Shown here piece by piece: positions 1 to 64,000 of a stretch of 64,000 nucleotides of DNA (positions within the stretch are counted from its first letter, which is position 1; each line of letters opens with the position of its first letter). Made by a program: the position numbers and the translations under genes. This DNA is from a bacterium (lineage in GTDB: Bacteria > Sysuimicrobiota > Sysuimicrobiia > Sysuimicrobiales > Humicultoraceae). The notes beneath the pieces were generated by a model. That model made no database searches. It had not been told where the DNA came from and saw only the letters and a list, made by a program, of their open reading frames with translations. The stretch covers positions 25,097 through 89,096 of the forward strand of contig JBOGSD010000068.1 of assembly GCA_050695215.1 (NCBI GenBank). Reading direction: 5' to 3'.

Positions 1-1
1 C

Positions 2-763
2 TTCGTCAATCCCCGGATGGCGGAGACCTACCCGCCCTACAGCATGGGGGAGACCGCCGAGATCGTCGCGGAGCGCTATGGCATCACACGGGAAGAGCAG
101 GACGCGTTTGCCTTGGAGAGCCAGCGCCGCACCGCCCGGGCCGTGGCGGAGGGGCGTTTCAGGCGCGAGATCGTCCCCGTGGTCATCCCCCAACCAAAGG
201 GAGACCCCGTCATCGTCGAGACCGACGAGCACCCCCGCCCGGATACCACCGCCGAGCGTCTGGCCCAGCTGGCGCCCGCTTTCAAGAAGGGCGGCACGGT
301 CACCGCCGGCAACTCCTCCGGCGTCAACGACGGAGCCGCCGCCGTCCTGCTCACGTCCGAGCGGGCGGCGGCCGCGCGCGGGCTGGCGCCCCGGGCCCGG
401 CTCCTGGCCTCAGCGGTGGCCGGGGTCGACCCCTCGATGATGGGCCTGGGGCCGATCCCGGCAACGCGCAAGGTGCTGGAGCGCACCGGATTGTCGATCG
501 AGGACATGGACGTCATCGAACTGAACGAGGCCTTCGCCGCGCAGGTGCTGGCCTGCGTCCGCGACCTGCGCATCCCCACCGACCGTCTCAACCCCAACGG
601 CAGCGCCATCGCTCTCGGCCATCCCATTGGGTGCACCGGGGCGCGCCTGATGACAACCCTGCTGCACGAACTGGAGCGCCGCGAGGGCCGCTACGGGCTG
701 GCGACGATGTGCATCGGGGTGGGGCAGGGCATCGCCACGGTGATCGAGCGGATTCCGCACTGA
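2..763 (+). CDS. Acetyl-CoA acetyltransferase (thiolase), 5'-truncated by the window edge
   Basis: C-terminal thiolase motifs [18 protein letters not shown] and CIGVGQGIA; the frame is open to the window start. Confidence 0.85.
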
Positions 764-773
764 GGAGGGCAGC

Positions 774-995
774 ATGAGCGGCGGGGTCGTCGTCGTGGAT
801 CGGACCGGGCTGGCCCTGGCGGCGGGGCAGCGGGTGCGGGTGCTGCGCGAGCCGCCGCAGGAGGGGGAGGTGCGCCGGGTCGTGCCCCGCTACGGGGTCC
901 TCACGGTGATCGTCGATGGGGCGAAAGCGGGGAAGACCGAGCGGATGGTACGCGGTCAGGAGGTCGAGGCACTCGGCGAGCCCGCCGGATCCTGA
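774..995 (+). CDS. Small hypothetical protein (73 aa)
   Basis: ATG lies 11 nt after the thiolase stop, preceded by GAGGAGGG. No domain recognised. The 3' end overlaps a convergent gene by about 40 nt. Confidence 0.4.
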   Translation: MSGGVVVVDRTGLALAAGQRVRVLREPPQEGEVRRVVPRYGVLTVIVDGAKAGKTERMVRGQEVEALGEPAGS

Positions 996-2182
996 ACCCA
1001 CCCCTCCCGTATTTGCCAATAGTGCGCGGCAGTCTCCTGCAAGCGCTGGCGCGCATGTTCGGTCGCCTCGAGCTCGTCGCGGCGCTCGGCCATCTCCCGG
1101 CCGGCCGCCTCTCGCACGGCGGCGAACCACTGCTCCAGCAGAGCGACGTACTGTTTCCCGGTCTCCTCCAGTATGGGACGCTGCTGGGCATCGGCCATCA
1201 TCGCGCGGACTTCGGGACTCTCCATCCGCACGCTGTAGCGCATCTCCGTCTCGCCGTCGACGGGGGTGAACTCCACGGTCACCCTCAGCTGCCCCATCTC
1301 AGGATCCTTGATCAGATAGGTGAAGTCCTCGAACGGGCGCCACTCCAGGATTTCCTCCATGTGGAAGGACCCATCGCCGTGCATACAGTGCGTCGAGGAC
1401 CCAACGCCGCGCCGGCCCTCCGGATGATCTTCCCGCCGGACGATGTCGGGGGAGACCTGGCTGTAGCGTCCCGGCGTCGTCATGTACGCCCAGGCGAGCG
1501 GGGCGGGCGCGGGGATGGACGCGCGCACGGTAAAGTCGGCGTCGGCGGCCCGGAGAAACTCCTGCCGCGTCTCCTGCACCTGGGCCCACCGCGCCTCGAG
1601 ATTGTGCACGTACCCCGGGACCTCCCCAATGTGCTCGTATGTTTCCAGGTGCGGGGCCATCCCGGCCGCCGCGGGGTCGATCTTCATCGCCTCGACGGTG
1701 GCCGCCGTGAGGAGACCGTAGCCGTGCAGTCCCCTCGTCTCGCTCACTGAGTTCTTCAAGAGGCGGTGGACCAGGATGACGTCGCGGCCGGCCAGCTCCT
1801 CTTGCCCCGCGATGCGCTGGCGCACGAAGGTGCCGTTGTGTACGCAGAACTTCAGGCCGAGCCGGGGGATCAAGATACAGGCGTTGCACTGGCAGGTCGT
1901 GGCCCGTCTGATCGACTGGACACGGCGCTGAAAGGCGAAATAGGTGCTCTCCAGGACATCCAGCAGCATCGAGCCGTCGACCTCCGTCTCAGGTGCGTAG
2001 GTGAAGACGGCGTCGCCTTCCAGTTTGGCCAGGCGCAGGGCCGGCTGGAAGCGGCCGATGACCAGCTCCATCAAGTCAGCCAGGATATCCTGCGCGTGGT
2101 CAATTTCCGTGCCGCTGAGGTAACTGGTGTAGCCGGAGATGTCCGCGATGACCAGGCAGGCGCGTTCAGGTTTGTTGAGCAT
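956..2182 (-). CDS. DUF2652 (nucleotidyl-cyclase-like) fused to a C-terminal SRPBCC/polyketide-cyclase-like domain
   Basis: N-terminus LVIADISGYTSYL...KLEGDAVF resembles a class III cyclase fold. The C-terminal approximately 150 aa look START/Bet v1-like. GAGGAGGA lies upstream of the ATG. Confidence 0.7.
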   Translation of the reverse strand: MLNKPERACLVIADISGYTSYLSGTEIDHAQDILADLMELVIGRFQPALRLAKLEGDAVFTYAPETEVDGSMLLDVLESTYFAFQRRVQSIRRATTCQCNACILIPRLGLKFCVHNGTFVRQRIAGQEELAGRDVILVHRLLKNSVSETRGLHGYGLLTAATVEAMKIDPAAAGMAPHLETYEHIGEVPGYVHNLEARWAQVQETRQEFLRAADADFTVRASIPAPAPLAWAYMTTPGRYSQVSPDIVRREDHPEGRRGVGSSTHCMHGDGSFHMEEILEWRPFEDFTYLIKDPEMGQLRVTVEFTPVDGETEMRYSVRMESPEVRAMMADAQQRPILEETGKQYVALLEQWFAAVREAAGREMAERRDELEATEHARQRLQETAAHYWQIREGWVQDPAGSPSASTS

Positions 2183-2306
2183 CGATCCTCCTCGTGGATA
2201 GCCGACTCATCGCGGTGGGCAGGTGCCCCCCTGGCAAATTGGACGCGGGGCGGGGGATTCCTCGCGCCCGGCGGGGAGGGGGCGTGGGAGGCGGCCCCGG
2301 TCTCGC

Positions 2307-2687
2307 TTACTGCACGAACTGATAGGCCAGCACCACCGTGCCGAAGGGCTGGCTGGTCCTCCGGCGCATGATCTCCTGCCCGTCCGCCAGCAGGCGCACC
2401 ACCAGGTCTCCCGCGTCCGTGTCCTTCACGAAGGTCGCGGCGACGGCCACGGCGGTCGTCACCGTGTACTGCGCGGGCACGGTCCCCCGCGCCGAGACGG
2501 TGGAGAGGGGCGTGCCGTAACTCCCGGTGAAGGCCAGCCCCGGCGTGCCTTCCACCAGGATCGTCACCGTCCGTTCTCGCCCCATCTGGGGAGGCGTGGG
2601 AGGCGGAGCGAAGGAGCCGAGGCAGCCGGTGGCGAGAAGCAGGGAGGCGGTGATGAGGCCCAGGATCGGGAGTCGCGGGGGACTCAC
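2307..2687 (-). CDS. Small lipoprotein (signal peptide with LATGC lipobox)
   Basis: N-terminal hydrophobic segment plus lipobox. The start overlaps the stop of the upstream gene by 4 nt. Confidence 0.5.
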   Translation of the reverse strand: MSPPRLPILGLITASLLLATGCLGSFAPPPTPPQMGRERTVTILVEGTPGLAFTGSYGTPLSTVSARGTVPAQYTVTTAVAVAATFVKDTDAGDLVVRLLADGQEIMRRRTSQPFGTVVLAYQFVQ

Positions 2688-3115
2688 GGGGCGTCCTCCA
2701 GGTAGCCTTCCAGATGGGCCCGGATGAACGCCAGCAGTTCAGCGTCGGTGCGCTCGGGGTCGAGGGCGTCCTCCCGGACGAGCGTGAGGGGGGTGCGCAG
2801 CCGGCGCGGCCCCACGAACTCGACGCGGATCCCGGCGGCGTCCTCCTCGACGTCCAGGCGGGAGCCGGGGGCCAGGTCCGCGGCGACGCGGCGGACCAGC
2901 GCCAGGTAACGGTCCAGCCCCGCGTAGTTGTGTAGCGCCGTCATGGCCCGCTCGCGCGCGTCGGCCGTGTCACGGCCGCGTACCAGGTGAGGAACAAAGG
3001 GACGTGCCCCGTCTCCGGAGCCCTCCAGCACGGCGACTTCCACCCGACGGAGGTCCGGACGCTCTACATAGCGGAAGGTGAAGCGGCGGCCGTAAAGGCT
3101 TACTTCCTCTGTCAC
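2684..3115 (-). CDS. Hypothetical protein (143 aa)
   Basis: Bridges the recombinase and the lipoprotein with ATGA-type overlaps on both sides. No recognised domain. Confidence 0.45.
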   Translation of the reverse strand: MTEEVSLYGRRFTFRYVERPDLRRVEVAVLEGSGDGARPFVPHLVRGRDTADARERAMTALHNYAGLDRYLALVRRVAADLAPGSRLDVEEDAAGIRVEFVGPRRLRTPLTLVREDALDPERTDAELLAFIRAHLEGYLEDAP

Positions 3116-4020
3116 GTCGGGTATTTCAGCTCCCGTTCTACGACTTCCGATAGGCGTTCTCTTGCGACCTTGGTATACACTCGCGTTGTCTTGGGGTCCT
3201 TGTGGCGAAGGATATCCTGGATGTACTGCAACGGCACGCCCCGGTCCGCGAGCGTCACGCCTGCGGTATGACGCAGGTCGTGGAAGCGCAAGCGCCTCTC
3301 GATAGCGGCATCTTTGAGGTACCTGGCCAGGGCTTTCTCGACCGTCGTGTAGTGCAGCCGTCTCGCGCCTCGCGGTGGCAATGGGATGAACACCGCCCGT
3401 GAGGCGCAGACTGGTCGACGAGCCAGCCAGGACTCCACCGCCTGGACGGCGTCTTCGCTCACCGGCTGGATGGCCTCCGCACCGCCTTTTCCTGTGATCT
3501 TGAGCTGCCTCCGATCAAGCAGAAGATCCACAAGGTCGAGGTTCAGGATCTCGCTGATCCGGAGCGATTGCAGCCCCAGTTCGATGATGGCGCGGTCACG
3601 GAGCCCCCGGTCGTGGCGCGGGATAGCCCGCCTCAGCGCACCGACCTCTTCCGGCAGGAGGAAGTTTGGGGTCCGCTCGGGGACCCTGGGGGGCCGAATC
3701 GATTGAGCGGGGTTGGCGTCCAGTCTTCCAGTCTCCACGAGATACGCGTAGAAGCGCCGAATGGCGACAATACGGCGGGCTCTGGAGCGTGGGGCGAGAC
3801 CGGCACGGGTCATCGCGTGAGCATACCGTCGAACGACGTCTGCGGTGACCGCGGCGAGATCCGTCTTCTGGAGGAACTCCATGAACTGCCGGAGATCCCC
3901 CAGGTACTCGCCGACCGTCCTATTGGACTTGTTGGCGCTGTCCAGATCCCCGGCCCACTCCTGGAGGAGAGGGGGGAGGTCGGCTGGCATGCCGCGGCGG
4001 CGGCCATACGATCTAGCCAT
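3112..4020 (-). CDS. Tyrosine site-specific recombinase, XerC/XerD family
   Basis: C-terminal catalytic region HDLRHT...LGH-like...RVYT with catalytic Tyr. N-terminal SAM-like core-binding domain. The start could instead be at 3990. Confidence 0.8.
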   Translation of the reverse strand: MARSYGRRRGMPADLPPLLQEWAGDLDSANKSNRTVGEYLGDLRQFMEFLQKTDLAAVTADVVRRYAHAMTRAGLAPRSRARRIVAIRRFYAYLVETGRLDANPAQSIRPPRVPERTPNFLLPEEVGALRRAIPRHDRGLRDRAIIELGLQSLRISEILNLDLVDLLLDRRQLKITGKGGAEAIQPVSEDAVQAVESWLARRPVCASRAVFIPLPPRGARRLHYTTVEKALARYLKDAAIERRLRFHDLRHTAGVTLADRGVPLQYIQDILRHKDPKTTRVYTKVARERLSEVVERELKYPT

Positions 4021-4107
4021 AGTGAGCCACCAGGCAATTCAGCCTAATCGTCATTAGACAGAATATACGCGGCTGGCCAGCCAATTCCTCCGGTCCCGAT
4101 GGGCTTC

Positions 4108-4121
4108 CGAACGAGTGTTTG
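4108..4121 (+). promoter_or_regulatory. Candidate LexA (SOS) box CGAACGAGTGTTTG
   Basis: Cheo-type GAAC-N4-GTTC-like palindrome between divergent lexA and the recombinase operon. The same CGAAC-N4-GTTTG form occurs upstream of recA at 39587-39600. Confidence 0.5.
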
Positions 4122-4139
4122 CCCGGCCCGCGGCGCCGG

Positions 4140-4148
4140 TGGTATAAT
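4140..4148 (+). promoter_or_regulatory. Extended -10 element TGGTATAAT for lexA
   Basis: TGnTATAAT lies about 55 nt upstream of the lexA ATG and just downstream of the candidate SOS box. Confidence 0.35.
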
Positions 4149-4204
4149 CCCTCCGCACTCCCGAAGGAGCCCGAACCTCACATCCCTGCAAGGAGGCCGC
4201 CACC

Positions 4205-4828
4205 ATGGGTCGAGCGCTGACGCGGCGCCAGGCGGAAATTCTCACTTTCATTCAACGGTACAGTGAGACGCACGGCTACCCGCCGTCGGTGCGTGAGATC
4301 GGCCGGGCCCTCGGTTTGACCAGCAGCTCGACGGTCCACAGCCATCTGGCTGCGCTGGAAAAGAAAGGCTACCTGCACCGCGACCCATCGAAGCCCCGCG
4401 CGCTGGAGATCCTCCGGGACGAGCACGCCATGGCGCCCAAGAAGATGGTGCCGCTGCCGGTCGTCGGCCGGGTGGCCGCCGGCACCCCGATTCTGGCCGA
4501 GGAGAACATCGAAGACTACCTGCCGCTGCCGACCGAGTTCCTGCGCGACGGCGGCGACGGCGGCTTCATCTTGCACGTCCGCGGCGACAGCATGATCGAC
4601 GACGGTATCCAGGACGGGGATTATCTCATCGTCCGCAAGCAGCCGACGGCCCGGGACGGCGACATCGTCGTGGCCCGTTTGGATGACGGCGCCACCGTGA
4701 AGCGCTTCTACCGTGAGGACGGCCACGTCCGCCTCCAGCCCGCCAACGCCGCCATGGAGGCGATCCGCACGCGCGACGTCCACATCGAAGGCAAGGTTGT
4801 CGGTCTGATCCGCCGGATGGTCTCCTAA
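4205..4828 (+). CDS. lexA: LexA repressor
   Basis: N-terminal winged HTH (GYPPSVREIG). C-terminal S24 peptidase with AAG cleavage site and Ser/Lys dyad (GDSM...KRF). AAGGAGG RBS. Confidence 0.9.
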   Translation: MGRALTRRQAEILTFIQRYSETHGYPPSVREIGRALGLTSSSTVHSHLAALEKKGYLHRDPSKPRALEILRDEHAMAPKKMVPLPVVGRVAAGTPILAEENIEDYLPLPTEFLRDGGDGGFILHVRGDSMIDDGIQDGDYLIVRKQPTARDGDIVVARLDDGATVKRFYREDGHVRLQPANAAMEAIRTRDVHIEGKVVGLIRRMVS

Positions 4829-6741
4829 AAGAGCCGGATCAACCCCACCGGTAGGCGGACGCTGAGCACCCTCGCCAGCAGTTCCAGCGCGAACACGGTA
4901 GACGCGGTATAGAGCACCGCGCGCGGCCAGGGCATCTGCGCGACGCCGACACTGAACCCCAGGACCCAGAGGGCCGCGGCGACCCGGAACCCAACGACCC
5001 AGATCAGCATCATGCAGGCGGCGATCGCCGCCAGGTGGACGAAGGCGCGCCTGATCTGAGGCGCGACTCCCGAGGGCGGGCCGGACCGGTCGGGTTCCTC
5101 CTCGACCTCGTCCTCATCGCCCACGGGGACGCTGCGGCCGCGGATCTCCTGGACGAGTTGGACGACACAGAGGACCGCCCCCGGGATCGCAACGAAAAGC
5201 GGCATCCGTCCCGCGGCTGGTAGGAAACCTCGGGCTTCGACCGCGGCATAGGCAAAGAGGGCAAACAGCCCTACCGACACAACCGTCGCCATGCCCGGGG
5301 CCCATCGCACCGGCGTGGCCCGTTCCTCCTTCTCCCGCGTTCGCAAGGCCCGCCAGGCGCCCCAGATGAAAGGTGAGATCAACAGGATCCCGATGACGAT
5401 GACTGCAGGCCGGTTGAGCCACGTCAGGTTGGGGTAGAGGCTGATCGTCAGGTGAAAGTATCGCTCCAGTGGGCCAGAGAGGACGAACCCGATCAGCAGC
5501 GGGGCGCGCGGCCACCCGGTGACCTTCATAGCGTACCCAACGACGCCGAGGACGATCAGCGCCAGGAGGTCGCCGAACTGCTGCGCCTCCTGGAAGGCCG
5601 CCAGGATCATCATCAGGATGACCGGCGGAGCCACCAAGCTGAACGGAATATGGGTAAGCCGGGCCAGAACCGGGCTGGCCAGGAACATGATCGCCGCGCC
5701 GATGATGTTCGCGAGGGCAAAGGTCCAGATGATGGCGTAGATCAGGTCCAGGTGCTCCGTGACGACGCGGGGTCCGGGGACGACGCCGTAGGCCAGGAGG
5801 GCCCCCATGATCATCGCAGCGGGGGCGCTGCCGGGGACGCTGAAGAGCAGCGTCGGGACCAGGTCGCCCGCCTCCACCGCGTTGTTGGCCGCCTCAGGGG
5901 CGATGATCCCCCGGATGTCCCCCTTCCCGAAGCGGGAGTTGTGCCGCCGGCTGACCGCGGCGGCGTGGCCGTAGGCCATCCACGTGCCTGCGGTGGCGCC
6001 GATGGCCGGCAGCACACCCGCCCAGATGCCGATGAGCGAGCCGCGCAGCAGCAGCCAGCGGTGCTCGACGACGTCGCGCAGTCCCTGCATCCACCCCGAC
6101 CCGAGGTCGACGCGGCGGGCGATGGCACCACCCTTGGCCAGCAGCGAGACCACCTCGGCCAGGCCAAAAATGCCGAGGGCGACGATGGCCAGGTCCAGGC
6201 CGTCCATCAGGTAGAGGCGTTCGAAAGCGAAACGCACCTGGGCGGCCGCGGGAGCGCTCCCGATCGACCCGAGCAGGAGGCCGAGCAGGCCCGCGATGAT
6301 GCCCCGGCGCGGTTCCTTCCCCAGCAGGCTGCCGGCGAAGGAGACGCCCAGGGCGGTGAGCATAAAGAGTTCCGGTGAGCCGAAGGAGAGCACGAGCGGG
6401 CGGGCGATCGGGATCGACAGCGTCAGGCCGAGCGCCCCGATCAGGCCGCCGATGAGCGAGGAAAGATAGGCCGCCGAGAGCGCTCGCGCGGCCTGCCCCT
6501 GCTTGGCCAGGGCGTGTCCCTCGATGACGCTGGTCACCGAGGCGGAGGATCCGGGCGCCCCGATCAGGACGGAGGTGACGGTGTCCGAGGTGTGCACCAC
6601 CGCCAGCGCCCCGGTGAGCAACGCCAGGGCGCCGACGGCGTCCAGTTGCGTGACGAACGGCAACAGGATGGCGACGGCGACGATGCCTCCCATCCCCGGC
6701 AGGATGCCGACGATGATCCCGGCCAACACGCCCAGCAGCAT
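4825..6741 (-). CDS. tctA: Tripartite tricarboxylate transporter large permease TctA with a C-terminal TctB-like 4-TM extension (fusion)
   Basis: About 500-aa TctA core followed by about 140 aa containing four hydrophobic helices where a separate tctB is normally found. The stop overlaps the lexA stop convergently. Confidence 0.8.
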   Translation of the reverse strand: MLLGVLAGIIVGILPGMGGIVAVAILLPFVTQLDAVGALALLTGALAVVHTSDTVTSVLIGAPGSSASVTSVIEGHALAKQGQAARALSAAYLSSLIGGLIGALGLTLSIPIARPLVLSFGSPELFMLTALGVSFAGSLLGKEPRRGIIAGLLGLLLGSIGSAPAAAQVRFAFERLYLMDGLDLAIVALGIFGLAEVVSLLAKGGAIARRVDLGSGWMQGLRDVVEHRWLLLRGSLIGIWAGVLPAIGATAGTWMAYGHAAAVSRRHNSRFGKGDIRGIIAPEAANNAVEAGDLVPTLLFSVPGSAPAAMIMGALLAYGVVPGPRVVTEHLDLIYAIIWTFALANIIGAAIMFLASPVLARLTHIPFSLVAPPVILMMILAAFQEAQQFGDLLALIVLGVVGYAMKVTGWPRAPLLIGFVLSGPLERYFHLTISLYPNLTWLNRPAVIVIGILLISPFIWGAWRALRTREKEERATPVRWAPGMATVVSVGLFALFAYAAVEARGFLPAAGRMPLFVAIPGAVLCVVQLVQEIRGRSVPVGDEDEVEEEPDRSGPPSGVAPQIRRAFVHLAAIAACMMLIWVVGFRVAAALWVLGFSVGVAQMPWPRAVLYTASTVFALELLARVLSVRLPVGLIRLF

Positions 6742-6837
6742 GATGCCCAGCCGCGTGGGCTCGAGCAGCAGGGCCAGCCCGTTGCCGAGGGCCTCTAGCA
6801 GGGCGCGCCCCAGGTACCCTGGTGCGGGGCGGTGAGC

Positions 6838-7917
6838 CTAGATGTCGACGTTGTACTTGGCCCGCAGCAGATCCTTGATGAACTTCTGTACGTCCAGGGT
6901 CACGCGCAGCGACTTGATCACCGTGGCCTCCGACTTGTCGCCGCGGAGGAGCGTGTAGCCTTCCAGCACGTTCTTGCTCTTCTCCTTGAAGTCGGGATCG
7001 GCGTTCATCTTGTCGACCGCCTCCCACAGCGCGTTGAGCGCCTCGGGCGGGGTGCCCTGCGGCACCCAGAGCGCCTTCTGGAAGGTAAAGGCCGGGATCA
7101 GCAGCGCCTGGAGGGCCTTCCAGCGCGTCTGCCCGTCGGGCTTGCGCTTGTGGACCTGCTGGTAGAACTCGTAGATCGTGGGCAGGCGCGGCGCCGCCGG
7201 ATCGCGCCCGAGGACGCCCTGTTCGTTGGTGAAGCCAAAGGTGAAGAGCGCGCGCGCCTTGCCCTCCCGTTCCAGCGGCACCACCTGGGAGAGGTAGGCG
7301 GGCGTCGTCTGATAGTCGATATTGATCTCGCCCCGCTCGAAGGCCAGGCGGGCGGGGCCGCGCCCCTCGAACCCCATCACGCTGCGCACGTTCATGCCCA
7401 GCAGCTCAAACGTCAGCAGGACGGCCAGGTCGAGACCCGTCGCGCCGATGCCGCCGTAAACGAGCGGCTGGGTGGGCTTGAGCACATCCTCGGGCCGGCG
7501 GATCCCGGTGCCGGGCGAGACGTACACCGTGGCGCCGACGCCGTTGACCTTGACCAGTTTCCAGTTCTTGAAGTCGTAGCGCACCTGCGGAACGCCCAAG
7601 ATGTAAGGGATGATCGTCGAGCCGGAGGTGGCCAGGATCTGCAGTCCGTCCGGCTTGGCGTTCTGGACGTAGAAGTTGGCGCCGGTGATGCTGCCCCCGC
7701 CGGGCATGTTGCGCACGGAGACCCGGGGGTTTCCGGCGATGTGTTTTTCGAAGAAGGGCGCCAGGAAGCGCGTCTCGATGTCGGTGCCGCCGCCGGGCCC
7801 GAAGGGCACCAGGATCTCGATGACCTTGCCGGCGAAGTAGGGCGCCTGCGCTTGCGCCGGTCCCAGCCCGGCTGCGACCAGCGCAGCCGCTACCAGTAGA
7901 ACGATCCCCCGTCTCAC
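6838..7917 (-). CDS. tctC: Tripartite tricarboxylate transporter substrate-binding protein TctC (Bug family)
   Basis: Signal peptide followed by a Bug/TctC fold sequence (GGGTD, PGGG motifs). Confidence 0.85.
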   Translation of the reverse strand: MRRGIVLLVAAALVAAGLGPAQAQAPYFAGKVIEILVPFGPGGGTDIETRFLAPFFEKHIAGNPRVSVRNMPGGGSITGANFYVQNAKPDGLQILATSGSTIIPYILGVPQVRYDFKNWKLVKVNGVGATVYVSPGTGIRRPEDVLKPTQPLVYGGIGATGLDLAVLLTFELLGMNVRSVMGFEGRGPARLAFERGEINIDYQTTPAYLSQVVPLEREGKARALFTFGFTNEQGVLGRDPAAPRLPTIYEFYQQVHKRKPDGQTRWKALQALLIPAFTFQKALWVPQGTPPEALNALWEAVDKMNADPDFKEKSKNVLEGYTLLRGDKSEATVIKSLRVTLDVQKFIKDLLRAKYNVDI

Positions 7918-7966
7918 CCCGTCATCCCCCCTGTCTCACCTGTGACGCACGCTCCGATGCACTCCG

Positions 7967-9166
7967 TCACCCGCTGGTTGCGACGGCGCGCGCCGCCGCG
8001 CTCTCGAGCGGCCAGAGCGACACCGGCACGCAGGCAAAGCCTTCCATCAACCGGCGGGCGGTCCGCCGGGTGACGACCTTCTCGGCGACCCATTGCCCGT
8101 CCCGCCGCGCCACCAACGCGCCCACCTCGATCACACCCGCCGGATGGCCGACCCGCACCGTCCGCTCGCCGGCCGGACCGGGACGCGCCGCCTCGTGCGG
8201 CAGCGTCCCCTCGATCTGCGCCGCGACGGAGGTGGCGATGGCTCCCGTGAGCGCGTAGGAGCGGTGCAGCCGGCCCATCGACATGATCCGCCCGACCAGA
8301 TCGATGCGCTCTGCCGCCACCGCCGTCCCCTTCGTCGAGGTGTAGGTCGCCGGCGGCGAGATCCAGGCGAGTTTAGGCACCCCGGGGCTGCGGGAGGTGG
8401 CTTCTTCCATGCTCCGGGCGAGGCCGATGCGCACCCCCGCCGCGGCCCGCACCGCCTCGAGGCGGGAGAGCAGGGCGTCGTCGCCGTCGACCCGGTCCGG
8501 CATCTCCAGCCCGGTGAGCCCCAGATCCGCCGGCCGCACGAAGACCAGGGGGTTGGCCGCGTCCACCAGCGACACGGTGACGCCGCCCACGCCGGGGACG
8601 TCCAGAAGGTCGGTGGGATGGCCCGTCGGCAGCAGCCGTCCCGTCATCGAGCCGCCGGGATCGAGGAACTCCAGGCGGATCTGCCCCCCGCTCCCCGGGA
8701 CGCCGTCAATGACGAAGTCCCCCTCCACCCGCGGCAGCCCGCGGTCGGTAGGGACGTGGGCGATGATGCGCTTACGGGTGTTGGTCTGCCAGATGCGCAC
8801 CACCGTCACCGGGCCGGTCGCCTCCACCATGCCTTCCTCGATGGCAAAGGGGCCGACCGCCGAGGAGATGTTGCCACAGTTGCCGCCGTAATCGACCAGT
8901 GGCGTGGTCACACTGACCTGCCCGAAGGTGTAGTCGACGTCCGCGTCGGGGAGGGACGGCGGGGCAATGATCGCCGCTTTGCTGGTCGTGGACGTGGCGC
9001 CTCCCAGCCCGTCGATCTGGCGGCCGTAGGGGTCGCCGCCTCCGAAGATCGAGAGGATGACGCGGTCGCGGAGCGCCTCTTCGGCGGGGAGGTCTCTGCT
9101 GTGAAAGAAGACGGCCCGGCTGGTGCCCCCGCGCATCAGCACGGCCGGCACCCGACGCTGTCTCAT
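7967..9166 (-). CDS. PrpF/AcnD-accessory family isomerase (2-methylaconitate isomerase-like)
   Basis: N-terminus VPAVLMRGGTSRAVFF matches the PrpF MRGGTSKGVFF motif. Start chosen at the internal Met preceded by GGGAGAGGGG. Confidence 0.75.
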   Translation of the reverse strand: MRQRRVPAVLMRGGTSRAVFFHSRDLPAEEALRDRVILSIFGGGDPYGRQIDGLGGATSTTSKAAIIAPPSLPDADVDYTFGQVSVTTPLVDYGGNCGNISSAVGPFAIEEGMVEATGPVTVVRIWQTNTRKRIIAHVPTDRGLPRVEGDFVIDGVPGSGGQIRLEFLDPGGSMTGRLLPTGHPTDLLDVPGVGGVTVSLVDAANPLVFVRPADLGLTGLEMPDRVDGDDALLSRLEAVRAAAGVRIGLARSMEEATSRSPGVPKLAWISPPATYTSTKGTAVAAERIDLVGRIMSMGRLHRSYALTGAIATSVAAQIEGTLPHEAARPGPAGERTVRVGHPAGVIEVGALVARRDGQWVAEKVVTRRTARRLMEGFACVPVSLWPLESAAARAVATSG

Positions 9167-9182
9167 CCCAGACCCCTCTCCC

Positions 9183-10664
9183 CTACCCCGCCGCTGCGCT
9201 CCGGAGCTGCCGCGCGGCATACTGACCGGCGATGCGCCCGAAGACCGCCCCCCGCATCAGGCCCGCCCCCGCCGGATAGTTGAAGTAGAAGAACCCACCG
9301 GTGATCTCTCCCGTCGCCAGCAGGCCGGGGATAATGGCATTCTCGGTATCGAGCACCCGGGCCTGCTCGTCCACGCGGATGCCGCCGTAGGTGAAGGTAA
9401 TGCCGCAGGTGACCGGATACGCCACAAAGGGGGGCCGCTCGAGCGGCGTGGCCCAGTTGGACTTGGCAGGCTGCAGCCCCCGCGTCCTGAAGCCATCGCG
9501 CACGGCGGGATCGAAGCGGCCGCTCCGCGGGGCGGCATTGTACGCCGCCAACTGGTCGGCCAGCGTCCGGCGCGGCACCCCGACCGCGTCGGCCAGCGCC
9601 TCGAAGGTCTCCGCCTGCTGCGGGCGAGCGGTGCGGTACCGTTCCTCTAGGAGCGGGACGGTCTGCTGGTCGAAGAGCTGCCAGGCCCGATTCTGCGGCT
9701 GTGAAAGAATCGCCCGGCCGATCCTGGCATAGGTGTACTGGGAAAAGTCCTCTCCCTCGTCGATGAACCGCCGGCCCTCGCTGTTGACCATGACGCTGTA
9801 GGGATAGGAGAGCCGGTTGGTCTTGTCGGTGAGCCGGAGGTCTCCCACCGGCGGCGCGGTGGCGTCGATCGGCGTGGCGTGGCAGCCGCTCCAGTGACCG
9901 TAGGGCTGCGCGCCCGCCTCGAGAGCGGCCGCGAGCATCTCGCCGGTGTTGTAGGCGGTGCCGCGGACGAAAACGGTATCCCATCCCGTCCCCAGGTAAC
10001 GGGCCCGCATCTCGGGGTTGGCCTCGAAGCCTCCGCTTCCCAGAATCACACTGTCTGCGTCCAGCTCGAGGGTGCGCCCCCCGGTCCGCACCGCCACTCC
10101 CCGCACCCGCCCTGCGCCGTCCACCGCGAGGCGGATTGCCTTGGCGTCGTAGGCGATGGGAATCGACCGCGCCTCCGCCGCCGCGAAGAGCGCCTGGCTC
10201 AGCCCCGGGCCGGCGCCGCGTGTCTGCAGGAGGAGGCCGGGCGGAAAGGACCAGCGCCGCCCCTGGCGGAGGCCAAAGATCTCGCTGAGTTCCCATTCCA
10301 CCCCCAGATCCCGCATCCAGCGGATGGTCTCCAGCGAACGTTCCACCAGCACCCCGGTCAGCAGCGGGTCGGCCAGCCCGCCGCTGGTGCGCATGATGTC
10401 GGTGTAATACCGGTTGGTCGGATAGGGCTCGCCCTCGACCTCCGCATCCGGCGGAGCCGGCAGCAGCCGTAGGACTTCCTCTACCGACGCGTAGGCGAAG
10501 CGGAAGACCGCGCCGGAGAAACGGGTGTTGCCCCCGCGCAGCTCCCGCGTGGCCTTTTCTACGACCAGCACCGCGGCCCCCGCGTCCCGGGCGGCGATCG
10601 CGGCGGTGAGGGCGGCGTTGCCGGCGCCGACGACGATGACGTCCGCCTGCGGCAGATCCGTCAC
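9183..10664 (-). CDS. FAD-dependent oxidoreductase, TcuA (tricarballylate dehydrogenase)-like / fumarate reductase flavoprotein family
   Basis: N-terminal GAGNAALTAAI Rossmann motif. C-terminal GEITGGFFYFNYP..GAVFGRIAG typical of TcuA and fumarate reductase flavoproteins. Confidence 0.7.
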   Translation of the reverse strand: MTDLPQADVIVVGAGNAALTAAIAARDAGAAVLVVEKATRELRGGNTRFSGAVFRFAYASVEEVLRLLPAPPDAEVEGEPYPTNRYYTDIMRTSGGLADPLLTGVLVERSLETIRWMRDLGVEWELSEIFGLRQGRRWSFPPGLLLQTRGAGPGLSQALFAAAEARSIPIAYDAKAIRLAVDGAGRVRGVAVRTGGRTLELDADSVILGSGGFEANPEMRARYLGTGWDTVFVRGTAYNTGEMLAAALEAGAQPYGHWSGCHATPIDATAPPVGDLRLTDKTNRLSYPYSVMVNSEGRRFIDEGEDFSQYTYARIGRAILSQPQNRAWQLFDQQTVPLLEERYRTARPQQAETFEALADAVGVPRRTLADQLAAYNAAPRSGRFDPAVRDGFRTRGLQPAKSNWATPLERPPFVAYPVTCGITFTYGGIRVDEQARVLDTENAIIPGLLATGEITGGFFYFNYPAGAGLMRGAVFGRIAGQYAARQLRSAAAG

Positions 10665-11548
10665 CGCGGGTCCCCGCTCCCCCCCTCGCCGTAGCGCTCG
10701 GACAGGGCGAGGTACTCATCCAGGCGGACCAGGGCGTCCCGCTCGGCGAACGCCGCGCGCGCTGCCTCGGGGGTATGACCCTCCCGGCGCAGCGCGGTGA
10801 GGGCGCGCTGCATCCCCCGGACGGCCGCCAGCTGCGCGTCGGCGGGGAAGATGACGATCCGATAACCGAGCACTTCCAGGTCGCGGGGGGCGAGCAGCGG
10901 GCTCTTGCCGCTGTAGGTCATGTTGTAGAGCAGAGGGTGGCGGATGGCGCGGGAGATCGCGGCCACCTCGTCCACCGATCGCGGCGCTTCGACGAAAATC
11001 ATGTCCGCCCCGGCTGCGGCGTACGCCGTCCCGCGGCGCACCGCCTCCTCCAGCCCCACCGCGGCGCGCGCGTCGGTGCGGGCGATGACGATCAGGTCGG
11101 GGTCGGTCCGCGCCTCCACGGCCGCGCGGATCTTGCCGGCCATCTCTTCCAGCGGGATCAGATCCTGGCCGTCGTAGTGGCCGCAGCGCTTTGGAGCGAT
11201 CTGGTCCTCCAAATGCAGGGCGGCGACGCCCGCCGCCTCGTAGGCACGTACCGTCCGCCGCACGTTCAACGCGTTCCCGTAGCCGGTGTCGGCGTCGGCG
11301 ATCACCGGCACCGTCACCGCCTCAGTGATCTGCCGGATCCGCGCCACCATGTCGCTGAGGTCGAGCAGGCCGAGGTCGGGCAGGCCGCTGCTGCGGGCGA
11401 TCGCCCCTCCGCTGGCGTAGACTGCCTCAAACCCGGCCTCCTCCGCAAGGCGCGCGGAGAGGCCGTCGAAGACGCCGGGGGCGACGAGGATGGGACCATC
11501 AGCGATCCTTGCGCGGAGGCGTTTGCGCTGGGCGGTCGCCTCGCTCAT
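10661..11548 (-). CDS. Isocitrate lyase/PEP mutase family lyase (2-methylisocitrate lyase PrpB-like)
   Basis: KRCGH signature of the ICL/PEPM family. DADTGYG metal site. A GTG at 11554 is an alternative start. Confidence 0.75.
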   Translation of the reverse strand: MSEATAQRKRLRARIADGPILVAPGVFDGLSARLAEEAGFEAVYASGGAIARSSGLPDLGLLDLSDMVARIRQITEAVTVPVIADADTGYGNALNVRRTVRAYEAAGVAALHLEDQIAPKRCGHYDGQDLIPLEEMAGKIRAAVEARTDPDLIVIARTDARAAVGLEEAVRRGTAYAAAGADMIFVEAPRSVDEVAAISRAIRHPLLYNMTYSGKSPLLAPRDLEVLGYRIVIFPADAQLAAVRGMQRALTALRREGHTPEAARAAFAERDALVRLDEYLALSERYGEGGSGDPR

Positions 11549-11550
11549 CG

Positions 11551-13317
11551 TCACGGCACAGGCTGACCCGGCGCCAACCTGGCGGCCAGCGCCGGTGGGA
11601 CTTCCGCCTCCACCCAGATGGCGTCGGCCTTGTAGCGCTGCGTCAGCACGCGCCCCTGCGCGTACACCGCGGCCAGCCGTCCGGCCTCAGCGTAGGGGAT
11701 GGCGAAGCGGACCCGCACGAGCGGCGCCGGCAGCCGCTGGCCGATGCGCCGCAGCAGGTTCAACAGCCCGACGCCGTGCTGGGCGGCGATGAGGACCGCC
11801 TCGGGGACCTCCCGCTCGCGGGCCTGGCGCTCGGCGGCCGTCAGCCGGTCGATCTTGTTGAAGGCCAGCACCTGGGTCCGCTCCCCCGCGCCCAGCTCGG
11901 CGAGGACGCGGTCGGCGACCGCGCGTTGGTGCCGCCACTGCGGGTCGGAGGCGTCCACGACGTGCACCAGGAGGTCGGCGGCCACGACCTCTTCCAGGGT
12001 CGCCCGGAAGGCTGCCACCAGGTGGGTGGGCAGTTTGTGGATGAAGCCGACGGTGTCCACCAAGAGGACGGTCTGGCCGTTGGGCAGGGTGACCTTGCGC
12101 ACGGTGGGGTCTAGCGTGGCAAAGAGCTTGTCTTCGACAAGCACGCCGGCCTGTGTCAGCGCGTTGAGTAAGGTTGATTTGCCGGCGTTGGTGTATCCGG
12201 TGATGGCGACGATGGGATGGCGGGTGTCGCGCCGAGCGGCGCGCTGCAGCGCCCGGTGGCGGCCCACCTCGCCGAGTTCGCGGCGCAGGTCGGTGATGCG
12301 CTGGCGGATCCGGCGGCGGTCCACTTCCAGCTTCGTTTCCCCCGGGCCGCGCGTGCCGATCCCGCCGCCGAGCCGCGAGAGCCAGACGCCCCGCCCGGCC
12401 AGCCGCGGCAGGAGGTAGGTCATTTGCGCCAGTTCCACCTGCAGGCGCCCCTCGCGCGTCTGCGCGCGGCGCGCGAAGATGTCCAGAACGAGCGCGGTGC
12501 GGTCGAGCACCTTGAGCCCGAGGTCCCGCTCCAGGTTCCGCTGCTGCGCGGGGCGCAGGTCCAGGTCGAAAATGGCCAGGTCGGCGTCGCGCTCCTCGCA
12601 AAGGCGGAGCAGCTCGGTCACCTTTCCGCGGCCGATAGCGGTGGCCGGGTCGGGACGAGCGCGTGCCTGCGACAACCGGCCGACGATCTCGGCGCCGGCG
12701 GTCTCGGCCAGCCGGGCGAGTTCATCGAGCGAGGCCTCGGCGGGCAGGGTGTCTATGCCGTCGGTGCCGTCGCCGGTGGAGAGTCCCACGAGGACGGCGC
12801 GCTCGAACCGTGCCGCCGTGCGGATCAGCGCGGGCGCCCGTCGCAAGGCAGACTCTGTGGCCTTGATCCGAGGCGCCGCTTCCAGGTGCACCAACGTCTC
12901 GATGTCGTAGGGTCCTTCCGACGTGGCGCCCGGAGGGCTCCCGTTCCACCCGGGGGCCAGCGTGATCAGCCATCCCTCGGTGGGAGTCCCCTTGCGCGAT
13001 CCGATGAGGAGGGCCAGATCCAGCCGCGCCTCAATCAGGTGGCGTTCGTCTCCGGCCCCCGGCCGGCTCTCCGCCTCCGGCCGCGCCCCCACGTAGCGGA
13101 GCCCGATCAACCGCGTAGAGGAGGCCCGGGAGGTCAGTCCCTCGAGCAGTTCCTGCCAGCGCCGGCTGACCACGACCTCGCGCACCGTGCCGTGGCGGTC
13201 CAGGTAGACGCCCACCTCCCGGCGGGTGGCGTGGGACAGGTGCGCCAGCGTGGCCAGGAGGTCGGGCGAGGCGACGCGGTCCTGCGGGACATGGTGGCGC
13301 AGCAGCGCGGTGAGCAT
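11551..13317 (-). CDS. hflX: GTPase HflX
   Basis: HflX N-domain followed by a G-domain (GYTNAGKSTLLNALT, DTVGF) and a C-terminal domain. Has a long N-terminal extension. Confidence 0.85.
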   Translation of the reverse strand: MLTALLRHHVPQDRVASPDLLATLAHLSHATRREVGVYLDRHGTVREVVVSRRWQELLEGLTSRASSTRLIGLRYVGARPEAESRPGAGDERHLIEARLDLALLIGSRKGTPTEGWLITLAPGWNGSPPGATSEGPYDIETLVHLEAAPRIKATESALRRAPALIRTAARFERAVLVGLSTGDGTDGIDTLPAEASLDELARLAETAGAEIVGRLSQARARPDPATAIGRGKVTELLRLCEERDADLAIFDLDLRPAQQRNLERDLGLKVLDRTALVLDIFARRAQTREGRLQVELAQMTYLLPRLAGRGVWLSRLGGGIGTRGPGETKLEVDRRRIRQRITDLRRELGEVGRHRALQRAARRDTRHPIVAITGYTNAGKSTLLNALTQAGVLVEDKLFATLDPTVRKVTLPNGQTVLLVDTVGFIHKLPTHLVAAFRATLEEVVAADLLVHVVDASDPQWRHQRAVADRVLAELGAGERTQVLAFNKIDRLTAAERQAREREVPEAVLIAAQHGVGLLNLLRRIGQRLPAPLVRVRFAIPYAEAGRLAAVYAQGRVLTQRYKADAIWVEAEVPPALAARLAPGQPVP

Positions 13318-13346
13318 GCGCCGGTGAGTGGGATCGATCGCGCGGG

Positions 13347-14588
13347 TCAGGCCCCAGACCTGCGGGATGACTCCTCGCCTCCGACCCTGGAGGATGACGC
13401 CTCACGTCCAACCCTGGAGGATGGCGTCTGACTTCCAAAAGCACGGGCCAACCGGTCGAGGGCCTCGTCGAGCCGGGCGTCCGGCGTGGTCAGGGAGATG
13501 CGGACATAGCGGACTCCCTGGGCGCCATAACCTGCGCCTGGGGTGATGAGGACGCCGGTGCGGTCCAGCACCTCCGCCGCAAAGTCGGCGCCGCTGCGCC
13601 CGTTGGGGGCGGCCATCCAAAGATAGATCGTGGCCTTGGGCCGGTCCACCGGCCAGCCGATCGCGGTGAGCGCCTCCGTGGCGCGGTCCCGCCGGCGGCG
13701 GTAGACGTCCACGCGCTGATGCAGCGGTTCCCGCGGCCCCAGCAGGGCGGCGACGCCCGCTTCCTGGACGGCTCGGAACACACCGGAATCGACGTTGGTC
13801 TTGATCGTCCCCAGCGCCTTGATCACCGCGGCGTTGCCGACGGCAAACCCGATGCGCCACCCGGTCATGCAGAAGGTTTTGGAGAGGGAGTGAAACTCCA
13901 CCCCCACCTCCTTGGCGCCGTGCGCCTGCAGGAAGCTGGGCGGCCGGTACCCATCGTAGGCGATCTCGGAATAGGAGTTGTCGTGCGCCACCACCAGGTC
14001 GTGCGCCTGCGCAAACTGGACCGCCTCTTCGAAGAACGGCAGCTCGATCACGCCGGCGGTGGGATTGTTGGGGTAGTTGAGAAAGAGGATCCGGGCGCGG
14101 CGCGCGCTCGCCGCAGAGATAGCGGCCAGCTCCGGGACGAACGCGCGCGCGGGGTCGAGGGGGAACGCGATCGGGTCCCCCTCCGCCAGGATCGTGGCGG
14201 AGCGGTAGACCGGATAGCCGGGGTCCGGGACGAGCGTGGCGTCGCCCGGATTCAAGAGCGCCCAGGGCAAGTGGGCCAGTCCCTCTTTTGACCCGATCAA
14301 GGCGAGGACTTCGGTCTGGGGGTCGAGGCGAACGTCGAACCGGCGGCGGTACCATTCGGCCACCGCCTCGCGAAAGTCCGCGCTGCCCCCATACGGAGGA
14401 TAGCGGTGGCTCCGCGGATCCCGCGCCGCCCGCACCAGCGCATCGATGATGTGCTCCGGCGTCGGCAGATCGGGGTCGCCGACGCCCAGGCTGATCACGT
14501 CGACGCCTTTCGCCGCCAGCGCCTCCTTCTGGCGGTCCAGGTCGGCGAACAGGTAGGCGCCGATGCGGTTCAGTCGGCCCGAGTTCAT
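13347..14588 (-). CDS. Class I/II PLP aminotransferase (LL-diaminopimelate aminotransferase DapL-like)
   Basis: Aminotransferase class I fold with SLSKTF PLP-lysine motif. Start taken at the ATG at 14588, preceded by GGTGGAG. The C-terminal tail is encoded by a 27-bp tandem duplication. Confidence 0.75.
   Translation of the reverse strand: MNSGRLNRIGAYLFADLDRQKEALAAKGVDVISLGVGDPDLPTPEHIIDALVRAARDPRSHRYPPYGGSADFREAVAEWYRRRFDVRLDPQTEVLALIGSKEGLAHLPWALLNPGDATLVPDPGYPVYRSATILAEGDPIAFPLDPARAFVPELAAISAASARRARILFLNYPNNPTAGVIELPFFEEAVQFAQAHDLVVAHDNSYSEIAYDGYRPPSFLQAHGAKEVGVEFHSLSKTFCMTGWRIGFAVGNAAVIKALGTIKTNVDSGVFRAVQEAGVAALLGPREPLHQRVDVYRRRRDRATEALTAIGWPVDRPKATIYLWMAAPNGRSGADFAAEVLDRTGVLITPGAGYGAQGVRYVRISLTTPDARLDEALDRLARAFGSQTPSSRVGREASSSRVGGEESSRRSGA
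13386..13440. repeat. 27-bp imperfect tandem duplication (2 copies) in the 3' end of the aminotransferase gene
   Basis: CCCTGGAGGATGACGCCTCACGTCCAA followed by CCCTGGAGGATGGCGTCTGACTTCCAA, read directly on the plus strand. Confidence 0.5.
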
Positions 14589-14608
14589 TGCTCCACCATC
14601 TTCCGCCT

Positions 14609-15514
14609 TCATTGCATCGTAAGCATAGCATGGACAGTCATCGCGACCGTTTCCGCCCCGGCGTGCCCCACGTCGATCCAACGGATGCGGGTGTCGCGGC
14701 GAAACCAGACCTCCTGGCGCCGCGCATACCGCCTCGTGTTCCGTTTGAGCAGGGCCACCGCGTTGTCGAGGGTCGCCTTCCCCTCCAGGACCGGGACGAT
14801 CTCCTTGTAACCGAGGCCCTGCATGGCGGGGGTGCTGGGAGGGACGCCCGCGGAGACGAGCGCGCGCACCTCCTCGACCAGTCCGGCGGCAATCTGCTGA
14901 TCCACCCGTTCATCGATCCGCCGCTGCAGCAGCGGACGAGGCATCCGCAGCCCGATCATCGTGACCTGCCAGAGAGGCGCCTCGGCCCGCTGCTGCGCCG
15001 AGAGCGGCCGTCCCGTGCGGTCGATCACCTCCAGCGCCCGGATGATCCGCCGCACGTTCCGCGGATGAATGCGCGCCGCCGCCTGCGGATCTACCTGCTC
15101 CAGGCGCGCATAGAGGGCGCCGGGGGTGAGCCCATCCGCCTCCTCCGCCTTCCGGCGGAATGCCCAGTCGGGACTCACCCGGGGAAGGCGCAGGCCATCG
15201 ACGAGGGCCCGCAGGTAGAGGCCCGTCCCCCCGACCAGCAGCGGCACCCGCGCGCGGGCGTGCACGGAGGCGATGGCGGCCAGCGCGAGGCCCTGGTACT
15301 GGCTCAGCGTGAAGACCTCGCGGGGGTCGGCGACGTCGAGCAGATGATGGGGCACGGCGGCCCGCGCGGCCGGCGTGGGCTTGGCCGTCCCGATGTCCAT
15401 CCCACGGTAGATGGTACGCGAATCGGCGGAGACGATCTCCGCGCCGATCTCCGGCGCCAGGGCCACCGCGGCGGCGCTCTTGCCGGTGGCGGTCGCTCCA
15501 CAGATGACCACCAC
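14609..15514 (-). CDS. miaA: tRNA dimethylallyltransferase
   Basis: P-loop CGATATGKS and DSRTIYRGMDIGTAKP motif. The start is a GTG. Confidence 0.9.
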   Translation of the reverse strand: MVVICGATATGKSAAAVALAPEIGAEIVSADSRTIYRGMDIGTAKPTPAARAAVPHHLLDVADPREVFTLSQYQGLALAAIASVHARARVPLLVGGTGLYLRALVDGLRLPRVSPDWAFRRKAEEADGLTPGALYARLEQVDPQAAARIHPRNVRRIIRALEVIDRTGRPLSAQQRAEAPLWQVTMIGLRMPRPLLQRRIDERVDQQIAAGLVEEVRALVSAGVPPSTPAMQGLGYKEIVPVLEGKATLDNAVALLKRNTRRYARRQEVWFRRDTRIRWIDVGHAGAETVAMTVHAMLTMQ

Positions 15515-15574
15515 CCGCCGCGGCGTCAGCCCTCCCTCCGCCGCGGCGTTAGCCGTCCTTCACCGCCCCGAGGA

Positions 15575-17281
15575 TCATCGTCGGAGGAACCAGCGTTCGA
15601 GGGTAGGCCGGGAGACCCAGACCATCGTGGGGCGGCCGTGGAAGCAGGTGAACGGATCCTCCGTCGCCTCGAGGTCGGCCAGCAGGCCGGTCATCTCGGC
15701 CTCAGTGAGCGGGTCCCCGGCGCGCACCGCGGTGTGGCAGGCGGTGGCGATGGCCAGACGCGCCACCGCTCCGTCGCCGCTGCCCGGCTCCAGGAGGGCG
15801 CCGAGCACGCGGTGCAGCAGCCGGTCTGGGGCCTGGCGGCGCAATGCCGCGGGGATCGCCCGCACCAGGAGCGTCGATCCGCCGAACGGCTCGAGGGCGA
15901 AGCCCAACCGCACGGAGGCGGGCAGGAATTCATCCAGCACCCCCATCTCCTCGGCGCTGAGCTCCACCGGCACCGGGGCCGTCAATGCCTGCGCTGCTTG
16001 GGGCCCGCCGGCCCGACGCAGCAGCCGCTCGTAGAGGATGCGCTCGTGTGCGGCGTGCTGGTCGATCAGGACCAGCCCGTCGGCAGCCTCGGCCAACAGA
16101 TAGGTCCGCAGGATCTGCCCGAGCGGGCGCAGCGCGGGCAGCCGCCTTCCCTCCTCCACCGGCAGCGCCGGAGGAGCCCCGGTGAGTGTGGTTCCGGCGT
16201 AGAGCGGGGCGGGTTCGGCGATCGTGGAAGCGATCGCAGAGGCGAGAGCGCCGCCGACCGCGACGGCCGCGAGGTCCGGCGCCGCGCGGAGCGCCCCCGG
16301 CGCCACGAGCGCGTCGCGCACCGCCCGCTGCGCCGCCACGAAGACGCGGTGCTCGTCGCCGAAGCGCACCTCGTGCTTGCGCGGATGGACGTTGACGTCC
16401 ACCGCCGCCGGGGCGATGTCCAGGAAGAGGACGACCACGGGCGCGAGCCCCACGGGCAGGAGTTCCGCGTACCCTTGCGCGACCGCCCGGGAGAGCAGCC
16501 GGCTTTGGATGGGACGGCGGTTGACAAAGAGATACTCGATGGGCCGCCCCGGACGCGCGCGCTCGGGGCGGACGGTCCAGCCGGAGACGGACAGCCCGCT
16601 GCCCTCTCTGCGCAGCGGGACCATCGCGGCGCCGAGGTCGCGGCCGAGGACCTGCGCCAGGCGCTCTTCGGGATCCGCCGCGGGGTAGGCGAAGGTTTCT
16701 CGCTCTTCGTGGCGCAACCGGAAGGCCACCGCCGGTGCGGCCAGGGCCAACCGCTGGAGGGTCTCGGCGATCAAGGCAAACTCCCGTGCCGCCGACTTGA
16801 GGAACTTGCGCCGGGCGGGGGTGTTGAAGAAGAGCGATTCGACCATGACCACGGTGCCGGGGGCGGTTCCGCTGACGCTGATGCGGGCGGCGCTCCCTCC
16901 CTCGCTCTCCACGCGCGTGCCGGCGTCGGCGGCGGGAGGGCGGGTATTCAGCGCCAGCCGGCTCACCGCGGCGATGCTGGGAAGCGCTTCACCGCGGAAG
17001 CCGAACGTGGCGATGCGTTCCAAGTCGTCGGCCGCGCCGATCTTGCTGGTGGCGAAGCGGCGCACCGCCAGGGCGGCATCGTCGGGGTCCATGCCGGCCC
17101 CGTCATCACTGACTCGGATGAGTGCGAGGCCCGCCCCCAGGATTTCAACGGTGATCGAGTGCGCGCCGGCGTCGAGACTGTTCTCGACCAGTTCCTTCAC
17201 GACCGAGGCGGGACGCTCCACCACCTCGCCGGCGGCGATCCGGTCGGCGACATGCTGATCGAGGACGTGGATCCGGCTCAC
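15575..17281 (-). CDS. mutL: DNA mismatch repair protein MutL
   Basis: GHKL ATPase N-terminus (ELVENSLDAGA), transducer domain and C-terminal dimerisation domain. 4-nt overlap with mutS. Confidence 0.9.
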   Translation of the reverse strand: MSRIHVLDQHVADRIAAGEVVERPASVVKELVENSLDAGAHSITVEILGAGLALIRVSDDGAGMDPDDAALAVRRFATSKIGAADDLERIATFGFRGEALPSIAAVSRLALNTRPPAADAGTRVESEGGSAARISVSGTAPGTVVMVESLFFNTPARRKFLKSAAREFALIAETLQRLALAAPAVAFRLRHEERETFAYPAADPEERLAQVLGRDLGAAMVPLRREGSGLSVSGWTVRPERARPGRPIEYLFVNRRPIQSRLLSRAVAQGYAELLPVGLAPVVVLFLDIAPAAVDVNVHPRKHEVRFGDEHRVFVAAQRAVRDALVAPGALRAAPDLAAVAVGGALASAIASTIAEPAPLYAGTTLTGAPPALPVEEGRRLPALRPLGQILRTYLLAEAADGLVLIDQHAAHERILYERLLRRAGGPQAAQALTAPVPVELSAEEMGVLDEFLPASVRLGFALEPFGGSTLLVRAIPAALRRQAPDRLLHRVLGALLEPGSGDGAVARLAIATACHTAVRAGDPLTEAEMTGLLADLEATEDPFTCFHGRPTMVWVSRPTLERWFLRR

Positions 17282-19953
17282 TGCACTCGCTTCTCTGCCC
17301 GTCCCGCCGGCGGGCGGCGGGACGCCCGGGCGCGGTCGCGCAACTCGGAGAGCCGGTTCAGCGCCTCCAGCGGCGACATCGTCTCGACGGCCATGGCCAG
17401 CAGCTCCTCTTCGAGGGGGGACTCGACGGCCAGCGGGAGCGGCATCTGCCGGGCGGCGCGCGCCCGGCCGGGCAGGGGCGCGGCGGCCTCCTCCTGCGCC
17501 GGCGCCGCGCCGGGTCCGACGGAGAGGGCTTCGAGATGCGCGAGCACCCGGCGGGCCTGGTCGATCACGGCGGCGGGAATCCCCGCGAGGCGGGCCACGT
17601 GGATGCCGTAGGAGCGATCGGCCGCACCGGGAGAGACGCGATGCAAGAAGACCACCTCCTCCCCCTCTTCGGCGACGAGGACGTTGACGTTGTGGACGCG
17701 GGGGAGCAGGGCGGCCAGTTCGGTGAGTTCGTGGAAGTGCGTGGCGAAGAGGGTGCGCGCCCCGATCGCGTCGTGCAGGTGCTCGACGACCGCCCAGGCC
17801 AGGGCCATCCCGTCGTAGGTGCTGGTGCCGCGCCCGACTTCATCCAGGATGATGAGACTGGCCCGCGTCGCGCTGTGCAGGATCTGCGCCGTCTCCTGCA
17901 TCTCCACCAGGAAGGTGCTGCGTCCCGCCGCCGCGTCCTCACTGGCGCCGACGCGCGCAAAGATCCGGTCGGTCACGCCCACCGTCGCGTCCGCCGCAGG
18001 GACGAAGGAGCCGATCTGCGTCATGACGACCAGGATCGCGGCCTGCCGGCAGTAGACGCTCTTGCCGGCCATGTTGGGACCGGTGACGATGACGATGGCC
18101 CGGTCGTCGGCGTCCAGGTCGAAGTCGTTGGGGACGAAGCCTCCGGCCGGCAGCGCCGCTTCCACCACGGGGTGGCGGGCCGCCCGGGCGCGCAGGACCG
18201 GTTCCTCGGTGAGCACCGGGCGGACGAACGCGTGCGCCTCCGCCACCTCGGCGAGGGACGCCAGGACGTCCCACTCGGCCAGCGCCGTCGCGGTCCGCAG
18301 GATGGACCCGGCGTGGCGCGCCACCGCCTCGCGCAGGGCGGCAAACAGCGCCGCCTCCATCTCCTCGGCGCGCTCTTGGGCCCCCAGGATGAGGGCCTCG
18401 CGCTCTTTCATCTCCCCCGTGATGAAGCGCTCCGCCCCCGTCAGCGTCTGCTTGCGCACGTAGTCAGCGGGGACCAGTTTCAGGTTGGGGCGTGAGACTT
18501 CGATGTAGTACCCGAAGACTTTGTTGAAGCCGACGCGCAGCGATTTGATGCCGGTGCGGGCGCGCTCGGCCCCCTCCAGCGCGGCGATCCATTGCTTCCC
18601 GCCCCGGGCCGCGTCACGCAGCGCATCGAGATCGGGATGGTAGCCGTCTCGGAAGATGCCGCCCTCCCCCGCCGTCGCGGGGGGATCATCGGCGAGGGCG
18701 CGGGCGAGATCGGTGGCGACCTCGTCGTGCGCGTCCACCTGCGCGGTCAGTGTCGCCAGGAGCGGCGCGCCGGCCCCGGCCATCGCCTCCTTGAGGGCGG
18801 GGATCCGGTCCAGGGAGAGCCGCAGCGCCGCCAGATCGCGAGGCGTCGCCGACCCATGCCCCACCCGGCCGATCATCCGCGCCAGGTCCGAGACCGGCCG
18901 CAGCCCGGCTCGCACGGTCTCCCGCACCGCCGGACGGCGGAGTTCTTCGACCGCATCAAGCCGCGCCGCGATCGCTCCGGCGTCCCGGAGCGGTTGGCTG
19001 AGCCAGGTCGCCAACAACCGGCCGCCCATCGGCGTGAGGGTGCGGTCGAGGAGCGCCAGCAGGGTGTGTTTCGTCGAGCCGTCCCGCAGGTTGCGCAGAA
19101 TTTCGAGGTGGCGGCGCGTGCCTTCATCGAGGAGAAGGACGGCCTCGAGCTGGTAGGTGCGCAGTCCGCGCAGGTGGTCCAGCGGGCTGCGCTGCGTCTC
19201 TTGCAGATAAGAGAGGAGCACTCCCGCCGCGGTGACGGCCGTCCCCAGCGCCGCGGCCCCGTACCCGTCGAGGCTGTGCACCCGGAAGTGTTCCAGCAGC
19301 GTCCGCCGCGCCAGGGCGGGATCCCAGCGCCACGCCTCAATCGTCGTGATGGCTGTGGACGCCAGGTGCGCGCGGACGAGCGCCGCCTCCTCGGGCGCGG
19401 CGAGAACCTCCCGGGGCTCCAGGCGTGCGGCTTCCTCCCACAGCGCCGCGCTGTTGTCCTCGGGGACCTCCGTGATCAGGAACTCGCCGGTGGAGAGGTC
19501 GCAGGCAGCCATCCCCCACCGGTCGTCCTGGCGGGCGATGGCGATGAGAAAGGTGGCTCGGGCCGGCAGCAGCGAGGCCTCCATGACCGTCCCCGGCGTA
19601 ATGATGCGGGTGACCTCGCGCCGGAGAAGCCGTCGACCGCCCTGAGCGAGGAGCTCGTGCGCCTGCCCCGGATCCTCGGTCTGGTCGCAGAGCGCCACCC
19701 GGTGGCCGCGCTCGACCAGCCGCGCCACGTACGTCATCGCCGCGTGATGGGGGACGCCGCACATGGGAATGCGCCGCCCCTTGCCCACCTCGCGGGAGGT
19801 GAGGGTGATCTCCAGTTCGCGCGCGGCCACTTCCGCGTCCTCATAGAACAACTCATAGAAATCGCCCAGGCGGAAGAGCAGCAGCGTGTCGGGGTGGCGG
19901 GTCTTCAACTCATGGTATTGTCGCATCATCGGGGTGAGATCGTGGAAGGTCAT
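17278..19953 (-). CDS. mutS: DNA mismatch repair protein MutS
   Basis: Mismatch-binding N-terminus (PMMRQY...GDFYELF) and Walker A TGPNMAGKS. 891 aa. Confidence 0.92.
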   Translation of the reverse strand: MTFHDLTPMMRQYHELKTRHPDTLLLFRLGDFYELFYEDAEVAARELEITLTSREVGKGRRIPMCGVPHHAAMTYVARLVERGHRVALCDQTEDPGQAHELLAQGGRRLLRREVTRIITPGTVMEASLLPARATFLIAIARQDDRWGMAACDLSTGEFLITEVPEDNSAALWEEAARLEPREVLAAPEEAALVRAHLASTAITTIEAWRWDPALARRTLLEHFRVHSLDGYGAAALGTAVTAAGVLLSYLQETQRSPLDHLRGLRTYQLEAVLLLDEGTRRHLEILRNLRDGSTKHTLLALLDRTLTPMGGRLLATWLSQPLRDAGAIAARLDAVEELRRPAVRETVRAGLRPVSDLARMIGRVGHGSATPRDLAALRLSLDRIPALKEAMAGAGAPLLATLTAQVDAHDEVATDLARALADDPPATAGEGGIFRDGYHPDLDALRDAARGGKQWIAALEGAERARTGIKSLRVGFNKVFGYYIEVSRPNLKLVPADYVRKQTLTGAERFITGEMKEREALILGAQERAEEMEAALFAALREAVARHAGSILRTATALAEWDVLASLAEVAEAHAFVRPVLTEEPVLRARAARHPVVEAALPAGGFVPNDFDLDADDRAIVIVTGPNMAGKSVYCRQAAILVVMTQIGSFVPAADATVGVTDRIFARVGASEDAAAGRSTFLVEMQETAQILHSATRASLIILDEVGRGTSTYDGMALAWAVVEHLHDAIGARTLFATHFHELTELAALLPRVHNVNVLVAEEGEEVVFLHRVSPGAADRSYGIHVARLAGIPAAVIDQARRVLAHLEALSVGPGAAPAQEEAAAPLPGRARAARQMPLPLAVESPLEEELLAMAVETMSPLEALNRLSELRDRARASRRPPAGRAEKRVQ

Positions 19954-20077
19954 CCAGCGCAGCCCTCGCGGTTGTGGCTGTTCTGGTCAGGACCGAGGAA
20001 TCCTGCCCCTCCATGGCGAATAATGAGAGTTGGAGCGGCCCCGAACGCCCCCACATCATCCTCCTTCGAGGTGCATC

Positions 20078-20632
20078 ATGCGACTCTTCGTCGTTGCGCT
20101 GCTCGTCGCCCTCGCCACCCCGCTCGCCGCCGCCCCTTCCTCCGGGGGAGTCACTCCCGCCCCCGATCCGGCGGTGGCCGTCCTGGCCCGTCTCTCCGGC
20201 AAGGACTTTGACGTCGCCTACATGCGCCTGGTCGTCCCCGCTCATGAAGAGGCGGTCGAGGTGGCCATGGCCGCCACCTTGTGGGCCGATCATACAGATC
20301 TGCTGAAGTGGAACCAGCGAATGATCGAGCGCAAGAACGCGCAGGTGCGCCAGATGCTCACGCTGCTCGGCAGCGTGGGAGCAGGACCGACGCAGCGCTA
20401 CGCCGGCGTCGCCACGCCGACGGTGAAGAAAGTGCGCGCGCTGCGCGGCGGCGCGCTGGAACGCACCTACATGACCTATCTGATCACCCACTTCGACCGC
20501 AATGTTGCCTTCTCGCGGATGGCCGCGGGCAAAGGCAGCCCCGGAGTGAAGGCTCTTGGTGCGGCCATCGTCCAGGTGGAAGCGGGCGAAGCCACCATGC
20601 TCCGCGGCTGGATGAAGAAGTGGTATCCGTAG
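20078..20632 (+). CDS. DUF305 family protein (secreted, ferritin-like HxxE motifs)
   Basis: Signal peptide starting MRLFVVALL. PAHEEAVEVA and ITHFDRN repeats typical of DUF305. The ORF-track start lies upstream, but the signal peptide and a GAGGTG RBS favour 20078. Confidence 0.65.
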   Translation: MRLFVVALLVALATPLAAAPSSGGVTPAPDPAVAVLARLSGKDFDVAYMRLVVPAHEEAVEVAMAATLWADHTDLLKWNQRMIERKNAQVRQMLTLLGSVGAGPTQRYAGVATPTVKKVRALRGGALERTYMTYLITHFDRNVAFSRMAAGKGSPGVKALGAAIVQVEAGEATMLRGWMKKWYP

Positions 20633-20639
20633 CAGCCTT

Positions 20640-21251
20640 CTAGCGGCGGCGCAGGCGCCCCAGCAGCTCGCGTCCCCGGCGGGGTGTGATGGAATGGGGC
20701 GCCGGGGCCAGCCGGATGATCTCAAAGAGGCCCCCAAAGAGCGCGCGGATCTCTTCCTCCGAAACCGCAAAGGGCGGCCCCTCCGGCGGGTAGCCTGGGG
20801 GCAGGACCGGAAAGAAGAGCGCCAGCACCTCCCCCCCAGGGCGCAGCACGCCGGCGAGCACCTCGACGTACTCGCCACGGCGCGCCGGGCTGATCGCACA
20901 GAAGCACGTGTACTCCAGCGCATAGTCGAAGACTGCGGGAAAGCGGCCCGGAAGGGAAAAGAGGTCGGCCTGGAGGAAGGTGCAGGCCGCCCCCTCAGCC
21001 GCGGCCAGGGCGCGCGCGGCCCTCACCGCCGAGGGGGCATGATCGACGCCGGTCACGTCAAAGCCGGCCCGCGCAAAGAGCACGGCGTCATAGCCGCGGC
21101 CGCAGCCGGGGACCACCATCCGTCCCGGCGCGGGAGCGTCCGGGCCGGCCAGCAGATGGACGAACGACGGGGTGGGGCCGCCGAGGTCCCAGGCCGCGGT
21201 GCCCTGCCGGTACTGCGTCTCCCAGAACTCGGCGCGATCGACGTCCGTCAT
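20640..21251 (-). CDS. Thiopurine S-methyltransferase (TPMT) family SAM-dependent methyltransferase
   Basis: N-terminal W..W..aaWDLGG motif and GCGRGYD SAM-binding motif. Confidence 0.7.
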   Translation of the reverse strand: MTDVDRAEFWETQYRQGTAAWDLGGPTPSFVHLLAGPDAPAPGRMVVPGCGRGYDAVLFARAGFDVTGVDHAPSAVRAARALAAAEGAACTFLQADLFSLPGRFPAVFDYALEYTCFCAISPARRGEYVEVLAGVLRPGGEVLALFFPVLPPGYPPEGPPFAVSEEEIRALFGGLFEIIRLAPAPHSITPRRGRELLGRLRRR

Positions 21252-21316
21252 AGCGGGAACGGCGTCAGTATAGCCGGAATGATCTGAGCGGAAAGTACGA
21301 AAAGGGGGAGTGGGAC

Positions 21317-21760
21317 GTGAGACTGAAGATCGCGGCCCTCGTTCTGGCGGCCCTATTGCTGGGCGGCGCGGTCGGGGCCTACGCGCAGGACGTCATCACC
21401 ATCATCAAGACCGTCGGCATCGGGGTAGCGGTGCGGACCTTCGCGCCGCAGATCAACACCTTCATCAATAACCTGCTGCAGGCGCGGGACGCGGAGACGA
21501 AGGAGACGACCAAGGTCGTGCCGATTCTCTCCATCTCCATCGGCATCGGGACGCCGGGGCGGGCCACCATCGGCGCGGCGCAGGTGGCGGGGCCGAAGTC
21601 GGCGGTGGCGCGCACCCAGGCCGTCGCCGCCATCGACGCCAACTTCTCGGGCGTCTGGCAGATCCGCGCCCTCATCCCGGTGGACAGTCTGGAACCGTGG
21701 AAGCGGCTGCGCCGCGTGGTCGGCGTGGGCGTCTCCGCCATCATCGACGTCCGCATCTAG
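21317..21760 (+). CDS. Secreted hypothetical protein (147 aa)
   Basis: Signal peptide ending AYAQD. No recognised domain. Confidence 0.45.
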   Translation: MRLKIAALVLAALLLGGAVGAYAQDVITIIKTVGIGVAVRTFAPQINTFINNLLQARDAETKETTKVVPILSISIGIGTPGRATIGAAQVAGPKSAVARTQAVAAIDANFSGVWQIRALIPVDSLEPWKRLRRVVGVGVSAIIDVRI

Positions 21761-21856
21761 TCCCACGGCCGTCCGCATCGAGTTCCGCAGTCGGGCTTCT
21801 AGGGTGGAGTCCCAGCCTGTCACGGCTTTCCTTCGGGAAGGTCGTCACGGGTTTTC

Positions 21857-21956
21857 TGGTGGCGGAGGGCCCTGGGAATCGAACCCAGCGCGGAACCCGA
21901 GGCCCCGCCACCGGTTTTGAAGACCGGGACCCGCACCAGCGGACACTGCCCTCCGC
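21857..21956 (-). tRNA. selC: tRNA-Sec (selenocysteine tRNA, anticodon UCA)
   Basis: Reverse complement reads GCGGAGGG..GUCCGC-UGGU-GCGGGU..CCGGU-CUUCAAA-ACCGG..long variable arm..CUGGG-UUCGAUU-CCCAG..CCCUCCGC-CACCA. The anticodon loop CUUCAAA is identical to E. coli selC. 6-bp D-stem with 4-nt loop, long extra arm, about 100 nt total. The exact 5'/3' ends are uncertain by 1-3 nt because of the CCACCA tail. Confidence 0.75.
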
Positions 21957-22047
21957 ATCGCTCAAGCAGTCTTATCCTGAGAGGTATGCTATCATGAGCG
22001 CAAAGACCGGCGCGGGCCGTCATTCACGCCACGTTTCGGAGGACTCC

Positions 22048-23238
22048 ATGCGCCCTGCCGTCCTGCTCCTCGCCGCGCTGTTGGCGATCGTCCTCACTTT
22101 CCCCGGCTTCACCGCTCCGATTCCCTGTCCCGTCATCGAAGGCGTCGGGGTGGGCGCCGTGCGTATCGGCATGTCCGCCGCCGAGGGCCTCCGCCTGGCC
22201 GGTACGCCCGCCGGACGAGTCACGGGGACGCGGGCCCAGGAGACCGTTTACCTTTTTGCCACCACGCTGGCGCAGATCACGGTCGAAGGGGGCTTGGTCA
22301 GCCGCATCGCCACGCGCCATCCTACCTGCGTGACCGCCCAGGGGGTACGCATCGGCGACAGTGAAGCGCGGATGCGCGTCGTCTACGAGCGCGCTCCCGG
22401 TAGCCTGCGGGGGCGGGCGGGCGCGGTCACCCGATACGTGTTTCCGTTCACCGGCATCGAATTCATCCTCACCGACGGACGCGTGACCCTGATCGAGGTC
22501 TTCCGGCCCGACGCGCTTCCCGCCCGCGGGACGCCGACCCCAGCGGCGGCGGGAGGCGAGTCCACGGTCGTCTTTCGATCGCTGGCCGGCCGCGCCGACG
22601 GGACGAGTTTTGTGGTCACGGGGTCGGTCGCCAACGCGGGCGCTCCCCTCGCCCTGTTCGTCCAGGTGATCCTGCTCGGACCGGAAGGCCGGCAGGTTGG
22701 AGAAGGCACGGCCACGCTGGTGCCCAACCCGGTCGGCGGGGGTCGCGCCGGATCCTTCGAAGTGCGCCTGCCTCTCGACGAGATCGTCACCCGCTTCGTG
22801 GTCATCGTACGGCCGATGAACCGGCCCGCCACCGCGCTGGCGGAGACGTCGCAGGAGGTCAAGGACGCGGGGCAGTTCGCCGACGTCGTCATCGAACGCC
22901 TGCTGGAGGTGACGGTGCTGGGGGCGACCCTGGAGCGGGCCAGCGGAACCCACGCCGCGGTGACCAACCGGAGCTCGCTCAAGATCACCGGGCTGGTCAT
23001 CGAGATCGAGATGCGCCGTGTTTGCCGGGTGACGCCGGTCGGTAGCACACTGCCCCAGGTGCCCACGACCTTTACCGACATCCGCAAGGGGACGGTGCGG
23101 ATCGGCGAGCTCGCCCCGAACGCCCGCGTCGAGGTGCCTATCGACCTCTCCGCGACCGGGCCATGCCTGGGCGCCGGCGCTGAGTGGCAGGCCTCTTGGA
23201 AAGTCCTCTCGGCCAAGGTGGAAGAGGAAAAGAAGTAG
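22048..23238 (+). CDS. Secreted hypothetical protein (about 396 aa)
   Basis: Signal peptide starting MRPAVLLLAALLAIVL with a GGAGGA RBS. An alternative ATG is at 21994. The upstream part of the ORF-track ORF overlaps the tRNA-Sec gene and is rejected. Confidence 0.5.
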   Translation: MRPAVLLLAALLAIVLTFPGFTAPIPCPVIEGVGVGAVRIGMSAAEGLRLAGTPAGRVTGTRAQETVYLFATTLAQITVEGGLVSRIATRHPTCVTAQGVRIGDSEARMRVVYERAPGSLRGRAGAVTRYVFPFTGIEFILTDGRVTLIEVFRPDALPARGTPTPAAAGGESTVVFRSLAGRADGTSFVVTGSVANAGAPLALFVQVILLGPEGRQVGEGTATLVPNPVGGGRAGSFEVRLPLDEIVTRFVVIVRPMNRPATALAETSQEVKDAGQFADVVIERLLEVTVLGATLERASGTHAAVTNRSSLKITGLVIEIEMRRVCRVTPVGSTLPQVPTTFTDIRKGTVRIGELAPNARVEVPIDLSATGPCLGAGAEWQASWKVLSAKVEEEKK

Positions 23239-23242
23239 CGGG

Positions 23243-25249
23243 TTACTGAGCGCGCGGCGTGGCCGGTGGGGTCTCCCCGGCGCGAACGGCGAGGACCCGC
23301 CGGTCTCCTACCCGGCGGGTCAGGCGAACGCCGTCAAAATATTCGAGGAGCGCTAGCGCATATTTCCGGCTTGTCCCCAGCCCATCGCGCAGCGCCGCCA
23401 CGGTAATCTCTCCGGCGCGGTCAATGTGGGCGACGATCCTCTCCCTGATCTCTTCGAGCACCGCCGCGGCATAGTAGATGCCGGGCGCCACTTCGATGAG
23501 CGTCCCTTCTTCCTGCAGGGATTGGGCCGCGATGTGGAAGGCCGAGGGCTCGCCCCGCGGGCCGTGCGGGCCCCCTCCCGTTTGGCCGGCCGGGTGCGTC
23601 TCCACCTCCGCCAGTCCCGGCGGAGCGAAGCGCCCATCGGTCATCGCCGCCAGCAGGATCTCCCGCCACCGCCCCTCCTCGGGGGCATACCGGGGGCCCC
23701 ATCCGGAGAGGTGGACGAATCCCCGCGTTATACCGATGACCCCGGATGCTAAGAACCGGTCCAGCACCGCGCCGGCCAGACGATCGTCGGCCTCAGCCAG
23801 CACCCGCCGCCTCACCTCTTCCCGCGGCAGGCCGAGGCGCCAGGGCCTGCCTCGATGGGTCTCCTCCAGCAGCCGGACCAGACGCTCCCTGGCTCCCTCC
23901 ACGACCTCGTGCGCCAGCAGCCGGCCGCCGATCAGGAGGAGGTCGCCCGACGCCACCAGGGTCCGCAGCCTCTCGGCCAGCGTTGCGGCGGATTCGGCCA
24001 GGACGGAAGTGAGAGTCTCAGGCGTGGTCCCGGCCAGCCCGCGAGCCGAGACGGCCTGCCGCAGCACCGCCTCCGGAGGCGCGCCGGCCAGCGCCGCCAC
24101 CGTCTGCGCGGAGGCCGCCCCGCGCCGGCGCCGCGGCGGATCGGCCGCGAGGACCTCTCCGCCTCCCAGCGTGGTCAGCGGCGAGTAGCGTCGCAGCACG
24201 AAGCGGTCGCCCCGCGCCGCCACCACCGGCCGCTCAAAGCGCAGCTGCGCAGGGGCCTCCTCGCCAGGGGCGAGGAGGTCGCGGTCCAGCAGGGCGATGC
24301 GGCAGAGCGCTTCGTCGGTCCCGAGATAGAAGCGCAGCCGGGCCAGATGCGCCAGCGGCGGGGCACCCGCCAGCAGCGCCACGCGCACGTCCAGCAGGGA
24401 CGCGGGGCGCAAGGTTGCGGGCGTCGCCAGCACCGCACCTCGGGCCAGCGCCTCGCGCTCGGCGCCCACCAGGTTGAGCGCGGCCCGCGAGCCGGCCAGG
24501 ACTTCATCCACCCGCGTCCCGTGCCGCTGGATCTGGCGCACCCGGGCGGCCTCGCCGCCGGGGAGAACCGCCAGCGCGTCGCCGGTGCGGATGCGGCCGC
24601 TCCAGAGCGTCCCCGTGACGACGGTGCCGAACCCGGTCATGGTGAAGACCCGGTCGACGGGAAGGCGCACCGGACCCTCGGCGGACCGGGCCGTCAGGGT
24701 GTCGAGGCTGTGTCCGATCGCCCCCACCAGGTGGTCCAGGCCGGCGCCGGTCCGGGCGGAGACCCGGACGATCTGGGCGCCGTCGAGAAACGTCCCGGCC
24801 GAGAGGTGGCGCAAGTCCTCCTCGACCAGGGCCAGCCATTCCGCGTCGTCCACAAGATCGATCTTGGAGAGGACGATCAGTCCGCCGCGCGGGCGGAGAA
24901 ACCGCAGGATGTCCAGGTGCTCCCGAGTCTGCGGCATGATCCCCTCGTCCGCCGCCACCACCAGAAGCACGAGGTCCATCCCGCCTGCTCCGGCCAGCAT
25001 GGTGCGGATCAACCGCTCGTGGCCGGGTACGTCGACGATCCCGGCGCGCCGCCCGCCGGGGAGGTCGAGGTGAGCGAAGCCGAGGTCGATCGTCATCCCG
25101 CGCCGCTTCTCTTCATCCAGCCGGTCGGGGTCGATACCCGTGAGGGCCCGGACGAGGGCGCTCTTGCCGTGGTCGATGTGCCCCGCCGTGCCGATAACGT
25201 AGGCGGCGGGGGAGTCCGAGACGCCGGTTGGATCTGTCCCGATGCTCAC
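23243..25249 (-). CDS. selB: Selenocysteine-specific translation elongation factor SelB
   Basis: G-domain [23 protein letters not shown]-terminal winged-helix SECIS-binding domains. Start proposed at GTG 25249, overlapping the selA TGA as GTGA; the ORF-track N-terminal extension is rejected. Confidence 0.85.
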
Positions 25250-26682
25250 CGCAGCGCGGAGAAGGCCGCGACGACGGCCTCGACGTCGTCCGGCGAAAGC
25301 GTCCGTAGATTCAGCAGGAGAGCTTCGTCCTGAATGCGCGCGATCACCGGCGGACGAGCCTGGCGGAGCTGCGCCGCCCAGGCCTCCGCTCCGGCTCGGC
25401 GGGGACGCACCCGCACTGCCGACGACGACAGGCCGGCCTCGGGGAGCGCTCCTCCCCCCACCTGTGCCTCGGCGCCGACGACGGCCACCTCCGCGCCTTC
25501 TCCGAGTCGCTCTCTCAGGCGGTCCGCGAGCCGCTGCGCTCGCGCCTCCAATTCCTCGGGGCCGGCCGCCAGCATCTGCAGAATGGGAATCTGCGCCCAC
25601 GCCTCTCCGGGCGTCAGGTAATGGCGCAGCGTCGCCGCCAATGCGGCCAGGTCGAGCCGGTCGATGCGGAGCGCCCGCGCCAGGGGATGACCGCGGCAGC
25701 GGCTGACCGCCTCCTTCGTCCCTACCAGCAGGCCGGCCTGCGGGCCCCCCGCCAGCTTGTCTCCACTGAAGGTTACCAGCGCGGCGCCGGCGGTGACCGC
25801 GTCCTGCACCGTCGGCTCGCGCGGAAGGCCCCGCTCGGCCAGGTCCACCAGCGCGCCGCTGCCCAGGTCATACATGACGGGGATGCTGCGGCCGGCGGCC
25901 AGCGCCACCAGCTCGGGCACCGGCACCTCGTGGACGAACCCCGACATGGCGAAGTTGCTGCGGTGCACCTTCAGCACCAGCGCGGTCTGCGGCGTTAATG
26001 CCCGTTCATAGTCGGCCAGGTGGGTGCGGTTGGTGGTGCCCACCTCTACCAGCCGAGCGCCGCTTTGGGCCATCACCTCCGGCATGCGAAAGGAGCCGCC
26101 AATCTCCACGAGCTCGCCCCGTGAGACGATGACCTCGCGTCCCGCCGCGAGGGCGGCGAGACCGAGGAGGACTGCCGCCGCGTTGTTATTGACGGCCAGA
26201 GCGGCCTCTGCACCGCTGATCTCTTCCAGCAGCGTCTCGACGTGCGCCTGCCGCGATCCCCGGTCGCCGGTTTCGGGATCGATCTCCAGGAAGGTATAGC
26301 CGGTCAGCGCCGCCCGCACCGCCTCCTGGGCGGCCGCACTGAGCGGTGCTCTTCCTAGGTTGGTGTGAATGAGGATGCCGGTGGCGTTGACCGCGCGCAC
26401 CAGTGAGGGATGGCCATACCAGGCGAGGAGGCGGGCGCTGTCGGCGAGGACCTGCTCCGGAGCCCATCCGGCCGGAGCCGTCCCCTCGATTAGCCCGCTT
26501 CGGGCCTCCTTCAGCAGCCGGCTCCTCGCCGTCTCCAGCGCCTGGCGGACGAAGCGGGCGGCCAGCGGTCGTGGAATACCGTCAAGACGACCGGAGCCTT
26601 CCAGCTGCGAAAGCACGCGCTCTACCGAGGGGAGCTGACGAAGCCGCACATCACGCGGGTCAGGAGGGTCGGTCACCCCCAC
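25246..26682 (-). CDS. selA: L-seryl-tRNA(Sec) selenium transferase SelA
   Basis: SelA signature VNATGILIHTNLGRA. PLP-Lys region FSGDKLAGGPQAG. Confidence 0.88.
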   Translation of the reverse strand: MGVTDPPDPRDVRLRQLPSVERVLSQLEGSGRLDGIPRPLAARFVRQALETARSRLLKEARSGLIEGTAPAGWAPEQVLADSARLLAWYGHPSLVRAVNATGILIHTNLGRAPLSAAAQEAVRAALTGYTFLEIDPETGDRGSRQAHVETLLEEISGAEAALAVNNNAAAVLLGLAALAAGREVIVSRGELVEIGGSFRMPEVMAQSGARLVEVGTTNRTHLADYERALTPQTALVLKVHRSNFAMSGFVHEVPVPELVALAAGRSIPVMYDLGSGALVDLAERGLPREPTVQDAVTAGAALVTFSGDKLAGGPQAGLLVGTKEAVSRCRGHPLARALRIDRLDLAALAATLRHYLTPGEAWAQIPILQMLAAGPEELEARAQRLADRLRERLGEGAEVAVVGAEAQVGGGALPEAGLSSSAVRVRPRRAGAEAWAAQLRQARPPVIARIQDEALLLNLRTLSPDDVEAVVAAFSALR

Positions 26683-26691
26683 TCCTCCTCC

Positions 26692-27555
26692 CTATTCGGC
26701 GGCCAGCTGGAGCGGCGGGGGCTGCGGGTCGGCGCGACGGTCCTGGGCGCGCTCGCGCAGCCGTTGAGGGACCTCAGGGGGCAGGTACTGACTGCCGAGC
26801 GGCACGCCGGTGGCCAGGTCGGCGCCGTGAAAGTCGGTCCCGCCGGTCACCAGAAGGCCGTGGCGTTTGGCCAGCGCCAGGTACCGCTCCACCATCTCGG
26901 GCGTATGGTCAGGGTAATAGGCCTCAATGCCTTCGAGGCCGTCTTCGATCAGCGACTCGACCCTGGCGTCGTCCCCCAGCCACCCGGGATGGGCCAGGAC
27001 GGGAATGCCGCCGGCCCGGCGGATGATCTGCACCGCCTCCCCCGGGGTGACCTTCAGCCGCTCCACATAGGCCGGGCCGTTCCGTCCGATGTACCGCGTG
27101 AAGGCCTCCGCGGTCTCGCTGACCCACCCCGCTTCGACCAGGGCGCGGGCGACGTGGGGCCGGCCGACCGCTCCTCCGCCGGAGAAGGCCAGCACCCGCT
27201 CCATGGCGACGGGGGCTCCCAGCGCGCGGAGTTTTTCCACCATGCGTTCGGCGCGGTGCAGCCGGCCGTCGCGGAGGCGGCGGAGCAGCCGCTGGAACCA
27301 GGCGACATGGTGGTCGAGCAGGTAACCCAGGAGGTGCACTTCCGCGCCCGGCACGTCGGTGTTGAGCTCCACCGCGGGCAGGACCTCGATCCCCACGCGG
27401 GCCCCGGCGGCCATCGCCCGGTCCACGCTATCGGTGGAATCGTGGTCGGCGACCGCCAGGATCCCCACGCCCGCGGCGCGGGCCAGATCGATCAGCTGCT
27501 CGGGGCTGAGCAGGCCGTCGCTGGCGGTGGTGTGCGCGTGCAGGTCGATGCGCAC
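26692..27555 (-). CDS. PHP-domain metal-dependent phosphoesterase
   Basis: MRIDLHAHTTASDG and downstream His/Asp motifs of the PHP family. Confidence 0.75.
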   Translation of the reverse strand: MRIDLHAHTTASDGLLSPEQLIDLARAAGVGILAVADHDSTDSVDRAMAAGARVGIEVLPAVELNTDVPGAEVHLLGYLLDHHVAWFQRLLRRLRDGRLHRAERMVEKLRALGAPVAMERVLAFSGGGAVGRPHVARALVEAGWVSETAEAFTRYIGRNGPAYVERLKVTPGEAVQIIRRAGGIPVLAHPGWLGDDARVESLIEDGLEGIEAYYPDHTPEMVERYLALAKRHGLLVTGGTDFHGADLATGVPLGSQYLPPEVPQRLRERAQDRRADPQPPPLQLAAE

Positions 27556-28341
27556 CTAGTCTGGGCCCTCCTGCAGTTCCCGAATTCGCTCGATCGCCCG
27601 GGCGTGCCCGTCCCCATCGACGTCGATCACCACCCCGTTCAGCTGTGCCACGCCCCCGGCCACGGTGAAGCGGGTGGGCAGACCGGAGCGGAAGTGCTCC
27701 AGGATGACCTCCCGGTCCATGCCGATAACCCCGTCCCGCGGCCCCGTCATGCCGACGTCGGTGATGTAGGCGGTCCCACCCGGCAGGATGCGCTCGTCCG
27801 CGGTCTGGACGTGGGTGTGCGTTCCGACGACCGCGGAGACGCGGCCGTCCAGATGCCAGCCCATGGCGATCTTCTCCGAGGTGGCCTCCGCGTGAAAGTC
27901 CACGACGATCACCGCCGCGCGATCGCGCAGTTCCGTCACCGCGGCGTCGGCGGCGCGGAAGGGGTCGTCCAATTCTCCCATGAAGACGCGGCCCTGCAGG
28001 TTGAGCACTCCGACCGCCGTCCCGTCCGCTTCCACCGTGGCCGCCCCCCGACCGGGCGCCCCCGGGGGGTAGTTGGCCGGCCGGAGCACGCGGGGATGCG
28101 CGTCCAGCAGCCCGTAGGCGTCGCGGTTGCGCCAGGTGTGGTTGCCGCCGGTGATGAGGTCGACGCCCGCGGCAAAGATCTCCTCCGCCGTCTCCTCGGT
28201 GATGCCCATCCCTCCGGCCGCGTTCTCGCCGTTGGCGATGACGAGGTGGGCGCCATGCCGCCGCCGCAGCTGGGGGAGGAGCGCCTTGAGGATGCGCCGG
28301 CCGGGTTTGCCGGTGACGTCGCCGATCAGCAAAATTCTCAT
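27556..28341 (-). CDS. ymdB: YmdB-family metallophosphoesterase (TIGR00282)
   Basis: MRILLIGDVTGKPGRR, GENAAGG and GTHTHVQTAD motifs. Sits immediately downstream of rny, as in Bacillus. Confidence 0.8.
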   Translation of the reverse strand: MRILLIGDVTGKPGRRILKALLPQLRRRHGAHLVIANGENAAGGMGITEETAEEIFAAGVDLITGGNHTWRNRDAYGLLDAHPRVLRPANYPPGAPGRGAATVEADGTAVGVLNLQGRVFMGELDDPFRAADAAVTELRDRAAVIVVDFHAEATSEKIAMGWHLDGRVSAVVGTHTHVQTADERILPGGTAYITDVGMTGPRDGVIGMDREVILEHFRSGLPTRFTVAGGVAQLNGVVIDVDGDGHARAIERIRELQEGPD

Positions 28342-28401
28342 CGACAGCCGTCCCGTCCGCCTCCGCGGCCCCCGCGCCGGCCGCCGCCTGAGGCATGGCG
28401 G

Positions 28402-29919
28402 TCAGCGGGCGTATTCGATGGCCCGCGTCTCGCGCAGGACCGTGACCTTGATCTGCCCCGGATACTCCAGGTCCGCTTCGATCTTCTTGGCCAGATCGCG
28501 GGCGAGGGCCTGGGCCGAAAGGTCGTCCACCTCCGTCGGCTTCACGATCACGCGGATCTCACGGCCGGCCGAGATCGCGAAGGATTTCTCCACTCCTGGG
28601 AACGAGGCGGCCAGCTGTTCGAGGTTCTGCAGCCGCTTGATGTACAGTTCGACGGTCTCTTTGCGCGCCCCCGGCCGGCTGGCCGAGATGGCGTCGGCCG
28701 CCGCCACAATGATCGCCTCGACGCAGGTGGCCTCGGCGTCTCCGTGATGGTACTCGATCGCGTTGATCACCTCGGGCGGCTCATGGTAGCGCCGGCAGAG
28801 ATCCACGCCGATGGCAGAATGGGTCCCGTCCACTTCGTGGGTGAGCGCCTTGCCGATGTCGTGGAGGATGGCGGCCCGCCGGGCCAGGGCGGGATCGGCC
28901 TCCAGGTAGGTGGCCAGCAGGCCCGCCAGCAGCGCCACTTCCACCGAGTGTTGGAGCAGGTTTTGGCCGTAAGAGTGGCGGAACTTCAGCCGGCCGAGGA
29001 TCTTGATCTCCTCCGGGTGCAGCCCGTGCACCCCGGCCTCGAACGCGGCCTGCTCCCCCTCCTCCTTGATGCGCTGCTCCAGTTCCCGCTGGGATTTTTC
29101 CACCATCTCCTCGATGCGGGCGGGGTGGATGCGCCCGTCGACGATCAACTTCTCCAGGGCCAGCTTAGCGATCTCCCGCCGCACCGGGTCAAAGGAGGAG
29201 AGCGTGACCGCCTCGGGAGTATCGTCGATGATCAGGTCCACGCCGGTGAGGCTCTCCAGCGCGCGGATGTTGCGGCCCTCCCGGCCGATCACCCGGCCCT
29301 TCATCTCTTCGTTGGGCAGGGGGACAACCGAGACGGTGATCTCCGCCGTGTGGTCGGCGGCCACGCGTTGGACGGCCAGGGCGACGATCTCGCGGGCGCG
29401 CCGGTCGGCGTCCTCCCGGGCCCCGGATTCGATCTTCTTGGTCAGGGCGGCCGCATCCCCGCGCGCCTCATCGCCGACCTGGCGCAGCAACTGCTCCCGC
29501 GCCTCGTCGGCGGTGAGCCCGGAAACGCGCTGGAGCTCAGCCTTGGCGTGTTCTCTGAGGGCGTCGACCTCTTCGCGCGCCCCCGTCACGTCCTGTTCCT
29601 TCTGCGCGATCAGCCGTTCGCGTTTCTCCTGGACTTCTCCCCGCCGTTCGAGGTTCTCCTCACGCTGGACCAAACGCCGCTCGAGGCGCTGGATTTCCGT
29701 CCGCTGCTCGCGGATCTCACGCTCAGATTCTCGTTTCAGCCGGAAGGCCTCGTCTTTGGCTTCGACGACTGTCTCCCGCTTCTTTGCGTCTGCCTCTCTC
29801 GCCGCCTCCTCCACAATCTTGCGGGCGGCGGTCTCGGCGGATTGAATCCGCGCCTCGGCGACGCTCTTGCGCAGGAAGAATCCAAGGAGGAACGCGATCA
29901 CCCCCACCCCAACGAGCAA
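28402..29919 (-). CDS. rny: Ribonuclease Y
   Basis: N-terminal TM helix, coiled-coil, KH domain and HD domain (HSVEVA...HDIGK). Confidence 0.88.
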
Positions 29920-30160
29920 TCCGATCGCGAGGGGGTCGATGGGTGGTCACCTCCTCTGCCCGCCTGATGGCGGGCGAATATGAGAACGGCGCCCCCGCGG
30001 GGGCGACCGTCACCCTGCTGCAGAACGCCGCGCGCATCACCTGCCGTTCGAGCGGAAATGAGCGCACAAGACCTATCTCCGTCATTCTACGCGAGAGGTC
30101 AAAAACAGGTCAAGAAACCCAGGACACTACCCGGCTCGGGGACCCCGGCCGCGGCGCTGG

Positions 30161-32395
30161 TCAGTGCGTCGTGGGGGGTGGCTGCCAGAGGGGCCCGGGC
30201 AGGTCGGGCGGCGGCGGCGCGGAGGCGTCCACGGGGATGACGCGGTCGGCGTAGGGTTCATACTCCGGGCGGCACGTAAACAGCAACACCTGGTGGGTCT
30301 CGCTGACGCGGCGCAGCAGGGCCATCGCCGCGGCCAGACGCTCCGGATCGAAGGAGCCAAAGGGGTCGTCCAGCAGCAGCGGCGGGCGCCGCCCCTCCGA
30401 GAGCACCTCCACCAGGGCCAGGCGGACGGCCAGGTAGACCTGGTCGGCGGTGCCCCGGCTGAGGGTCGGTTCGGCCGGCTCGACCCACTGTGCCGCCGCG
30501 TCGGCCCACACCGTGATCTGCAGCGGGTTTTCCGTGATGCTGACTCGCCCATACGCCGCCTGAGTGAGGAGGGCCAGGTACTCTCCCGCCCGCTCCTCCA
30601 CGCGCTGCCGGGCCGGGATCACGGTGAGCTCTCGGGCCAACCGCAGCCCTGCGGACGCCAGACGGACCACTCGTCCCCGACGCTCCGCCGTCTCGAGGGC
30701 CTCCTGCCGGTCGGCCAGGCGCTCCTCGGTGGCCGCCAGCGCTTCATCGTCGGGCGCGCCCTGGGCGGTCTCCCGCTCCAGATATTCTCGCCGCCCTGCG
30801 AGCGTATGCACCGTCTGGGTGAGGTCCTTCACCGTCCGCTCGAGCTGCTGCACCTCGAGGCCGGTGAGGCGTTTGGCCTCCGCGTCGCTCAGCTGAATCT
30901 CCCGTCCGGCCACGTCCGCGCGCCGCCGGTCGCGCGCCTCTCGGAGATCCGCAAGGTCCTGCCCGCCGAGATGGGCTGCCACCTGACTCCCGGTGCCGGT
31001 CCGGTCGTCTTCCAGCTGGCGCATCCGCGCGTGGCGCGCCAGCGCCTCCTCCACGGTGGCGCTCCCGGCCCCGGCGACCGTCTCTTGGAGGGCCGCCTGT
31101 GCCGCGATCAGTTCTTCCTGGGCCGCGGCGAGGTGTCGTTTGGCCTCCTCCAGCCGCAGGAGGGCCTCGGCGCGTGTCCGCGCCACGTCCTCACGGCGCC
31201 GCCGCCGCCGTTGCTCGAGGCCGAGCAGGAGGAGGCCAGCCAGGCCGGCCGCCACCGCCGCGGGCCAGAGGGGTCCGACCGACCAGACAGCCGCCGCCGC
31301 CGCGGCGACGGCGGCGAGGACGATCAGCAGCCAGCCGAGGGGTCGTCTCCGGCTCCGCGCGTCGACGGAGGCGGCGGATGCCGTCACGCTTCCGGTCAGC
31401 GTCTCGGCGGCACCGACCCTGCGTGCCAGGTCCTCGGCGGTCTTCTCCTGCTGCTGCACCCGCCCGGCCGCCGCGTGGATGCGGGCGACCGCGGTGTCGT
31501 CGGGGACTCCGCTGGCCTGGAGCGCCTCCAGGTCGCGCCCAATGCCTTCGAGGCGATCGTACCCTCGCTCGACGGCGTTCACGCGTTCCGCCAGTTGCCG
31601 GGCCTCCGCGCGGAAGTGCTCCAACTCGCGATCGATGCGGAGCAGCCGCTGGTTCTCGGTGAGCAGGGCCTCCCGGTCGGCGAGGTCGGTGGCCGCCCGG
31701 TCGGCCTCCTCTCGGAGGCGCCTGAGCTCCTCCCGCTGTCCCTCCAGCACCTCGACGCGGCGGCGGAGTCCATCCCGCTCCCGCGTCAGCGCGGCCACCT
31801 CGTCCTGCCGGCCGCGAATCACCCCGGGCGTTTTTACGGGACGACCATCCAGCCCCTTCTCCAGTTCAGCCAGTTCCTTGTCCAGCTTCTTGATCACTGC
31901 GCCCGCCTCGGCATCTCCCGGGCCGGCCTGAATGATGCGGGAGAGGCGCTGCCCGATGTCCGTGGCGCCTTTCTGCAGGACGGTCAGCTCGGTTTGCTCG
32001 ATCATGGCCGTCGACCGATACAAGGGCTCTGTGGAGAGGCCAAGGGCATGCTGCAGCCGTTCCTGGACCTTGCCGCCTTCCCACGACACGCCGTTGAGCA
32101 GATCACGGAGCTCCGTGCGGCGGTGCTCGAAATCCTTGCGCAGCTCGAAGCGCCTGCCGTCCAGCTCAAACTCTACGGAGATGGAGCCCACGCGGTCGCT
32201 GCCCCAGGGGCGCCACTCGGCGACCTTCTTGGCCGTCGTGGCCGGGTTGACGAAGAACGCGGCCAGGATGGCCTGACGCAGCGTCGACTTGCCGGCCTCA
32301 TTGGGACCGACCAGGAGGTTCAGGCCCGGATCGAAGCGGTACTCCGCATCGTCGAAGCGGCGGAAGTTGCGCAGACGGAGGGCGAGCAACCGCAT
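30161..32395 (-). CDS. sbcC: SbcC/Rad50-like DNA repair ATPase (744 aa)
   Basis: N-terminal Walker A GPNEAGKST, long coiled coil, C-terminal signature and D-loop (LLLDDPFGSFD). ATGA overlap with sbcD. Confidence 0.75.
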   Translation of the reverse strand: MRLLALRLRNFRRFDDAEYRFDPGLNLLVGPNEAGKSTLRQAILAAFFVNPATTAKKVAEWRPWGSDRVGSISVEFELDGRRFELRKDFEHRRTELRDLLNGVSWEGGKVQERLQHALGLSTEPLYRSTAMIEQTELTVLQKGATDIGQRLSRIIQAGPGDAEAGAVIKKLDKELAELEKGLDGRPVKTPGVIRGRQDEVAALTRERDGLRRRVEVLEGQREELRRLREEADRAATDLADREALLTENQRLLRIDRELEHFRAEARQLAERVNAVERGYDRLEGIGRDLEALQASGVPDDTAVARIHAAAGRVQQQEKTAEDLARRVGAAETLTGSVTASAASVDARSRRRPLGWLLIVLAAVAAAAAAVWSVGPLWPAAVAAGLAGLLLLGLEQRRRRRREDVARTRAEALLRLEEAKRHLAAAQEELIAAQAALQETVAGAGSATVEEALARHARMRQLEDDRTGTGSQVAAHLGGQDLADLREARDRRRADVAGREIQLSDAEAKRLTGLEVQQLERTVKDLTQTVHTLAGRREYLERETAQGAPDDEALAATEERLADRQEALETAERRGRVVRLASAGLRLARELTVIPARQRVEERAGEYLALLTQAAYGRVSITENPLQITVWADAAAQWVEPAEPTLSRGTADQVYLAVRLALVEVLSEGRRPPLLLDDPFGSFDPERLAAAMALLRRVSETHQVLLFTCRPEYEPYADRVIPVDASAPPPPDLPGPLWQPPPTTH

Positions 32396-33504
32396 CAGCC
32401 GGCGCCCGCCTCCGCCAGGAGCTGGCTCACCCCGGTCTGCAGCGCCTCCTCAAAGAGATCCTGCTCTTCCAGAGCCGCGGCCTGTGCCTGCTCACGCATC
32501 AGCCGGATGTAGCGTCCCACGAGCGTCCGCTCCGGGAAGGCGTTGAGCGTCTCCTCGTCCAGCCAGAGCCGCGACTGATTACGCACACGCGCGCGGAAAC
32601 ATCCTTCGGCGAGCTTCTCCTCCAGCTCCCGGGCCTCCAGGGTGTGCTCTGGCGTCACGGTTCCGCTCAAGACGACATCGAGCACCGCATCGGGGTTCGC
32701 CTCCGCGGCCAGCTGAGCTCGGACCCGGTCGGGATCGAGTCCGGAGATGTCCAGCTCCACCCGGCGGTAGCGCCGTCGTCCCACCGGGATGGGCGTGACC
32801 TCGGCTTGTCCGGGCGCGGGAATCGTGACCAGGAGCGCCTGTCCCGCTTCCTGGTCCATCGCCAGAAACTCCGGCGCTCCGGCGTACCAGGCGGGTGCGG
32901 GTGGAGGCGTGACCTGCTGGGCGGTATGCCAGTCGCCCAGGGCGAGGTAGTCGAGAGCGAGCGCGCGGATATCTGAGGGATGGATCGTGCCGGCCTCGAC
33001 CACGCCTTCCCGGTAGGCGCTGCCGTGGGCCAGGCCGATCGCAAAGCGGGCCCCCCGCTCCTTCGGCCAGGCGCGCAACGGTTGCGGCCCCTCTGGTCCC
33101 ACTGACTGGCCAACGACGGTCAGATCGAGATCGGGGTACGCTTTCACCCGAGGATCGGACCCAAAGAGCGTCACGTTGGAACAGACGTCTTCAATGCGGG
33201 CCCGCGCCCAGACGCTCCCCTCTCCCAGCCGGTCGTGGTTGCCGGCCAGCAAGGCGACGCGCACCCCTGCGTCGCGCAGGCGGAGGAATTGCTCACGGAC
33301 GAAGCCCAGCGTCCCCTCGCTCTGGCGGTGGGAATGGAAGAGATCTCCGGCGATGAGCAGCAGGTGGACCGGTTCGGCCAGCGCCACGTCGACGAGCCGG
33401 GCAAAGGTCCGCTGCAACTGCTCGCGGTGGTCCCGCCCGCGCTCTCCCAGGGCCGGAAAGGCCATCCCCAGGTGCACATCGGCCGTGTGCAAGAGCTTGA
33501 TCAT
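32395..33504 (-). CDS. sbcD: SbcD/Mre11-family nuclease
   Basis: Calcineurin-like phosphoesterase motifs (HTADVHLG, GDLFH, GNHD). Confidence 0.8.
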   Translation of the reverse strand: MIKLLHTADVHLGMAFPALGERGRDHREQLQRTFARLVDVALAEPVHLLLIAGDLFHSHRQSEGTLGFVREQFLRLRDAGVRVALLAGNHDRLGEGSVWARARIEDVCSNVTLFGSDPRVKAYPDLDLTVVGQSVGPEGPQPLRAWPKERGARFAIGLAHGSAYREGVVEAGTIHPSDIRALALDYLALGDWHTAQQVTPPPAPAWYAGAPEFLAMDQEAGQALLVTIPAPGQAEVTPIPVGRRRYRRVELDISGLDPDRVRAQLAAEANPDAVLDVVLSGTVTPEHTLEARELEEKLAEGCFRARVRNQSRLWLDEETLNAFPERTLVGRYIRLMREQAQAAALEEQDLFEEALQTGVSQLLAEAGAG

Positions 33505-33510
33505 TTCAAA

Positions 33511-33614
33511 GTGTCCGGCGGCCTCATCTTTTCGGCGTCTCCGGCGGCCTCATCTTTTCGGCGTCTCCGGCGGCCTCATCATTCCGGCGTCTCCGGCGGC
33601 CTCATCATTCCGGC
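33511..33614. repeat. Tandem direct repeat, 26 bp x 4 copies (plus a partial fifth inside the helicase 3' end)
   Basis: Unit GTCTCCGGCGGCCTCATC(TT/AT)TTCGGC / ...ATTCCGGC repeated head-to-tail. Lies 7 bp upstream of the sbcD ATG and immediately after the helicase stop. Confidence 0.8.
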
Positions 33615-36600
33615 GTCTCCGGCAGCACCGGATCGCCTGTCGCGGTGTAGGGGCAGATCGAGTTGAAGGCGCAATAGCGGCAGGCCACATAGTAGTCGGG
33701 GGTGGCGATGAACTGCTGCGCGCGGACGCCCCCTGAGGCGTGCTCGATCACCTGTGTCGCCTCGGCCAGCATCTCCTCGTCCGGCGCGGTCTCTCCGACG
33801 AGCACCTGCTGCGGCCCCAGGAAGTGCAGTTCCAGCCGTTCCGGCGGTTTGCCGTAGACCTCCCGATAGGCTAGGGCGTAGATGCCGAGCTGGCGGCTCT
33901 CCCGCGCGCGACGGTCGGCGTCCTTCTGCGTGCGCACATCGCTGGTCTTAAAGTCGATGACGACCGCGTCAGATCCGCGCAGGTCGACGCGGTCCCAACG
34001 ACCTTTCACCCGGGTCAGCCCCACCTGGAAGGAAAAGGGCGCCTCCACGAAGGTGGGGCGCCGACCCTGGGCCTCCTGAAAATCGAAGAAGGTGCGCAGG
34101 ACCGCCCGCCCCTCCTCCATGCGCTGGTCCTCGTGCTCACGGCTGATGAACCCTTCGTTGATCCAGGCCCGCTCGAAGATCGTCAGCAGGTCGGCAGCGG
34201 TGACGGGCTGGGCGCGGGCGCGCCGGCGGTTGTACTCACGCACCGCCTCGTGCACGGCGCTGCCGTAGACGACGCGATGGTCGCGCAGCAGCGGCACGCG
34301 CAGGATGTGCGTGTACTTGAACTTCAGCGGGCAGGTCGCGTAGTCGTCCACCTGGCGAAACGAGAGGCTCAGCGGTTCCTCCGGCGGGATCACCCCGGCC
34401 AGGGTCTGCTGCCCCTCCGTGGGCGGCGCGTGCCGCTGGATCGTCTCCGTGGGGGCGGCTCGGAAGGCGGCGGACTCCGGCGCGGGACGGTCGAGCGCCT
34501 CCAGCACGAAGCGGCTGACCTTGCGTGGCCGCACCCCGCCGTAGTCGCGCGCGCTGGTCAGGTACAATTCGCGCCTCGTTCGCGTCATCGCCACGTAGAA
34601 GAGGCGCCGCTCCTCCTGCAGGTGGAAATCGCCCTGCGGCAGGAGATCCTTCACCAGCGGATCGGGCAGGGCGATCGGTTCCCCGCGGTTGCGCGTGGGG
34701 AAGCGGTCGGCCACGGCCGAGACCAGGAACACGACGGGAAACTCGAGCCCCTTGGCCTTGTGCACGGTGAGAACGTTGACGGCGTCGCTGTCGAAATCGG
34801 CCTCGGCCATCGCCGGGTCGTCCCCGGCGGCGATGAGGTCGTCCAGGTGCTTGACGAATTCGGGGACGCGATCGTAGGTGGCAATCTCGCCGTACCGCGC
34901 CACGATCTCGAAGAAACGGGCGAGGTTGCGCACGGCCATCTCGTCGGTGGGGTTCTCGGAGGTCGCCAACCGTCCCACCAGCCCGGTGCGGCTGACGAGA
35001 TAGCTGTAGAGGACACGCCCGGTGGGCTGGTCTTTCATCAGGCGGCGCATCTCGTCGAGGTCGTCGAGCAGGCGATCCAGCGCCGCCCGGGTCTCCGGCC
35101 CGATCTCTTCGGCCAGATCGGAGAAGGCGGTCAGTCGTCGGAAGACGTACTCCAGGGTCCGGTTCCGCCGGTTGGCATACGCCAGCGCCTTGGCCACGTC
35201 GGTCGGGCTGATCAGGTAGATCGGCGAGATCCCCAGGTAGTAGAGGCTGAGGTTGTCCGCCGGATTGGCCAGCGCCCGCAAGAAGGCGAGCACGAGGCGG
35301 ATCTCCTCCCGGTTGTAGAGCCCGCGGTTGCCGGTGAAGCGGTGCGGCACCCCCCGCAAGTTGAGCGCCCGCAGGAAGGGGTCGGCGTCGTGGTTGCTGC
35401 GGACCAGGATGGCGAAGTCTTTGTACCGGTACGCCGCGGCGGCCACCCGCTCGGCGATGTGCGCAGCCACCCCGTCGGCTTCACTGCTGAGGGTATCGAA
35501 GTGCAGGTGCTGCACCTCCGGACCCGTCGAGCTGGACGTGAGCCGTTTGTCGATCTGGTTGCGGACCTCCAGCCGGTCGGGATCGTTGTGGCGGATCAAC
35601 CGGTAGGCGACGTCCAGCACGGGCTGGGGTGAGCGGTAGTTGCGGGTGAGGACGACCTGGGTCGCGTCGGGATAGGTCGCGGTGAACCCCAGAATGTTGC
35701 TGATCGAGGCGCCGCGGAACTTGAAAATGGCCTGATCGTCGTCGCCGACGACGGTGACGGTGCGGTGCTGCCCCGCCAGCAGCTGCACCAATTGAAACTG
35801 CGCGTAGTTGGTGTCCTGAAATTCGTCCACCAGGATATAGCGGAACCGTTCCTGGTAGGCGCGCAGCACGCCGGGGCGCTCGCGGAAGAGGCGCAGGGGC
35901 AGCGTGATCTGGTCGCCGAAATCGAGCAGCCCTTCGCGCCCAAGCATTGTCTGGTAGACGCGGTAGGCTTGCGCCAGTTCGCCCTGCTTGCGCGCCGCGT
36001 CGGCCAATTCGGCGTCGTCGGAAGCCTGGGCGGCGGCCGCGGACACCCGCTCCGCGAAGGCAGCGTACTCCTCCGGTCCGGCGTCCTCGTCCTTCGCCCG
36101 GCTGAAGAGGGCGATGAGCGCCTCCACGTACCGGGTCGGGTCGCCGAGGGGCCGGTAGTACCGCAGGGGGAGCTCGAAGAGGCGGTCGCGCAGGAAGAGC
36201 ACCTGCTCGGCGCGGGAGAGGACGCGCACGTCCGGGGGCAGCCCCAACTCCAGGGCGTGCTGGCGCAGCACCCGGTCGCCGAAGGCGTGGAACGTGCCGA
36301 TGGTGATGTCCGTGTAGCCGTAGGGGGTGAGCAGGTCGACGCGTTCTTCCATCTCCGCGGCGGCCTTGTCGGTGAACGTGAGGGCCAGGATCTCCGAGGG
36401 GCGCGCGCGGCGGGCGGCGATCAGCCAGGCGATGCGGCGGGTGATCACCGACGTCTTTCCCGTCCCGGCTCCGGCGACGATGAGCAGTGGCCCTTCCCCG
36501 AACGTCACCGCGCGGAGCTGCTCTTCGTTCAACCCCTCCAGGGCCCGATCTGCCGCCCGTTCGGTCGTGCGGTCGCTGAAGCGATCTGGCGATCCCTTCG

Positions 36601-36670
36601 CGGCGAATTCTAAGATCAACTGGCCGCCGTCGGGGCGGTCAGGATAGCGCTGCAGAGGGCGTCCTGTCAT
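33605..36670 (-). CDS. UvrD/PcrA-like ATP-dependent helicase with C-terminal RecB/Cas4-type (Cys-cluster) nuclease domain (AddA/AdnB-like)
   Basis: Walker A AGAGTGKT and UvrD motifs. C-terminus carries CRYCAFNSICPY (Fe-S Cys cluster) and PD-(D/E)xK-like residues. Confidence 0.8.
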   Translation of the reverse strand: MTGRPLQRYPDRPDGGQLILEFAAKGSPDRFSDRTTERAADRALEGLNEEQLRAVTFGEGPLLIVAGAGTGKTSVITRRIAWLIAARRARPSEILALTFTDKAAAEMEERVDLLTPYGYTDITIGTFHAFGDRVLRQHALELGLPPDVRVLSRAEQVLFLRDRLFELPLRYYRPLGDPTRYVEALIALFSRAKDEDAGPEEYAAFAERVSAAAAQASDDAELADAARKQGELAQAYRVYQTMLGREGLLDFGDQITLPLRLFRERPGVLRAYQERFRYILVDEFQDTNYAQFQLVQLLAGQHRTVTVVGDDDQAIFKFRGASISNILGFTATYPDATQVVLTRNYRSPQPVLDVAYRLIRHNDPDRLEVRNQIDKRLTSSSTGPEVQHLHFDTLSSEADGVAAHIAERVAAAAYRYKDFAILVRSNHDADPFLRALNLRGVPHRFTGNRGLYNREEIRLVLAFLRALANPADNLSLYYLGISPIYLISPTDVAKALAYANRRNRTLEYVFRRLTAFSDLAEEIGPETRAALDRLLDDLDEMRRLMKDQPTGRVLYSYLVSRTGLVGRLATSENPTDEMAVRNLARFFEIVARYGEIATYDRVPEFVKHLDDLIAAGDDPAMAEADFDSDAVNVLTVHKAKGLEFPVVFLVSAVADRFPTRNRGEPIALPDPLVKDLLPQGDFHLQEERRLFYVAMTRTRRELYLTSARDYGGVRPRKVSRFVLEALDRPAPESAAFRAAPTETIQRHAPPTEGQQTLAGVIPPEEPLSLSFRQVDDYATCPLKFKYTHILRVPLLRDHRVVYGSAVHEAVREYNRRRARAQPVTAADLLTIFERAWINEGFISREHEDQRMEEGRAVLRTFFDFQEAQGRRPTFVEAPFSFQVGLTRVKGRWDRVDLRGSDAVVIDFKTSDVRTQKDADRRARESRQLGIYALAYREVYGKPPERLELHFLGPQQVLVGETAPDEEMLAEATQVIEHASGGVRAQQFIATPDYYVACRYCAFNSICPYTATGDPVLPETPE

Positions 36671-37359
36671 GAGGGGTCCAGGACCTCGTTCCTCCCCCGC
36701 CGCCGCAGGGTTCCGCCGTTCGGGCCAGGGCCCAACTGCCGCGCGGCCTCCCTGAGGATCGGGGCGATGGTGCTGCCGGAGAATCCCCGCCGCCTGAGGA
36801 GACCGGCCAGGCGGCGCAGGCGAACATCCAGGGTGAGCGCCTGTCCGCGGCTCAGATAGCGCGCCGCCGCGGCGGCCGCCATCTGCTCCTCCTGCTCCGG
36901 TGGCAGCGCCGCGCGCAGCGTCTCCTCGATGATGTCGGAGGCGACGCCCTTGAGGCGGAGCTCGGCCCGCAGCCGGTGCGGCCCTCTGCGGCCCGCGGCG
37001 AGCCGGCCATCGATCCAGAGCCTGGCAAAACGCCGGTCGTCGATCGTCCCGGCCTGAACCAGGTCGGTCAGCACCGCCTCCACGGCGGGGAGGGCGAAGC
37101 CCCGCCTTCGGAGCCGTCCGGTCAGTTCTGCCCGGCTGCGCGGGCGGTAGCGCAGGAGCGCCAGGGCGGCCTCACGGGCACGAGTCTCCTCGTCCAGCGT
37201 GGCGAGGCGTGTGAGGACCAGCGCGTCGATCTCCGTTGCCTCGGTAAGGGCAAGAGGGAGAGCGCGTTCCGCGTCCACCAAGAACCGGCGGCTATCGGCA
37301 AGCGTGACGGCGCGCAAGTGGCCCCCCCGTCCCGCCGGCCGGATTCGTCCGATCTGCAT
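36667..37359 (-). CDS. recX: RecA regulator RecX
   Basis: Triple helical repeat RecX-like sequence immediately downstream of recA. Confidence 0.75.
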   Translation of the reverse strand: MQIGRIRPAGRGGHLRAVTLADSRRFLVDAERALPLALTEATEIDALVLTRLATLDEETRAREAALALLRYRPRSRAELTGRLRRRGFALPAVEAVLTDLVQAGTIDDRRFARLWIDGRLAAGRRGPHRLRAELRLKGVASDIIEETLRAALPPEQEEQMAAAAAARYLSRGQALTLDVRLRRLAGLLRRRGFSGSTIAPILREAARQLGPGPNGGTLRRRGRNEVLDPS

Positions 37360-37362
37360 TGG

Positions 37363-39516
37363 TCAGGCCTTGACCTTGACCGGCGCCTCCTTGACCCCTG
37401 TTGCTTCGCGCTTGCCCTCGGCGCCGTCGCGTGAGCCTGCGCCGTTGCGCCGGGGCAGTCCCAGCGTGTCCCGGGTCCGCGTCTCCAGCTCGCGGGCCAG
37501 CTCGAGATTGCTCTCCAGGAAATCGCGCGCGTTGTCCCGCCCCTGGCCCAGGCGGAGGTCGCCGTAGGAGAACCAGGTGCCGGTGCGGCTGATCAGTCCG
37601 GCGGCGTGCGCCGTGTCGAGCAGGCTGCCGGTCCGGGAAATCCCCTGTCCGTAGAAGATGTCCACCTCGGCGTCGCGGAAGGGCGGGGCGAGCTTATTCT
37701 TCACCACTTTGATCCGCGCCCGCATGCCCTTGATCTCTTCCCCGCTCTTGATGGACTCGATGCGGCGGATCTCCATGCGCACGGAGGAATAGAACTTGAG
37801 GGCGCGGCCGCCAGTGGTGGTTTCCGGCGAGTTGTGGACGACAGCACCGCCGACGAGATAGGTGTGGTTGCCCTCAACCTCCAGATCAAACCGCCGCATG
37901 GAGCGTGTCGGCGGCTTCTTGTAGATCCGGGCGATCCTCGCGGGGACGGCACGGAGATACCGTCGGGCCGAGAGGCGGGTTCCGTTCAAGTGTGCATCAC
38001 TGAGATCGGGCTGCCAGGCATATCGACCGCGCAACGTGGGGTGAAGCTTATAATCCACTGACGGATGGAGATAGGGGGCGATCAATTCATGAAACTTCGC
38101 GGTCTGCTCTGCCGTAAACCAAAACCCCCGGCCGTCATCACGCGGTCGACCCACTCCGAGCCGTTCAAACAGGGCGGCCACCCGTTCCCGGTCAGTGCCC
38201 TGAAGCGACGTGTTGTAAATCGCAGCCTTTCCGTGACCCCAGCGTGCAAAGTGCCCGGCGAAGGATCCGTCGTCGCCGTACCATACGGCCACGCCGCGGG
38301 CATCGAGTTGGTCAAGGACCGTTGCCGCGGCGGTTCGCTGGCCTTCGGCGTACAAACTGGTCCGCAGTTCAGCAAGCGTGGGGAATGCGAGTGTTTCAAA
38401 TCCCTGTCCATTGCCCCTGGGACCGAAGTCCTGCGAGAACGGTTCCAGCATCCAGTGCTTCCATCTCGCATATGCGGTTTGTGCTTCCCCATGGCCCACC
38501 CGGAAGGACGCCGCCTGGGTACTCACCTGCCGGAGCGCTCCGTCACCCAGCGTCCCGCCCAGGATGAGCTGCAATTGATCCTCGGTCAGACGGTAGTCTT
38601 CGACTGAAGCCAATACCTCGTCACCTTCGCGGAGCTCACCCGCGGGAACTTCTCCCCGGGGCGTGAATATCATGTGGTTGGGAGTAACGCCAAATCGGCG
38701 CCGGCCCGACGGACCCCCTTCGATCTCGAATTGGAGGAAATGCTCGGCGTTCCCATTGTCGAACCAATTCACGACGCGGCGCGGCTGCAGCCTCCCGGTC
38801 GCGGCATCGTAACTGAGCACCTCGACGGGTATCCGCTGGTTGACGATCTTGCCGATCTTCATTCTGCTTCCGTCAGCGAGCACGACGCGAGCATTGTAGT
38901 GGAAGCAGCCAAACATGACCCCGATCTTCTCTCGGATCTGGTTGATGAAGATCACGGTGGTGTGGGACTTGCTGATCGTCCCCACCAGTTTGCGCAGCGC
39001 CTGGGACATCAGCCGGGCGTGCAGGCCGACGTGGGCGTCGCCCATCTCCCCTTCCAGTTCAGCCCGCGGCACCAGCGCGGCGACCGAGTCGATGACGATG
39101 ACGTCCACCGCGCCGCTGCGCACGAGCATCTCCGCGATCTCGAGGGCCTGCTCGCCGCTGTCGGGCTGGGAGAGCAACAGGCCATCGATGTCTACCCCCA
39201 CGGCCCGGGCGTAGTTGGGGTCGAGGGCGTGCTCGGCGTCGATGAAGGCGGCGACGCCGCCGTCGCGCTGCGCCTCGGCGATGATGTGGTAGCCCAGCGT
39301 GGTCTTCCCGGAGGCTTCGGGCCCGTAGATCTCCACGACCCGCCCCCGGGGGACGCCGCCCACCCCCAGGGCCGCGTCCAGGGCCACCGAGCCTGTCGAA
39401 ATCACTTCCACCTGTAATTTGGCAGAGGCTTCGCCCAGCCTCATGATGGAGCCCTTGCCGAACTGCTTCTCGATCTGGGTCAAAGCGAGCTCCAACGCTC
39501 GCTGGCGCTCATTCAT
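37363..39516 (-). CDS. recA: Recombinase RecA precursor containing an in-frame intein (717 aa; exteins 203+155 aa)
   Basis: Exteins align with RecA: Walker [10 protein letters not shown], ...[10 protein letters not shown] | [14 protein letters not shown].... A 359-aa insertion begins with Cys and ends with HN followed by Ser. Confidence 0.92.
37831..38907 (-). mobile_element. RecA intein (RecA-b insertion site) with LAGLIDADG-type homing endonuclease domain
   Basis: N-terminal splice junction G|[15 protein letters not shown]-terminal block [14 protein letters not shown]|S. Two LAGLIDADG-like motifs ([23 protein letters not shown]). Confidence 0.85.
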
Positions 39517-39586
39517 GCCGCGATTCCTCCCTCAGTCACGCCGCCCCGCCCGGCCGCATCGTCCATTTGAGATGCCGCCACAGTAC

Positions 39587-39600
39587 CAAACAAATGTTCG
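39587..39600 (-). promoter_or_regulatory. Candidate LexA (SOS) box CGAACATTTGTTTG upstream of recA
   Basis: Same CGAAC-N4-GTTTG form and the same orientation relative to the gene as the lexA box. Lies about 70 nt upstream of the recA ATG. Confidence 0.5.
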
Positions 39601-39705
39601 CATGTCAACTCTGCAAAACCCTCTGCTCCGGCCGATATTGAGGAGGGGCGTCCGGCAGCACATCGCATCAAATCCTGGGGTGATCGGCCGATCCCCGCAC
39701 CAGAT

Positions 39706-40314
39706 CTAGCGGTGCTCCTCAGGAGGATTCAAGGCGACGCCCAGTGGAACCTCCTGGAGGCTGGTGTATCTGGCGCCTTTTGGATGGAGGTGGCTCTCCA
39801 TGATCGCCAACGAGTCCACCGACTGCGCGCCCACCGGGACATCCTTAAATCCACTGAGCGCGCGGACGATCTCCCCCCAGCGGCGCTGGTGCTTCAGGCG
39901 GGTGATGGTGAGGTGGGCCACATACGGTCGTTTCTCACGCGGGAAGCGGTGGCGGGCGAGGGCGTCATCCAGGCGGGCCGAGATCACGGCCAGGTGCTCG
40001 CTTCCTTCGTGCACACCGATCCAGATGACCTGGGGCCGCGCCAGAGAGGGAAACGCTCCCACCCCCCGGAGGACCAGGCGGAAAGGCGATGCCGAGGCGG
40101 CGGCCTCGCGGGTGGCCAGACGGACCTGCGCCAGCTGCGCGGGGGAGATCTCCCCGAGGAAGCGCACGGTGAAGTGCAGGCTCTCCGGCGAAATCCACCG
40201 CAGCGGGGCGCCGGCTTGCCGCAGGCGCTCCTCCAGGCGGACGATCTCGTCGCGCAGCGCGCCGGCGAGGTGCACGGCGATGAAGATGCGGTGCCGCTGC
40301 CCTGAGACGCCCAT
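39706..40314 (-). CDS. thpR: RNA 2',3'-cyclic phosphodiesterase (ThpR/LigT, 2H family)
   Basis: Two H-x-T-x motifs (HFTVRF, HLTITR). Start set at the internal ATG at 40314; the upstream Arg/Gly/Pro-rich part of the ORF-track ORF is rejected. Confidence 0.7.
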   Translation of the reverse strand: MGVSGQRHRIFIAVHLAGALRDEIVRLEERLRQAGAPLRWISPESLHFTVRFLGEISPAQLAQVRLATREAAASASPFRLVLRGVGAFPSLARPQVIWIGVHEGSEHLAVISARLDDALARHRFPREKRPYVAHLTITRLKHQRRWGEIVRALSGFKDVPVGAQSVDSLAIMESHLHPKGARYTSLQEVPLGVALNPPEEHR

Positions 40315-40319
40315 GCCGC

Positions 40320-41558
40320 TCAGGAACGCAGCAGGCGGAGGCGGATCAGATCCAGGGCGGCCTGGCTGGCCAGAAAGCGGATCCCGCGGCGGCCGGGCTG
40401 TTTGCCGAATCGCCACGCCCGGCTGTGCACCCCTTCCCGGTCCGCCAGGGCGATAAAGACCAATCCCACCGGCTTCTCGGCGCTGCCACCAGCGGGCCCG
40501 GCGACCCCCGTGATGCCGAGGGCCAGGTCGCTGTCTGCCCGTTCGCGCGCGCCTCGCGCCATCGCCTCGGCCACGGCCGCGCTCACCGCCCCCTGGCGAT
40601 CGAGGAGGTCGGGAGAGACGCCGAGCAATGCCGTCTTGGCCGCGTTGCTGTAGGCGACTGCGCCGAACCGGAAGTAGGCCGAACTGCCGGGGAGGGCGGT
40701 CAACCGGTCGGCGGTCAGGCCGCCCGTGCACGATTCCCCCACAGCCACGGTCATCCCGTGCTCCAGGAGGAGCCGTCCGGCGACGACTTCGAGGGTGTCA
40801 TCGTCGACGCCAAAGATGAGGTTCCCCAGCCGCTCACGGACAGCGGCCTCGCCGGCGGCCAGCTGGGCCTCCACCTCGGCCGGCGGCCCCTTGGCCGTCA
40901 GACGGAGGTGCACCTCACCCAATTTCGCGTACGGTGCGATGGTTGGAGCGGGCAGCCGGAGCACATCCTTGATCCGCTCCTCCACGGCGGATTCGCCGAG
41001 CCCGGTGACCCTGAGGACGCGCGAGCGGATCACCGTCTCTCCCGTACGGGCGCGGAGCCAGGGCACGAGGAAGTCCTCCACCATGCCCTCCATCTCCCCG
41101 GGGACCCCCGGCATCATGACGATCGTGGACCCGCCAAGGGCCACCACCACTCCGGGAGCGGTGCCGCGCCGGTTCGGGATGATCTGCGCGCCGCTGGGAA
41201 TGAGCGCCTGTTTGTACACCGACTCTGGCGCAGGCCGCCCCCGCAGCGCGAAGAAGTCTCGGATCGAAGCGGCCACGGTCTCGTCACGCATGAGGGGCAG
41301 TCCGAGCGCCGCCGCGACGGTGGCCACCGTGAGGTCGTCCTCCGTCGGGCCCAGGCCGCCGGTGATGACGATCAGCTCAGCGCGGCCGAGGGCCAGGCGC
41401 ACGACTTCAGTCAGGCGGGCCGCGTTATCCCCAACGGTCTGTTTGAAGAAGAGATCGGCACCGGCGGAGGCGAGCACCCGGGCCAGGTAGGCGGCGTTGC
41501 TGTCGGTGATCTGACCGAGGAGGAGCTCGGTCCCAACCGAGAGGAGCTCGGCGCGCAC
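40320..41558 (-). CDS. cinA: CinA (competence/damage-inducible protein A; NMN deamidase domain)
   Basis: N-terminal MoCF-binding domain (LLSVGTELLLGQITDSN) and C-terminal CinA domain. Confidence 0.85.
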   Translation of the reverse strand: MRAELLSVGTELLLGQITDSNAAYLARVLASAGADLFFKQTVGDNAARLTEVVRLALGRAELIVITGGLGPTEDDLTVATVAAALGLPLMRDETVAASIRDFFALRGRPAPESVYKQALIPSGAQIIPNRRGTAPGVVVALGGSTIVMMPGVPGEMEGMVEDFLVPWLRARTGETVIRSRVLRVTGLGESAVEERIKDVLRLPAPTIAPYAKLGEVHLRLTAKGPPAEVEAQLAAGEAAVRERLGNLIFGVDDDTLEVVAGRLLLEHGMTVAVGESCTGGLTADRLTALPGSSAYFRFGAVAYSNAAKTALLGVSPDLLDRQGAVSAAVAEAMARGARERADSDLALGITGVAGPAGGSAEKPVGLVFIALADREGVHSRAWRFGKQPGRRGIRFLASQAALDLIRLRLLRS

Positions 41559-41561
41559 GCG

Positions 41562-42356
41562 TTAGGGTTCCTCGGGCGACTCGGGGAAGCGCAGCGTGAC
41601 GACCTGGCGGGGACGCCCAGGAGTGCCCAGGTCACGACCGTTGACGGTCAGTTCCACCACCCCGGCGTTGCCGATCCTGATCTCCAATGCCCGCGCCGCG
41701 GTCCATGTCCCGGCGTCGCCTGCATAGACGGTGCCCTGGAAGATCCGTTCCCCGTCCACGATGACACGGAGCCAGGAGGTGCCGGTCGCCGTGAGGACGA
41801 GCGTAATCCCCTCCCCCCCTGGCCCCGGAGGAGAGGGCACAGCGCCCGCCGGCGGTGGCGTCATGGCCGGCGGCTGGACGGGAGGTGGGGACGCGGGCGG
41901 CGTGGCCGGCGAGAAGGCCGCCGGGGGCGAGGGGGCGGCGCGGGGATCCGTCCGCACGAAACTCCGGACGTTGAGGTAGAGGACCACGGCGAGCGCGATG
42001 ACAACCGGGATCAGGATCCAGAGGGCCACCGTCACGATGCGGCGCAGCCGCGAGGGCGGCGCCGGGGGCTCGAGCGGAATTTCTGCCGCCTCTCTGAGAG
42101 GCGGCGGCGCCGCCGGGGGGATGCGGGACTCAAAGAGGGCCAGCACCGTCTCCGAGTCGAGGCTTAGGGCCAACGCGTAGGCGCGGACGAACCCCTTGGC
42201 ATAGGGCCGCGGCGGCAGGTCGGCGTAGCGTTCCTCTTCCAGCGCCGCCAGAAAGAGGGCGCGGATCTTGGTCAGCCGCTCGGCCTGCGCGAGGGAGAGC
42301 CCACGCGCCTCGCGGGCGGCGCGCAGCGTGGCGCCAAGTCCCGGACTCTCGTCCAC
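41562..42356 (-). CDS. RodZ-like protein (HTH-XRE, TM helix, Pro-rich linker, DUF4115)
   Basis: N-terminal HTH (LGATLRAAREARGLSLAQAE), single TM, Pro-rich segment and C-terminal beta domain. Confidence 0.65.
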   Translation of the reverse strand: MDESPGLGATLRAAREARGLSLAQAERLTKIRALFLAALEEERYADLPPRPYAKGFVRAYALALSLDSETVLALFESRIPPAAPPPLREAAEIPLEPPAPPSRLRRIVTVALWILIPVVIALAVVLYLNVRSFVRTDPRAAPSPPAAFSPATPPASPPPVQPPAMTPPPAGAVPSPPGPGGEGITLVLTATGTSWLRVIVDGERIFQGTVYAGDAGTWTAARALEIRIGNAGVVELTVNGRDLGTPGRPRQVVTLRFPESPEEP

Positions 42357-42435
42357 GATGAACTTCCTTTTATCTGGAAGGCGGGTCTTCCTCTACCGAG
42401 GGGATCGACCCGGATACCGGGAGAAGCCGTGCGCG

Positions 42436-43368
42436 TTAGGCGGGAAGCCGCTCCTCCGTCAGCGCCACCGCGATCTGGGCCCCCAGCGCGGCGTTCGCTT
42501 CCAGCAATGCCAGGTTGGCCTCGACGGCCAGGCCGCCGGTCAGACGATCCACCTCTCCCAACAGGTAGGGCGTCAGGTCCCCGCCCCGGATGCCCTCGGT
42601 CTCGGCGCGCGCGATGGCGCGGCCCACTGCGTCGGCCACCGCCGCCGGATCGAGCGCGACGCCGGGCGGCGGAGGATTGGCGATTACCAGCGCGCTGGGA
42701 TCGCCCAGCCGTTCCTTGGCCCGGGCGATGGCGGCGATCTCGGCCGGTGTTTCCACCGTCCACGGCGCGGCGTAACCACTGTCGGCGATGTAGAAGAGGG
42801 GAAAGCGAGTGGTGCGATACCCGGCCACCGTGACCCCCCGGCTCTCCAGCGCTTCGAGCGTCGCCCCCGCGTCACAGATCGCCTTGGCACCCGAGCAGAC
42901 CAGCACCAGCGGCCGGCGGCTCAGTTCGTCCAGGTCGGCCGAGACGTCCCAGGTCCGCTCCGCGCCGATATGCACCCCCCCGATCCCACCAGTCGCCTGC
43001 ACGCGAATGCCGAGGGCGTGGGCGACAGCCAGCGTGGCCGAGACGGTGGTGCCGCCGCTGCTGGATCGGGCGATCGCCACCGCGAGATCGCGCCGGGCGA
43101 CCTTCGCCACGCCGGGGGCGGCCAGGTGCGCGAGATCATCAGCGGAGAGGCCCACGCGGACCCTGCCCTCTACCAGCGCCACGACCGCGGGGACCGCCCC
43201 TCCCTCCCTGACGGCTCGCTCGGTGCGCCGCGCTGCCTCCAGAGTGGCCGGATAGGGCAGGCCGTGGGTGATCACGGAGGATTCCAGGGCCACGACCGGC
43301 CCCCCCAGGCCGAGGCTGATCTGGATCTCGTCGCTGACGTCTAGCGGGATGGGCATCTGGGGCCTCAT
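42436..43368 (-). CDS. psuG: Pseudouridine-5'-phosphate glycosidase
   Basis: PVVALESSVITHGLPYP and downstream Mn-site motifs. Start chosen at an internal ATG preceded by GGGAG. Confidence 0.8.
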   Translation of the reverse strand: MRPQMPIPLDVSDEIQISLGLGGPVVALESSVITHGLPYPATLEAARRTERAVREGGAVPAVVALVEGRVRVGLSADDLAHLAAPGVAKVARRDLAVAIARSSSGGTTVSATLAVAHALGIRVQATGGIGGVHIGAERTWDVSADLDELSRRPLVLVCSGAKAICDAGATLEALESRGVTVAGYRTTRFPLFYIADSGYAAPWTVETPAEIAAIARAKERLGDPSALVIANPPPPGVALDPAAVADAVGRAIARAETEGIRGGDLTPYLLGEVDRLTGGLAVEANLALLEANAALGAQIAVALTEERLPA

Positions 43369-43435
43369 CCGGGCACGCTCCCGTCGCTCAAGTCCCCCCA
43401 GGTTCGCATAGCGAAACCCTGGGGGGGTACCCCAA

Positions 43436-44305
43436 CTACGTACCACTCCATACAGTTCCCACTTCCGGGGGCACATTCCCCCAGGTCGCGATGGTCATCG
43501 CGGCGGCCTCAGCGCCGGCGGCGAGGACGCGCTCAGGGGCACTCCCCGCGGCGAGGCCGTAGATGACGGCAGCGGCCGCGACATCCCCCGCCCCGGTCGC
43601 GTCCACGAACGCATCGGGAGTACGCGCGGGGTGGGCCATCCACTTCTCGACGAGCAACCCCAGGCCCCTCGGTCCTTCGGTGAGCAACACGTGAGCCGGC
43701 CCCAGCGCCTGGACTGCACGGGCAAGTGGTTCCCCGCCGGGCGGAGCGGCCACCCCCACCAGCACGGCGGCTTCGGCGGCGGTCAGGCAGATCAGCCATG
43801 TCCGCGGCAGCAGCTCACGCAACCGTGCCACCTTTGCCGGGGAAGTGCCGATTAACGCGATCCGTTCCGCCGGAGCGGCGAGGGCGGCGAGCACCGGTTC
43901 GAGGAGGTTGGCGTCGAGGACGAGCAACGGAGCCGGCCCCTCCGCGGACCCCGGCCATGACCGCGGATCAACGGATTCGATGATGGCGGTATCAGCGATG
44001 CCCGCGCCGTTGACCATCACGTACAGGCCGGTCTGACCCGGCCGGCGCAGGACGCCCGTGCAATCGACGCCGCCCGCGGCGGTGGCCGCGATCACCCAGT
44101 CCCCCCAGGCGTCCTGTCCCACGGCGGAGAGCAGACGAACCTCCGCACCCATGCGGGCCAGCGCCTCGGCGGCATTGCGCGCGACGCCGCCGGGGCAGAG
44201 GCGGATCCGACCCGGCGTCGAGACGCCCCCGCCGGGCGGGAGGCTGCTCCGCACTTTGATATCGACGTTGGCGGCGCCGGCGACGACGGCGGCGGGCGGC
44301 CTCAC
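43436..44305 (-). CDS. psuK: PfkB-family carbohydrate kinase (pseudouridine kinase-like)
   Basis: AANVDI N-terminal motif and DTTGAGD-like C-terminal motif (DATGAGD). Start set at GTG 44305; the longer ORF would overlap the divergent plus-strand gene. Confidence 0.7.
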   Translation of the reverse strand: MRPPAAVVAGAANVDIKVRSSLPPGGGVSTPGRIRLCPGGVARNAAEALARMGAEVRLLSAVGQDAWGDWVIAATAAGGVDCTGVLRRPGQTGLYVMVNGAGIADTAIIESVDPRSWPGSAEGPAPLLVLDANLLEPVLAALAAPAERIALIGTSPAKVARLRELLPRTWLICLTAAEAAVLVGVAAPPGGEPLARAVQALGPAHVLLTEGPRGLGLLVEKWMAHPARTPDAFVDATGAGDVAAAAVIYGLAAGSAPERVLAAGAEAAAMTIATWGNVPPEVGTVWSGT

Positions 44306-44360
44306 GACCGGAGGGGTTCCCTTCCGCCTTTGCGAATCCCCTTTGAGATCGGACGTCACG

Positions 44361-47300
44361 ATGCTCACCGACACGCGTCCCTGCTGGAACTGCAGCCAGC
44401 CCAATCCTCCCGGGGCCCGGTTCTGCGCGAATTGCGGCAAGCCGCAGCAGGAGGTCTGCCCGGAGTGCGGCGCGGCGGTGGCGGAAGGCGCCCGCTTCTG
44501 CGCCAACTGCGGCATTCCGCTGACGTCCTCCGCCGACCGCCCCACCGGCGGGGGGCCGGTCCTCACGGCGGAAGCGCGCAAAGTCGTCACCGTCCTCTTC
44601 GCCGACCTGGCCGACTCCACGCCGCTGACCGAGCAGCTCGACCCCGACGATGCCCGGACGGTCGTGGGGAAGTTCTACACCGTGGTGCAGCACGCCGTCG
44701 AGCGCTTCGACGGCACGGTGGCCAATCTGATCGGAGACGAGGTGCTGTCCGTCTTCGGTCTCCCCGTGACCCACGAGGACGATCCGAAGCGCGCCGTGCG
44801 CGCTGGGATGGCCATCCGGGACGCGATGCCGGTCCTCAACGAGCACCTGGTCCAGACGCATGGCGTTCGGCTGGCGGTGCGGATCGGCGTCAACACCGGC
44901 GAGGTGGTGGCCGCCTCGGGCTCGACCTTCGACCGGGACTTTCTCATCGCCGATGCCGTCACGACCGGAGCGCGTATCATGCAGCATGTCGCCCCGGGCG
45001 CCGTCGTCGTGGGGGAACGGACCTACCGCGCCACCAGCGACGCGATAGAATACCACCCCTTGCCCCCGTTGACGGTGAAAGGCAAGTCCGCGCCTCTGAC
45101 GGTCTGGACGGCGGTAGCCTCGCTCCCCGAGGCGCCGGAAGCGCGGCGGATGGCCGCCCCACTGATCGGCCGGCACGGCGAACTGGGCCTCCTGCGCCAC
45201 CTCTATCAGCGCAGTCGGGAAGACCGGCTGGTGCAAATCGTGACGATCTTCGGACAGGCCGGGGTAGGCAAGTCGCGACTCCTGCGCGAGTTCCTGGCGG
45301 AGGTGCGCGACGGCGATCCGATGCCGCTGGTCCTGCGCGGCCGCGGCGTGGCCTTCGGCGGGCAGATCGGGTATCACGCTCTCTTGGAGATCCTCCGCGT
45401 CCAGGCCGGTTTGATGGACACCGACAGCCCCGAGACTGTGCGGAGGAAACTCGGCGAGTGGTTGGCCGGGATCCTTCCCGAGCGAGCGGACCTGCTCGAG
45501 CACCTGCTGCTCACATTCGGAGGCGTGGATGGAGCGAGCCCCGATCCCGAGCACATGCGGCGCGCCCTTTTTGACGCCTGGGAGGAGTTGTTGACGGGCC
45601 TCGCCGCCGAGCGCCCCGTGATCGTGGCGCTGGAGGACCTGCATTGGGCCGATGACGGCGTGCTGGATCTGATCGGGGCCATGGTGGAGCGCATCGCGGA
45701 GGCGCCGCTCTTCGTCGCCTGTCTGGCCCGGCCGGATCTGCTGGACCGGCGGCCCACCTGGGGCGGCGGGAGCCGCAACGCCATCGCGTTCGACCTGAAG
45801 CCGCTCCGTCCCGATGAAACAGAGGCGCTGGTCTTGGCCCTTGGCAGCGGGGGACTGGCGCCGGAGATGCGCCGGCGGGTGGCCCAGCGCGCCGAGGGCA
45901 ACCCCCTCTTCGTCGAGGAACTCCTCCGCATGCTCATGGAGGGCAGCGGGCCGGGAGGCGCGATCCCGGACAGCGTCCAGGCCGTGCTCACGGCCCGGAT
46001 CGACCGATTACCCGCCGATGAGCGCCAGACGCTGCAGGCCGCCTCGGTGCTGGGGCGGGCCTTCTGGCCCTCCGCCGCGGGGTCCCTCGCCGGCCTGGAC
46101 GACGGCGCCGTTCGGTCGGCGATCGCGGGGTTGATCGCCAAGGAACTGGTCGTCGCCCGGCCGCGCTCGGCGATCGCGGGGGAACTGGAGTACGCCTTCC
46201 GGCACATCCTCACGCGTGACGTGGCGTACGGGCTCCTCCCCAAGGCGCAGCGGCAGCGCGCCCACGCCGAGGCCGCCCGCTGGTTGGAGCGCACGCTCGG
46301 GGAGCGCGTCGAGGACGTGGTCGATATCCTCGGCGAGCACGCCCGCGCCGCCGGCGATGACGCCCGCGCCGCCGGCTACCTGCACCGCGCCGCCAACAAG
46401 GCTCGGCGGTTGTACGCGAACGAGGATGCGGTCCGCCTCTTCGAGCAGGCGCTGGAAGCGGCGACGCGCGCCGGCCTCGATCCGCTCGACGTGGCGGAGA
46501 TCATCCGCGACCGCGGCGAGGTCCATCAACTGCGCGGCAGCTATCCCGAAGCCCTCGCCGATTTCGAGCGGGCCCTCGCCCTTGTGCGACAGGCCGGCGA
46601 CCGCAGACTGGAGGCGCATCTGGAGCAGCGCGTCGGCTTCATCCATCATCGCGAATTGCGGCTGGCCCAGGCTGAGGAGCACTTTTCTCGGGCGGTCGCC
46701 CTGGCGCGTGAGGTCGGAGACCGCAGCACCCTCGGACTCGCCCTCCTCGATCTCGCGAACGTGGGCTGGGATCGGGGAGAGGCCGTTCTCGACGACTCTC
46801 GGCTGCCGGAGGGCATCGCGCTCCTGCGCCAGACGGGGGACCTCTCCGGCGTCGCCCGCGGGTTGAACCTGCTGGCCATGGGACACTTCTCTGCGGCGAA
46901 CGGGACGGAGGCCATTACCGCGGTCGAGGAGGCGTTCGCCGCCGCGCGGCAGGGCGGCGACAAATCCAAGGAGGCCACCAGTCTCAGTTATCTGTCTGTC
47001 ATCCACGCCTACTGGGGACGCTACCCGGAGGCGCTGCGCTACGGGGAGGAGGCCTACGCGCTGGCGGAATCGATCGGCGACCGCCGGCGCATGGGCTTCG
47101 CGGTGAGTTTCATCGCTCCCGTCCTCCGGGCGCTGGGCCGGTGGGGCGAAGCGATCCGTCGTTCGGAAGAGATCGTCCAGATGCTGCGGGCATCCGCCAA
47201 GATTCATCTCCCCTTCGCCCTGATGTACCTGGCTCAGGCCATGTACGAGATAGGAGACATCCAGCGGACGCGCGCCCTCCTCGCCGAGGCGCTTCAACTC

Positions 47301-47867
47301 GAACTGCCGCCCAACCCTGGATGGCAGCAGATGGCGCTGATCTCCGGCGTGGTGGCGGCCAAGTTGGATGGGGATCAGGCCGGGCTGCACCGCACGCTCG
47401 ATCAGATCCTGGCTCTTCCATGGGACGTCTTCATCCCCGATGATGGCGAGATCGTCGGGCCGGTCGGGGAGGCGCTCTACACGGCCGGACGCATCGATGA
47501 CCTGCGGACGTTTGTGGCCGATCGCCGGCAGGGGGTTGAACGCTGGGGCGCGCCCCATCACCTGGCCAGCTTCGCCTTCCTCGAGGCGCTCCTGGAGTAC
47601 CACGACGGACGTCCCGAGGAAGCGGAGGCGAGGCTCCGCGAAGGCATCACGCGAGCGCGGTCGATTCAGAACGTCGCCCTGGAGCTGCACGGATATGAAC
47701 GGCTCTGGGGATGGTTCCGCCATCCAGAGGACGGCGCGACCCTGCGCGGGCTCCTCAGGTGGATGTTTGACTCGCTGCCAGACGATCTGCGCGCGATCGC
47801 CTCGGCGGGGCCCCGAGGAGCGATCCTCCGCCGGGAGGATGAACTCTCCTCCATCGAGGAGGGCTAG
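44361..47867 (+). CDS. Multidomain signalling protein: double Zn-ribbon, class III adenylate/guanylate cyclase, AAA/NB-ARC-type ATPase, TPR repeats (1168 aa)
   Basis: Paired CxxC ribbons (CWNC...CANCG...CPEC...CANCG). Cyclase motifs FADLADST...IGDEV. P-loop GQAGVGKS. C-terminal TPR-like helical repeats. Confidence 0.8.
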   Translation: MLTDTRPCWNCSQPNPPGARFCANCGKPQQEVCPECGAAVAEGARFCANCGIPLTSSADRPTGGGPVLTAEARKVVTVLFADLADSTPLTEQLDPDDARTVVGKFYTVVQHAVERFDGTVANLIGDEVLSVFGLPVTHEDDPKRAVRAGMAIRDAMPVLNEHLVQTHGVRLAVRIGVNTGEVVAASGSTFDRDFLIADAVTTGARIMQHVAPGAVVVGERTYRATSDAIEYHPLPPLTVKGKSAPLTVWTAVASLPEAPEARRMAAPLIGRHGELGLLRHLYQRSREDRLVQIVTIFGQAGVGKSRLLREFLAEVRDGDPMPLVLRGRGVAFGGQIGYHALLEILRVQAGLMDTDSPETVRRKLGEWLAGILPERADLLEHLLLTFGGVDGASPDPEHMRRALFDAWEELLTGLAAERPVIVALEDLHWADDGVLDLIGAMVERIAEAPLFVACLARPDLLDRRPTWGGGSRNAIAFDLKPLRPDETEALVLALGSGGLAPEMRRRVAQRAEGNPLFVEELLRMLMEGSGPGGAIPDSVQAVLTARIDRLPADERQTLQAASVLGRAFWPSAAGSLAGLDDGAVRSAIAGLIAKELVVARPRSAIAGELEYAFRHILTRDVAYGLLPKAQRQRAHAEAARWLERTLGERVEDVVDILGEHARAAGDDARAAGYLHRAANKARRLYANEDAVRLFEQALEAATRAGLDPLDVAEIIRDRGEVHQLRGSYPEALADFERALALVRQAGDRRLEAHLEQRVGFIHHRELRLAQAEEHFSRAVALAREVGDRSTLGLALLDLANVGWDRGEAVLDDSRLPEGIALLRQTGDLSGVARGLNLLAMGHFSAANGTEAITAVEEAFAAARQGGDKSKEATSLSYLSVIHAYWGRYPEALRYGEEAYALAESIGDRRRMGFAVSFIAPVLRALGRWGEAIRRSEEIVQMLRASAKIHLPFALMYLAQAMYEIGDIQRTRALLAEALQLELPPNPGWQQMALISGVVAAKLDGDQAGLHRTLDQILALPWDVFIPDDGEIVGPVGEALYTAGRIDDLRTFVADRRQGVERWGAPHHLASFAFLEALLEYHDGRPEEAEARLREGITRARSIQNVALELHGYERLWGWFRHPEDGATLRGLLRWMFDSLPDDLRAIASAGPRGAILRREDELSSIEEG

Positions 47868-48115
47868 ACCTCTCCGATCCACTCCTCGGCCGGCGGCAGC
47901 CCTACCCGCTGCGGCCGGCGATCTCGGGCAGGACGCAGCCGCATCAGCCCCTCTACCTCGCGCAGCAGGTAGAGCCGCTCCCGCCGCTTGCCCTGGCGGT
48001 AACTGTGCAGCACGCCCCGGCTGACGTACGCATACAACGTCTGGGGCTTCACGCCGAGGGCGGCGCACACTTCGGCTCGGGTCAGAAAGGGTTGCTCTTC
48101 AATCCAGACGACCAT
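47864..48115 (-). CDS. Small HTH DNA-binding protein, excisionase/MerR-like family (84 aa)
   Basis: LTRAEVCAALGVKPQTLYAYVSRG helix-turn-helix. ATG lies 2 nt after the citrate synthase stop. Confidence 0.5.
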   Translation of the reverse strand: MVVWIEEQPFLTRAEVCAALGVKPQTLYAYVSRGVLHSYRQGKRRERLYLLREVEGLMRLRPARDRRPQRVGLPPAEEWIGEV

Positions 48116-48117
48116 CG

Positions 48118-49305
48118 CTAGGCGGAGGCTCTCGCGGCGCCGTCGGGGCCGCGGGCGGCCAGCGGCACGAAGGGGCGCGGCGCCGGGCCGAGATAGGCGG
48201 CGCGCGGGCGGATCAGCCGTCCGCCGTACTGCTCCATGATGTGGGCGCACCAGCCGGCCACGCGCGCCACCGCGAAGATCGAGGTGCAGAGGTCGATCGG
48301 GATGGCCAGGGCCCGGTAGATCACGGCCGAGAAGAAGTCCACGTTCACCGGCAGGTCGGTGTGCGCCTTCATCACGCGATAGACCGACTCCGCGGTGTCC
48401 GCCAGGGCGCCGACCCCGGCCTCTTCCGCCAGGCGGCGGCCGATCGTCCGCAGGTGCGCCGCCCGCGGATCATCCACTGTGTAGACGGGATGACCCCATC
48501 CGGGGATGCGGGCGGCAGGGTCGGCGCGTTCGGCCCGGCTCATCCGCTCCCGCGCCGCCAGGCGGGCGCCGATGTAGCCCTCTGCCCGCTCCGGCGCGCC
48601 GATGGCCTCCAGCATCGCCAGCACGTCTTCGTTGGCGCCCCCGTGGCGCGGCCCTTTCAGCGCCGCCAGCGCGGCCGTGACGGCGGCGTGCACGTCGGAG
48701 AACGTGGCGGTCACCACCCGAGCCGCGAAAGTGGAGGCGTTCAGTTCATGCTCGGCGTGCAGGACCAGCAGCGCGTCCATCGCCGCCGCCGCGTTGGACT
48801 GCGGCGGGAGGCCGTCCAGCAGGTGCAGGAAGTTCTCCGCATGGGAGAGGGCGGGATCGAGAGGCACGACGCTCCGCCCTTCACGGATCCGCCGCCAGGC
48901 CGCCACCGCCGTCGCCACTTGGGCCGTCAGGCGCACACACTTCCGTCTCACCGCCTCCTCCGCGGTCACCCGCCCATCCGGATCGTGCATGGAGAGGTGG
49001 GAAACCGCGGTGCGGAGCGCCTCTAGCGGGTGAGCCGCGCGGGGGTAGGCTTCCATCGCGTTGATGACCTCGGGGGGCAACGCCCGGACCGAGGCCATCT
49101 GCCCTCGGAGGGTGCGCAGCGCTCGTTCTCCCGGGAGGTCCCCGTCCCAGAGGAGGGCGATCACCTCTTCGAAGGAGGCGCGCCCGGCCAGCTCTCCGAT
49201 GTCGTAGCCGCGGAAACGCAACCGTCCCAGGCCCCCATCCACCTGGCAAATCGTACTCTCCACGGCGATGACGTCCCTGAGGCCCTGCTCGAATCCCCCA
49301 CTCAT
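48118..49305 (-). CDS. Citrate synthase (small type; possibly 2-methylcitrate synthase)
   Basis: GPRHGGANE and GWGHPVY...D citrate synthase catalytic motifs. Confidence 0.85.
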   Translation of the reverse strand: MSGGFEQGLRDVIAVESTICQVDGGLGRLRFRGYDIGELAGRASFEEVIALLWDGDLPGERALRTLRGQMASVRALPPEVINAMEAYPRAAHPLEALRTAVSHLSMHDPDGRVTAEEAVRRKCVRLTAQVATAVAAWRRIREGRSVVPLDPALSHAENFLHLLDGLPPQSNAAAAMDALLVLHAEHELNASTFAARVVTATFSDVHAAVTAALAALKGPRHGGANEDVLAMLEAIGAPERAEGYIGARLAARERMSRAERADPAARIPGWGHPVYTVDDPRAAHLRTIGRRLAEEAGVGALADTAESVYRVMKAHTDLPVNVDFFSAVIYRALAIPIDLCTSIFAVARVAGWCAHIMEQYGGRLIRPRAAYLGPAPRPFVPLAARGPDGAARASA

Positions 49306-49328
49306 CCGCGCCCTCTCCCCGCCAAACC

Positions 49329-49368
49329 GAATATGTTGATGTATATTGATTCTGATTGATTACTGGAA
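49329..49368. promoter_or_regulatory. AT-rich island with three (A/G)TTGAT repeats at 10-bp phasing
   Basis: ATATGTTGATGTATATTGATTCTGATTGATTACTGG sits between the citrate synthase start and the amidohydrolase stop. It is a local AT spike in a GC-rich genome. Confidence 0.35.
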
Positions 49369-49406
49369 TCCCTCCTTCTGACCGCAGGATTCCTCTCCGA
49401 GTCGGA

Positions 49407-50648
49407 TTATCGGCGCTCTACCGCATAAATGTGGGTCTGCCCCTGCGTTTCCGCAGCGAGTCGACCGTGGCTGATCACATACAGCGGCGGTGCGTGCCGC
49501 GCGAGGACCTCCTGCACCGTTTCTCCCTGGAGCACCACGAGATGGCCCCCCTTCCCCACGGCCAGCCCGTAGTCGTCCAGGCGAAGGACGCGCCCACCCT
49601 GGACCGTGACCATGTCCAGTAGGGTGTCCATCTCTGAGGCGGTGGTCCAGCCGAGCAGATGGGAGGCGAGGAAGGCCACTTCGAGCAGGTTGTGCTCCCC
49701 GTAGGGGTAGTAGGCGTCGGCGATATCGTCCTGGCCCAGGGCGACGGGCAGGCCCGCCGCCAGGAGGTCGGCCGCGCGGAGATGCAGCGGGCCGGTGTGC
49801 GGGGCGGTGACGAAGCCCATCTGCGCCCGGCGGGCCAGCTCGATGAGGCGGCGCAGCGCAGGCTCGGGAGAGAGCGCCATGGCCCGGGCGTGGCAGGCGA
49901 TGACGCGGCCGGTCCATCCCTCTCGGATCGCCGCCGCCGCGAGCATCTCCGTGGTGCGCAGTCCCGGGTCCCCGGCGTCGTCGGTGAGCATGGCGACGTC
50001 GCGGTCGAAGGTGCGGGCCAGGGCGAGCATCCGGTCGATGTGCGCGGTCTGCGCGCGGTCGCTCTCCTCGATCCACGGGATTCCCCCGACCACGTCGGCC
50101 CCCAGCTCGAGGGCCGCGCGGACGTAGGCTTCGGCCCCCTCGTCGCGTACCACGCCGTCCTGCGGAAAGGCGACGACGCGCACCTCCACGACGCCCCGCC
50201 ACTCCTCACGCAGACGCAACAGCGCCTTGATGCCCTCCAGCCGCGCGCGGGTATCCGTGTCGGCAAACGCCAGCAGGTGGGTGACCCCATGCTTCAGCCC
50301 GTCGGTGAGCACTCGCGTCGCGTTGGCATGAATCCAGGACTCCTCGTAGTGATCCTTGACGCGGGCGGCGAGATCGATGGCCGCCGCCGCCCCGCGCATC
50401 TGCGCTCCCGCGTACCGCTGCAGCGCCTCTTCTCCGGCCAGCCCGCTCGTGTAGACCTTGTCCAGATGCAGATGGGCGTTGACGAACGAAGGGGTGACCA
50501 GATTGCCGCCGGCGTCGAGGACCCTCTCCCCCGCCAGCGGCCCCGGCCCGAGCGCGGCGATGCGTCCTCCCTCGATGCCGATCGAGACGGACGCCCCGCC
50601 CCCGCGCAGGCGCGCGTTGGCGACCACCAGGTCGAAGGGGCCGTCCAC
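49407..50648 (-). CDS. Amidohydrolase-superfamily deaminase (cytosine deaminase / AtzC-like)
   Basis: HLHLDK metal-binding motif near the N-terminus plus downstream His/Asp ligands. Confidence 0.75.
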   Translation of the reverse strand: MDGPFDLVVANARLRGGGASVSIGIEGGRIAALGPGPLAGERVLDAGGNLVTPSFVNAHLHLDKVYTSGLAGEEALQRYAGAQMRGAAAAIDLAARVKDHYEESWIHANATRVLTDGLKHGVTHLLAFADTDTRARLEGIKALLRLREEWRGVVEVRVVAFPQDGVVRDEGAEAYVRAALELGADVVGGIPWIEESDRAQTAHIDRMLALARTFDRDVAMLTDDAGDPGLRTTEMLAAAAIREGWTGRVIACHARAMALSPEPALRRLIELARRAQMGFVTAPHTGPLHLRAADLLAAGLPVALGQDDIADAYYPYGEHNLLEVAFLASHLLGWTTASEMDTLLDMVTVQGGRVLRLDDYGLAVGKGGHLVVLQGETVQEVLARHAPPLYVISHGRLAAETQGQTHIYAVERR

Positions 50649-50654
50649 GGGCGG

Positions 50655-51626
50655 TTAGTCTTCTTCTTTGGAGTACGGGATGCCGTCGGCCGCAGGCATC
50701 TGGGCGCGGCGGACAAAGCCCGCCAGCACCAGGATCGTGGCGATGTGCGGCAGGACGGTGATGAACTGGTAGGGGACGCGCAGGTTGACCACGCGCAGGC
50801 TGAAGGCGTCGAAGTAGCCGAAGAGCGCGGAGGCCCCCAGCGCTCCCAGCGGCCACCAGTTGCCGAAGATCATCGCCGCCAGGGCGATGAAGCCGCGCCC
50901 CTGGGTCATCCCCTCCAGGTAGCCTCGCCCCTGCTCAATCGCCAGGTAGCCGCCGGCGAGACCGGCCAGGGCGCCGCTGATCAGCACGCCGAGGTAGCGC
51001 ATCAGGATGACGTTGACCCCCAGGGTGTCCGCGGCGAGGGGGTGCTCGCCGACCGCGCGCAGCCGCAGACCGAAGCGGGTGCGCCGCAGGACCCACTGGC
51101 CCACGATGACCAGCAGGATGGCAGACGGGATCACCGGGGAGGTGCCGGTCACCAGCGGAGCGAGGCCCGGGATGCGGTCGAGGAGCGGGATGTCGATCGC
51201 CGTGAAGCCGCCAATCCCCGGCGACTGGGTGGCCACACGGAAAAAGATGATGTTCAAAAAGCGGGCCAGCCCCGCCGCCAGCAGGTTGATGGTCACGCCG
51301 CTGATGATTTGGTCGACGCGGAAGGTGATGGTGACCAGGGCGTGCAGCAGCGCGAACAACGCCCCCATCAGCATCGCCGCCAGCATGCCGGCGAGCGGCG
51401 CTACGTTGGGGGCGGCCTCCGCGAGCTGGGGGAACCCCTGCGCCACGAAGTGGGTGACCGCGGCCCCCCAGAAGGTGCCCATGATCATCATGCCTTCCAG
51501 ACCGATGTTGACCACCCCGCCGCGTTCGGAGAAGACCGCGCCCAGGGCGGCCAGGAGGATCGGGATGGTGAGGCGGATGGCCGAGGCCAGCAACGCCGCG
51601 CTGACGAGGGTCTGGAGCAGCTCCAC
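50655..51626 (-). CDS. ABC transporter permease (nucleoside/BMP-type, NupQ/YufQ-like)
   Basis: Multi-TM BPD_transp_2-like permease sequence. Confidence 0.8.
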   Translation of the reverse strand: MELLQTLVSAALLASAIRLTIPILLAALGAVFSERGGVVNIGLEGMMIMGTFWGAAVTHFVAQGFPQLAEAAPNVAPLAGMLAAMLMGALFALLHALVTITFRVDQIISGVTINLLAAGLARFLNIIFFRVATQSPGIGGFTAIDIPLLDRIPGLAPLVTGTSPVIPSAILLVIVGQWVLRRTRFGLRLRAVGEHPLAADTLGVNVILMRYLGVLISGALAGLAGGYLAIEQGRGYLEGMTQGRGFIALAAMIFGNWWPLGALGASALFGYFDAFSLRVVNLRVPYQFITVLPHIATILVLAGFVRRAQMPAADGIPYSKEED

Positions 51627-52778
51627 CTACTCCCTCCCCTCGCCCGTCCCCGCCAGGGCCGCGGTGAGCGGCGGGCTGATCTGGGCTTCCCGCTTGCGCT
51701 GGGCGCGGACATAGCGCGTCAGCAATTCGTACCCGACAACGATCGCCAGGATGATCAACCCCTGCAGGATGGTGATGACCTCGCGGGGGGCGCCGGCGAA
51801 GACCTGCACCCCCTGCGCGCCGCGGTCCAGAAAGGCGATGAAGAGCGCAGCCCCCACCACCCCCAGGGGGTTGTTCTTAGCCAGCAGGGCGATGGAGATG
51901 CCCAGGAAGCCGTACCCCTTGGGGAAGTCGATGTCGAAGTAGCCGAAGAAGGCGAGAGTGTCGGCGAGCCCGACCAGTCCGGCGACGCCCCCGCTGAGCA
52001 GGAAAATGAGGAACTGCACGCGCTGCGTGGAGATGCCCGCCGCTTCCGCCGCCCCCGGATTGTGGGCCACCGCGCGCACCTCATACCCGAAGCGCCAACG
52101 GCGCAGCACCCACCAGAAGAAGATGCAGAGGACCATCCCCACTGGCAGGAACCAGTTCAGCCGGGAGGAGCCGGGGATGTCCAACCCGATCGCCGTCAGC
52201 GCCGGATGGAGCAGCGGCATCAGGGCGCTGGGGAGAATGTCGGGGGTGCGCACGCGCGGGGTCCCCGCCTGCGCCGGATCGCGCAGCAGGCCCGGTTCGA
52301 GCAAATAGAGGACGAGGGCGCCCGCGATCGCGTTCATCATGATCGTGGTGATGACCTCGTGCGCCCCCCGCCGCAACTTGAGGACGATCGGCAGCAGCGC
52401 CCAGAGCATCCCCGCCAGGACGCCCGTGAGAATCGTCAGCGGCAGGTGGACGACGCGGGGCAGGCCGCCCACCGCAAACCCAACGAAGGCGGCGGCGACG
52501 GCGCCTACGTAGTATTGGCCCTCCACCCCGATGTTGAAGAGGTTGGCGCGGAAGGCCAGCGCGGTCGCCAGCCCGGCCAGGATCAGCGGCGTCGCCCGGT
52601 AGAAGATGGCGGCGATGCTGTCGATGCGCCCCAGGTTGAAGCGCACCATCAGCGGGTAGATGTGCAGGGGGTCCTCGCCGATCGCCAGCAGGATCACCGA
52701 CCCGGCCAAGGCGCCGAAGAGGATGGCCAGCGCCAGGGCGGCGGCCTGCAGGAAGAAGAAACGGGCCCCCGAGCTCAT
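51627..52778 (-). CDS. ABC transporter permease (NupP/YufP-like)
   Basis: Multi-TM permease abutting the second permease and overlapping the ATPase gene. Confidence 0.8.
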   Translation of the reverse strand: MSSGARFFFLQAAALALAILFGALAGSVILLAIGEDPLHIYPLMVRFNLGRIDSIAAIFYRATPLILAGLATALAFRANLFNIGVEGQYYVGAVAAAFVGFAVGGLPRVVHLPLTILTGVLAGMLWALLPIVLKLRRGAHEVITTIMMNAIAGALVLYLLEPGLLRDPAQAGTPRVRTPDILPSALMPLLHPALTAIGLDIPGSSRLNWFLPVGMVLCIFFWWVLRRWRFGYEVRAVAHNPGAAEAAGISTQRVQFLIFLLSGGVAGLVGLADTLAFFGYFDIDFPKGYGFLGISIALLAKNNPLGVVGAALFIAFLDRGAQGVQVFAGAPREVITILQGLIILAIVVGYELLTRYVRAQRKREAQISPPLTAALAGTGEGRE

Positions 52779-54313
52779 CCCGCCCGCTGCCCGGTGTCCC
52801 GCTTCGTCCCCGTCATGTACAGGCCCAGCTCCTGGGGCGTCACCTCGCCGGGAGAACGTTCGGCGACGAGTTCGCCACGGTACATCACCCCAATGCGGTC
52901 GGAGAGGGAGAGGATCTCGTCCAGATCCGCCGAGACCAGGAGGACCGCCATGCCCGCCGCCTTCGCCTCCATCAACTGGCGCCAGACGAACTCCGTGGCC
53001 CCGACGTCCAGCCCGCGGGTGGGGTGCGCCGCCAGCAGCACGCCCGGGGCGAAGGCAAACTCCCGCGCCACGATGACCTTCTGCTGGTTGCCGCCCGAGA
53101 GCGCCAGGGCGGGGGTGGTCGTGGCGGGGGAGCGGATGTCGTAGTCGCGGATGCGCTCCCGGGCGAACGCCTCAATCTGCGACAGATCGAGGAGGGGGCC
53201 GTTCGTGAAGAGCCCGCGGTGGTGATGACCAAGGATGAGATTCTCCCGTACCTGCATCGGCAGGACCAGCCCGCGGCGCTGCCGGTCCTCCGGGATGTGG
53301 GCCAGCCCGCGCAGCCGCACGCGGCCGGCGCTGGCCCGAGTCACGTCGTCGCCGTCCACGTGTACCGCGCCGGAGGCGACGGCGCGCAGCCCGACGATGG
53401 CTTCGACCAGCTCGGTCTGCCCGTTTCCCTGGACGCCGGCGATGCCGTAGATCTCTCCACGGCGGACGACCAGGGTAACGCCGCGCACCACCGGGCGGCC
53501 GTGGGCACCGCGTACGGCCAGCCCGTCGACGGCCAACCGGACCTCGCCCGGCGTGATGTCCGGCCGTGCGACCTGCAGCAGCACGGGGCGGCCTACCATC
53601 ATCTCGGCGAGCTGTCCCTTCGTGGTGTCCGCCGACGCCACCGTGCCCACCACCCGGCCGCGCCGCAGCACCGTGACCCGGTCGGCGATGGCCAGGACCT
53701 CGTCCAGGATGTGGCTGATGAAGATGATCGTCTTGCCCTGGTCGCGCAGACGGCGCAGGTTGGCGAAGAGTTCCTCCACTTCCTGGGGGACCAGCACCGC
53801 GGTCGGCTCGTCCAGGACGAGCAGTTCCGCTCCCCGGTAGAGCACCTTGATGATCTCCACGCGCTGCTGTTCGCCGACGGACAAGTTGGCGACGAGGTCG
53901 CGGGGACTGAGGGCGAACTCGTATTGTTTGGTCAGGGCCTCGATCTGTTCCATCGCCCGGCCGGTGGCCAGGCGGCCCCCGCGCGTGGGCTCGCTCCCCA
54001 GGATGACGTTTTCGGCGACGGTGAACACGGGGATGAGCATGAAGTGTTGGTGCACCATCCCGATCCCCAGCTCGAGGGCGCGGCGCGGTCCGTCGATGCG
54101 TACCGGCGCCCCTCGCACCACGATCTCCCCCTCGTCCGGCTGGTAGAGGCCGTAGAGGATCTTCATCAGCGTGGACTTGCCCGCCCCGTTTTCCCCCACC
54201 AGGGCGTGGATCTCCCCCGTGTGGACGGTGAGAGCGATGTGGTCGTTGGCGACGACGCCGGGGAACCGCTTGCTGATGTCCCGCAGTTCGAGAAAGAGGT
54301 CGGGGGAGGCCAT
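52775..54313 (-). CDS. ABC transporter ATP-binding protein with two fused ATPase domains
   Basis: Two Walker A motifs (GENGAGKST; GVQGNGQTE) and two LSGG-type signatures (LSVGEQQ, LSGGNQQ). Start at ATG 54313 with a GGAGG RBS. Confidence 0.8.
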   Translation of the reverse strand: MASPDLFLELRDISKRFPGVVANDHIALTVHTGEIHALVGENGAGKSTLMKILYGLYQPDEGEIVVRGAPVRIDGPRRALELGIGMVHQHFMLIPVFTVAENVILGSEPTRGGRLATGRAMEQIEALTKQYEFALSPRDLVANLSVGEQQRVEIIKVLYRGAELLVLDEPTAVLVPQEVEELFANLRRLRDQGKTIIFISHILDEVLAIADRVTVLRRGRVVGTVASADTTKGQLAEMMVGRPVLLQVARPDITPGEVRLAVDGLAVRGAHGRPVVRGVTLVVRRGEIYGIAGVQGNGQTELVEAIVGLRAVASGAVHVDGDDVTRASAGRVRLRGLAHIPEDRQRRGLVLPMQVRENLILGHHHRGLFTNGPLLDLSQIEAFARERIRDYDIRSPATTTPALALSGGNQQKVIVAREFAFAPGVLLAAHPTRGLDVGATEFVWRQLMEAKAAGMAVLLVSADLDEILSLSDRIGVMYRGELVAERSPGEVTPQELGLYMTGTKRDTGQRAG

Positions 54314-54404
54314 CGGCCTCCGAAGCATTCGCCGGGGCGTCCGACCTTCCCCCTCCAAGTCGCCGGAGGCGGGGAACACCTCCGGCACCCCCGCACCCCC
54401 GGCG

Positions 54405-54444
54405 ATTCAAACAGCAGGCCCGGGGGAATCGCTCCCCCCGGGCC
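54405..54444 (-). terminator. Candidate intrinsic terminator/attenuator after the substrate-binding-protein gene
   Basis: GC hairpin CCCGGGGGGAGCGAUUCCCCCGGG followed by a U-rich tract (CCUGCUGUUUGAAU) on the minus strand, between the binding-protein stop and the ATPase start. Confidence 0.4.
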
Positions 54445-54468
54445 GCTTCCGCACGCGGGTGCGCGTCG

Positions 54469-55530
<1,062 letters not shown>

Positions 55531-55651
55531 GCCTGCACCCCCTAGATAATCGCCGGATCTCCCCGGCGTGGTATGAGGTCTCTCCCCCGGAAGGCTGTAC
55601 GGAGTATTCGCGGCCCGGCCGCGCTCCCTCCTCCAACCCCACCGATTGTGT

Positions 55652-58099
55652 CTACGCGTCTGAGGAGGGTTTGGTTCGGAGGGTGCGCTCCAGCGCGTCC
55701 AGTCCCATCAGGACCTCGCGAGGGTTGCTGCCCTGGACGGGTCCGACGATGCCGCGCGCCTCCAACTGGTCGACCAACCGCGCGGCGGTGACGTACCCGA
55801 TGCGCATCTTGCGCTGGAGGAGTGAGACCGACCCGTAGCCCGCCCGGACGACGATGCGGGCGGCTTCCGTGAAGCGCTCGCTGTCCTCGCCGGCCTCGCC
55901 CGCCGCTGACTGGCGCCCGGCGGCCAGGATGGACTCGTCGAAGGCGGGCTTGCCCTGTCCCCGCCACCAGTCCACGAGCGCCTGGATCTCCCCATCGCCG
56001 ATGAACGCGCCTTGCGCCCGGACGGCGCGGGACGCCCCCATCGGCAGGAAGAGCATGTCTCCGCGCCCCAGCAGTTTCTCCGCCCCCGGCCCGTCGATGA
56101 TGGTCCGGCTGTCCACCTGGCTACTGACGGCGAAGGCGATGCGCGAGGGGATGTTGGCCTTGATCAGACCGGTGATGACGTCCACGGAGGGACGCTGGGT
56201 AGCCACGACCAGGTGGATGCCGGTGGCGCGGGTCATCTGCGCCAGGCGGACGATCACGTCTTCAAAGTCCGCGGGCGCCACCATCATCAGGTCGGCCAGT
56301 TCGTCGATGATGATCACGATGAAGGGCAGCGGGGCGGCGTCGGCCAGCTCGTTGTAGGCCTGGACGTTGCGCACCCCGGCGGCGGCGAAGCGCTCGAACC
56401 GTTCCTCCATCACCCGCAGCATCTCCTTGAGCGCCCCGGCGGTGGCGCGCGGGTTGGTCACCACGGGGATGAGCAGGTGGGGGATGTCGTTGTAGTTGGT
56501 CAGCTCGATCCGCTTGGGGTCGATCATGACGAAGCGGACCTCGTCGGGCGTATAGCGGAAGAGCAGGCTGGCGATGATCGCGTTGAGCGCCACCGACTTG
56601 CCCGACCCGGTGGCGCCGGCGATGAGCAGGTGCGGCATCTCCGTCAGGTCGGCGACGATGGGATGGCCGGTCAGGTTCTTCCCGAGGGCGACGATCAGCG
56701 AGCCGACCTGCGTCTGAAAGGAGGGCTGGGTGAGGATCTCCCTGATGTGCACCAGGCTGGACTTCTGGTTGGGGATCTCGATGCCCACCGCCGACTTGCC
56801 GGGGATCGGCGCCTCGATACGCACGCTGGGGGCGGCCAGATTGAGGGCGATGTCGTTGGTCAGGCTGGTGATCTTCTGCACCTTCACCCCCGGCCCCGGC
56901 TGCACCTCGAAGCGGGTCACCACCGGCCCCTGCTCCCAGTGCACCACCTTGGCTTCCACGCCAAAACTGGCCAGCGTCTGCTCGAGGGCCCGTCCGGTCT
57001 CGCCCGGATCGGCGCGGGGGGCGCGGGGCCCCCGTGGCAGGTCACCGAGCAGCTCCACCGGCGGGCGTTCATAGATCGTCGGCGTCCGGGACGGCGTCGT
57101 CTCCGGGTCGCCGGCGATCACGGGCAGCAGCGACTCTTGATGCACCCGCTCCCGCGGCAGACGCCGCCGGGCCGCCGGGGGCACAGGTGACACGTCGGCG
57201 GAGCTGCCGCCGGATGCGACTGCCACGGCAGCAGGCAGCGGCAGCAGCACCTCGTCCGCAGGGGCGTACGCGCCATGTCCGGCTGGCTCCAGCGCGCCGT
57301 CCGCGACCTCTGCCGCCGCTGACGTCGCCACCGCCTGCGCGCGCCGGGCCGCCAAAGCGGCGGCCGTGCGCCTTCTCGCCCCTGCCCCCTCGACGAGCGC
57401 GCTCCTGATCAGCCCGTAAAGGGCGCGCGCGCCCGCCAGGGCAGCGGCCAGGAGGAGGCGGCCGGCGGCGAAGCCCAGGCGCAGCGCCATCTGCAGCAGC
57501 GACAGACCGGCGCGTCCCGCGGTCAGGGCCGCGTCGACCAAGCGGGGCAGCGGCAGCATGAAGAACCGCAGCAGGGCCACCACCGCGACGAGGACGATGA
57601 CCACCCAGAGCCCATTCTCTCCGACCAGGGCGCGTCCGGCGCGGACGAGCACCGCGCCCATGGCACCCGTTCCCTCCCCGGCGCGGGCCGCGGCGAACTC
57701 CCGCCCGCCGGGGATCAGCGCGTGACCGGCCGTGGCGGCCGCGAGGGCGCCCAGGACCAATCCCTGTACCCGGGGTGTCAGACGCGCCCGCCCCCGGGCC
57801 AGGATGATCACGGCTCCGCTGAGGAAGGTCAGCAGCGGAATCACCGGAGCCGCCACCCCCAGGGCCATCCGCTGCCAGTGCCCGAGCAGCAGCGCCGCTC
57901 CCGTCGCCCGCGGGAGGAAGCCCAGCGCCAGCAGCACGCCGGCAAGGAGCAGCGCCAGCCCGGCGCCGCTGCGCCGCGAGGTGGTCTGCCTGCGCCGGCG
58001 GGCCACGGATCGCCTCAGCGGAAGGTCCAGAGGAACACGGCCAGCCCCGCCACCCAGCAGTAGAGCGCAAAGAGCAGGAACCGCCCGCGGCGGATCCAC
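55652..58099 (-). CDS. ftsK: DNA translocase FtsK/SpoIIIE
   Basis: N-terminal TM helices, Pro/Ala-rich linker, motor domain with Walker A GATGSGKS, and a C-terminal gamma winged helix. The ORF-track start overlaps the uppP 3' end by 85 nt and may lie further downstream. Confidence 0.82.
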   Translation of the reverse strand: MDPPRAVPALCALLLGGGAGRVPLDLPLRRSVARRRRQTTSRRSGAGLALLLAGVLLALGFLPRATGAALLLGHWQRMALGVAAPVIPLLTFLSGAVIILARGRARLTPRVQGLVLGALAAATAGHALIPGGREFAAARAGEGTGAMGAVLVRAGRALVGENGLWVVIVLVAVVALLRFFMLPLPRLVDAALTAGRAGLSLLQMALRLGFAAGRLLLAAALAGARALYGLIRSALVEGAGARRRTAAALAARRAQAVATSAAAEVADGALEPAGHGAYAPADEVLLPLPAAVAVASGGSSADVSPVPPAARRRLPRERVHQESLLPVIAGDPETTPSRTPTIYERPPVELLGDLPRGPRAPRADPGETGRALEQTLASFGVEAKVVHWEQGPVVTRFEVQPGPGVKVQKITSLTNDIALNLAAPSVRIEAPIPGKSAVGIEIPNQKSSLVHIREILTQPSFQTQVGSLIVALGKNLTGHPIVADLTEMPHLLIAGATGSGKSVALNAIIASLLFRYTPDEVRFVMIDPKRIELTNYNDIPHLLIPVVTNPRATAGALKEMLRVMEERFERFAAAGVRNVQAYNELADAAPLPFIVIIIDELADLMMVAPADFEDVIVRLAQMTRATGIHLVVATQRPSVDVITGLIKANIPSRIAFAVSSQVDSRTIIDGPGAEKLLGRGDMLFLPMGASRAVRAQGAFIGDGEIQALVDWWRGQGKPAFDESILAAGRQSAAGEAGEDSERFTEAARIVVRAGYGSVSLLQRKMRIGYVTAARLVDQLEARGIVGPVQGSNPREVLMGLDALERTLRTKPSSDA

Positions 58100-58806
58100 G
58101 CCAGCAGCCAGCGGATCGCGATCATGCCGAACAGCGCGGAGACCGCGAATCCCACGGCCAGCTCGGCCGGCGCATAGCCCAGCGCGAAGGCCTCGCCCAG
58201 ATCGCGCAGCGCGAACAGCCCGGCCGCCACGAGCGCCGGGATGGCCATCAAGAAGGAGAGGCGCGCCGCCTCTTCCCGGCTCATGCCGCTCCAGACGGCG
58301 GTGGCGATGGTGAGGCCGGAGCGGGAAATCCCGGGGACGATCGAGATGCCCTGCGCCACGCCCAGGACGGCCGCGTCACGCAGGCGCGCGTCCACCATGC
58401 GCCGCCCGCCGCGCTCCCGGGCAAGCACCAGGATCAGGCCGGTGACCATCAGTTGGGCCGCCGTCCCCCGCACCGACGAGAACATCCGCTCGAACGGCGC
58501 CTGGAAGACGAGACCGATCAGAGCGGTCACCGCGGTGGCGATGATGAGGAGCCAGGCCACCCGCCGATAGGCGCCGTCCGTCCCGTCTCCCGGGCGCCCC
58601 AGCCCCGCCCGCACGAGGCGGCGCACCTCCGGCCAGAAGAGCACGATCGCCGCCAGGGCGGTGCCCAGATGCAGCACGGCTTCGAGGACGACCCCGGGCC
58701 TGGGCAGGCGCAGGAAATGCGCGGCGAAGACGAGGTGGGCGGAACTGCTGACGGGGAGGAATTCGGTGAGACCCTGAATGATGCCGAGGATGATCATCTG
58801 CGCCAT
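58015..58806 (-). CDS. uppP: Undecaprenyl-diphosphate phosphatase
   Basis: BacA/UppP motifs GLTEFLPVSSSAHL and PGISRSG. Confidence 0.85.
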   Translation of the reverse strand: MAQMIILGIIQGLTEFLPVSSSAHLVFAAHFLRLPRPGVVLEAVLHLGTALAAIVLFWPEVRRLVRAGLGRPGDGTDGAYRRVAWLLIIATAVTALIGLVFQAPFERMFSSVRGTAAQLMVTGLILVLARERGGRRMVDARLRDAAVLGVAQGISIVPGISRSGLTIATAVWSGMSREEAARLSFLMAIPALVAAGLFALRDLGEAFALGYAPAELAVGFAVSALFGMIAIRWLLAWIRRGRFLLFALYCWVAGLAVFLWTFR

Positions 58807-58987
58807 GCGCTGCTCCGACGAGAAGTTCGGCGAACTCCGACGATTTCAGTACGATCTTAGCCGATTCGCCGACCGATGACCTTCTCCCTCTGGCTCTAGA
58901 GTCCACCTCTGGTGATGAGGGGGTCTGGGTCGGGGCGGCCGAACTACGAGCTCACGGCATCCCTCCCCCACCCCCTCATCCCTATAG

Positions 58988-60724
58988 TCAGACCTCTACC
59001 ACCATGGGGAGGATCATCGGTTGACGCTTCGTCCGCTCGTACAGAAACCGGCTGAGATCCTCACGGATGGCGCTCTTCACCGCGGCCCAATCGGTGCCGT
59101 GCGTCTTCTGGAGCCGCTTCATCGTCTCTCCAACGCGCTCGCGGACCTCGGCCAGCAGCGGTTCGGCTTCACGCATGTAGACGAAGCCGCGGGAGACCAC
59201 GTCGGGGCCGCTGATGATCTCGCCGGAGGCCTGGTCCAATCCCAGCAGGACGATCACGATGCCGTCGCGGGCGAGGTGCTGCCGGTCCCGCAGGACGACG
59301 GCACCCACGTCGCCGACCCCCAGCCCGTCCACGAGGACGTTCCCGGCGGCCAGCCGCCCGGCGATGCGGGGATGCGCGCCGATCTCGAAAATACTGCCGT
59401 TCTCCCCCACCAGGATGCGCGAGGAGGGGATCCCCGTCTGGGCGGCGAGGCGGCTGTTCTGGACCAGCATCCGGTACTCCCCGTGCACCGGAATGAAGAC
59501 CTGCGGGCGCAGCAGGTTGGTCATCAACTTCAGCTCTTCCGCGGCGCCGTGCCCCGAGACGTGGACGCCGCTCTCCCGGCCGTAGACCACCTCTGCGCCG
59601 CGGCGGAAGAGATTGTCGATGGTCCGCGAGACCACCGCTTCGTTTCCGGGAATCGCCGACGCCGAAAAGATCACCGTATCCCCGCGCTTGAGGGTGAGCG
59701 CCCGGTGGGTCCCCGCGGCCACCCGGGAGAGCCCCGCCAGCGGTTCTCCCTGGCTGCCGGTGATCAGAATGATCACGCGCCGATCGGGGAGGTGGCGCGC
59801 TTCCTCCACCGTGGCCAGCAGGCCGGGCGGGGCCTTGAGGTGACCGGTCGCCTGGGCGATGCGCACGCTTTGCTCCATCGACCGGCCGACCACCCCCACC
59901 CGCCGGTCGGTGGAAGCGGCCAGATCGATCACTTGCTGCAGGCGGTGCACGTTGCTGGCGAAGGTGGTGACGATGACCCGGCCGCGGCGGCCCGCCACCT
60001 GCCGGGCCAGCCCCTCACCGGCCACCCGTTCGGACGGCGTGTAGCCGGACCGCTCACTGTTCGTGCTGTCCAACAACAGGGCCGTCACGCCCGCCTCGCC
60101 CACCTCGGCGAGACGGGCCACGTCGGTGGGCCGTCCGTCCACCGGCGTCTGATCGAACTTGAAATCGCCGCTGACCACGACCGTCCCCCCGCTCGCCCGG
60201 ACGACCACGGCGGCGGCGCCGGGAATGCTGTGGCTGACGCGCACCAGCTCGACCCGGAAGGGGCCGAGGGTCACCTCCTCCCGGTAGCCGGTCGGCCGCC
60301 AGCGCGCCTCTCGTCCGCGCTCGGCGGCGCGCTCCTTCGCCAGGGCCACCGTCAACGGCGAGCCGATGACCACCGGCTGTTGGTGTTCCAGCAGGAAGGG
60401 CAGCGCCCCGATGTGGTCCTCGTGGCCGTGGGTGAGCACGACCCCGTGCAGGCGGACGCGCTGGGAGGCGATGAGGGAGAAGTCGGGGATGACGAGGTCG
60501 ATGCCCAGCAGTTCCTCTTCGGGGAAGCGCAGCCCGGCATCGATGAGGAGGGCGTCCCCTCCTGCCTGAATGAGGGTGGCGTTCTTGCCGATCTCTCCCA
60601 GACCGCCCAGGGCGACGATCTGCAGCCGGCCGCGCCCGCTCTTCGGGGGCTTAGCCTGGTCGGGGCCGGTGCCGCGCGGCGCAGCGCCCTTCCGGGTCCG
60701 TTTGAGGGAACGGGTTGCGGTCAT
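58988..60724 (-). CDS. rnj: Ribonuclease J
   Basis: Metallo-beta-lactamase HGHEDHIG, beta-CASP and C-terminal domains. Basic N-terminal tail. Confidence 0.88.
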   Translation of the reverse strand: MTATRSLKRTRKGAAPRGTGPDQAKPPKSGRGRLQIVALGGLGEIGKNATLIQAGGDALLIDAGLRFPEEELLGIDLVIPDFSLIASQRVRLHGVVLTHGHEDHIGALPFLLEHQQPVVIGSPLTVALAKERAAERGREARWRPTGYREEVTLGPFRVELVRVSHSIPGAAAVVVRASGGTVVVSGDFKFDQTPVDGRPTDVARLAEVGEAGVTALLLDSTNSERSGYTPSERVAGEGLARQVAGRRGRVIVTTFASNVHRLQQVIDLAASTDRRVGVVGRSMEQSVRIAQATGHLKAPPGLLATVEEARHLPDRRVIILITGSQGEPLAGLSRVAAGTHRALTLKRGDTVIFSASAIPGNEAVVSRTIDNLFRRGAEVVYGRESGVHVSGHGAAEELKLMTNLLRPQVFIPVHGEYRMLVQNSRLAAQTGIPSSRILVGENGSIFEIGAHPRIAGRLAAGNVLVDGLGVGDVGAVVLRDRQHLARDGIVIVLLGLDQASGEIISGPDVVSRGFVYMREAEPLLAEVRERVGETMKRLQKTHGTDWAAVKSAIREDLSRFLYERTKRQPMILPMVVEV

Positions 60725-61500
60725 GGGCGCCCGCCGAGCCCCCGCAACTGCGGGCGGATCTTGCGGGCATCCGCGCGCAGGGTCTCCCGCGCCATGCCGT
60801 ACAACGCCGCCGCGGGATGGTAGAGAGGAAGGATCGTCCGGCCCTCCAGGTGGATGGCCCGCCCGTGCACCGCCGAGAGCTTCGCCGCCGGATCGAACGC
60901 CGCCAGGGCATGCGCGCCCAGCGTGAGGATCAGACGCGGCCGGAGGATCGCCAGTTGCTCCTCCAGCCAGTGCCGGCAGGCGGCGGCTTCATCGGGGCGA
61001 GGGGCACGGTTGGGACCTGCCCTGCGGTCGGTGGGGTGAGACTTCACGACGTTGGTGATGTAGATCTCGTCGCGGCGGAGCCCCGCCTCGGCGAGCAGGT
61101 CGTCCAGGACGCGGCCGGCGGCGCCGACGAAGGGGCGGCCCTGCTCATCTTCCCGGCGGCCGGGGCCTTCCCCAACGACCATCACCGTGGCCGTGGCCGG
61201 TCCCTCCCCCGGCACGGCCTTGAGGCGCGTCCGCCACAACCGACAGCGCCGGCAGCGGCGGATCTGCTCATGCAGGGCGGTGATCGCCTGGGACCGCGCC
61301 GCCTGCGAACGAGGCCGGATTAGACCGCGACAGGCAGAAGGGACAACTCTGCCAGCACAGCGTGGATCTGCTCCTGCTCCTTCGGCGTGGCCTCCACGAG
61401 CGGCAGCCGGGGCGCGCCGGCGTCGAACCCCGCCAACCGCAGGGCGGCCTTCAGCGGCACCGGGTTGGTGGTGATGAAGAGGACCTTGAAAAGCGGCCAC
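60721..61500 (-). CDS. Uracil-DNA glycosylase, family 4 (Fe-S type); start codon uncertain
   Basis: CRRCRL Cys cluster, GEGPG...E.Q..PFVG motif and HPAAALY. The ORF-track start would overlap dapA by about 180 nt; the true start probably lies near or below 61320 on a non-ATG codon. Confidence 0.65.
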   Translation of the reverse strand: MAAFQGPLHHHQPGAAEGRPAVGGVRRRRAPAAARGGHAEGAGADPRCAGRVVPSACRGLIRPRSQAARSQAITALHEQIRRCRRCRLWRTRLKAVPGEGPATATVMVVGEGPGRREDEQGRPFVGAAGRVLDDLLAEAGLRRDEIYITNVVKSHPTDRRAGPNRAPRPDEAAACRHWLEEQLAILRPRLILTLGAHALAAFDPAAKLSAVHGRAIHLEGRTILPLYHPAAALYGMARETLRADARKIRPQLRGLGGRP

Positions 61501-62213
61501 AGCCGCAGGTGCAGCGAGAGCGCAGCGGCCGTGTCACCGGCAGCAAACGCGCGGATCATCTTCCCGATCTCCTCGCCGGCCAGATGGGAGGCGACGCTGA
61601 CCACGCCCGTCCCGCCGACCGCCAGCATCGGCAGGGTCAGGCTGTCGTCGCCGGAGTAGATCAGAAAACCCGCGGGAGTGCGCTTGCGCACGTCAGAGGC
61701 CTGGTCGAGGCTGCCGGAGGCTTCTTTGATCCCGACGATGTTCGGCACTTCGGCGAGCCGCGCCACGGTCTCGGGGAGGCAGTTCACCCCCGTCCGGCCG
61801 GGGATATTGTAGAGCATCACCGGCAGGGAGGTGGATTCGGCGACCGCGCGAAAGTGCGCGTAGAGCCCATCCTGGCTGGGGCGGTTGTAGTAGGGATTGA
61901 CCAGCAGGATGCCGTCGGCGCCCGCGCGCGCCGCGTCTTTGGTCAAATGGATCGAATGGGCGGTGTCGTAGGTCCCCGTCCCGGCGATCACCTTGGCCCG
62001 CTCCCCCACCGCCTCTTTGACGATCCGGAAGAGCCTGACCTTCTCCTCGTCGGAGAGCGTCGGTGATTCGCCCGTCGTGCCGGCGACCACCAGACTCTCG
62101 CTCCCGTGCGCGGCCAGCCGGCGCGCCAGTTCTCCCGCCCGCCGTTCATCGAGCCGCCCCTCCCGATCGAAGGGCGTGGCCATCGCGGTGATGACGTTGC
62201 CGAACTGCGTCAT
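61320..62213 (-). CDS. dapA: 4-hydroxy-tetrahydrodipicolinate synthase
   Basis: DapA fold with GTTGE and catalytic Lys region. Start at ATG 62213 with a GGAGGAAGG RBS. Confidence 0.88.
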   Translation of the reverse strand: MTQFGNVITAMATPFDREGRLDERRAGELARRLAAHGSESLVVAGTTGESPTLSDEEKVRLFRIVKEAVGERAKVIAGTGTYDTAHSIHLTKDAARAGADGILLVNPYYNRPSQDGLYAHFRAVAESTSLPVMLYNIPGRTGVNCLPETVARLAEVPNIVGIKEASGSLDQASDVRKRTPAGFLIYSGDDSLTLPMLAVGGTGVVSVASHLAGEEIGKMIRAFAAGDTAAALSLHLRLWPLFKVLFITTNPVPLKAALRLAGFDAGAPRLPLVEATPKEQEQIHAVLAELSLLPVAV

Positions 62214-62275
62214 GGTCCTTCCTCCATGTCTCCGGGAGCCATCTGCTTCCGGGTATCGGGGAGCATGCTGCTGCA

Positions 62276-63529
62276 CTATCCGGGAGCCTCCTGCTCGGAG
62301 GCCACCTGTTCACCCAACCCGAACTCGTCGTGCAGCGCCCGCAGCGCCCGCTCCATCTGCTCCCGCCGGACCAGGCAAGAGATCGTCGTGTGGGAGTCCG
62401 CGGTCTGGAGGATCTCCGCCTCGGCCGCCGCCAGGGCCTTCACCACCCTGGCCATCACCCCGGGGACGCCGCGCATCCCCGCGCCGATGATGGAGACCTT
62501 GGCGCACGGGCCGGTGATGGACACCTCGTACCCCTCGTCTCGGAGCAACCCGACGGCCCGCGGGGAGTCATCCTCTCTTACGGTGAACGCGAGCACGTCG
62601 GGCATCAGCGTGATCAGGTCGATGCTGATCCCTTCGGCGGCCAGCCGGCCCAGCGCCGTCAGGGGAGGGGTGAGGGTTTCGCCCGCCGCCCGCCGCAGCC
62701 TCAGCTGCACGACGTCAGGCAAGTGAGCCAGCGCGATCACCGGGCGGCCGTCGCTGATCGGGACGCCCAGTTCAGGTCCGCGCACAAGCAGCGTGCCTCC
62801 GGTCCGTCCGGACCCCATCCGGCGGATGACCACCCGCACGTCGTGCTCGCGACCGATGTCCGCGGCCCGCGGGTGGATCACCCTGGCGCCGAGGGCCGCC
62901 ATCTGCGAGACCTCATCATAGGAGATCTGCGTGATGACGCGTCCCGTAGGCACAACTTTGGGATCGGCGGTCATGACTCCTTCCACATCCTTGTAGATCT
63001 CCACGAGACCAGCCGGCAGCGCCGCGCCCAGGGCGATGGCCGTGGTGTCGCTGCCCCCGCGGCCCAGCGTCGTCACCTCCTGTTCCGCGGTCACGCCCTG
63101 AAACCCCGCGACGACGGTGATCCGCCCGGCGGCCAGGTGGCGGCGGATGGGCCCGGGATCGATGTGCAGGATGCGGGCCTGCCCGAAGTCGCCCGTGGTC
63201 TGGATGCCGGCCTGCGAGCCGGTCAGCGCGATCGCGGCGGCGCCGGCCCGCTCGAGCGTGTGCGTCAGCAGCGCCGTGGAGATGATCTCGCCGCAGGAAA
63301 GCAGGAGATCCAGCGTGCGGGGGGAGACGTCACGGTCCTCCCGTGTGGCCAGACCGATCAGCGTATCGGTGGCGTAGGGGTCGCCCTCCCGGCCGATGGC
63401 CGATGCCACGACCACGACCGGCGTGCCTTCGCGGCGGGTGGCGATGACCTGGGCGGCGACCTCCTCCCGCCCCTGCGGCGTCGCCAGCAGCACGCCGCCG
63501 TACTTCTGGACGATTACAGACATCGGCAC
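62276..63529 (-). CDS. lysC: Aspartate kinase
   Basis: Amino-acid kinase domain (VQKYGG) followed by two C-terminal ACT domains. Confidence 0.88.
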   Translation of the reverse strand: MPMSVIVQKYGGVLLATPQGREEVAAQVIATRREGTPVVVVASAIGREGDPYATDTLIGLATREDRDVSPRTLDLLLSCGEIISTALLTHTLERAGAAAIALTGSQAGIQTTGDFGQARILHIDPGPIRRHLAAGRITVVAGFQGVTAEQEVTTLGRGGSDTTAIALGAALPAGLVEIYKDVEGVMTADPKVVPTGRVITQISYDEVSQMAALGARVIHPRAADIGREHDVRVVIRRMGSGRTGGTLLVRGPELGVPISDGRPVIALAHLPDVVQLRLRRAAGETLTPPLTALGRLAAEGISIDLITLMPDVLAFTVREDDSPRAVGLLRDEGYEVSITGPCAKVSIIGAGMRGVPGVMARVVKALAAAEAEILQTADSHTTISCLVRREQMERALRALHDEFGLGEQVASEQEAPG

Positions 63530-63563
63530 CGCACTCCTCGGTGAGCCGCTGCCACCCTCACGC

Positions 63564-64000
63564 TCAGGTGCGCGCCGCCGCCCGCGGCAGCAGCCGCTGG
63601 GCCAGGAGCGTCTCGGCGATCTGCACCGCGTTGAGCGCGGCGCCCTTGCGCAGGTTATCGCCCGCGGCCACGAAGAGCAGGCCGGTGGGCGATGTGGGAT
63701 CCCGGCGCATCCGCCCTACTAGCACCTCGTCCCGCCCGGCGCTGAGCAGGGGGGTGGGGAAGCGGCCCTCCTGCGGCGCGTCGACCACGTCCACGCCGGG
63801 GCTGGCGGCGAGGATCCGCCGCGCCTCCTCCGGAGTCAGCGGGCGCTCGAGATCCAGGTGGACGGCCACGGTGTGCCCCACGAGCACCGGCACACGCATG
63901 GTGGTAGGGAGGACGGGGAAGTCCGCCTCCATGATCTTGTGCGTCTCGGCCACGATCTTCAGTTCTTCCTCGGTGTAGCCGTCCTCGCCCCACTTCCACT
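63564..64000 (-). CDS. asd: Aspartate-semialdehyde dehydrogenase, 3' portion (5' end beyond window)
   Basis: C-terminal Asd dimerisation-domain sequence. The reading frame is open to the window edge. Confidence 0.8.
   Translation of the reverse strand, partial: WKWGEDGYTEEELKIVAETHKIMEADFPVLPTTMRVPVLVGHTVAVHLDLERPLTPEEARRILAASPGVDVVDAPQEGRFPTPLLSAGRDEVLVGRMRRDPTSPTGLLFVAAGDNLRKGAALNAVQIAETLLAQRLLPRAAART

Follow-up and report, generated by a model that had tools for sequence, protein, structure and literature searches.

We analysed a stretch of 64,000 nucleotides of bacterial DNA (the window) and found that it carries selA, selB and the tRNA-Sec gene selC close together. With a probability of about 0.9, this locus is a functional, canonical bacterial selenocysteine (Sec)-insertion gene set. 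The three genes are intact members of their families under purifying selection, which supports the original prediction that the organism is a Sec user. The finding is textbook biology, already known, in a new, uncultured high-GC host. Its nearest records are MAGs that carry the label Armatimonadota or 'Bacillati bacterium ANGP1'.

Results

The selA gene lies at 25246-26682 on the minus strand and encodes an L-seryl-tRNA(Sec) selenium transferase of 478 aa. The product scored 484.8 bits against Pfam SelA (PF03841) and 561.3 bits against the NCBIfam equivalog TIGR00474, whose cut-off is 267.9, with model positions 1-453 of 455 covered. The N-terminal tRNA-binding domain of SelA (Pfam Se-cys_synth_N) was found at residues 14-53, and the protein could be aligned over nearly its full length with the SelA structures of A. 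aeolicus (3w1h) and E. coli (8uzw). The PLP-lysine motif SGDKLLGGPQAG is kept ('fsgdklaggpqagllvg' in the window, 'gsgdkllggpqagiivg' in A. aeolicus 3w1h), and SGDKLxGGPQAG is common to the window SelA and the solved SelA structures. The lysine of this motif is the PLP-binding residue of SelA. The start codon is GTG 26682 or GTG 26676, and the Shine-Dalgarno sequence GGAGGAGGA lies immediately 5'.

The selB gene (23243-25249, minus strand, stop TAA) encodes a selenocysteine-specific elongation factor of 668 aa. Pfam domains GTP_EFTU, GTP_EFTU_D2, Beta-barrel_SelB, SelB-wing_2 (residues 459-514) and SelB-wing_3 (residues 608-653) were identified. The score against the NCBIfam equivalog TIGR00475 was 354.5 bits (cut-off, 242.25), and every NCBIfam EF-Tu model scored far under its own cut-off. 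Residues 18-653 aligned with residues 2-605 of the 614 residues of E. coli SelB in a single unbroken alignment that included the C-terminal winged-helix region. As with SelA, almost the whole protein thus aligns with a solved structure of its family. Judged from its sequence, SelB carries EF-Tu-like domains I-III and a C-terminal winged-helix extension that is predicted to bind SECIS. An exact look-up of the 668-aa protein returned no identical protein on record. Both genes were confirmed at the positions originally predicted for them, and their strand, which had not been given, is minus.

It had also been predicted that the GTG start of selB overlaps the TGA stop of selA as GTGA. The two codons share four bases at 25249-25246, and GTG 25249 is the sole canonical selB start ahead of the GTP-binding motif. 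Through its YmdB, the same species was found on three short contigs, each of at most 6.8 kb, in the assemblies GCA_975103605.1, SRR27067778 and SRR27067775, and the GTGA junction is identical in the same-species contigs. Two Armatimonadota-labelled MAGs have GTGA (L002) and ATGA (L001) at this position, and independent gene calls in L081 and L083 choose the same starts. An intergenic spacer takes the place of the overlap in L003 ('Bacillati bacterium ANGP1') and in L004 ('MAG: bacterium MAG079'). This comparison with homologues, which the original prediction had proposed, backs the GTG start, since the overlap recurs in relatives. No Shine-Dalgarno sequence was found before the selB GTG, which fits translational coupling yet leaves the selB start unproven. 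Translation of selB is probably coupled to the termination of selA via the GTGA overlap.

The tRNA-Sec gene selC (21860-21954) shares the minus strand with selB and lies approximately 1.3 kb further downstream, with an opposite-strand gene between them. ARAGORN, to which the original prediction had referred its candidate, called it as tRNA-SeC with anticodon TCA (UCA) and found no other tRNA in the window. The score against Rfam RF01852 was 70.1 bits (gathering score, 47; E 2.7e-12), and tRNA-Sec was the only RNA family found by Rfam in the whole window at E<=1. The UCA-anticodon tRNA originally described near selA and selB is therefore present, with its ends refined from 21857-21956. As read from the sequence, the tRNA has a D stem of 6 bp with a 4-nt loop, a T stem of 5 bp, a long variable arm, G73 and an encoded CCA, and its cloverleaf helices showed covariation over seven tRNA-Sec genes. 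The bacterial tRNA-Sec type is the 8/5 fold, with an 8-bp acceptor stem and a 5-bp T stem. In the window, the acceptor stem has seven standard pairs and A.G at the eighth position, which is not Watson-Crick; this position is also A.G in L024 ('Armatimonadota bacterium SAR307') and is A.A in L004. selC probably has transcription of its own.

The A.G pair, shared with L024 and replaced by A.A in L004, and an N-terminal extension of approximately 16 residues in SelB compared to E. coli SelB could point to a tRNA-Sec-like tRNA and a SelB-like factor whose cargo is not Sec or which recode another codon. However, the anticodon is the standard UCA, and SelA, which is needed for Sec synthesis only, is intact and co-located. 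The 'DR' residues are also kept in the alignment of SelB with E. coli SelB (VDRVF and IDRAF, respectively), in a region that we take to correspond to the Sec-binding pocket described in the E. coli structure papers. With no other departure from the canonical system, such a non-canonical use is exceedingly unlikely.

Neither frameshifts nor internal stops were found in selA and selB. The dN/dS values of the two genes were 0.16-0.35 against five or six relatives, and both are under purifying selection. These results bear on whether the three genes are decaying orphans in a genome that has lost selD and/or its selenoproteins. An orphan selA homologue of this kind is known in Helicobacter pylori (PMC1273633), and the 64 kb contain neither selD nor a selenoprotein gene. 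In contrast, all three genes are intact, the protein scores are at equivalog level, the catalytic motifs are kept, and the tRNA-Sec is well above its Rfam threshold. The cluster is also conserved in relatives that share only 52-78% protein identity, and in surveyed genomes selB and selC always occurred together with selD and selenoproteins (Romero et al. 2005, PMC1273633). We therefore regard a relic as very unlikely and a functional gene set as the best explanation of the locus.

selD and selenoprotein genes were then sought within the window. None of the 50 gene calls covered by the Pfam scan contained an AIRS/SelD domain, and E. coli SelD gave no tblastn match in the window at E<=1e-5, although the same query matched 18 other loci. 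Two-sided coding-potential scans with windows of 40, 20 and 12 codons gave no candidate for a gene with an in-frame UGA in the window, and neither a scan of gene ends nor one for CxxU/UxxC revealed a selenoprotein candidate there. Short-window matches with an in-frame TGA at 6376, 26122, 32974, 38605 and 55907 were antisense to long annotated genes and were rejected as frame artefacts. The pairs rny/ymdB and recA/recX appeared in the gene-end scan and were rejected as complete, separate genes that are in frame by coincidence. No family known to include selenoproteins was present among the 50 scanned genes. These results agree with the original prediction, which had found neither selD nor a UGA-interrupted reading frame in the window.

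A selD or selenoprotein gene could have been overlooked, for example if it were very short or had Sec only a few codons from either end. The scans require at least 12 open codons with a positive coding score on either side of the UGA, and six gene calls could not be assigned to a family. Yet the SelD search gave nothing in the window but matched 18 other loci, all short-window TGA matches lay antisense to long genes, the gene-end scan gave just the two pairs of separate genes, and no selenoprotein-containing family was present. A missed gene is thus highly improbable. Of 30 selA loci with complete flanks, only 9 have selD at a distance of up to 10 kb, and selD is rarely contiguous to selAB (Romero et al. 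2005, PMC1273633). Its lack near selAB in the window is therefore expected. selD and the UGA-containing selenoprotein genes are presumably elsewhere in the genome, which is the usual arrangement.

The two protein genes are the last of a close-packed array, rny-ymdB-PHP-selA-selB, with all genes on the minus strand. The first gene, rny (28402-29919, RNase Y), was assigned by Pfam RNase_Y_N, KH and HD and by synteny, and the ymdB-like metallophosphoesterase gene (27556-28341) by Pfam YmdB (362 bits) and synteny. The latter abuts the gene for a PHP-domain phosphoesterase (26692-27555; Pfam PHP), which lies 9 nt upstream of selA and whose product has sub-cut-off NCBIfam matches to 3',5'-nucleoside bisphosphate phosphatase and RNase RNM. 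The gene order, including the position of the PHP gene, is kept in L003, L004, L024 and L012, the last a further 'Bacillati bacterium ANGP1' genome. A consensus scan of 21200-30200 identified one sigma-70-like match, TTGACC-18-TAGAAT, upstream of rny at 30084-30113 on the minus strand, with 10 of 12 consensus positions (0.3 matches expected). This consensus match is a candidate promoter of the array, and the five genes may be co-transcribed.

The original prediction had placed one secreted hypothetical between the Sec genes. The gene, at 22048-23238 (396 aa), is real, with a coding score of 152, but it is on the opposite (plus) strand, which had not been stated. A GGAGGA Shine-Dalgarno sequence precedes ATG 22048, the N-terminus resembles a signal peptide, and no Pfam or NCBIfam family matched. 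The gene is convergent with selB, their stops being 4 nt apart, and divergent from selC. No recognisable terminator was found between it and selB. Beyond selC lies a small hypothetical secreted-protein gene of 147 aa (21317-21760, plus strand), also with no Pfam or NCBIfam match. L024 has two tandem homologues of the first gene in the same position, and a homologue of the small protein with 61% identity adjoins its tRNA-Sec gene. This conservation is unspecific for a functional link because the whole rny-to-mutS block is conserved in L024. Neither gene was accepted as Sec-related, as they have no family match and are absent in L004, where selC directly follows selB.

A TPMT-family methyltransferase gene by selC was considered as a selenium-methylating partner and rejected. 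Its product reached just 49 bits with TIGR03840, whose cut-off is 223, and the gene is absent at the corresponding position of L024; we treated it as a chance neighbour of selC. A horizontally acquired island at selAB and selC was rejected as well, since GC is even (0.64-0.77), repeats are at the chance level for GC-rich DNA, and no integrase is nearby.

Discussion

In this study, we found selA, selB and selC in a state that is best explained by a functional, canonical Sec-insertion system. From the families to which the genes belong, seryl-tRNA synthetase would charge the tRNA-Sec with serine, and SelA, a PLP enzyme, would convert Ser-tRNA-Sec to Sec-tRNA-Sec with selenophosphate. SelB-GTP would then bind Sec-tRNA-Sec and a SECIS hairpin just 3' of an in-frame UGA and bring the Sec-tRNA-Sec to the ribosome. 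Since selB and selC accompany selD and selenoproteins in surveyed genomes, and selD is rarely found by selAB, a Sec user with those genes elsewhere is the standard expectation. Four observations count against this explanation. Neither selD nor a selenoprotein gene was seen in 64 kb, so that the use of the machinery is inferred. The others are the A.G pair at the eighth acceptor position of the tRNA, the lack of a selB Shine-Dalgarno sequence and the lack of a recognisable terminator between selB and the convergent gene.

The value of the finding is in annotation, and it raises no new biological questions. It flags an uncultured lineage as a probable Sec user, so an in-frame UGA elsewhere, for example in formate dehydrogenase, is not to be read as a stop or a pseudogene. 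A further reading is that the Sec machinery is truly co-transcribed with rny-ymdB-PHP, or that selA, selB and selC are kept without a canonical selD. We consider this very improbable. If true, co-transcription in the rny array would tie Sec-tRNA synthesis to the expression of RNase Y, and a lineage without canonical selD would obtain activated selenium in another way.

The window shares with the E. coli selAB/selC/selD system the same three components and domain architecture, and selA is likewise directly upstream of selB. In E. coli, selC is separate from selAB, whereas in the window it is 1.3 kb from selB. The window selAB also differs in being appended to the rny-ymdB-PHP array across a 9-nt gap instead of standing alone, in the overlap of the selB GTG start with the selA stop, and in the N-terminal extension of SelB of approximately 16 residues. 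selD is unlinked to selAB, as in E. coli (PMC1273633). Clusters of the order selA-selD-selB-selC (for example L031, L036, L066 and L078) contain the same Sec genes, with the tRNA-Sec gene just after selB, but have selD between selA and selB, an arrangement that is absent from the window and from its closest relatives. L004 differs from the window in that the tRNA-Sec gene is right after selB with no gene between. L024 has an ORF resembling dihydroxy-acid dehydratase (by eye) where the window has TPMT and DUF305 genes, and it resembles the window in its convergent hypothetical gene, its small secreted-protein gene and mutS. In the related uncultured clusters (L001, L002, L003, L004, L012 and L024), as in the window, the tRNA-Sec gene shares the strand of selB and lies downstream of it.

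Results

ARAGORN placed the tRNA-Sec gene (selC; tRNA-SeC, anticodon TCA) on the minus strand at 21860-21954 and found no other tRNA in the 64-kb window. The Rfam tRNA-Sec family RF01852 agreed, matching 21864-21954 at 70.1 bits (gathering score 47; E 2.7e-12). Nothing besides tRNA-Sec was found by Rfam over the whole window, at the gathering threshold or at E<=1. The original prediction of a tRNA-Sec thus passed the ARAGORN Sec model. Bacterial tRNA-Sec features are visible when the sequence is read: a D stem of 6 bp with a 4-nt loop, a T stem of 5 bp, a long variable arm, and a G73 discriminator and CCA encoded in the gene. Alignment with six tRNA-Sec genes of related loci showed compensatory changes in the D, anticodon and T helices, with both sides altered in 14 of 24 pairs; the observed covariation value was reached by 0 of 500 shuffles. 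Acceptor position 8 is not Watson-Crick, being A.G in the window and in L024 ('Armatimonadota bacterium SAR307') and A.A in L004 ('MAG: bacterium MAG079').

selA (25246-26682) and selB (23243-25249, 668 aa) are also on the minus strand. SelA scored 485 bits against Pfam SelA and 561 bits against the NCBIfam equivalog TIGR00474 (cut-off 268), and an N-terminal Se-cys_synth_N domain was also found. The SGDKLxGGPQAG lysine motif was kept in an alignment with the solved Aquifex aeolicus and E. coli SelA structures. SelB contains the EF-Tu GTPase, domain 2, SelB beta-barrel and two SelB winged-helix domains of Pfam, scored 354 bits against TIGR00475 (cut-off 242), and aligned continuously to residues 2-605 of the 614 of E. 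coli SelB. No internal stop or frameshift was found in either reading frame. A decaying relic was considered for selA and selB; their dN/dS of 0.16-0.35 against five or six relatives, at synonymous sites near saturation, argues against it. Both genes were therefore confirmed where the original prediction had placed them, and the intact tRNA-Sec, SelA and SelB support its reading of the organism as a selenocysteine user.

In the genome collection, SelA matched best to Armatimonadota-labelled MAGs (75-78% identity), followed by 'Bacillati bacterium ANGP1' (58-62%). The species of the window, whose G+C is 70% here, also occurs as short contigs in GCA_975103605.1 and two Logan assemblies.

The proposed selB start overlaps the selA stop in the four bases GTGA (25249-25246). 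No further ATG, GTG or TTG lies in frame between GTG 25249 and the GTP-binding motif of selB. The junction was identical in three same-species contigs (99.7-99.97% identical to the window), and independent gene calls on two of these (L081 and L083) placed both starts as in the window. When the N-terminus was compared with homologues, the four-base overlap was retained in the nearest other species, as GTGA in L002 and ATGA in L001 (both Armatimonadota-labelled MAGs). The more distant L003 (an ANGP1 locus), L004 and L024 have a spacer, then a selB ATG a few codons ahead of the motif. The single available in-frame start and the conserved junction make the predicted GTG start well supported. With this start, SelB is ~16 residues longer at its N-terminus than E. 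coli SelB, and the extension is not conserved. Since no Shine-Dalgarno sequence was found ahead of this GTG, selB is probably translationally coupled to selA. GGAGGAGGA precedes selA, whose start is GTG 26682 or, two codons downstream, GTG 26676.

In ANGP1-type relatives, short AGTGA/GTGACTAG-type repeats are frequent in the selA-selB spacer (L003 ~11360-11440, L004 ~11370-11420). Those of L003 make up an extended inverted repeat, GTGACTAGTGGCTGGTGACTAG ... CTAGTCACCAGTCACC, which is absent from the window and may be a regulatory or terminator hairpin.

Upstream, 9 nt separate selA from a PHP-domain phosphoesterase gene (26692-27555) of the same minus-strand array. This gene is abutted by a ymdB-like gene (27556-28341), which lies 60 nt downstream of rny (RNase Y, 28402-29919). 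Within 21200-30200 a single sigma-70-like promoter match was obtained, at 30113-30084 upstream of rny. The order rny-ymdB-PHP-selA-selB was kept in four related loci (L003, L004, L012 and L024), whose SelA identity is 56-62%.

The secreted hypothetical predicted between selB and selC proved to be a real gene (22048-23238) on the plus strand, opposite to the sel genes. A GGAGGA Shine-Dalgarno sequence precedes it, and the N-terminus of its product is hydrophobic. It converges with selB, their stop codons lying 4 nt apart (23236-23245) with no terminator-like hairpin between, and transcription from either side would continue antisense into the opposite gene. In L024 the counterparts overlap by 4 nt (6913-6916); the convergent position is filled by two tandem homologues, followed by tRNA-Sec, a small secreted protein homologue and mutS. 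In the window, the small secreted protein gene (21317-21760, plus, 147 aa) is 61% identical in product to its L024 homologue (9550-10023) and adjoins the tRNA-Sec gene in both. The 22048-23238 protein had no match in Pfam or NCBIfam, and no family was assigned to the 147-aa protein. In L004 the tRNA-Sec gene directly follows selB. From the lack of family matches and the L024 and L004 arrangements, these hypothetical genes are lineage-specific passengers rather than Sec components.

Selenium compounds are methylated by bacterial TPMTs, and a TPMT-family SAM methyltransferase gene (20640-21251, minus; Pfam TPMT 104 bits) lies nearby. Its product scored only 49 bits against the Se/Te thiopurine methyltransferase equivalog (cut-off 223). 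Beyond the small secreted protein gene there is also a DUF305/CopM-like secreted protein gene (20030-20632, plus). The adjacency of this pair to selC is probably coincidental, because the pair is not at the corresponding position in L024.

selD and selenoprotein genes were searched for in the window. Codon-usage scoring called 51 genes, and among the 50 scanned against Pfam none had the AIRS/AIRS_C domains of SelD or belonged to a family known for selenoproteins. A tblastn query with E. coli SelD, used as a probe only, found SelD in 18 of 80 related loci and gave no match in the window. In-frame TGA codons with two-sided coding potential (40, 20 and 12 codons) gave only matches antisense to long annotated genes, which were rejected as selenoprotein genes. 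Same-frame scanning past gene stops and before gene starts returned only rny/ymdB and recA/recX, which are coincidentally in-frame neighbours rather than UGA-split genes. A CxxU/UxxC scan of the window gave nothing. Across these scans, the predicted absence of selD and selenoprotein genes from the 64 kb was borne out.

Other genes were observed in the window. recA (37363-39516, minus; 717-aa product) is interrupted by an intein, which splits the RecA domain into residues 6-204 and ~630-685 around a Hint module (202-293) and a LAGLIDADG homing-endonuclease domain (316-422); recX (36667-37359) comes directly after. The one ORF called in the ~800 bp recA-cinA gap (39517-40319) is weak (39712-40305, plus, coding score 26) and has no Pfam or NCBIfam match; the gap had no Rfam match. 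A tyrosine recombinase gene of the phage-integrase family (3112-4020, minus) adjoins lexA (4205-4828, plus); it may belong to the Xer type or be left over from a mobile element. Two small ORFs downstream of it (2307-3115) have no family assigned.

Discussion

According to Romero et al. 2005 (PMC1273633), selB and selC together form the gene signature of Sec decoding. We surveyed linkage in 30 selA loci, including the window, each flanked by 8 kb or more on either side. selB was in reach of selA in 16/30, tRNA-Sec in 8/30 and selD in 9/30, and five of the 30 had selB and tRNA-Sec without selD. The absence of selD near selAB and selC is not unusual, and selD and the selenoprotein genes probably lie elsewhere in the genome. 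Neither composition nor repeats hint at a recently acquired region: GC content stays even, and the repeats do not exceed chance level.

Four features are only mildly distinctive and do not point to new biology: selAB being attached to the rny-ymdB-PHP array, the conserved four-base start/stop overlap, the terminator-less convergent hypothetical and the non-Watson-Crick acceptor pair 8 of the tRNA. The window carries components of a textbook bacterial selenocysteine system in the usual dispersed arrangement.

What the first reader, a model, noticed from the sequence alone, without database searches (positions are those of the whole stretch)
21857..21956. tRNA-Sec with an unusual CCACCA 3' tail and an ambiguous acceptor stem
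The reverse complement folds as a Sec tRNA. It has a 6-bp D-stem with 4-nt loop, anticodon loop CUUCAAA, a long extra arm and a UUCGAUU T-loop. The 3' end reads ...CCCUCCGC-CACCA, a duplicated CCA-like tail. The acceptor stem can be drawn as 8 or 9 bp. A CCACCA tail on a tRNA gene is known as a quality-control degradation tag when added post-transcriptionally; seeing it genomically encoded is odd.
Basis: seen in the sequence. Interest (0 to 1): 0.5.

Follow-up and report, generated by a model that had tools for sequence, protein, structure and literature searches.

The report
Ordinary selenocysteine tRNA gene, CCA-starting trailer
This is a normal bacterial selenocysteine tRNA gene that ends in the usual G-CCA; the "second CCA" is just the first three bases of the unconserved DNA after the gene, so it is ordinary.

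Summary
The minus strand of 21860-21954 is a genuine selC (tRNA-Sec, anticodon UCA). ARAGORN calls it, Rfam RF01852 scores 70.1 bits (threshold 47), and selA and selB lie just upstream on the same strand. Both programs place the 3' end so that discriminator G73 (21863) is followed by one CCA (21862-21860).

Comparative data agree. Contigs L198-L200 carry a 95/95 identical tRNA and a largely matching upstream region, but similarity collapses right after the first CCA (their trailer starts ATGACA). The next relative, L179, has CACGTC. Among 106 other selC genes with an encoded CCA, 4 trailers start with CCA against 1.8-2.5 expected (P 0.10-0.25).

The "ambiguous" acceptor stem is the bacterial 8/5 fold: seven Watson-Crick pairs plus a non-canonical A·G at the eighth position. 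Relatives have G-C or C-G there, and non-Watson-Crick eighth pairs are common in other bacteria. The 9-bp drawing either breaks a T-stem pair that is standard in 128/128 sequences or borrows two leader bases.

CCA-like native trailers are already documented in E. coli. Ordinary; low interest.

The parts
21860..21954 (-). selC gene: tRNA-Sec(UCA), 95 nt including the encoded G73-CCA
   Evidence: ARAGORN 21860..21954. Rfam RF01852 21864..21954, 70.1 bits. Cloverleaf MFE -50.6 kcal/mol. 95/95 identical in L198-L200.
21947..21954 (-). Acceptor stem 5' strand GGAGGGCA; A at 21947 is the 5' side of the non-canonical eighth pair
   Evidence: Sequence; register from the T-loop anchor. In the family the eighth pair is A·G 22, G-C 9, A·A 7, C-G 1 (21 A·G, plus the window).
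21929..21944 (-). D arm: 6-bp stem GUCCGC/GCGGGU (outer G·U and U·G) with 4-nt loop UGGU
   Evidence: Rfam alignment. Compensatory changes in 4 of 6 pairs among 15 relatives.
21910..21928 (-). Anticodon arm: 5 Watson-Crick pairs plus a C·U at the top, loop CUUCAAA, anticodon UCA at 21918-21920
21889..21909 (-). Long variable arm (8-bp stem, 3-nt loop in the MFE fold)
   Evidence: Compensatory changes in all 7 predicted variable-arm pairs across relatives.
21872..21888 (-). T arm: 5-bp stem CUGGG/CCCAG, loop UUCGAUU
   Evidence: The outer pair is a standard pair in 39/39 family and 89/89 genome-set sequences and covaries G-C/C-G.
21864..21871 (-). Acceptor stem 3' strand GGCCCUCC; G at 21871 faces A 21947
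21860..21863 (-). Discriminator G73 (21863) and the encoded 3' CCA (21862-21860): the inferred mature 3' end
   Evidence: The ARAGORN gene ends at 21860. G73 is the 14th base after the T-loop, as in the Secmarker rule (PMC5330540). Conservation with L198 stops exactly here.
21857..21859 (-). Second 'CCA': the first three bases of the 3' trailer, not part of the tRNA
   Evidence: Not conserved: L198-L200 have ATG and L179 has CAC. 4/106 other selC genes against 1.8-2.5 expected.
21955..21956 (-). Leader bases G-2 and C-1, which could pair with C74/G73 in the precursor (source of the '9-bp' drawing)
   Evidence: Among the 38 other family sequences, -1 is C in 29 and GC occupies -2/-1 in 21, but it is variable (TT, TC, CT, GG, CA also occur).
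21986..21994 (-). TGATAGCAT inside a 22-nt block (ATGATAGCATACCTCTCAGGAT) shared identically with L198; possible extended -10 promoter for selC (inferred only)
   Evidence: Upstream alignment with L198 and L179. The consensus promoter scan found nothing.
23243..25600 (-). selB (Sec-specific elongation factor). The true start is probably internal, because the first ~130 aa of the ORF are Arg/Gly-rich and overlap selA.
   Evidence: Pfam GTP_EFTU, SelB-wing_2/3, Beta-barrel_SelB.
25246..26682 (-). selA (selenocysteine synthase)
   Evidence: Pfam SelA, E 2.1e-145.

Best explanation
21860-21954 (minus strand) is a standard bacterial selC gene from an Armatimonadota-like, ~70% GC organism. It sits downstream of selA-selB.

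Inferred mechanism: it is transcribed from its own promoter in the 94-nt gap before the divergent gene. RNase P cuts before G1 (21954). The 3' trailer, which happens to begin CCAGAAAAC, is removed down to the encoded G73-CCA (21863-21860). The mature 95-nt tRNA has the bacterial 8/5 acceptor/T branch, with a non-canonical A·G as its eighth position. It is serylated via G73 and the long variable arm, converted by SelA and delivered by SelB.

The second CCA is neutral trailer sequence with no role as a tail or tag.

Shown here: the gene call, the fold, the covariation, the sel context, and the loss of conservation exactly after the first CCA. Inferred: the processing steps and the promoter.
For: ARAGORN and Rfam both call tRNA-Sec and leave a single G-CCA end. 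selA and selB are 1.3-4.7 kb upstream on the same strand.

L198-L200 carry a 95/95 identical tRNA. Their 100 nt upstream is largely identical, including a 22-nt identical block, but the alignment breaks down immediately after GCCA (trailer ATGACA). L179 differs from the window at one base of the tRNA, has SelA 72% identical and keeps the same gene order; its trailer is CACGTC.

Trailers starting with CCA: 2/67 in the genome set and 2/39 in the acceptor-family set. That is 4/106 against 1.8-2.5 expected, P 0.10-0.25. The other CCACCA lineages (L123/L171/L191 and L127) have non-homologous trailers and different downstream contexts. ARAGORN also ends those genes at the first CCA.

The 8/5 fold is supported. 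The outer T-stem pair is a standard pair in 128/128 sequences and covaries G-C/C-G. The alternative ninth acceptor pair forms in only 9/39 and 33/89. The eighth position is G-C or C-G in 10 family members and A·G or A·A in 29.

Literature: bacterial tRNA-Sec is 8/5, has G73, and 93% of the genes encode CCA (PMC5330540). E. coli has native CCA-like trailers such as tRNA-Asp CCACCC, which are matured rather than degraded (PMC5824355).
Against: No RNA data: the mature ends are inferred, not mapped. Within the closest syntenic subclade, 2 of 7 other lineages also have CCA-CCA. That is nominally more than expected, but the subclade was picked after looking. The organism's 3'-processing nucleases are unknown. 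In E. coli, RNase T handles C-rich trailers about 20-fold more slowly (PMC5824355), so some kinetic effect on maturation cannot be excluded.
Confidence: 0.93

Rival explanations
1. The templated CCACCA is functional. After endonucleolytic cleavage and trimming, the precursor passes through or stalls at a tRNA-CCACCA or tRNA-CCACC form that mimics the CCA-adding enzyme's degradation tag. This would slow maturation or divert part of the tRNA-Sec pool to RNase R-type decay, acting as a built-in brake on tRNA-Sec level.
For: RNase T removes a CCACCA extension about 20-fold more slowly than an AU-rich trailer, and RNase R degrades both (PMC5824355). The tRNA starts with G1G2, and CCA-CCA recurs in three lineages of the clade (window, L123/L171/L191, L127).
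Against: The relative with the identical tRNA (L198-L200) and the next closest (L179) lack it. The overall frequency is at chance. Trailers of the three lineages are not homologous. RNase T is not known to be present in this phylum (own knowledge). E. coli matures its own CCACCC trailer normally.
Confidence: 0.04
2. Alternative register: the mature tRNA runs from G-2 (21956) to the second CCA (21857). It would have a 9-bp Watson-Crick acceptor stem GCGGAGGGC/GCCCUCCGC and a 5-nt CACCA single-stranded end.
For: The two leader bases GC are complementary to G73 and C74. GC at -2/-1 occurs in 21 of 38 family members.
Against: This gives a 9 (+A·G) + 5 branch of 14-15 positions, which is known for no tRNA-Sec (8/5 or 9/4 = 13; PMC5330540). 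It would have no G73 discriminator four bases from the end, yet G73 is required for serylation. Leader bases vary in relatives (TT, TC, CT, GG, CA), whereas G1 and G2 are invariant. Relatives with GC leaders lack a second CCA (L198, L179). A pyrimidine at -1 is a general RNase P substrate preference (own knowledge).
Confidence: 0.02
3. The second CCA is a mutational by-product: a 3-nt slippage duplication of the CCA end, or a scar of an integrative element that used selC as its attachment site. It would have no function.
For: selC of this clade is clearly an integration hot spot. About 17 metagenome loci carry only the 3' half of this tRNA with unrelated upstream DNA. Several genomes show tandem duplications of the acceptor 3' end after selC (L012, L101, L118).
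Against: There is no second copy of the tRNA 3' half anywhere in the 64-kb window, even with 3 mismatches allowed. Three bases are too few to tell duplication from chance. This concerns origin only and is compatible with the best explanation.
Confidence: 0.2

Closest known systems
Bacterial tRNA-Sec (selC; Rfam RF01852; 8/5 fold as in E. coli and Aquifex aeolicus)
   Same: UCA anticodon; 13-position acceptor/T branch with a 5-bp T-stem; 6-bp D-stem with 4-nt loop; long variable arm; G73; encoded CCA; linkage to selA/selB.
   Different: The eighth acceptor position is A·G instead of the Watson-Crick C-G of E. coli. The top anticodon-stem position is C·U. Both are shared with relatives, and non-Watson-Crick eighth pairs are common in the 89-genome sample (65 of 89).
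CCACCA degradation tag added by the CCA-adding enzyme (Wilusz et al. 2011; E. coli data in PMC5824355)
   Same: The six-base string CCACCA follows the discriminator, and the tRNA begins with GG.
   Different: Here the string is DNA-templated, the second CCA lies in a precursor trailer, and nothing indicates an unstable acceptor stem (seven pairs, six of them G-C). The tag is by definition post-transcriptional.
Native C-rich or CCA-like 3' trailers of E. coli tRNA genes (e.g. tRNA-Asp(GUC) CCA-CCC; PMC5824355)
   Same: A genomically encoded CCA is followed by a trailer that resembles the tag. The precursor is destined for maturation, not decay.
   Different: Different organism and tRNA. Here the trailer is CCA-CCA-GAAAAC.
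Bacterial 7/5 (12-bp) tRNA-Sec variants and allo-tRNAs (PMC5330540; PMC5389517)
   Same: Only seven Watson-Crick acceptor pairs.
   Different: [quoted passage not shown] This tRNA has eight, with the eighth facing a purine, so the 13-position geometry is kept.

Membership tests
Bacterial tRNA-Sec (selC, RF01852) | Covariance-model score above the curated threshold | tested here: met
   70.1 bits against a gathering score of 47, E 2.7e-12, full-length model match 1-91.
Bacterial tRNA-Sec (selC, RF01852) | Anticodon UCA in a 7-nt loop | tested here: met
   ARAGORN gives anticodon tca at position 35; the loop is CUUCAAA.
Bacterial tRNA-Sec (selC, RF01852) | 13-position acceptor/T branch in the 8/5 arrangement, with G73 as the 14th base after the T-loop | tested here: met
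   5 + 8 residues, then G, then CCA. The T-stem outer pair is standard in 128/128 sequences and covaries. The eighth acceptor position is a non-canonical A·G.
Bacterial tRNA-Sec (selC, RF01852) | 6-bp D-stem with 4-nt D-loop, and a long variable arm | tested here: met
   with compensatory changes in both arms.
Bacterial tRNA-Sec (selC, RF01852) | Genome encodes the Sec machinery (SelA, SelB) | tested here: met
   Pfam SelA E 2.1e-145; SelB domains. Gene order is conserved in L179, L151 and L131. selD was not looked for.
Bacterial tRNA-Sec (selC, RF01852) | Serylation, conversion to Sec-tRNA and SelB-dependent UGA decoding | not testable with these tools
   Needs biochemistry.
CCACCA degradation tag | Second CCA added post-transcriptionally by the CCA-adding enzyme | tested here: not met
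   The second CCA is in the DNA at 21857-21859.
CCACCA degradation tag | The RNA species actually ends in CCACCA | not testable with these tools
   No RNA data. Gene finders end the tRNA at the first CCA.
CCACCA degradation tag | Structurally unstable acceptor stem together with G1G2 | tested here: inconclusive
   G1G2 is present. The stem has seven pairs, six of them G-C, and the MFE cloverleaf is -50.6 kcal/mol. The only mismatch is at the T-stem junction and is lineage-typical.
9/4-fold tRNA-Sec (archaeal/eukaryotic type) | 9-bp acceptor stem with 4-bp T-stem | tested here: not met
   The 9/4 register gives two mismatches. The ninth pair forms in 9/39 and 33/89 sequences, against 39/39 and 89/89 for the fifth T-stem pair.
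7/5 (12-bp) bacterial tRNA-Sec variants | [quoted passage not shown] | tested here: not met
   Eight residues, GGCCCUCC.

The most novel reading that the evidence does not exclude
A DNA-templated CCA-CCA after selC has arisen repeatedly in this Armatimonadota-like clade (window, L123/L171/L191, L127). It produces a precursor whose trimming intermediates mimic the CCACCA/CCACC degradation tag. That would give a hard-wired slow-maturation or decay-prone tRNA-Sec, which limits Sec-tRNA supply.
Probability: 0.04. Interest if true: 0.4.

Novelty: already known. Interest (0 to 1): 0.08.

Why it matters
It matters little. The value is in clearing the flag: the gene is a textbook selC, and the apparent double CCA is a coincidence of trailer sequence. 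The case is a reminder that in bacteria with encoded CCA, a tag-like CCACCA string in DNA or in RNA-seq reads can be precursor trailer rather than a quality-control mark. PMC5824355 already made this point for E. coli. The by-products are modestly useful. Non-Watson-Crick eighth acceptor pairs are frequent in bacterial tRNA-Sec, at the position reported as an EF-Tu antideterminant in E. coli. In this clade selC is a busy integration site.

Tried and rejected
1. Promoter and terminator consensus scan of 21500-22300: nothing found. The promoter proposal therefore rests only on a conserved upstream block.
2. A second copy of the tRNA 3' half in the window, which would mark an island boundary: none with up to 3 mismatches. 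The 11-mer hits are near the chance count.
3. Folding the precursor with 20-nt flanks, to look for a leader-trailer helix: the MFE is not better than shuffles (z -0.40) and the centroid keeps only the cloverleaf arms.
4. Looking up the window's SelA in public assemblies: this returned only a 3.9-kb Logan contig without selC.
5. Extending the sample of close relatives through homologues of the neighbouring 147-aa protein: only P0001 gave contigs with selC. P0002, P0003, P0005, P0007, P0010, P0011 and P0013 sit in other contexts or on contigs that end too early.
6. Enrichment of CC at trailer positions 1-2 (12/67 in the genome set): a mild excess in a high-GC sample, not pursued.
7. Enrichment of C at -1 (34/67 and 29/38): read as the general pyrimidine preference at -1 in GC-rich genomes. 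No non-Sec tRNA control was available, because almost no other tRNAs from this clade lie in the fetched loci.
8. The first Pfam call failed on a frame error and was repeated.

Full report
**What is at the coordinates**

Read on the minus strand, 21954 to 21860 is GGAGGGCA GU GUCCGC UGGU GCGGGU CCCGGU CUUCAAA ACCGGU GGCGGGGCCUCGGGUUCCGCG CUGGG UUCGAUU CCCAG GGCCCUCC G CCA. It is preceded by ...GAGCGAUGC and followed by CCAGAAAACCCG.

- ARAGORN finds one tRNA in the whole 64-kb window: tRNA-SeC, anticodon tca, at 21860..21954.
- The only Rfam hit at gathering threshold is RF01852 tRNA-Sec at 21864..21954, 70.1 bits against a threshold of 47, E 2.7e-12.
- The 95-mer folds on its own into the cloverleaf at -50.6 kcal/mol, with an 8-bp variable arm.
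- On the same strand upstream lie selA (25246-26682, Pfam SelA E 2.1e-145) and selB (23243-25600, GTP_EFTU plus SelB winged-helix and beta-barrel domains).

The identification as selC is secure.

**Where the gene ends**

The T-loop is followed by 5 T-stem bases and 8 acceptor bases. Then come G (21863) and CCA (21862-21860). This matches the rule used for bacterial tRNA-Sec, in which G73 is the 14th base after position 61 and 93% of the genes encode CCA (PMC5330540).

ARAGORN ends the gene at 21860. Rfam's model, which omits the discriminator and CCA, ends at 21864. The second CCA (21859-21857) therefore falls in the 3' trailer.

**Relatives**

Two collection scans gave selC loci to compare:

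- A pattern scan of species-representative genomes returned 120 selC loci from many phyla.
- A scan of metagenome contigs for the same acceptor 3' strand returned 76 loci. Most of these are full-length selC genes of one family.

In that family the gene order PHP-selA-selB-(396-aa gene)-selC-(147-aa gene)-...-MutS recurs. Source names on homologues of the 147-aa neighbour, and on L013, point to Armatimonadota.

The closest relatives settle the question.

- Contigs L198-L200 were reached through a 93%-identical homologue of the 147-aa neighbour. They carry a tRNA identical to the window's at 95 of 95 positions, and the 100 nt upstream largely match, including a 22-nt identical block. The alignment breaks down at the base after GCCA, where their trailer starts ATGACA.
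- L179 has SelA 72% identical and the same gene order. Its tRNA differs at one base (C38), and its trailer is CACGTC.

Sequence conservation therefore marks the first CCA as the end of the functional unit.

**Is CCA-CCA more frequent than chance?**

I parsed all loci in one register anchored on the T-loop.

- In the genome set, 89 genes have G73 and 67 of them encode CCA. Two of the 67 have a trailer starting with CCA (L085, L099).
- Among 39 distinct family sequences, counting the L198 lineage, two independent lineages have it (L123/L171/L191 and L127).
- The total is 4 of 106. The expectation is 1.8 from each locus's CCA trinucleotide frequency, or 2.5 from position-specific trailer composition. 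P is 0.10 to 0.25.
- The trailers of the three CCACCA lineages, including the window, are not homologous and lie in different downstream contexts.
- ARAGORN ends all those genes at the first CCA too.

If one picks only the nearest syntenic subclade after the fact, 2 of 7 other lineages have CCA-CCA. That is nominally high. But the two nearest relatives lack it, so I read it as chance, or at most a recurrent 3-nt slippage.

**The acceptor stem**

Seven pairs are Watson-Crick (G1-C to C7-G). The eighth position is A (21947) opposite G (21871).

- In the family, counting the window, this position is A·G in 22 sequences, A·A in 7, G-C in 9 and C-G in 1. It is a helical position that some lineages fill with a Watson-Crick pair.
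- Across the genome sample, 65 of 89 selC genes have no standard pair here. In the 67 CCA-encoding genes the commonest types are U·C, G·A, A·C and G·G.
- The fifth (outer) T-stem pair is a standard pair in 39/39 and 89/89 sequences and switches between G-C and C-G. The alternative ninth acceptor pair of a 9/4 fold forms in only 9/39 and 33/89.

The fold is therefore the bacterial 8/5 type.

GC at those positions is common in the family (21 of 38), but TT, TC, CT, GG and CA also occur, whereas G1 and G2 never vary. That reading would also give a 14-15 position branch with no G73 four bases from the end, which no tRNA-Sec has.

In E. coli, the last acceptor pair and the first two T-stem pairs of tRNA-Sec are reported as EF-Tu antideterminants (PMC6267555, citing Rudinger 1996). 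A non-canonical eighth pair fits that role, but this is inference.

**How it most likely works**

- Shown: the gene, the fold, the covariation, the sel context and the conservation boundary.
- Inferred from established bacterial tRNA biology: transcription starts in the 94-nt gap between selC and the divergent 396-aa gene. The conserved block there contains TGATAGCAT at 21994-21986, a possible extended -10, although the consensus scan found nothing.
- Inferred: RNase P cuts 5' of G1 to leave the 8-position stem, as in E. coli (PMC13449736).
- Inferred: the trailer is removed down to the encoded CCA, followed by serylation, SelA conversion and SelB delivery.

**Comparison with the CCACCA tag**

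The tag is added after transcription by the CCA-adding enzyme to unstable tRNAs. Here the string is templated in DNA and the stem is stable.

E. coli itself has native trailers that resemble the tag, for example tRNA-Asp CCA-CCC. RNase T trims such C-rich ends about 20-fold more slowly, while RNase R does not discriminate (PMC5824355). A small kinetic effect on maturation cannot be excluded. That is the only non-ordinary reading left, and I put it at about 4%.

**Verdict**

This is an ordinary selC gene with a normal G73-CCA end. The second CCA is unconserved trailer. The acceptor stem is the usual 8/5 type with a lineage-typical non-canonical eighth pair. It is already known biology and of low interest.

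Noticed in passing
L126 (second copy), L129, L141, L150, L153, L163, L165, L168, L172, L178, L181, L183, L186, L188, L189, L190, L193: These metagenome loci carry only the 3' half of this tRNA-Sec (anticodon loop to GCCA) behind unrelated DNA. L126, L150 and contig Ga0101943_1000064 (L139 + L141) hold a full copy and a partial copy. This looks like att-site repeats of integrative elements that target selC in this clade. The window itself has no such repeat.
   Followed up: partly
L126, L128, L134, L149, L150, L156, L161, L174, L192: A sub-lineage of full-length selC genes has anticodon loop C-C-U-C-A-A-A, that is C33 in place of the near-universal U33. It is seen on several independent contigs next to selA/selB.
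   Followed up: no
L142, L157, L179: These have C38 instead of A38 in the anticodon loop (CUUCAAC), including the window's second-closest relative.
   Followed up: no
genome-set loci L002-L121: In 65 of 89 bacterial selC genes with this anticodon-stem type, the eighth acceptor position is not a standard pair. The T-stem outer pair is G·U in 61 of 89. Both lie in the region reported as the EF-Tu antideterminant in E. coli.
   Followed up: partly
L012, L101, L118, L033, L088: Short tandem duplications of the acceptor 3' end directly after selC, for example L101 CTCCCGCCACCTCCCGCCACC and L118 CCTCCGCCATCCTCCGCCAC.
   Followed up: no
window 21317-21760 (+): A 147-aa protein with a signal peptide, convergent with selC. 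It has no Pfam match but 2544 homologues at E <= 1e-10. Some sources label homologues 'predicted small secreted protein' or YczE. Its position next to selC is kept in several relatives.
   Followed up: partly
window ~22049-23238 (+): A 396-aa protein with a signal or lipoprotein-like N-terminus and no Pfam match, divergent from selC and lying between selB and selC. The same arrangement is found in L179, L177, L151, L123/L171 and L131.
   Followed up: partly
window 20640-21251 (-): A TPMT-family methyltransferase two genes from selC. The linkage is kept in L198, L199, L201 and L212. From my own knowledge, bacterial TPMT homologues have been linked to selenium and tellurium methylation, so a selenium-related role is conceivable.
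   Followed up: no
window 23243-25600 (-): The selB ORF as listed has a ~130-aa Arg/Gly-rich N-terminal extension that overlaps the end of selA. The real start is probably internal, near the selA stop at 25246.
   Followed up: no
L122 and L176: Unrelated hits of the acceptor pattern: dense arrays of 28-29 tRNA genes within 5.8 and 13.5 kb.
   Followed up: no

What the first reader, a model, noticed from the sequence alone, without database searches (positions are those of the whole stretch)
33505..33640. Four 26-bp tandem repeats that reiterate the last codons of the helicase-nuclease gene, directly upstream of the sbcD start
The repeat unit reads on the minus strand ...ATGAGGCCGCCGGAGACGCCGGAATG/AAAAG.... 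The same sequence encodes the helicase C-terminus ...PETPE-stop. The helicase stop and the sbcD ATG are separated only by these copies. Such in-phase tandem duplications are slippage-prone. A change in copy number could alter the helicase C-terminus or the spacing and translation initiation of sbcD, which would be a possible contingency or phase-variation locus.
Basis: seen in the sequence. Interest (0 to 1): 0.55.

Follow-up and report, generated by a model that had tools for sequence, protein, structure and literature searches.

The report
Repeated stop-start junction before sbcD
The overlapping stop/start junction between a DNA-repair helicase-nuclease gene and sbcD has been copied in tandem four times, giving a strain-variable chain of tiny reading frames that probably passes ribosomes on to sbcD and is not an on/off switch.

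Summary
The repeat is real. On the minus strand, a founding partial copy (33630-33605) forms the helicase-nuclease 3' end. Four 26-nt units (33604-33501) follow and fill the whole 100-nt gap to the sbcD ATG (33504).

The array therefore reads as four mini-ORFs of 8-10 codons. They are linked by -4 overlaps from the helicase stop to the sbcD start.

Armatimonadota relatives show the history:
- 0 extra units (GTGA overlap, likely ancestral) in four contigs of two lineages.
- 1 unit in three lineages; in L008 it is clearly a copy of the sbcD 5' end.
- 2, 3 and 4 units among genomes 95-99% identical in sbcD DNA.

So copy number does vary between close strains. But no observed allele changes the sbcD reading frame or moves the helicase stop, and one 3-unit allele is identical in four samples. 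This is a variable-number tandem repeat (VNTR), not an on/off contingency switch.

Repeat-bearing genomes have lost the Shine-Dalgarno (SD) sequence directly upstream of sbcD. That fits dependence on termination-reinitiation through the relay. A simulation shows the relay is mutationally robust, so its persistence alone does not prove selection.

The closest known analogue is the mycobacterial MIRU-VNTR at senX3-regX3. This is a new variant of a known kind, of moderate interest.

The parts
33605..36670 (-). UvrD-type helicase / PD-(D/E)XK nuclease fusion gene (1021 aa). Its last 19-21 nt (within 33630-33605) are the founding partial copy of the repeat (...CCG GAG ACG CCG GAA TGA = PETPE*). They contain the GGAG that serves as the Shine-Dalgarno sequence for the first downstream start.
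33501..33604 (-). Four complete 26-nt tandem units: u1 33604-33579, u2 33578-33553, u3 33552-33527, u4 33526-33501. u2 and u3 are identical. u4 has diverged, lacks GGAG, and holds the sbcD start inside TTGAAATGA.
33579..33608 (-). Mini-ORF 1 (MMRPPETPE*). Its ATG overlaps the helicase TGA (ATGA), with GGAG 8 nt upstream.
33550..33582 (-). Mini-ORF 2 (MMRPPETPKR*). Its ATG overlaps the stop of mini-ORF 1 (ATGA).
33524..33553 (-). Mini-ORF 3 (MRPPETPKR*). Its ATG overlaps the stop of mini-ORF 2 (ATGA).
33501..33527 (-). Mini-ORF 4 (MRPPDTLK*). Its ATG overlaps the stop of mini-ORF 3, and its own TGA overlaps the sbcD ATG (ATGA).
32395..33504 (-). sbcD (369 aa, metallophosphoesterase). The start at 33504 is fixed by the conserved N-terminus M-I-K/R-L-L-H-T-A-D-V-H-L-G. 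Its own upstream 20 nt pair only weakly with the anti-SD (-3.2 kcal/mol).
30161..32395 (-). sbcC-like ATPase (744 aa). Its start overlaps the sbcD stop by 1 nt (TGATG).
36667..39516 (-). Upstream part of the same tightly chained operon: recA (with intein) at 37363-39516 and recX at 36667-37359. recX and the helicase gene overlap by ATGA.

Best explanation
The array is a lineage-specific, copy-number-polymorphic tandem duplication of the overlapping stop/start junction between the helicase-nuclease gene and sbcD.

Shown:
- In repeat-less relatives the two genes overlap by GTGA, and the SD for sbcD (GGAG/GGAGG) lies inside the last helicase codons.
- A first 26-nt duplication copied the junction plus the first codons of sbcD. 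That unit survives as u4.

Inferred:
- In the window's lineage a second round of slippage occurred between two GCCGGA microhomologies 26 nt apart. It added u1-u3, each of which is 'helicase tail + ATGA + start of the old unit'.

Because the period is 3n-1 and each unit contains ATGA, the array automatically reads as a chain of mini-cistrons of 8-10 codons. Each has its own GGAG-N8-11-ATG and each ends on the next start.

Inferred mechanism: ribosomes finishing the helicase gene, or loading de novo at any unit's SD, are handed on by serial termination-reinitiation to the SD-less sbcD start. The coupling that a 100-nt untranslated gap would abolish is thereby kept. Copy-number change is tolerated and may grade sbcD output, but it does not switch it.
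For: Structure:
- Five consecutive ATGA junctions and four mini-ORFs run from the helicase stop to the sbcD ATG.

History:
- 0 extra units with a GTGA overlap in L002/L011 and L004/L024.
- 1 unit in L008, L009 and L010. In L008 the unit TCAGGCTCCCGCACAC matches its own sbcD 5' end TCAGGCTCCTGCACAC at 15 of 16 positions.
- 2 units in L001 and L019, 3 in L015-18, 4 in the window and L007.

All eight distinct repeat-bearing alleles keep an unbroken stop-to-start route.

SD evidence:
- sbcD's own upstream region pairs weakly with the anti-SD in every repeat-bearing genome (-1.7 to -4.8 kcal/mol). In repeat-less relatives the value is -5.8 to -15.4.
- Each mini-ORF in the window has GGAG at -6.6 kcal/mol.

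Operon context:
- The rest of the operon is also chained by overlaps: recX/helicase ATGA and sbcD/sbcC TGATG.
- There is no promoter, terminator, stable RNA fold (z = +0.86) or Rfam match in the array.

Literature:
- Termination-reinitiation coupling is almost abolished by intergenic distances of about 20 nt, and the last 15 nt of an upstream ORF suffice for it (PMC10666635).
- Short ORFs can deliver ribosomes to a coupled gene, as proposed for MIRUs (PMC12548453).

In L001 the non-proximal unit has diverged at 8 of 15 positions in its 5' part but at 0 of 11 in CCTTGAAATGA (p = 0.007).
Against: - No expression data exist. Reinitiation at these junctions is inferred, not shown.
- The relay is intrinsically robust. 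Only about 3% of single substitutions break it, and about half of arrays remain intact at 20-30% random divergence. Its presence in 8 of 8 alleles is therefore weak evidence for selection.
- Between the two closest genomes (window and L007), 2 of the 4 substitutions hit the T of a junction TGA, and one junction is lost. The route survives only because the ORF then runs in frame into sbcD. Individual junctions are thus not strongly protected.
- The mini-ORF peptides are not conserved (MIRLPHTLK, MMRPYT, MMMLPGPLK, ...).
- sbcD could instead be initiated de novo at its A/U-rich, SD-less start.
- All sequences come from metagenome assemblies.
Confidence: 0.55

Rival explanations
1. Neutral junk VNTR. 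The duplications are mutational accidents of replication slippage with no role. sbcD is translated by independent, SD-poor initiation at CUUUGAAAUG, and the mini-ORFs are irrelevant by-products of copying an ATGA junction with a period of 3n-1.
For: - The relay arises automatically from the geometry and is mutationally robust.
- The array evolves about 10 times faster than the flanks and about 5 times faster than third codon positions.
- One junction is destroyed in L007.
- Peptide sequences are not conserved.
- Other gene-junction tandem duplications exist: window 13365-13438 and L025.
Against: - After the first duplication sbcD lost any SD in all seven repeat-bearing lineages. The upstream mini-ORF keeps the ancestral SD and overlap.
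- The 3' part of a non-proximal unit is conserved in L001.
- Unit lengths are 26, 26, 26 and 23 (all 3n-1), with a single 25-nt exception that is rescued by the TGAAATGA three-frame stop/start arrangement.
- The operon is otherwise strictly overlap-coupled.
Confidence: 0.3
2. One reading: a contingency (phase-variation) locus in which slippage of the 26-nt units switches the helicase C-terminus or sbcD translation between states.
For: - Copy number differs (2, 3, 4) among genomes with 95-99% identical sbcD DNA.
- u2 and u3 are identical, giving 52 nt of perfect repeat.
- The array is a local hot spot of change.
Against: - Every unit carries its own stop and start, so no copy number frameshifts either gene. 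The helicase stop position is invariant.
- All alleles keep an open route to sbcD, and no OFF allele was found.
- The 3-unit allele is identical in four samples, and the 4-unit count is shared by two genomes that differ by point mutations.
- From my own knowledge, classical contingency loci use units of 1-8 nt in long tracts and reversible frameshifts or promoter spacing. Neither applies here.
Confidence: 0.07
3. The repeats are binding sites (iteron-like) for a regulatory protein or sRNA, or they hold an internal promoter for sbcDC.
For: They are directly repeated 26-bp units in front of a gene. There is a TTGAAA hexamer in u4.
Against: - No promoter-like site was found in the array. There is no inverted symmetry, no stable fold and no Rfam hit.
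- Unit interiors diverge freely between relatives, and only the ATGA-proximal end is kept.
- Close relatives do without any unit.
Confidence: 0.03
4. Assembly artefact: a mis-assembled repeat in a metagenome-assembled genome.
For: - All data are short-read metagenome assemblies.
- A k=31 Logan contig with the identical helicase protein breaks inside u1.
- Exact counts of identical units (u2 = u3) can be mis-estimated.
Against: - Independent assemblies from NCBI, JGI and Logan recover arrays. The 4-unit array appears twice with different point mutations, and the 3-unit array appears in four samples.
- The whole array (about 130 nt) is shorter than a typical read.
Confidence: 0.03

Closest known systems
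MIRU-VNTR (mycobacterial interspersed repetitive units), e.g. the 77-bp repeats between senX3 and regX3
   Same: - Tandem repeats sit inside an operon between two co-directional genes.
- An ORF within the unit is coupled to the downstream gene with a -4 nt overlap, which is thought to minimise the effect on expression (review PMC12548453 citing Supply et al. 1997).
- Copy number is polymorphic between closely related strains: 2 versus 3 repeats among BCG strains (PMC9392950).
   Different: - MIRUs are a dispersed, apparently mobile family at many loci. From my own knowledge their units are roughly 46-101 bp.
- Here the unit is 26 nt and occurs only at this junction in the window and in all fetched loci.
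- It is visibly derived from the local junction itself, that is, the helicase 3' end plus the sbcD 5' end.
- The phylum is also different (Armatimonadota MAGs).
Translational coupling by termination-reinitiation at 4-nt (ATGA/GTGA) or 1-nt overlaps
   Same: Each of the five junctions is a canonical -4 overlap. The ancestral helicase/sbcD junction is a GTGA overlap. Experiments show such overlaps couple translation strictly, and that about 20 nt of spacer abolishes coupling (PMC6728339, PMC10666635).
   Different: Known cases join two real genes by one junction. Here up to five junctions are chained through four non-conserved mini-cistrons of 8-10 codons made by tandem duplication.
Bicistronic design (BCD) elements and natural leader mini-cistrons or minigenes
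   Same: A short, efficiently initiated leader ORF with its own SD ends at or over the start codon of the gene of interest and delivers ribosomes to it (bioRxiv 10.1101/2023.02.09.527918; minigene in axe-txe, PMC8708949).
   Different: BCDs are single engineered cassettes with a second SD embedded in the leader. Here the cassettes are natural and iterated 1-4 times, and the last one lacks an embedded SD for sbcD.
Classical contingency loci (simple-sequence-repeat phase variation)
   Same: A repeat tract near a translation start whose copy number changes between strains.
   Different: The unit is 26 nt with only 4-5 copies. Copy-number change does not frameshift an ORF or alter promoter spacing, and no OFF state was observed.

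Membership tests
MIRU-type intercistronic VNTR | Tandem repeat located between co-directional genes of one operon | tested here: met
   The array fills the 100-nt gap between the helicase-nuclease gene and sbcD. There is no promoter or terminator in it.
MIRU-type intercistronic VNTR | The unit contains a short ORF whose stop overlaps the start of the downstream gene (-4) | tested here: met
   Four mini-ORFs, all junctions ATGA.
MIRU-type intercistronic VNTR | Copy number polymorphic among closely related strains | tested here: met
   4, 4, 2 and 3 units at 99.2, 100, 99.0 and 95.1% sbcD nucleotide identity.
MIRU-type intercistronic VNTR | Dispersed family: related units at many loci of the genome (mobile element-like) | tested here: not met
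   There is no other copy in the 64-kb window at up to 3 mismatches. The unit core is found only at this junction in the 27 fetched loci. The unit is derived from the flanking genes themselves. The whole genome was not available.
Termination-reinitiation coupled gene pair | Stop and start codons overlap by 4 or 1 nt, or are within a few nt | tested here: met
   All five junctions are at -4 in the window. In relatives they are at -4, +1 or +2.
Termination-reinitiation coupled gene pair | Downstream translation depends on translation of the upstream ORF | not testable with these tools
   This needs reporter fusions or ribosome profiling. The only indirect support is the weak SD at sbcD.
Contingency / phase-variation locus | A change in repeat number switches a gene ON/OFF, by frameshift or by promoter/RBS spacing | tested here: not met
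   Both long ORFs are intact and the route is open in alleles with 0, 1, 2, 3 and 4 units. The proximal spacing is invariant.
Contingency / phase-variation locus | High-frequency reversible variation within a population | not testable with these tools
   No reads were available. Consensus arrays are identical in four samples for the 3-unit allele.

The most novel reading that the evidence does not exclude
The array is a copy-number 'rheostat' for SbcD. Each extra unit adds one SD-ATG loading pad and one reinitiation hop. In the window's subclade each extra unit also adds a PPE/PPR diprolyl pause motif. Strain-to-strain slippage would then retune the SbcD : helicase-nuclease ratio. Because the operon (recA, recX, helicase-nuclease, sbcCD) encodes proteins that act on slipped or repeated DNA, repeat stability and repeat-controlled expression could feed back on each other. 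The 0-1-2-3-4 series would also be a captured example of how MIRU-like coupled intercistronic repeats are born from an ordinary gene overlap.
Probability: 0.1. Interest if true: 0.6.

Novelty: new variant of a known kind. Interest (0 to 1): 0.4.

Why it matters
If the relay works as inferred, an overlapping stop/start junction can be duplicated repeatedly without uncoupling the two genes, because each copy rebuilds a complete stop + SD + start cassette. That would be a natural, iterated counterpart of the engineered bicistronic-design element. It would also give a plausible origin for MIRU-like intercistronic repeats, with the intermediate states (0, 1, 2, 3 and 4 units) preserved in related uncultured Armatimonadota. 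In practice it is a candidate strain-typing marker for this lineage. It also warns annotators that a 100-nt 'intergenic' gap may in fact be fully translated. It does not appear to be a phase-variation switch of DNA-repair functions.

Tried and rejected
- Dispersed repeat family: rejected. The unit occurs only at this junction.
- Structured RNA, riboswitch or attenuator: rejected. Fold z = +0.86, no Rfam hit at E <= 1, no terminator.
- Internal promoter: none found.
- Exact DNA anchor scan of metagenome contigs (TGCCCCTACACCGCGACAGGCGATCC): no hits. The follow-up protein scan gave only relatives at 66-79% identity, none with the 26-nt units.
- Exact look-ups of the window's SbcD and of P0121: not on record. 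The window's SbcD equals P0121, which is NCBI MGH2453371.1.
- 'Relay intact in all alleles' as proof of selection: tested by simulation and downgraded, because the architecture is robust to random substitution.
- The other tandem repeats in the window that contain GGATGA were checked for the same phenomenon (13365-13438 and 25675-25710). The first is an in-frame 27-nt repeat in a protein C-terminal tail next to a gene junction. The second is a weak intragenic match. Neither is a mini-ORF relay.
- Diprolyl (PPE) stalling as a conserved feature: rejected as general. The L015, L008 and L010 units encode LP, not PP.
- Logan contig L027, which has the identical helicase protein, ends inside u1 and gives no copy number.
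Full report
**1. Observation**

Tandem Repeats Finder reports window 33500-33623, period 26, 4.8 copies, 92% matches, score 192. This is the strongest tandem array in the window. The repeat finder shows four copies at a spacing of exactly 26 nt. The unit occurs nowhere else in the 64-kb window at up to 3 mismatches, with 0 matches expected by chance.

Read on the minus strand:
- The helicase-nuclease gene (33605-36670, 1021 aa; UvrD-helicase + UvrD_C + PDDEXK_1) ends ...CCG GAG ACG CCG GAA TGA (PETPE*).
- Then follow u1 TGAGGCCGCCGGAGACGCCGGAATGA (33604-33579), u2 and u3 TGAGGCCGCCGGAGACGCCGAAAAGA (33578-33553 and 33552-33527), and u4 TGAGGCCGCCGGACACTTTGAAATGA (33526-33501).
- The ATG inside u4 (33504) starts sbcD (369 aa, Metallophos). 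An SbcC-like ATPase gene follows.
- The 100 nt between the helicase stop and the sbcD ATG consist only of repeat.
- One correction: 26 is not a multiple of three, so the copies are not 'in phase'.

**2.

Every unit boundary contains ATGA, which is a start codon overlapping a stop codon. Following the frames:
- The helicase TGA (33607-33605) overlaps an ATG at 33608.
- Mini-ORF 1 is MMRPPETPE*. Its TGA overlaps the ATG at 33582.
- Mini-ORF 2 is MMRPPETPKR*. Its TGA overlaps the ATG at 33553.
- Mini-ORF 3 is MRPPETPKR*. Its TGA overlaps the ATG at 33527.
- Mini-ORF 4 is MRPPDTLK*. Its TGA overlaps the sbcD ATG at 33504.

This gives five consecutive -4 overlaps. The arrangement follows from geometry. 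A unit that contains ATGA and has a period of 3n-1 (26 + 1 = 27) puts each ATG in frame with the next unit's TGA.

Each mini-ORF start has GGAG 8-11 nt upstream (predicted anti-SD pairing -6.6 kcal/mol). The sbcD start has only GGAC and pairs at -3.2 (a generic anti-SD sequence was assumed).

The sbcD-proximal motif T-TGA-A-ATG-A also deals with all three reading frames. One frame stops 1 nt before the ATG, one stops on the ATGA overlap, and the third runs in frame into sbcD. This can be read directly from the sequence.

**3. Surroundings**

The array lies inside a tightly chained minus-strand operon: recA (with an intein), recX, helicase-nuclease, sbcD and sbcC. The recA/recX gap is 3 nt, recX/helicase overlap by ATGA, and sbcD/sbcC overlap by TGATG.

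There is no promoter-like or terminator-like site within the array. The RNA is no more structured than shuffles (z = +0.86). There is no Rfam match at E <= 1.

**4. Relatives and history**

Orthologous loci come from Armatimonadota metagenome-assembled genomes and metagenomes.

- No extra unit, helicase stop overlapping the sbcD start by GTGA: L002 and L011 (77-78% identity), L004 and L024 (about 72%). The SD (GGAG/GGAGG) lies in the last helicase codons.
- Short unrelated spacers: L003 and L021-23 (11-14 nt with GGAGG or GGGGG), L005 and L025 (41-79 nt).
- One extra unit: L008 (81%), L010 (78%) and L009 (77%; 23 nt). In L008 the unit is plainly a copy of the sbcD 5' end: ...GGAATGA|TCAGGCTCCCGCACACCTTGAAATGA|TCAGGCTCCTGCACACGG..., with mini-ORF MIRLPHTLK* against SbcD MIRLLHTAD.
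- Two units: L001 (77%; 26 + 25 nt, strongly diverged) and L019 (99.0%).
- Three units: L015-L018 (95.1%). These are three JGI samples and one Logan run, and all four are identical.
- Four units: the window and L007 (99.2%; GCA_975103605.1).

The most economical history has two steps.
- First, a 26-nt duplication of the ATGA junction plus the first sbcD codons. This unit is orthologous to u4. L008's unit and L019's u2 share 23 of 26 positions.
- Second, in the window's lineage, slippage between two GCCGGA microhomologies 26 nt apart (CT**GCCGGA**GACGCCGGAATGATGAGGCC**GCCGGA**CAC). This added units made of the helicase tail, ATGA and the start of the old unit.

The first step is shown by the alignments. 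The microhomology mechanism is inferred.

**5. Is it hypervariable?**

It is, relative to its flanks. Window and L007 differ at 19 of 5191 flanking positions (0.37%; all 7 helicase differences are at third codon positions). They differ at 4 of 104 array positions (3.8%). Fisher p = 9e-4 against the flanks and 0.019 against third codon positions.

Copy number differs (2, 3, 4) at 95-99% sbcD identity. But the 3-unit allele is identical in four samples, and the 4-unit count is shared by two genomes that have since accumulated point differences. Change is therefore not rapid enough to scramble consensus sequences.

A k=31 Logan contig that encodes the identical helicase protein breaks inside u1. 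This is a reminder that short-read counts of identical units deserve checking against long reads.

**6. Does copy number switch anything?**

No allele does.
- The helicase stop is at the same position in alleles with 0-4 units. The worst case of unequal recombination would change ...PETPE to ...PETPKR.
- The sbcD frame is never touched.
- A simple hop-following algorithm was applied: the stop is followed by a start within -4 to +6 nt, or the ORF runs in frame into sbcD. It finds an unbroken route from the helicase stop to sbcD in all eight distinct repeat-bearing alleles.
- In L007 a T-to-A change destroys the u2/u3 junction. Because three units are 78 nt, the ORF that starts at the u1/u2 junction then runs 26 codons in frame into sbcD.
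- In L001 and L009 the last mini-ORF stops 1-2 nt before the sbcD ATG.

**7. How strong is the case for function?**

I tested whether 'route intact in 8 of 8' is informative, and it is only weakly so. About 3% of single substitutions in the spacer break the route. With 20-30% random divergence, 48-66% of the multi-unit arrays still pass. Also, two of the four window/L007 substitutions hit the T of a junction TGA.

The positive evidence is the following.
- (a) After the first duplication, sbcD's own upstream region pairs weakly with the anti-SD in every repeat-bearing genome (-1.7 to -4.8 kcal/mol). In repeat-less relatives the values are -5.8 to -15.4. The ancestral SD and overlap now serve the first mini-ORF.
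- (b) In experiments, termination-reinitiation coupling is nearly abolished by about 20 nt of spacer, and 15 nt of upstream ORF suffice for it (PMC10666635; PMC6728339). A 100-nt gap could therefore stay coupled only through such a chain.
- (c) In L001 the non-proximal unit has diverged at 8 of 15 positions in its 5' part but at 0 of 11 in CCTTGAAATGA (p = 0.007).
- (d) Unit lengths are 26, 26, 26 and 23, all of the form 3n-1. The one 25-nt exception is rescued by the three-frame motif.
- (e) The rest of the operon is overlap-coupled.

I put the relay mechanism at about 0.55. The purely neutral reading, in which sbcD initiates independently, gets about 0.3. The structural and evolutionary description is much more secure, above 0.9.

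**8. Comparison with what is known**

The closest described system is the MIRU-VNTR of mycobacteria. The review PMC12548453 (citing Supply et al. [quoted passage not shown] The senX3-regX3 77-bp repeat varies between 2 and 3 copies among BCG strains (PMC9392950).

The present array shares the intercistronic position, the -4 coupled mini-ORFs and the copy-number polymorphism. It fails the dispersal criterion, since it is found only at this junction. It is also shorter, at 26 nt, and it is visibly derived from the flanking genes themselves. It works like a MIRU array but is not a member of that family.

It also resembles engineered bicistronic-design elements and natural minigenes, but iterated. 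It lacks the defining property of contingency loci, which is an ON/OFF effect of copy number.

**9. Verdict**

Best explanation: a locally born, polymorphic intercistronic VNTR made of duplicated stop/start junctions. It is probably translated as a mini-cistron relay that preserves helicase-to-sbcD translational coupling.

Novelty: a new variant of a known kind. Interest: moderate (0.4). The series with 0-4 units is a neat natural illustration of how coupled intercistronic repeats can arise, but function is unproven and a neutral origin is plausible.

Noticed in passing
window 37363-39516 (minus): The recA gene encodes a 717-aa product. A Hint module and a LAGLIDADG_2 homing-endonuclease domain are inserted between the RecA core (residues 6-204) and RecA_C (630-685). 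This is an intein-containing RecA in an Armatimonadota-like MAG.
   Followed up: no
window ~39540-39620 (minus strand, upstream of recA): A promoter-like TTGACA-N17-TACTGT overlaps CGAACATTTGTTTG, which resembles a Cheo-type LexA box (GAAC-N4-GTTC). This suggests the whole recA-recX-helicase-sbcDC operon is SOS-regulated (sequence). Not tested.
   Followed up: no
L012-L014, positions 999-2995: In the relative at 79% identity, an N6_N4 DNA methyltransferase gene and a 303-aa ORF (possibly a restriction-modification module) are inserted exactly between the helicase-nuclease gene and sbcD. The same junction is therefore also an insertion site.
   Followed up: partly
L025 1449-1496: There is an independent tandem repeat at the sbcD start in a distant relative (66% identity): CATGGTGGACCG x 4.0, in frame, each copy with its own ATG (MVDR MVDR MVDR TVDR PLTLLH...). 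The sbcD start region has thus been tandemly duplicated at least twice independently in this group.
   Followed up: partly
window 13365-13438 (minus-strand ORF ending at 13347; next gene starts at 13317): A 27-nt x 2.7 in-frame tandem repeat forms a low-complexity C-terminal tail (...TPSSRVGRE ASSSRVGGE ESS...) of a 444-aa ORF, 30 nt before the next gene. This is a second tandem duplication at a gene junction in the same window.
   Followed up: partly
window 33527-33608; L007; L019: The mini-ORFs of the window subclade encode RPPE or RPPR. PPE is among the EF-P-dependent pause motifs in E. coli (PMC4140641). The motif is absent from the units of L015, L008 and L010 (LP instead), so it is not a conserved feature.
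   Followed up: partly
window 32395-33504: The window's SbcD is 100% identical to P0121, which is NCBI MGH2453371.1 ('MAG: metallophosphoesterase family protein [bacterium]', contig of 93,484 nt). That MAG is probably the source of the window.
   Followed up: yes
L027 4560-4577: A Logan (k=31) contig encoding the identical helicase protein ends 11 nt after the helicase stop, inside unit u1. The array breaks short-k assemblies, so copy numbers taken from such contigs need care.
   Followed up: yes

Follow-up and report, generated by a model that had tools for sequence, protein, structure and literature searches.

A RecA site-b intein with an apparently intact LAGLIDADG endonuclease domain in the recA gene of an uncultured bacterium

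Introduction

The RecA site-b intein family, known since 1994, was first described in Mycobacterium leprae. The M. leprae homologue reportedly does not splice in E. coli, and given this behaviour splicing may depend on the host. Members of the family are common, public databases already annotate them, and a further one says little new about inteins as such. RecA inteins occupy different sites in the two best-known mycobacterial hosts, site b (206-570) in M. leprae and site a (252-691) in M. tuberculosis (Topilina et al. 2015, PMC4513877, Table 1).

We analysed a 64,000-nucleotide stretch of DNA, here called the window, from an uncultured Armatimonadota/CSP1-3-like bacterium. Its chromosomal recA very probably carries a full-length intein of class 1 that belongs to the RecA site-b (M. 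leprae-type) family. The M. leprae RecA intein (PI-MleI) and its relatives in Actinobacteria, Thiovulum and a cyanobacterium share the insertion point of the window intein, and both the M. leprae and the window intein have Cys1, the terminal His-Asn and Ser+1. The two are similar in size, at 359 aa in the window and 365 aa in M. leprae, and the LAGLIDADG_2 endonuclease type is common to the window intein and the mycobacterial matches, for which PF03161 was precomputed. The window intein is colinear with mycobacterial site-b inteins through the splicing and endonuclease domains but only ~40% identical to them, and its host is not an actinobacterium. In its endonuclease domain the loops that follow motif 2 are shorter, and block G has Gly353 and Ala355 where the mycobacterial P0128 has Asp, and Met at the Val position.

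The M. tuberculosis RecA intein (PI-MtuI) interrupts the same host protein and also belongs to class 1, with Cys1 and His-Asn. Among PDB entries its splicing domain gives the best sequence match (E 3.6e-13), and it is also the best structural match for the window splicing domain. PI-MtuI differs in lying at site a, ~46 residues further downstream, in its length of 440 aa and in having Cys at +1. For the endonuclease domain alone the best structural matches are I-SceI and I-WcaI, which have PF03161 and two LAGLIDADG motifs per chain but are free-standing, organellar, group I intron-encoded proteins without Hint domains and with only 13-16% identity. The whole predicted chain is matched best by the PI-PfuI, PhoVMA and PI-SceI inteins (Foldseek E 5.5e-13 to 5.6e-10), in which Hint domains flank a LAGLIDADG endonuclease as in the window intein. 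These reside in other host proteins and are 12-14% identical, and their whole-chain TM scores are low (0.33-0.35) because the domain orientation differs. Several solved inteins are larger (PI-PfuI 454 residues, 2cw7 537), whereas PhoVMA, at 361 residues, is close to the window intein in size. The larger ones carry extra DNA-recognition regions.

Results and Discussion

The recA reading frame and its insert

The recA locus lies on the minus strand and comprises the following features.

37363..39516, minus strand: recA precursor (N-extein, intein and C-extein), 717 aa, 78.6 kDa; single ORF, Pfam RecA and TIGR02012
38908..39516, minus strand: N-extein, RecA residues 1-203, ending ...REKIGVMFG; aligns to RecA structures
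37831..38907, minus strand: intein, 359 aa, 40.2 kDa, Cys1 to His358-Asn359; HMMs, conservation, fold and an exact 1077-bp gap against the intein-less locus L112
37363..37830, minus strand: C-extein, spliced-protein residues 204-358 and the stop codon, starting at Ser+1 (SPETTTGG); aligns to RecA structures
36667..37359, minus strand: recX, 3 nt downstream of recA in the same operon context; Pfam RecX_HTH1 and RecX_HTH2
39580..39608, minus strand: candidate SOS-regulated recA promoter, TTGACA, 17-nt spacer, TACTGT; regulatory role putative

By ORF analysis recA is one frame of 717 codons (2154 nt) without a stop or frameshift. The precursor scored 440.8 bits with Pfam RecA, the match being split around the insert, and 522.5 bits with TIGR02012. 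The insert corresponds to precursor residues 204-562, beginning CFHYNARV and ending VVHN, and is followed directly by Ser+1 of SPETTTGG. Removal of the insert restores a colinear RecA of 358 aa, which aligns without gaps across the junction to the E. coli and mycobacterial RecA crystal structures (E down to 1e-144), and the intein-less syntenic allele encodes exactly 358 aa. Purifying selection on the exteins is strong, with a dN of 0.009-0.018 in the comparison with L112 and an omega of 0.04-0.10 in that with the relatives L001-L003. An intein-family HMM searched against all six-frame ORFs of the window matched recA only and gave no second intein. Rfam and tRNA scans of the window found tRNA-Sec alone, which has no relation to the intein.

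The first-pass annotation had proposed a 359-aa insert at 37831-38907 in a 717-aa recA ORF, and these coordinates are exact. Its placement of the exteins around KIGVMFG|SPETTTGG agrees with the gapless alignment of the spliced product, and the Cys start, His-Asn end and Ser+1 that it described are present in the translation, with the catalytic splice residues conserved. It had named a frameshift in recA, or an insert not flanked by canonical splice residues, as grounds for abandoning the assignment; no frameshift was found in recA, and canonical splice residues do flank the insert.

Site b and the relatives of the intein

The window precursor is colinear, through exteins and intein, with the Mycobacterium sp. 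RecA P0128, and the junctions are identical (KIGVMFG|C...VHN|SPETTTGG). The intein is 40% identical to that of P0130 over 313 residues (E 2e-64), through both LAGLIDADG motifs. P0130 is 99% identical to a working version of the M. leprae sequence, and the link to M. leprae itself runs through that version and the named Mycobacterium sp. matches. With the insertion point at IGVMFG|SPETTTGG and the intein itself homologous in sequence, membership of the RecA site-b family is supported by these comparisons. The earlier assignment to RecA-b, the M. leprae-type site, thus holds on colinearity with P0128, shared junctions and the listing of M. leprae as site b (PMC4513877).

Membership of the site-a (M. 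tuberculosis-type) group was rejected, as the junction differs and NF007072, the NCBIfam model derived from PI-MtuI, gave 485 bits against a cut-off of 1024 bits; the window RecA falls outside this equivalog because the model represents the site-a architecture. The NCBI product name attached to NF007072, 'intein-containing recombinase RecA', is also used for site-b proteins.

A genome scan with the intein profile placed site-b relatives in at least 535 species genomes from many phyla. The best 80 genome loci lie mainly at site b: 73 show both junction motifs, and the remaining seven are contig-end truncations, junction variants or the broken locus L080. Across some phyla the inteins resemble each other more closely than the RecA exteins do (148 of 2080 pairs). 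Most database homologues of the intein are partial. Literature searched under the name 'RecA-b' returned irrelevant matches only, and the window precursor has no exact record in the assembly collection.

The splicing domain

The splicing domain is formed by two segments at the ends of the intein.

38596..38907, minus strand: N-terminal splicing (Hint) region, intein residues 1-104; TIGR01445 (residues 1-82), 2IN0 alignment, Foldseek
38869..38907, minus strand: block A with Cys1, within the N-terminal splicing region
38659..38700, minus strand: block B with Thr75 and His78 (VTPNH), within the N-terminal splicing region
37831..37962, minus strand: C-terminal splicing region, intein residues 316-359; TIGR01443 and alignment to the 2IN0 C-terminal segment

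The residues of a class 1 intein are all present: Cys1 and the block B TxxH, Asp341 and His348 in block F, and the C-terminal His358 and Asn359 of block G (GGAVVHN) followed by Ser+1. In alignment with 2IN0, the M. tuberculosis RecA mini-intein, T75/H78, D341, H348, H358 and N359 stand opposite TPDH, FDLEV, HT and HN, and among 74 aligned site-b inteins C1, T75, H78, D341, H348, H358 and N359 each reach at least 97% conservation.

A check against intein HMMs, suggested in the first-pass annotation, gave a divided result. TIGR01445 intein_Nterm (42.6 bits, cut-off 24.5) and TIGR01443 intein_Cterm (19.2 bits, cut-off 15.6) were passed, as was LAGLIDADG_2, which puts the insert well above chance, whereas it fell below Pfam Intein_splicing (22.1, cut-off 35.8) and Hint (20.4, cut-off 29.7). 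We regard the low Pfam scores as a limit of those models on the RecA site-b family and therefore as no argument against an intein.

The AlphaFold model of the intein (mean pLDDT 90.6, pTM 0.84) shows the Hint fold, as a prediction rather than a solved structure. In Foldseek searches the splicing domain superimposed on the M. tuberculosis RecA mini-intein with an rmsd of 1.3-1.4 A over ~101 columns, and DnaB, DnaE and NrdJ mini-inteins and hedgehog Hint domains were also matched with probability 1.00. By the curated models, the conservation of the splice residues and the predicted fold, the insert is an intein.

Two block-G positions of the window intein, D353G and V355A, depart from the 97%-or-higher consensus of the 74 inteins and could affect splicing efficiency. 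Both positions are non-catalytic and near the C-terminal splice site, and the homologue P0102 also has Gly at 353.

Protein splicing of the precursor is highly probable. In the proposed mechanism, transcription of recA would probably start at a LexA-controlled promoter, and translation would give the 78.6-kDa precursor. The insertion splits the conserved IGVMFG|SPETTTGG segment, the L2 DNA-binding loop of RecA, between the positions of E. coli G204 and N205. Cys1 would undergo an N-S acyl shift aided by Thr75 and His78 of block B, the thioester would be attacked by Ser+1, and Asn359 would cyclise with the help of His358 and of Asp341 and His348 in block F. An O-N shift would then link Gly203 to Ser, leaving a RecA of 38.5 kDa and the released intein of 40.2 kDa.

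The homing-endonuclease domain

Between the two splicing segments lies a domain with two LAGLIDADG motifs.

38008..38595, minus strand: LAGLIDADG homing-endonuclease domain, intein residues ~105-300, two-motif single-chain, I-SceI-like; Pfam, Foldseek, pLDDT
38539..38571, minus strand: LAGLIDADG motif 1, residues 113-123, LGGTLGD122G, putative catalytic Asp122; conservation, model
38266..38298, minus strand: LAGLIDADG motif 2, residues 204-214, VWYGDD213G, putative catalytic Asp213 with Asp212 adjoining; conservation, model

Pfam LAGLIDADG_2 (PF03161) matched intein residues 113-219 with 46.1 bits (cut-off 25). Each motif forms the end of a helix in the model (109-120 and 203-213), and each of the two LAGLIDADG helices ends in an acidic residue followed by Gly. 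In the alignment of 74 inteins, G121, D122 and G123 of motif 1 and W209, Y210, D212, D213 and G214 of motif 2 are at least 97% conserved, as are ~40 more positions of the domain. The AlphaFold model has pLDDT above 90 for most of the domain and the two-lobed alpha-beta-beta-alpha-beta-beta-alpha fold, in agreement with the Foldseek matches to I-SceI and I-WcaI (TM 0.67-0.70 on target, rmsd 3.9-4.5 A, 202 columns). Within the domain dN is 0.125-0.24 (0.125 against L001), and omega, at roughly 0.07-0.14, is similar to that of the splicing regions; these omega values are rough because dS is saturated.

An apparently intact endonuclease is supported by the full-length domain, its invariant catalytic Asp residues, the purifying selection on it and the confident prediction of an I-SceI-like fold. 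This agrees with the first-pass reading, which had also noted the two LAGLIDADG-like motifs now placed at residues 113-123 and 204-214. We lean towards the enzyme being active at present. As a single-chain, two-motif endonuclease of the I-SceI type it would use Asp122 and Asp213 to cut intein-less recA close to where the intein inserts; repair templated by the intein-bearing copy would then spread the element by homing.

It is somewhat unlikely that the intein splices while its endonuclease is inactive, an intact-looking passenger at a fixed or late stage of the homing cycle, which on this account is kept because imprecise deletion would destroy recA. Decay does occur in the family, with shortened inteins of 230-268 aa at the same site that have lost part of the endonuclease (P0037, P0090, P0091 and P0098), and the saturated dS weakens the selection test. 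Searches of proteins, genomes and metagenomes gave no near-identical donor or recipient, the best inteins being 75-77% identical (proteins), 83.6% (L001, genomes) and 84% (L120, metagenomes), which also favours inactivity. Against it, the window domain is full length with both LAGLIDADG Asp residues and the many other conserved positions in place, its dN is low even with dS saturated, and its fold is confidently predicted. A further argument for recent activity comes from the closest relative that lacks the intein.

An intein-less relative and the mobility of the element

The locus L112 is colinear with the window over 18 kb at 93-95% nucleotide identity, and the sole gap is the exact 1077-bp intein. 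Its recA is intein-less, and the flanking genes differ from those of the window at a dS of ~0.10. Ten of the 39 recA differences between the window and L112 fall within -30 to +17 nt of the junction, a clustering reached in only 3 of 20000 permutations. Ten close relatives were ranked by RecA similarity. The first two, L112 (98.2%) and L113 (96.1% over 330 aa), lack the intein; L001, in third place (95.0% over only 261 aa), has it, and presence and absence alternate among the lower-ranked relatives.

The exact gap and the junction-clustered substitutions therefore point to a recent gain of the intein, or to its precise loss, and the comparison with L112 fits a recently active endonuclease. An empty site at a dS of ~0.1 together with the junction cluster would be hard to obtain without recent endonuclease-driven gain or recombination, which counts against an inactive passenger. 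Precise loss in L112, instead of gain in the window lineage, could also explain the polymorphism.

The empty site of L112 reads ...ATAGGGGTAATGTTCGGA|TCGCCAGAAACGACGACC... and that of L113 ...ATCGGGGTGATGTTTGGC|TCGCCGGAAACGACGACC.... In L112 it contains, at codons 198-205, a cluster of the synonymous codons ATA, GTA, GGA and CCA, which are otherwise almost unused. In other intein-less relatives with Ser+1 the near-universal GVMFG motif has Phe replaced by Trp (GVMWG, as in L117 and L119) or Met by Leu. It is possible, if unlikely, that these loci record a homing-cycle contest still under way in a natural population, in which the intein would have been gained after the split from L112 (dS ~0.1) and the empty-site changes may confer resistance to the endonuclease. 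If true, the invaded allele and the resistant target would make up a natural matched pair, a rarity for a bacterial intein endonuclease. The intein-plus and intein-minus alleles (~94% nucleotide identity, with a junction footprint) offer ready substrates in the form of L112- and L113-type empty sites, which suit tests of cleavage specificity, co-conversion and target-site resistance for a site-b endonuclease outside Actinobacteria.

Base composition was considered as a sign of recent transfer. The intein has a GC3 of 0.70, below every 359-codon stretch of nine neighbouring genes (minimum 0.816). As proof this is weakened, since the intein has a lower GC3 than the extein in each of the 73 other hosts as well, and a low value is thus no clean mark of recent arrival.

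Upstream signals and conditional splicing

The candidate recA promoter consists of TTGACA at 39603..39608 and TACTGT at 39580..39585, and its spacer contains a Cheo-type LexA-box-like palindrome, CGAACATTTGTTTG, at 39587..39600. The window has two occurrences of the pattern CGAACNNNNGTTYG, where chance predicts 0.25. A consensus promoter scan did not call TTGACA-17-TACTGT upstream of recA, and it is only a candidate because its -10 hexamer matches at three of six positions.

A role for the intein as a conditional post-translational switch of RecA, responsive to redox state, metal ions, temperature or DNA damage, would be compatible with the splicing, mobile intein that we favour, but we consider it improbable. 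An insert within the conserved IGVMFG|SPETTTGG segment should keep the precursor inactive before splicing, and recA apparently lies behind a LexA-type box. Retention of the intein at site b across many phyla would fit such a role, and RadA and DnaB inteins are documented examples of conditional splicing (PMC4513877, PMC6195587). The sequence, however, has no specific sign of a sensor, with no second Cys near Cys1 among the invariant positions, and the very close relatives without the intein argue against a needed regulatory role.

Naming and assembly

That the insert is non-splicing and recA disrupted, as a pseudogene or permanently inactive precursor, is highly improbable: the block-G changes at near-invariant positions and the Pfam scores under the gathering thresholds would suit it, but the intact frame and strongly constrained exteins rule out a frameshifted or disrupted gene, no known catalytic splice residue is missing, both the recA-recX operon and the signals upstream of it are intact, and the curated TIGR intein models are passed. 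The gene should be named 'intein-containing recombinase RecA', neither a fusion nor a pseudogene. Inteins of the RecA site-b type often break assemblies, which bears on genome binning.

Identity of the recA insertion

We analyzed the insertion in recA from the translated reading frame and the positions of its splice motifs. The gene is a single open reading frame, and the insertion occupies precursor residues 204-562, exactly the interval and the 359-residue length proposed in the first-pass annotation.

37363..39516, minus strand: recA, 717 codons
37831..38907, minus strand: intein, Cys1 to Asn359
37831..37851, minus strand: block G, beside the C-terminal splice site

The N-extein ends in REKIGVMFG, the insertion begins CFHYNARV and ends VVHN, and SPETTTGG follows. 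Both of the LAGLIDADG-like strings claimed earlier were found, at intein residues 113-123 and 204-214. Removal of the insertion leaves a 358-residue protein that aligned end-to-end with the RecA structures of E. coli, M. smegmatis, and M. tuberculosis and without a gap at the junction. The original observation was correct in all details.

The Pfam RecA match is interrupted by the insert, within which LAGLIDADG_2 scored 46.1 bits (cut-off 25) and the NCBIfam models intein_Nterm and intein_Cterm scored 42.6 and 19.2 bits (cut-offs 24.5 and 15.6). Pfam Intein_splicing and Hint stayed below threshold for this intein, which we treated as a sensitivity limit of both generic models. The top PDB sequence match came from the RecA mini-intein of M. 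tuberculosis, which aligned over two segments, one in each of the N- and C-terminal splicing regions; VTPNH in the window aligned with TPDH, and the C-terminal segment with FDLEVEELHTLVAEGVVVHN. Across 74 site-b inteins (the window and 73 genome loci), residues C1, T75, H78, D122, D212, D213, D341, H348, H358, and N359 are each at least 97% conserved. An AlphaFold2 model built from an 18-sequence alignment had a mean pLDDT of 90.6 and a pTM of 0.84. Foldseek searches of the PDB matched the whole chain to the intein endonucleases PI-PfuI, PhoVMA, and PI-SceI, the central domain to I-SceI and I-WcaI (TM 0.67-0.70 on target, 202 columns), and the splicing domain to the Mtu RecA mini-intein at 1.3-1.4 Å. 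On the basis of the domain models, conserved residues, and modeled fold, the insert is a bipartite Hint splicing domain around a single-chain, two-motif I-SceI-like LAGLIDADG endonuclease. The conserved residues and fold also suggest that the RecA precursor would undergo canonical class-1 splicing and that the intein would move by LAGLIDADG homing.

In the same 74 inteins, the window departs from the near-invariant consensus at S124A, F296Y, D353G, and V355A, the last two in block G. The consensus is Asp at 353 in 97% and Val at 355 in 99% of the homologues, where the window has Gly and Ala; Gly353 was seen again in the database protein P0102. Neither residue 353 nor 355 is known to have a catalytic role. 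The two substitutions may affect splicing rate or efficiency, or alternatively may be a consensus artefact of the MAG.

Family and insertion site

The intein family was reportedly first described in 1994 and is nowadays annotated routinely. The window intein is nothing new in architecture, site, or chemistry, and adds a member from an Armatimonadota/CSP1-3-like uncultured lineage to the known family. A protein search with the intein as query gave 412 matches; among the 120 listed, all sequences covering a junction show GVMFG/C and/or HN/SPETT (slashes mark splice junctions or insertion points). A profile scan with one genome per species found relatives in at least 535 species, including Armatimonadota/CSP1-3, Rokubacteria, Eisenbacteria, Blastocatellia, Gemmatimonadota, Gaiellales, Chromatiaceae, Competibacteraceae, and others. 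The best 80 loci are chiefly full-length inteins of 352-364 residues at the same site, with both junction motifs recognized in 73; the seven remaining loci are either truncated at a contig end, variant at a junction, or the broken locus L080. At L080 (Rokubacteria MAG contig_8967) the intein-containing recA frame is interrupted, with a longest ORF of 312 residues, possibly through pseudogenization or misassembly. The locus L041, from a 'Nitrosotalea sp.' MAG, has a bacterial-type intein-containing recA in an archaeal bin and is probably a binning contaminant.

The insertion had been likened to the M. leprae type, and this assignment is supported by two database proteins. The RecA of Mycobacterium sp. 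P0128 is colinear with the window precursor and has identical junctions. A search with a presumed M. leprae intein sequence matched P0130 at 99% identity, along with Mycobacterium and Mycolicibacterium proteins named 'intein-containing recombinase RecA' that are 84-86% identical to the query. The window intein and P0130 share 40% identity across 313 residues covering both LAGLIDADG motifs (E 2e-64). The site-a model NF007072, of the M. tuberculosis type, scored 485 bits against a threshold of 1024. Of the five RadA/RecA insertion points tabulated by Topilina et al. 2015 (PMC4513877, Table 1), site b, which agrees with the window junction, is listed for M. leprae and other actinobacteria, Thiovulum, and a cyanobacterium (e.g. 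206-570), and site a for M. tuberculosis (252-691).

Possible recent gain or loss, and decay in relatives

An extein search recovered intein-less RecAs of exactly 358 residues, P0241 and P0242, which are 97% and 96% identical to the spliced extein and whose contigs show complete synteny with the window (rodZ, cinA, ligT, recA, recX, UvrD/PD-(D/E)XK helicase-nuclease, sbcD-like, sbcC-like). In two aligned blocks of 10.6 and 7.7 kb, the intein-less locus L112 is 93.3% and 94.8% identical to the window, respectively, with the intein as the sole gap, and its 1077-nt recA aligns position by position with the spliced recA coding sequence. Genes flanking recA differ between the two by a dS of ~0.10.

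Intein status in close relatives, from a ranking of ten by extein identity to the window
L112: intein absent, 98.2%
L113: intein absent, 96.1%
L001: intein present, 95.0% (261 aa only)
L117, L119, L116: intein absent, ~91%
L118: intein absent, 88%
L003, L002: intein present, 85%, 83%

This patchy distribution is the pattern expected of a homing cycle. A single gain in the window's lineage is the simpler account; precise loss of the intein is a possible alternative source of the same pattern but needs two or more such losses.

The endonuclease had been described as apparently intact, and this holds in that it is full length, both catalytic Asp-Gly pairs are invariant, and dN is low; its cleavage activity is a prediction. 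Compared with the three closest intein-bearing loci, the endonuclease domain has a dN of 0.125-0.24 and an omega of ~0.07-0.14, on a par with the splicing regions, these omega values being upper-bound-like estimates because dS is saturated. Relatives with shorter inteins at the same site exemplify the decay stage of homing: in P0037 (268 residues) a deletion fuses LAGLIDADG motif 1 to the region directly after motif 2, and in P0090, P0091, and P0098 (230-239 residues) the second half of the endonuclease domain is missing.

Substitutions at the junction

Between the recA genes of the window and L112, 10 of 39 differences fall in the -30 to +17 interval around the junction, a clustering reached in only 3 of 20000 permutations. 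Changes were polarized with the outgroups L113 and L116. On the C side, the window carries the derived state at three positions (ACC ACC ACT vs ACG ACG ACC), in keeping with a short co-conversion tract. On the N side, the derived state is that of L112, whose recA (10001..11077) has in codons 198-205 the gene's only ATA, GTA, and CCA, plus a GGA, within six codons of the empty insertion point; locus-wide, ATA makes up 1.1% of Ile and GTA 1.4% of Val codons. These L112 changes could reflect selection for an endonuclease-resistant target or a conversion footprint.

The +1 residue of the 120 closest intein-less RecAs is Asn in 102 and Ser in 18, and Asn at this position is unable to act as the splicing nucleophile. 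Phe-to-Trp at -2 of the near-universal GVMFG occurs in 4 of 18 Ser+1 alleles and 0 of 102 others, as raw counts that ignore kinship. Variant junctions also occur at loci L117-L119. Target-site resistance is the most novel of the possible readings, and the recovered sequences would allow a direct test of it.

Variant junctions in intein-less RecAs
GVMWG/S: P0243, P0245, P0282, P0355
GVLFG/S: P0247, P0248, P0335, P0360

Possible horizontal movement

Between the window and the intein-bearing locus L001, host genes have a dS of 0.85-0.90 and the inteins ~2.06. The intein value is inflated by weaker codon bias, so this contrast is not clean evidence. In 148 of 2080 pairs, between some phyla, similarity is higher for the intein than for the RecA core. 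Together, the dS contrast and the between-phyla similarity point to horizontal movement. The intein has a GC3 of 0.70, the lowest 359-codon stretch among nine neighboring genes being 0.816, and intein GC3 is below extein GC3 in all hosts compared. No near-identical donor intein was found in the protein, genome, or metagenome collections.

Contigs labeled viral in IMG/VR (L081-L093, L100) encode divergent RecA-like proteins with homologous full-length inteins at the same position (31-43% identity), mostly as ...GVMFG/C...HN/SPETT, with the variant ...GV/C...HN/SFG... in L086 and L090. Phage recA genes could be vehicles carrying the intein between phyla. Other IMG/VR-labeled loci (L094-L103, L105, L106) have related inteins (26-32% identity) with the same CF.YHTP..LADG start, right after a ...DE motif, probably the Walker B motif of an ATPase or helicase, in proteins of 931-1452 residues; this is a different host gene with the same intein lineage. 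Almost all intein-containing RecA homologues in the database are partial and on short contigs (1-5 kb), which points to frequent breaks of metagenome assemblies at this locus, possibly from mixed intein-plus and intein-minus alleles in the samples.

Expression and neighborhood

The insertion point, which corresponds to the step from G204 to N205 of E. coli RecA, lies within the conserved segment IGVMFG/SPETTTGG, the L2 DNA-binding loop of RecA. Since this segment is interrupted, the unspliced precursor should be inactive. The spacer of a candidate recA promoter holds a Cheo-type LexA-box-like sequence, CGAACATTTGTTTG, so synthesis of the precursor, and hence of the endonuclease, is probably SOS-inducible. 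The window has 2 matches to this pattern, where chance alone predicts 0.25.

39580..39608, minus strand: candidate recA promoter, perfect TTGACA, 17-nt spacer, weak TACTGT, ~70 nt upstream of the recA start
4108..4121, plus strand: second LexA-box-like match, CGAACGAGTGTTTG, ~90 nt upstream of the ORF below
3112..4020, minus strand: XerC/D-like tyrosine recombinase, with Phage_integrase and SAM-like domains
30161..43476, minus strand: conserved DNA-repair neighborhood
21860..21954, minus strand: tRNA-Sec, anticodon TCA

The neighborhood comprises indigoidine-synthase-A-like, rodZ, cinA, ligT/thpR, recA, and recX genes, a UvrD-type helicase fused to a PD-(D/E)XK nuclease (1021 aa), an sbcD-like phosphoesterase, and an sbcC-like ATPase; its cinA-ligT-recA order resembles the Deinococcus arrangement. 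ARAGORN and Rfam (70.1 bits) both detected the tRNA-Sec, and the organism presumably uses selenocysteine.
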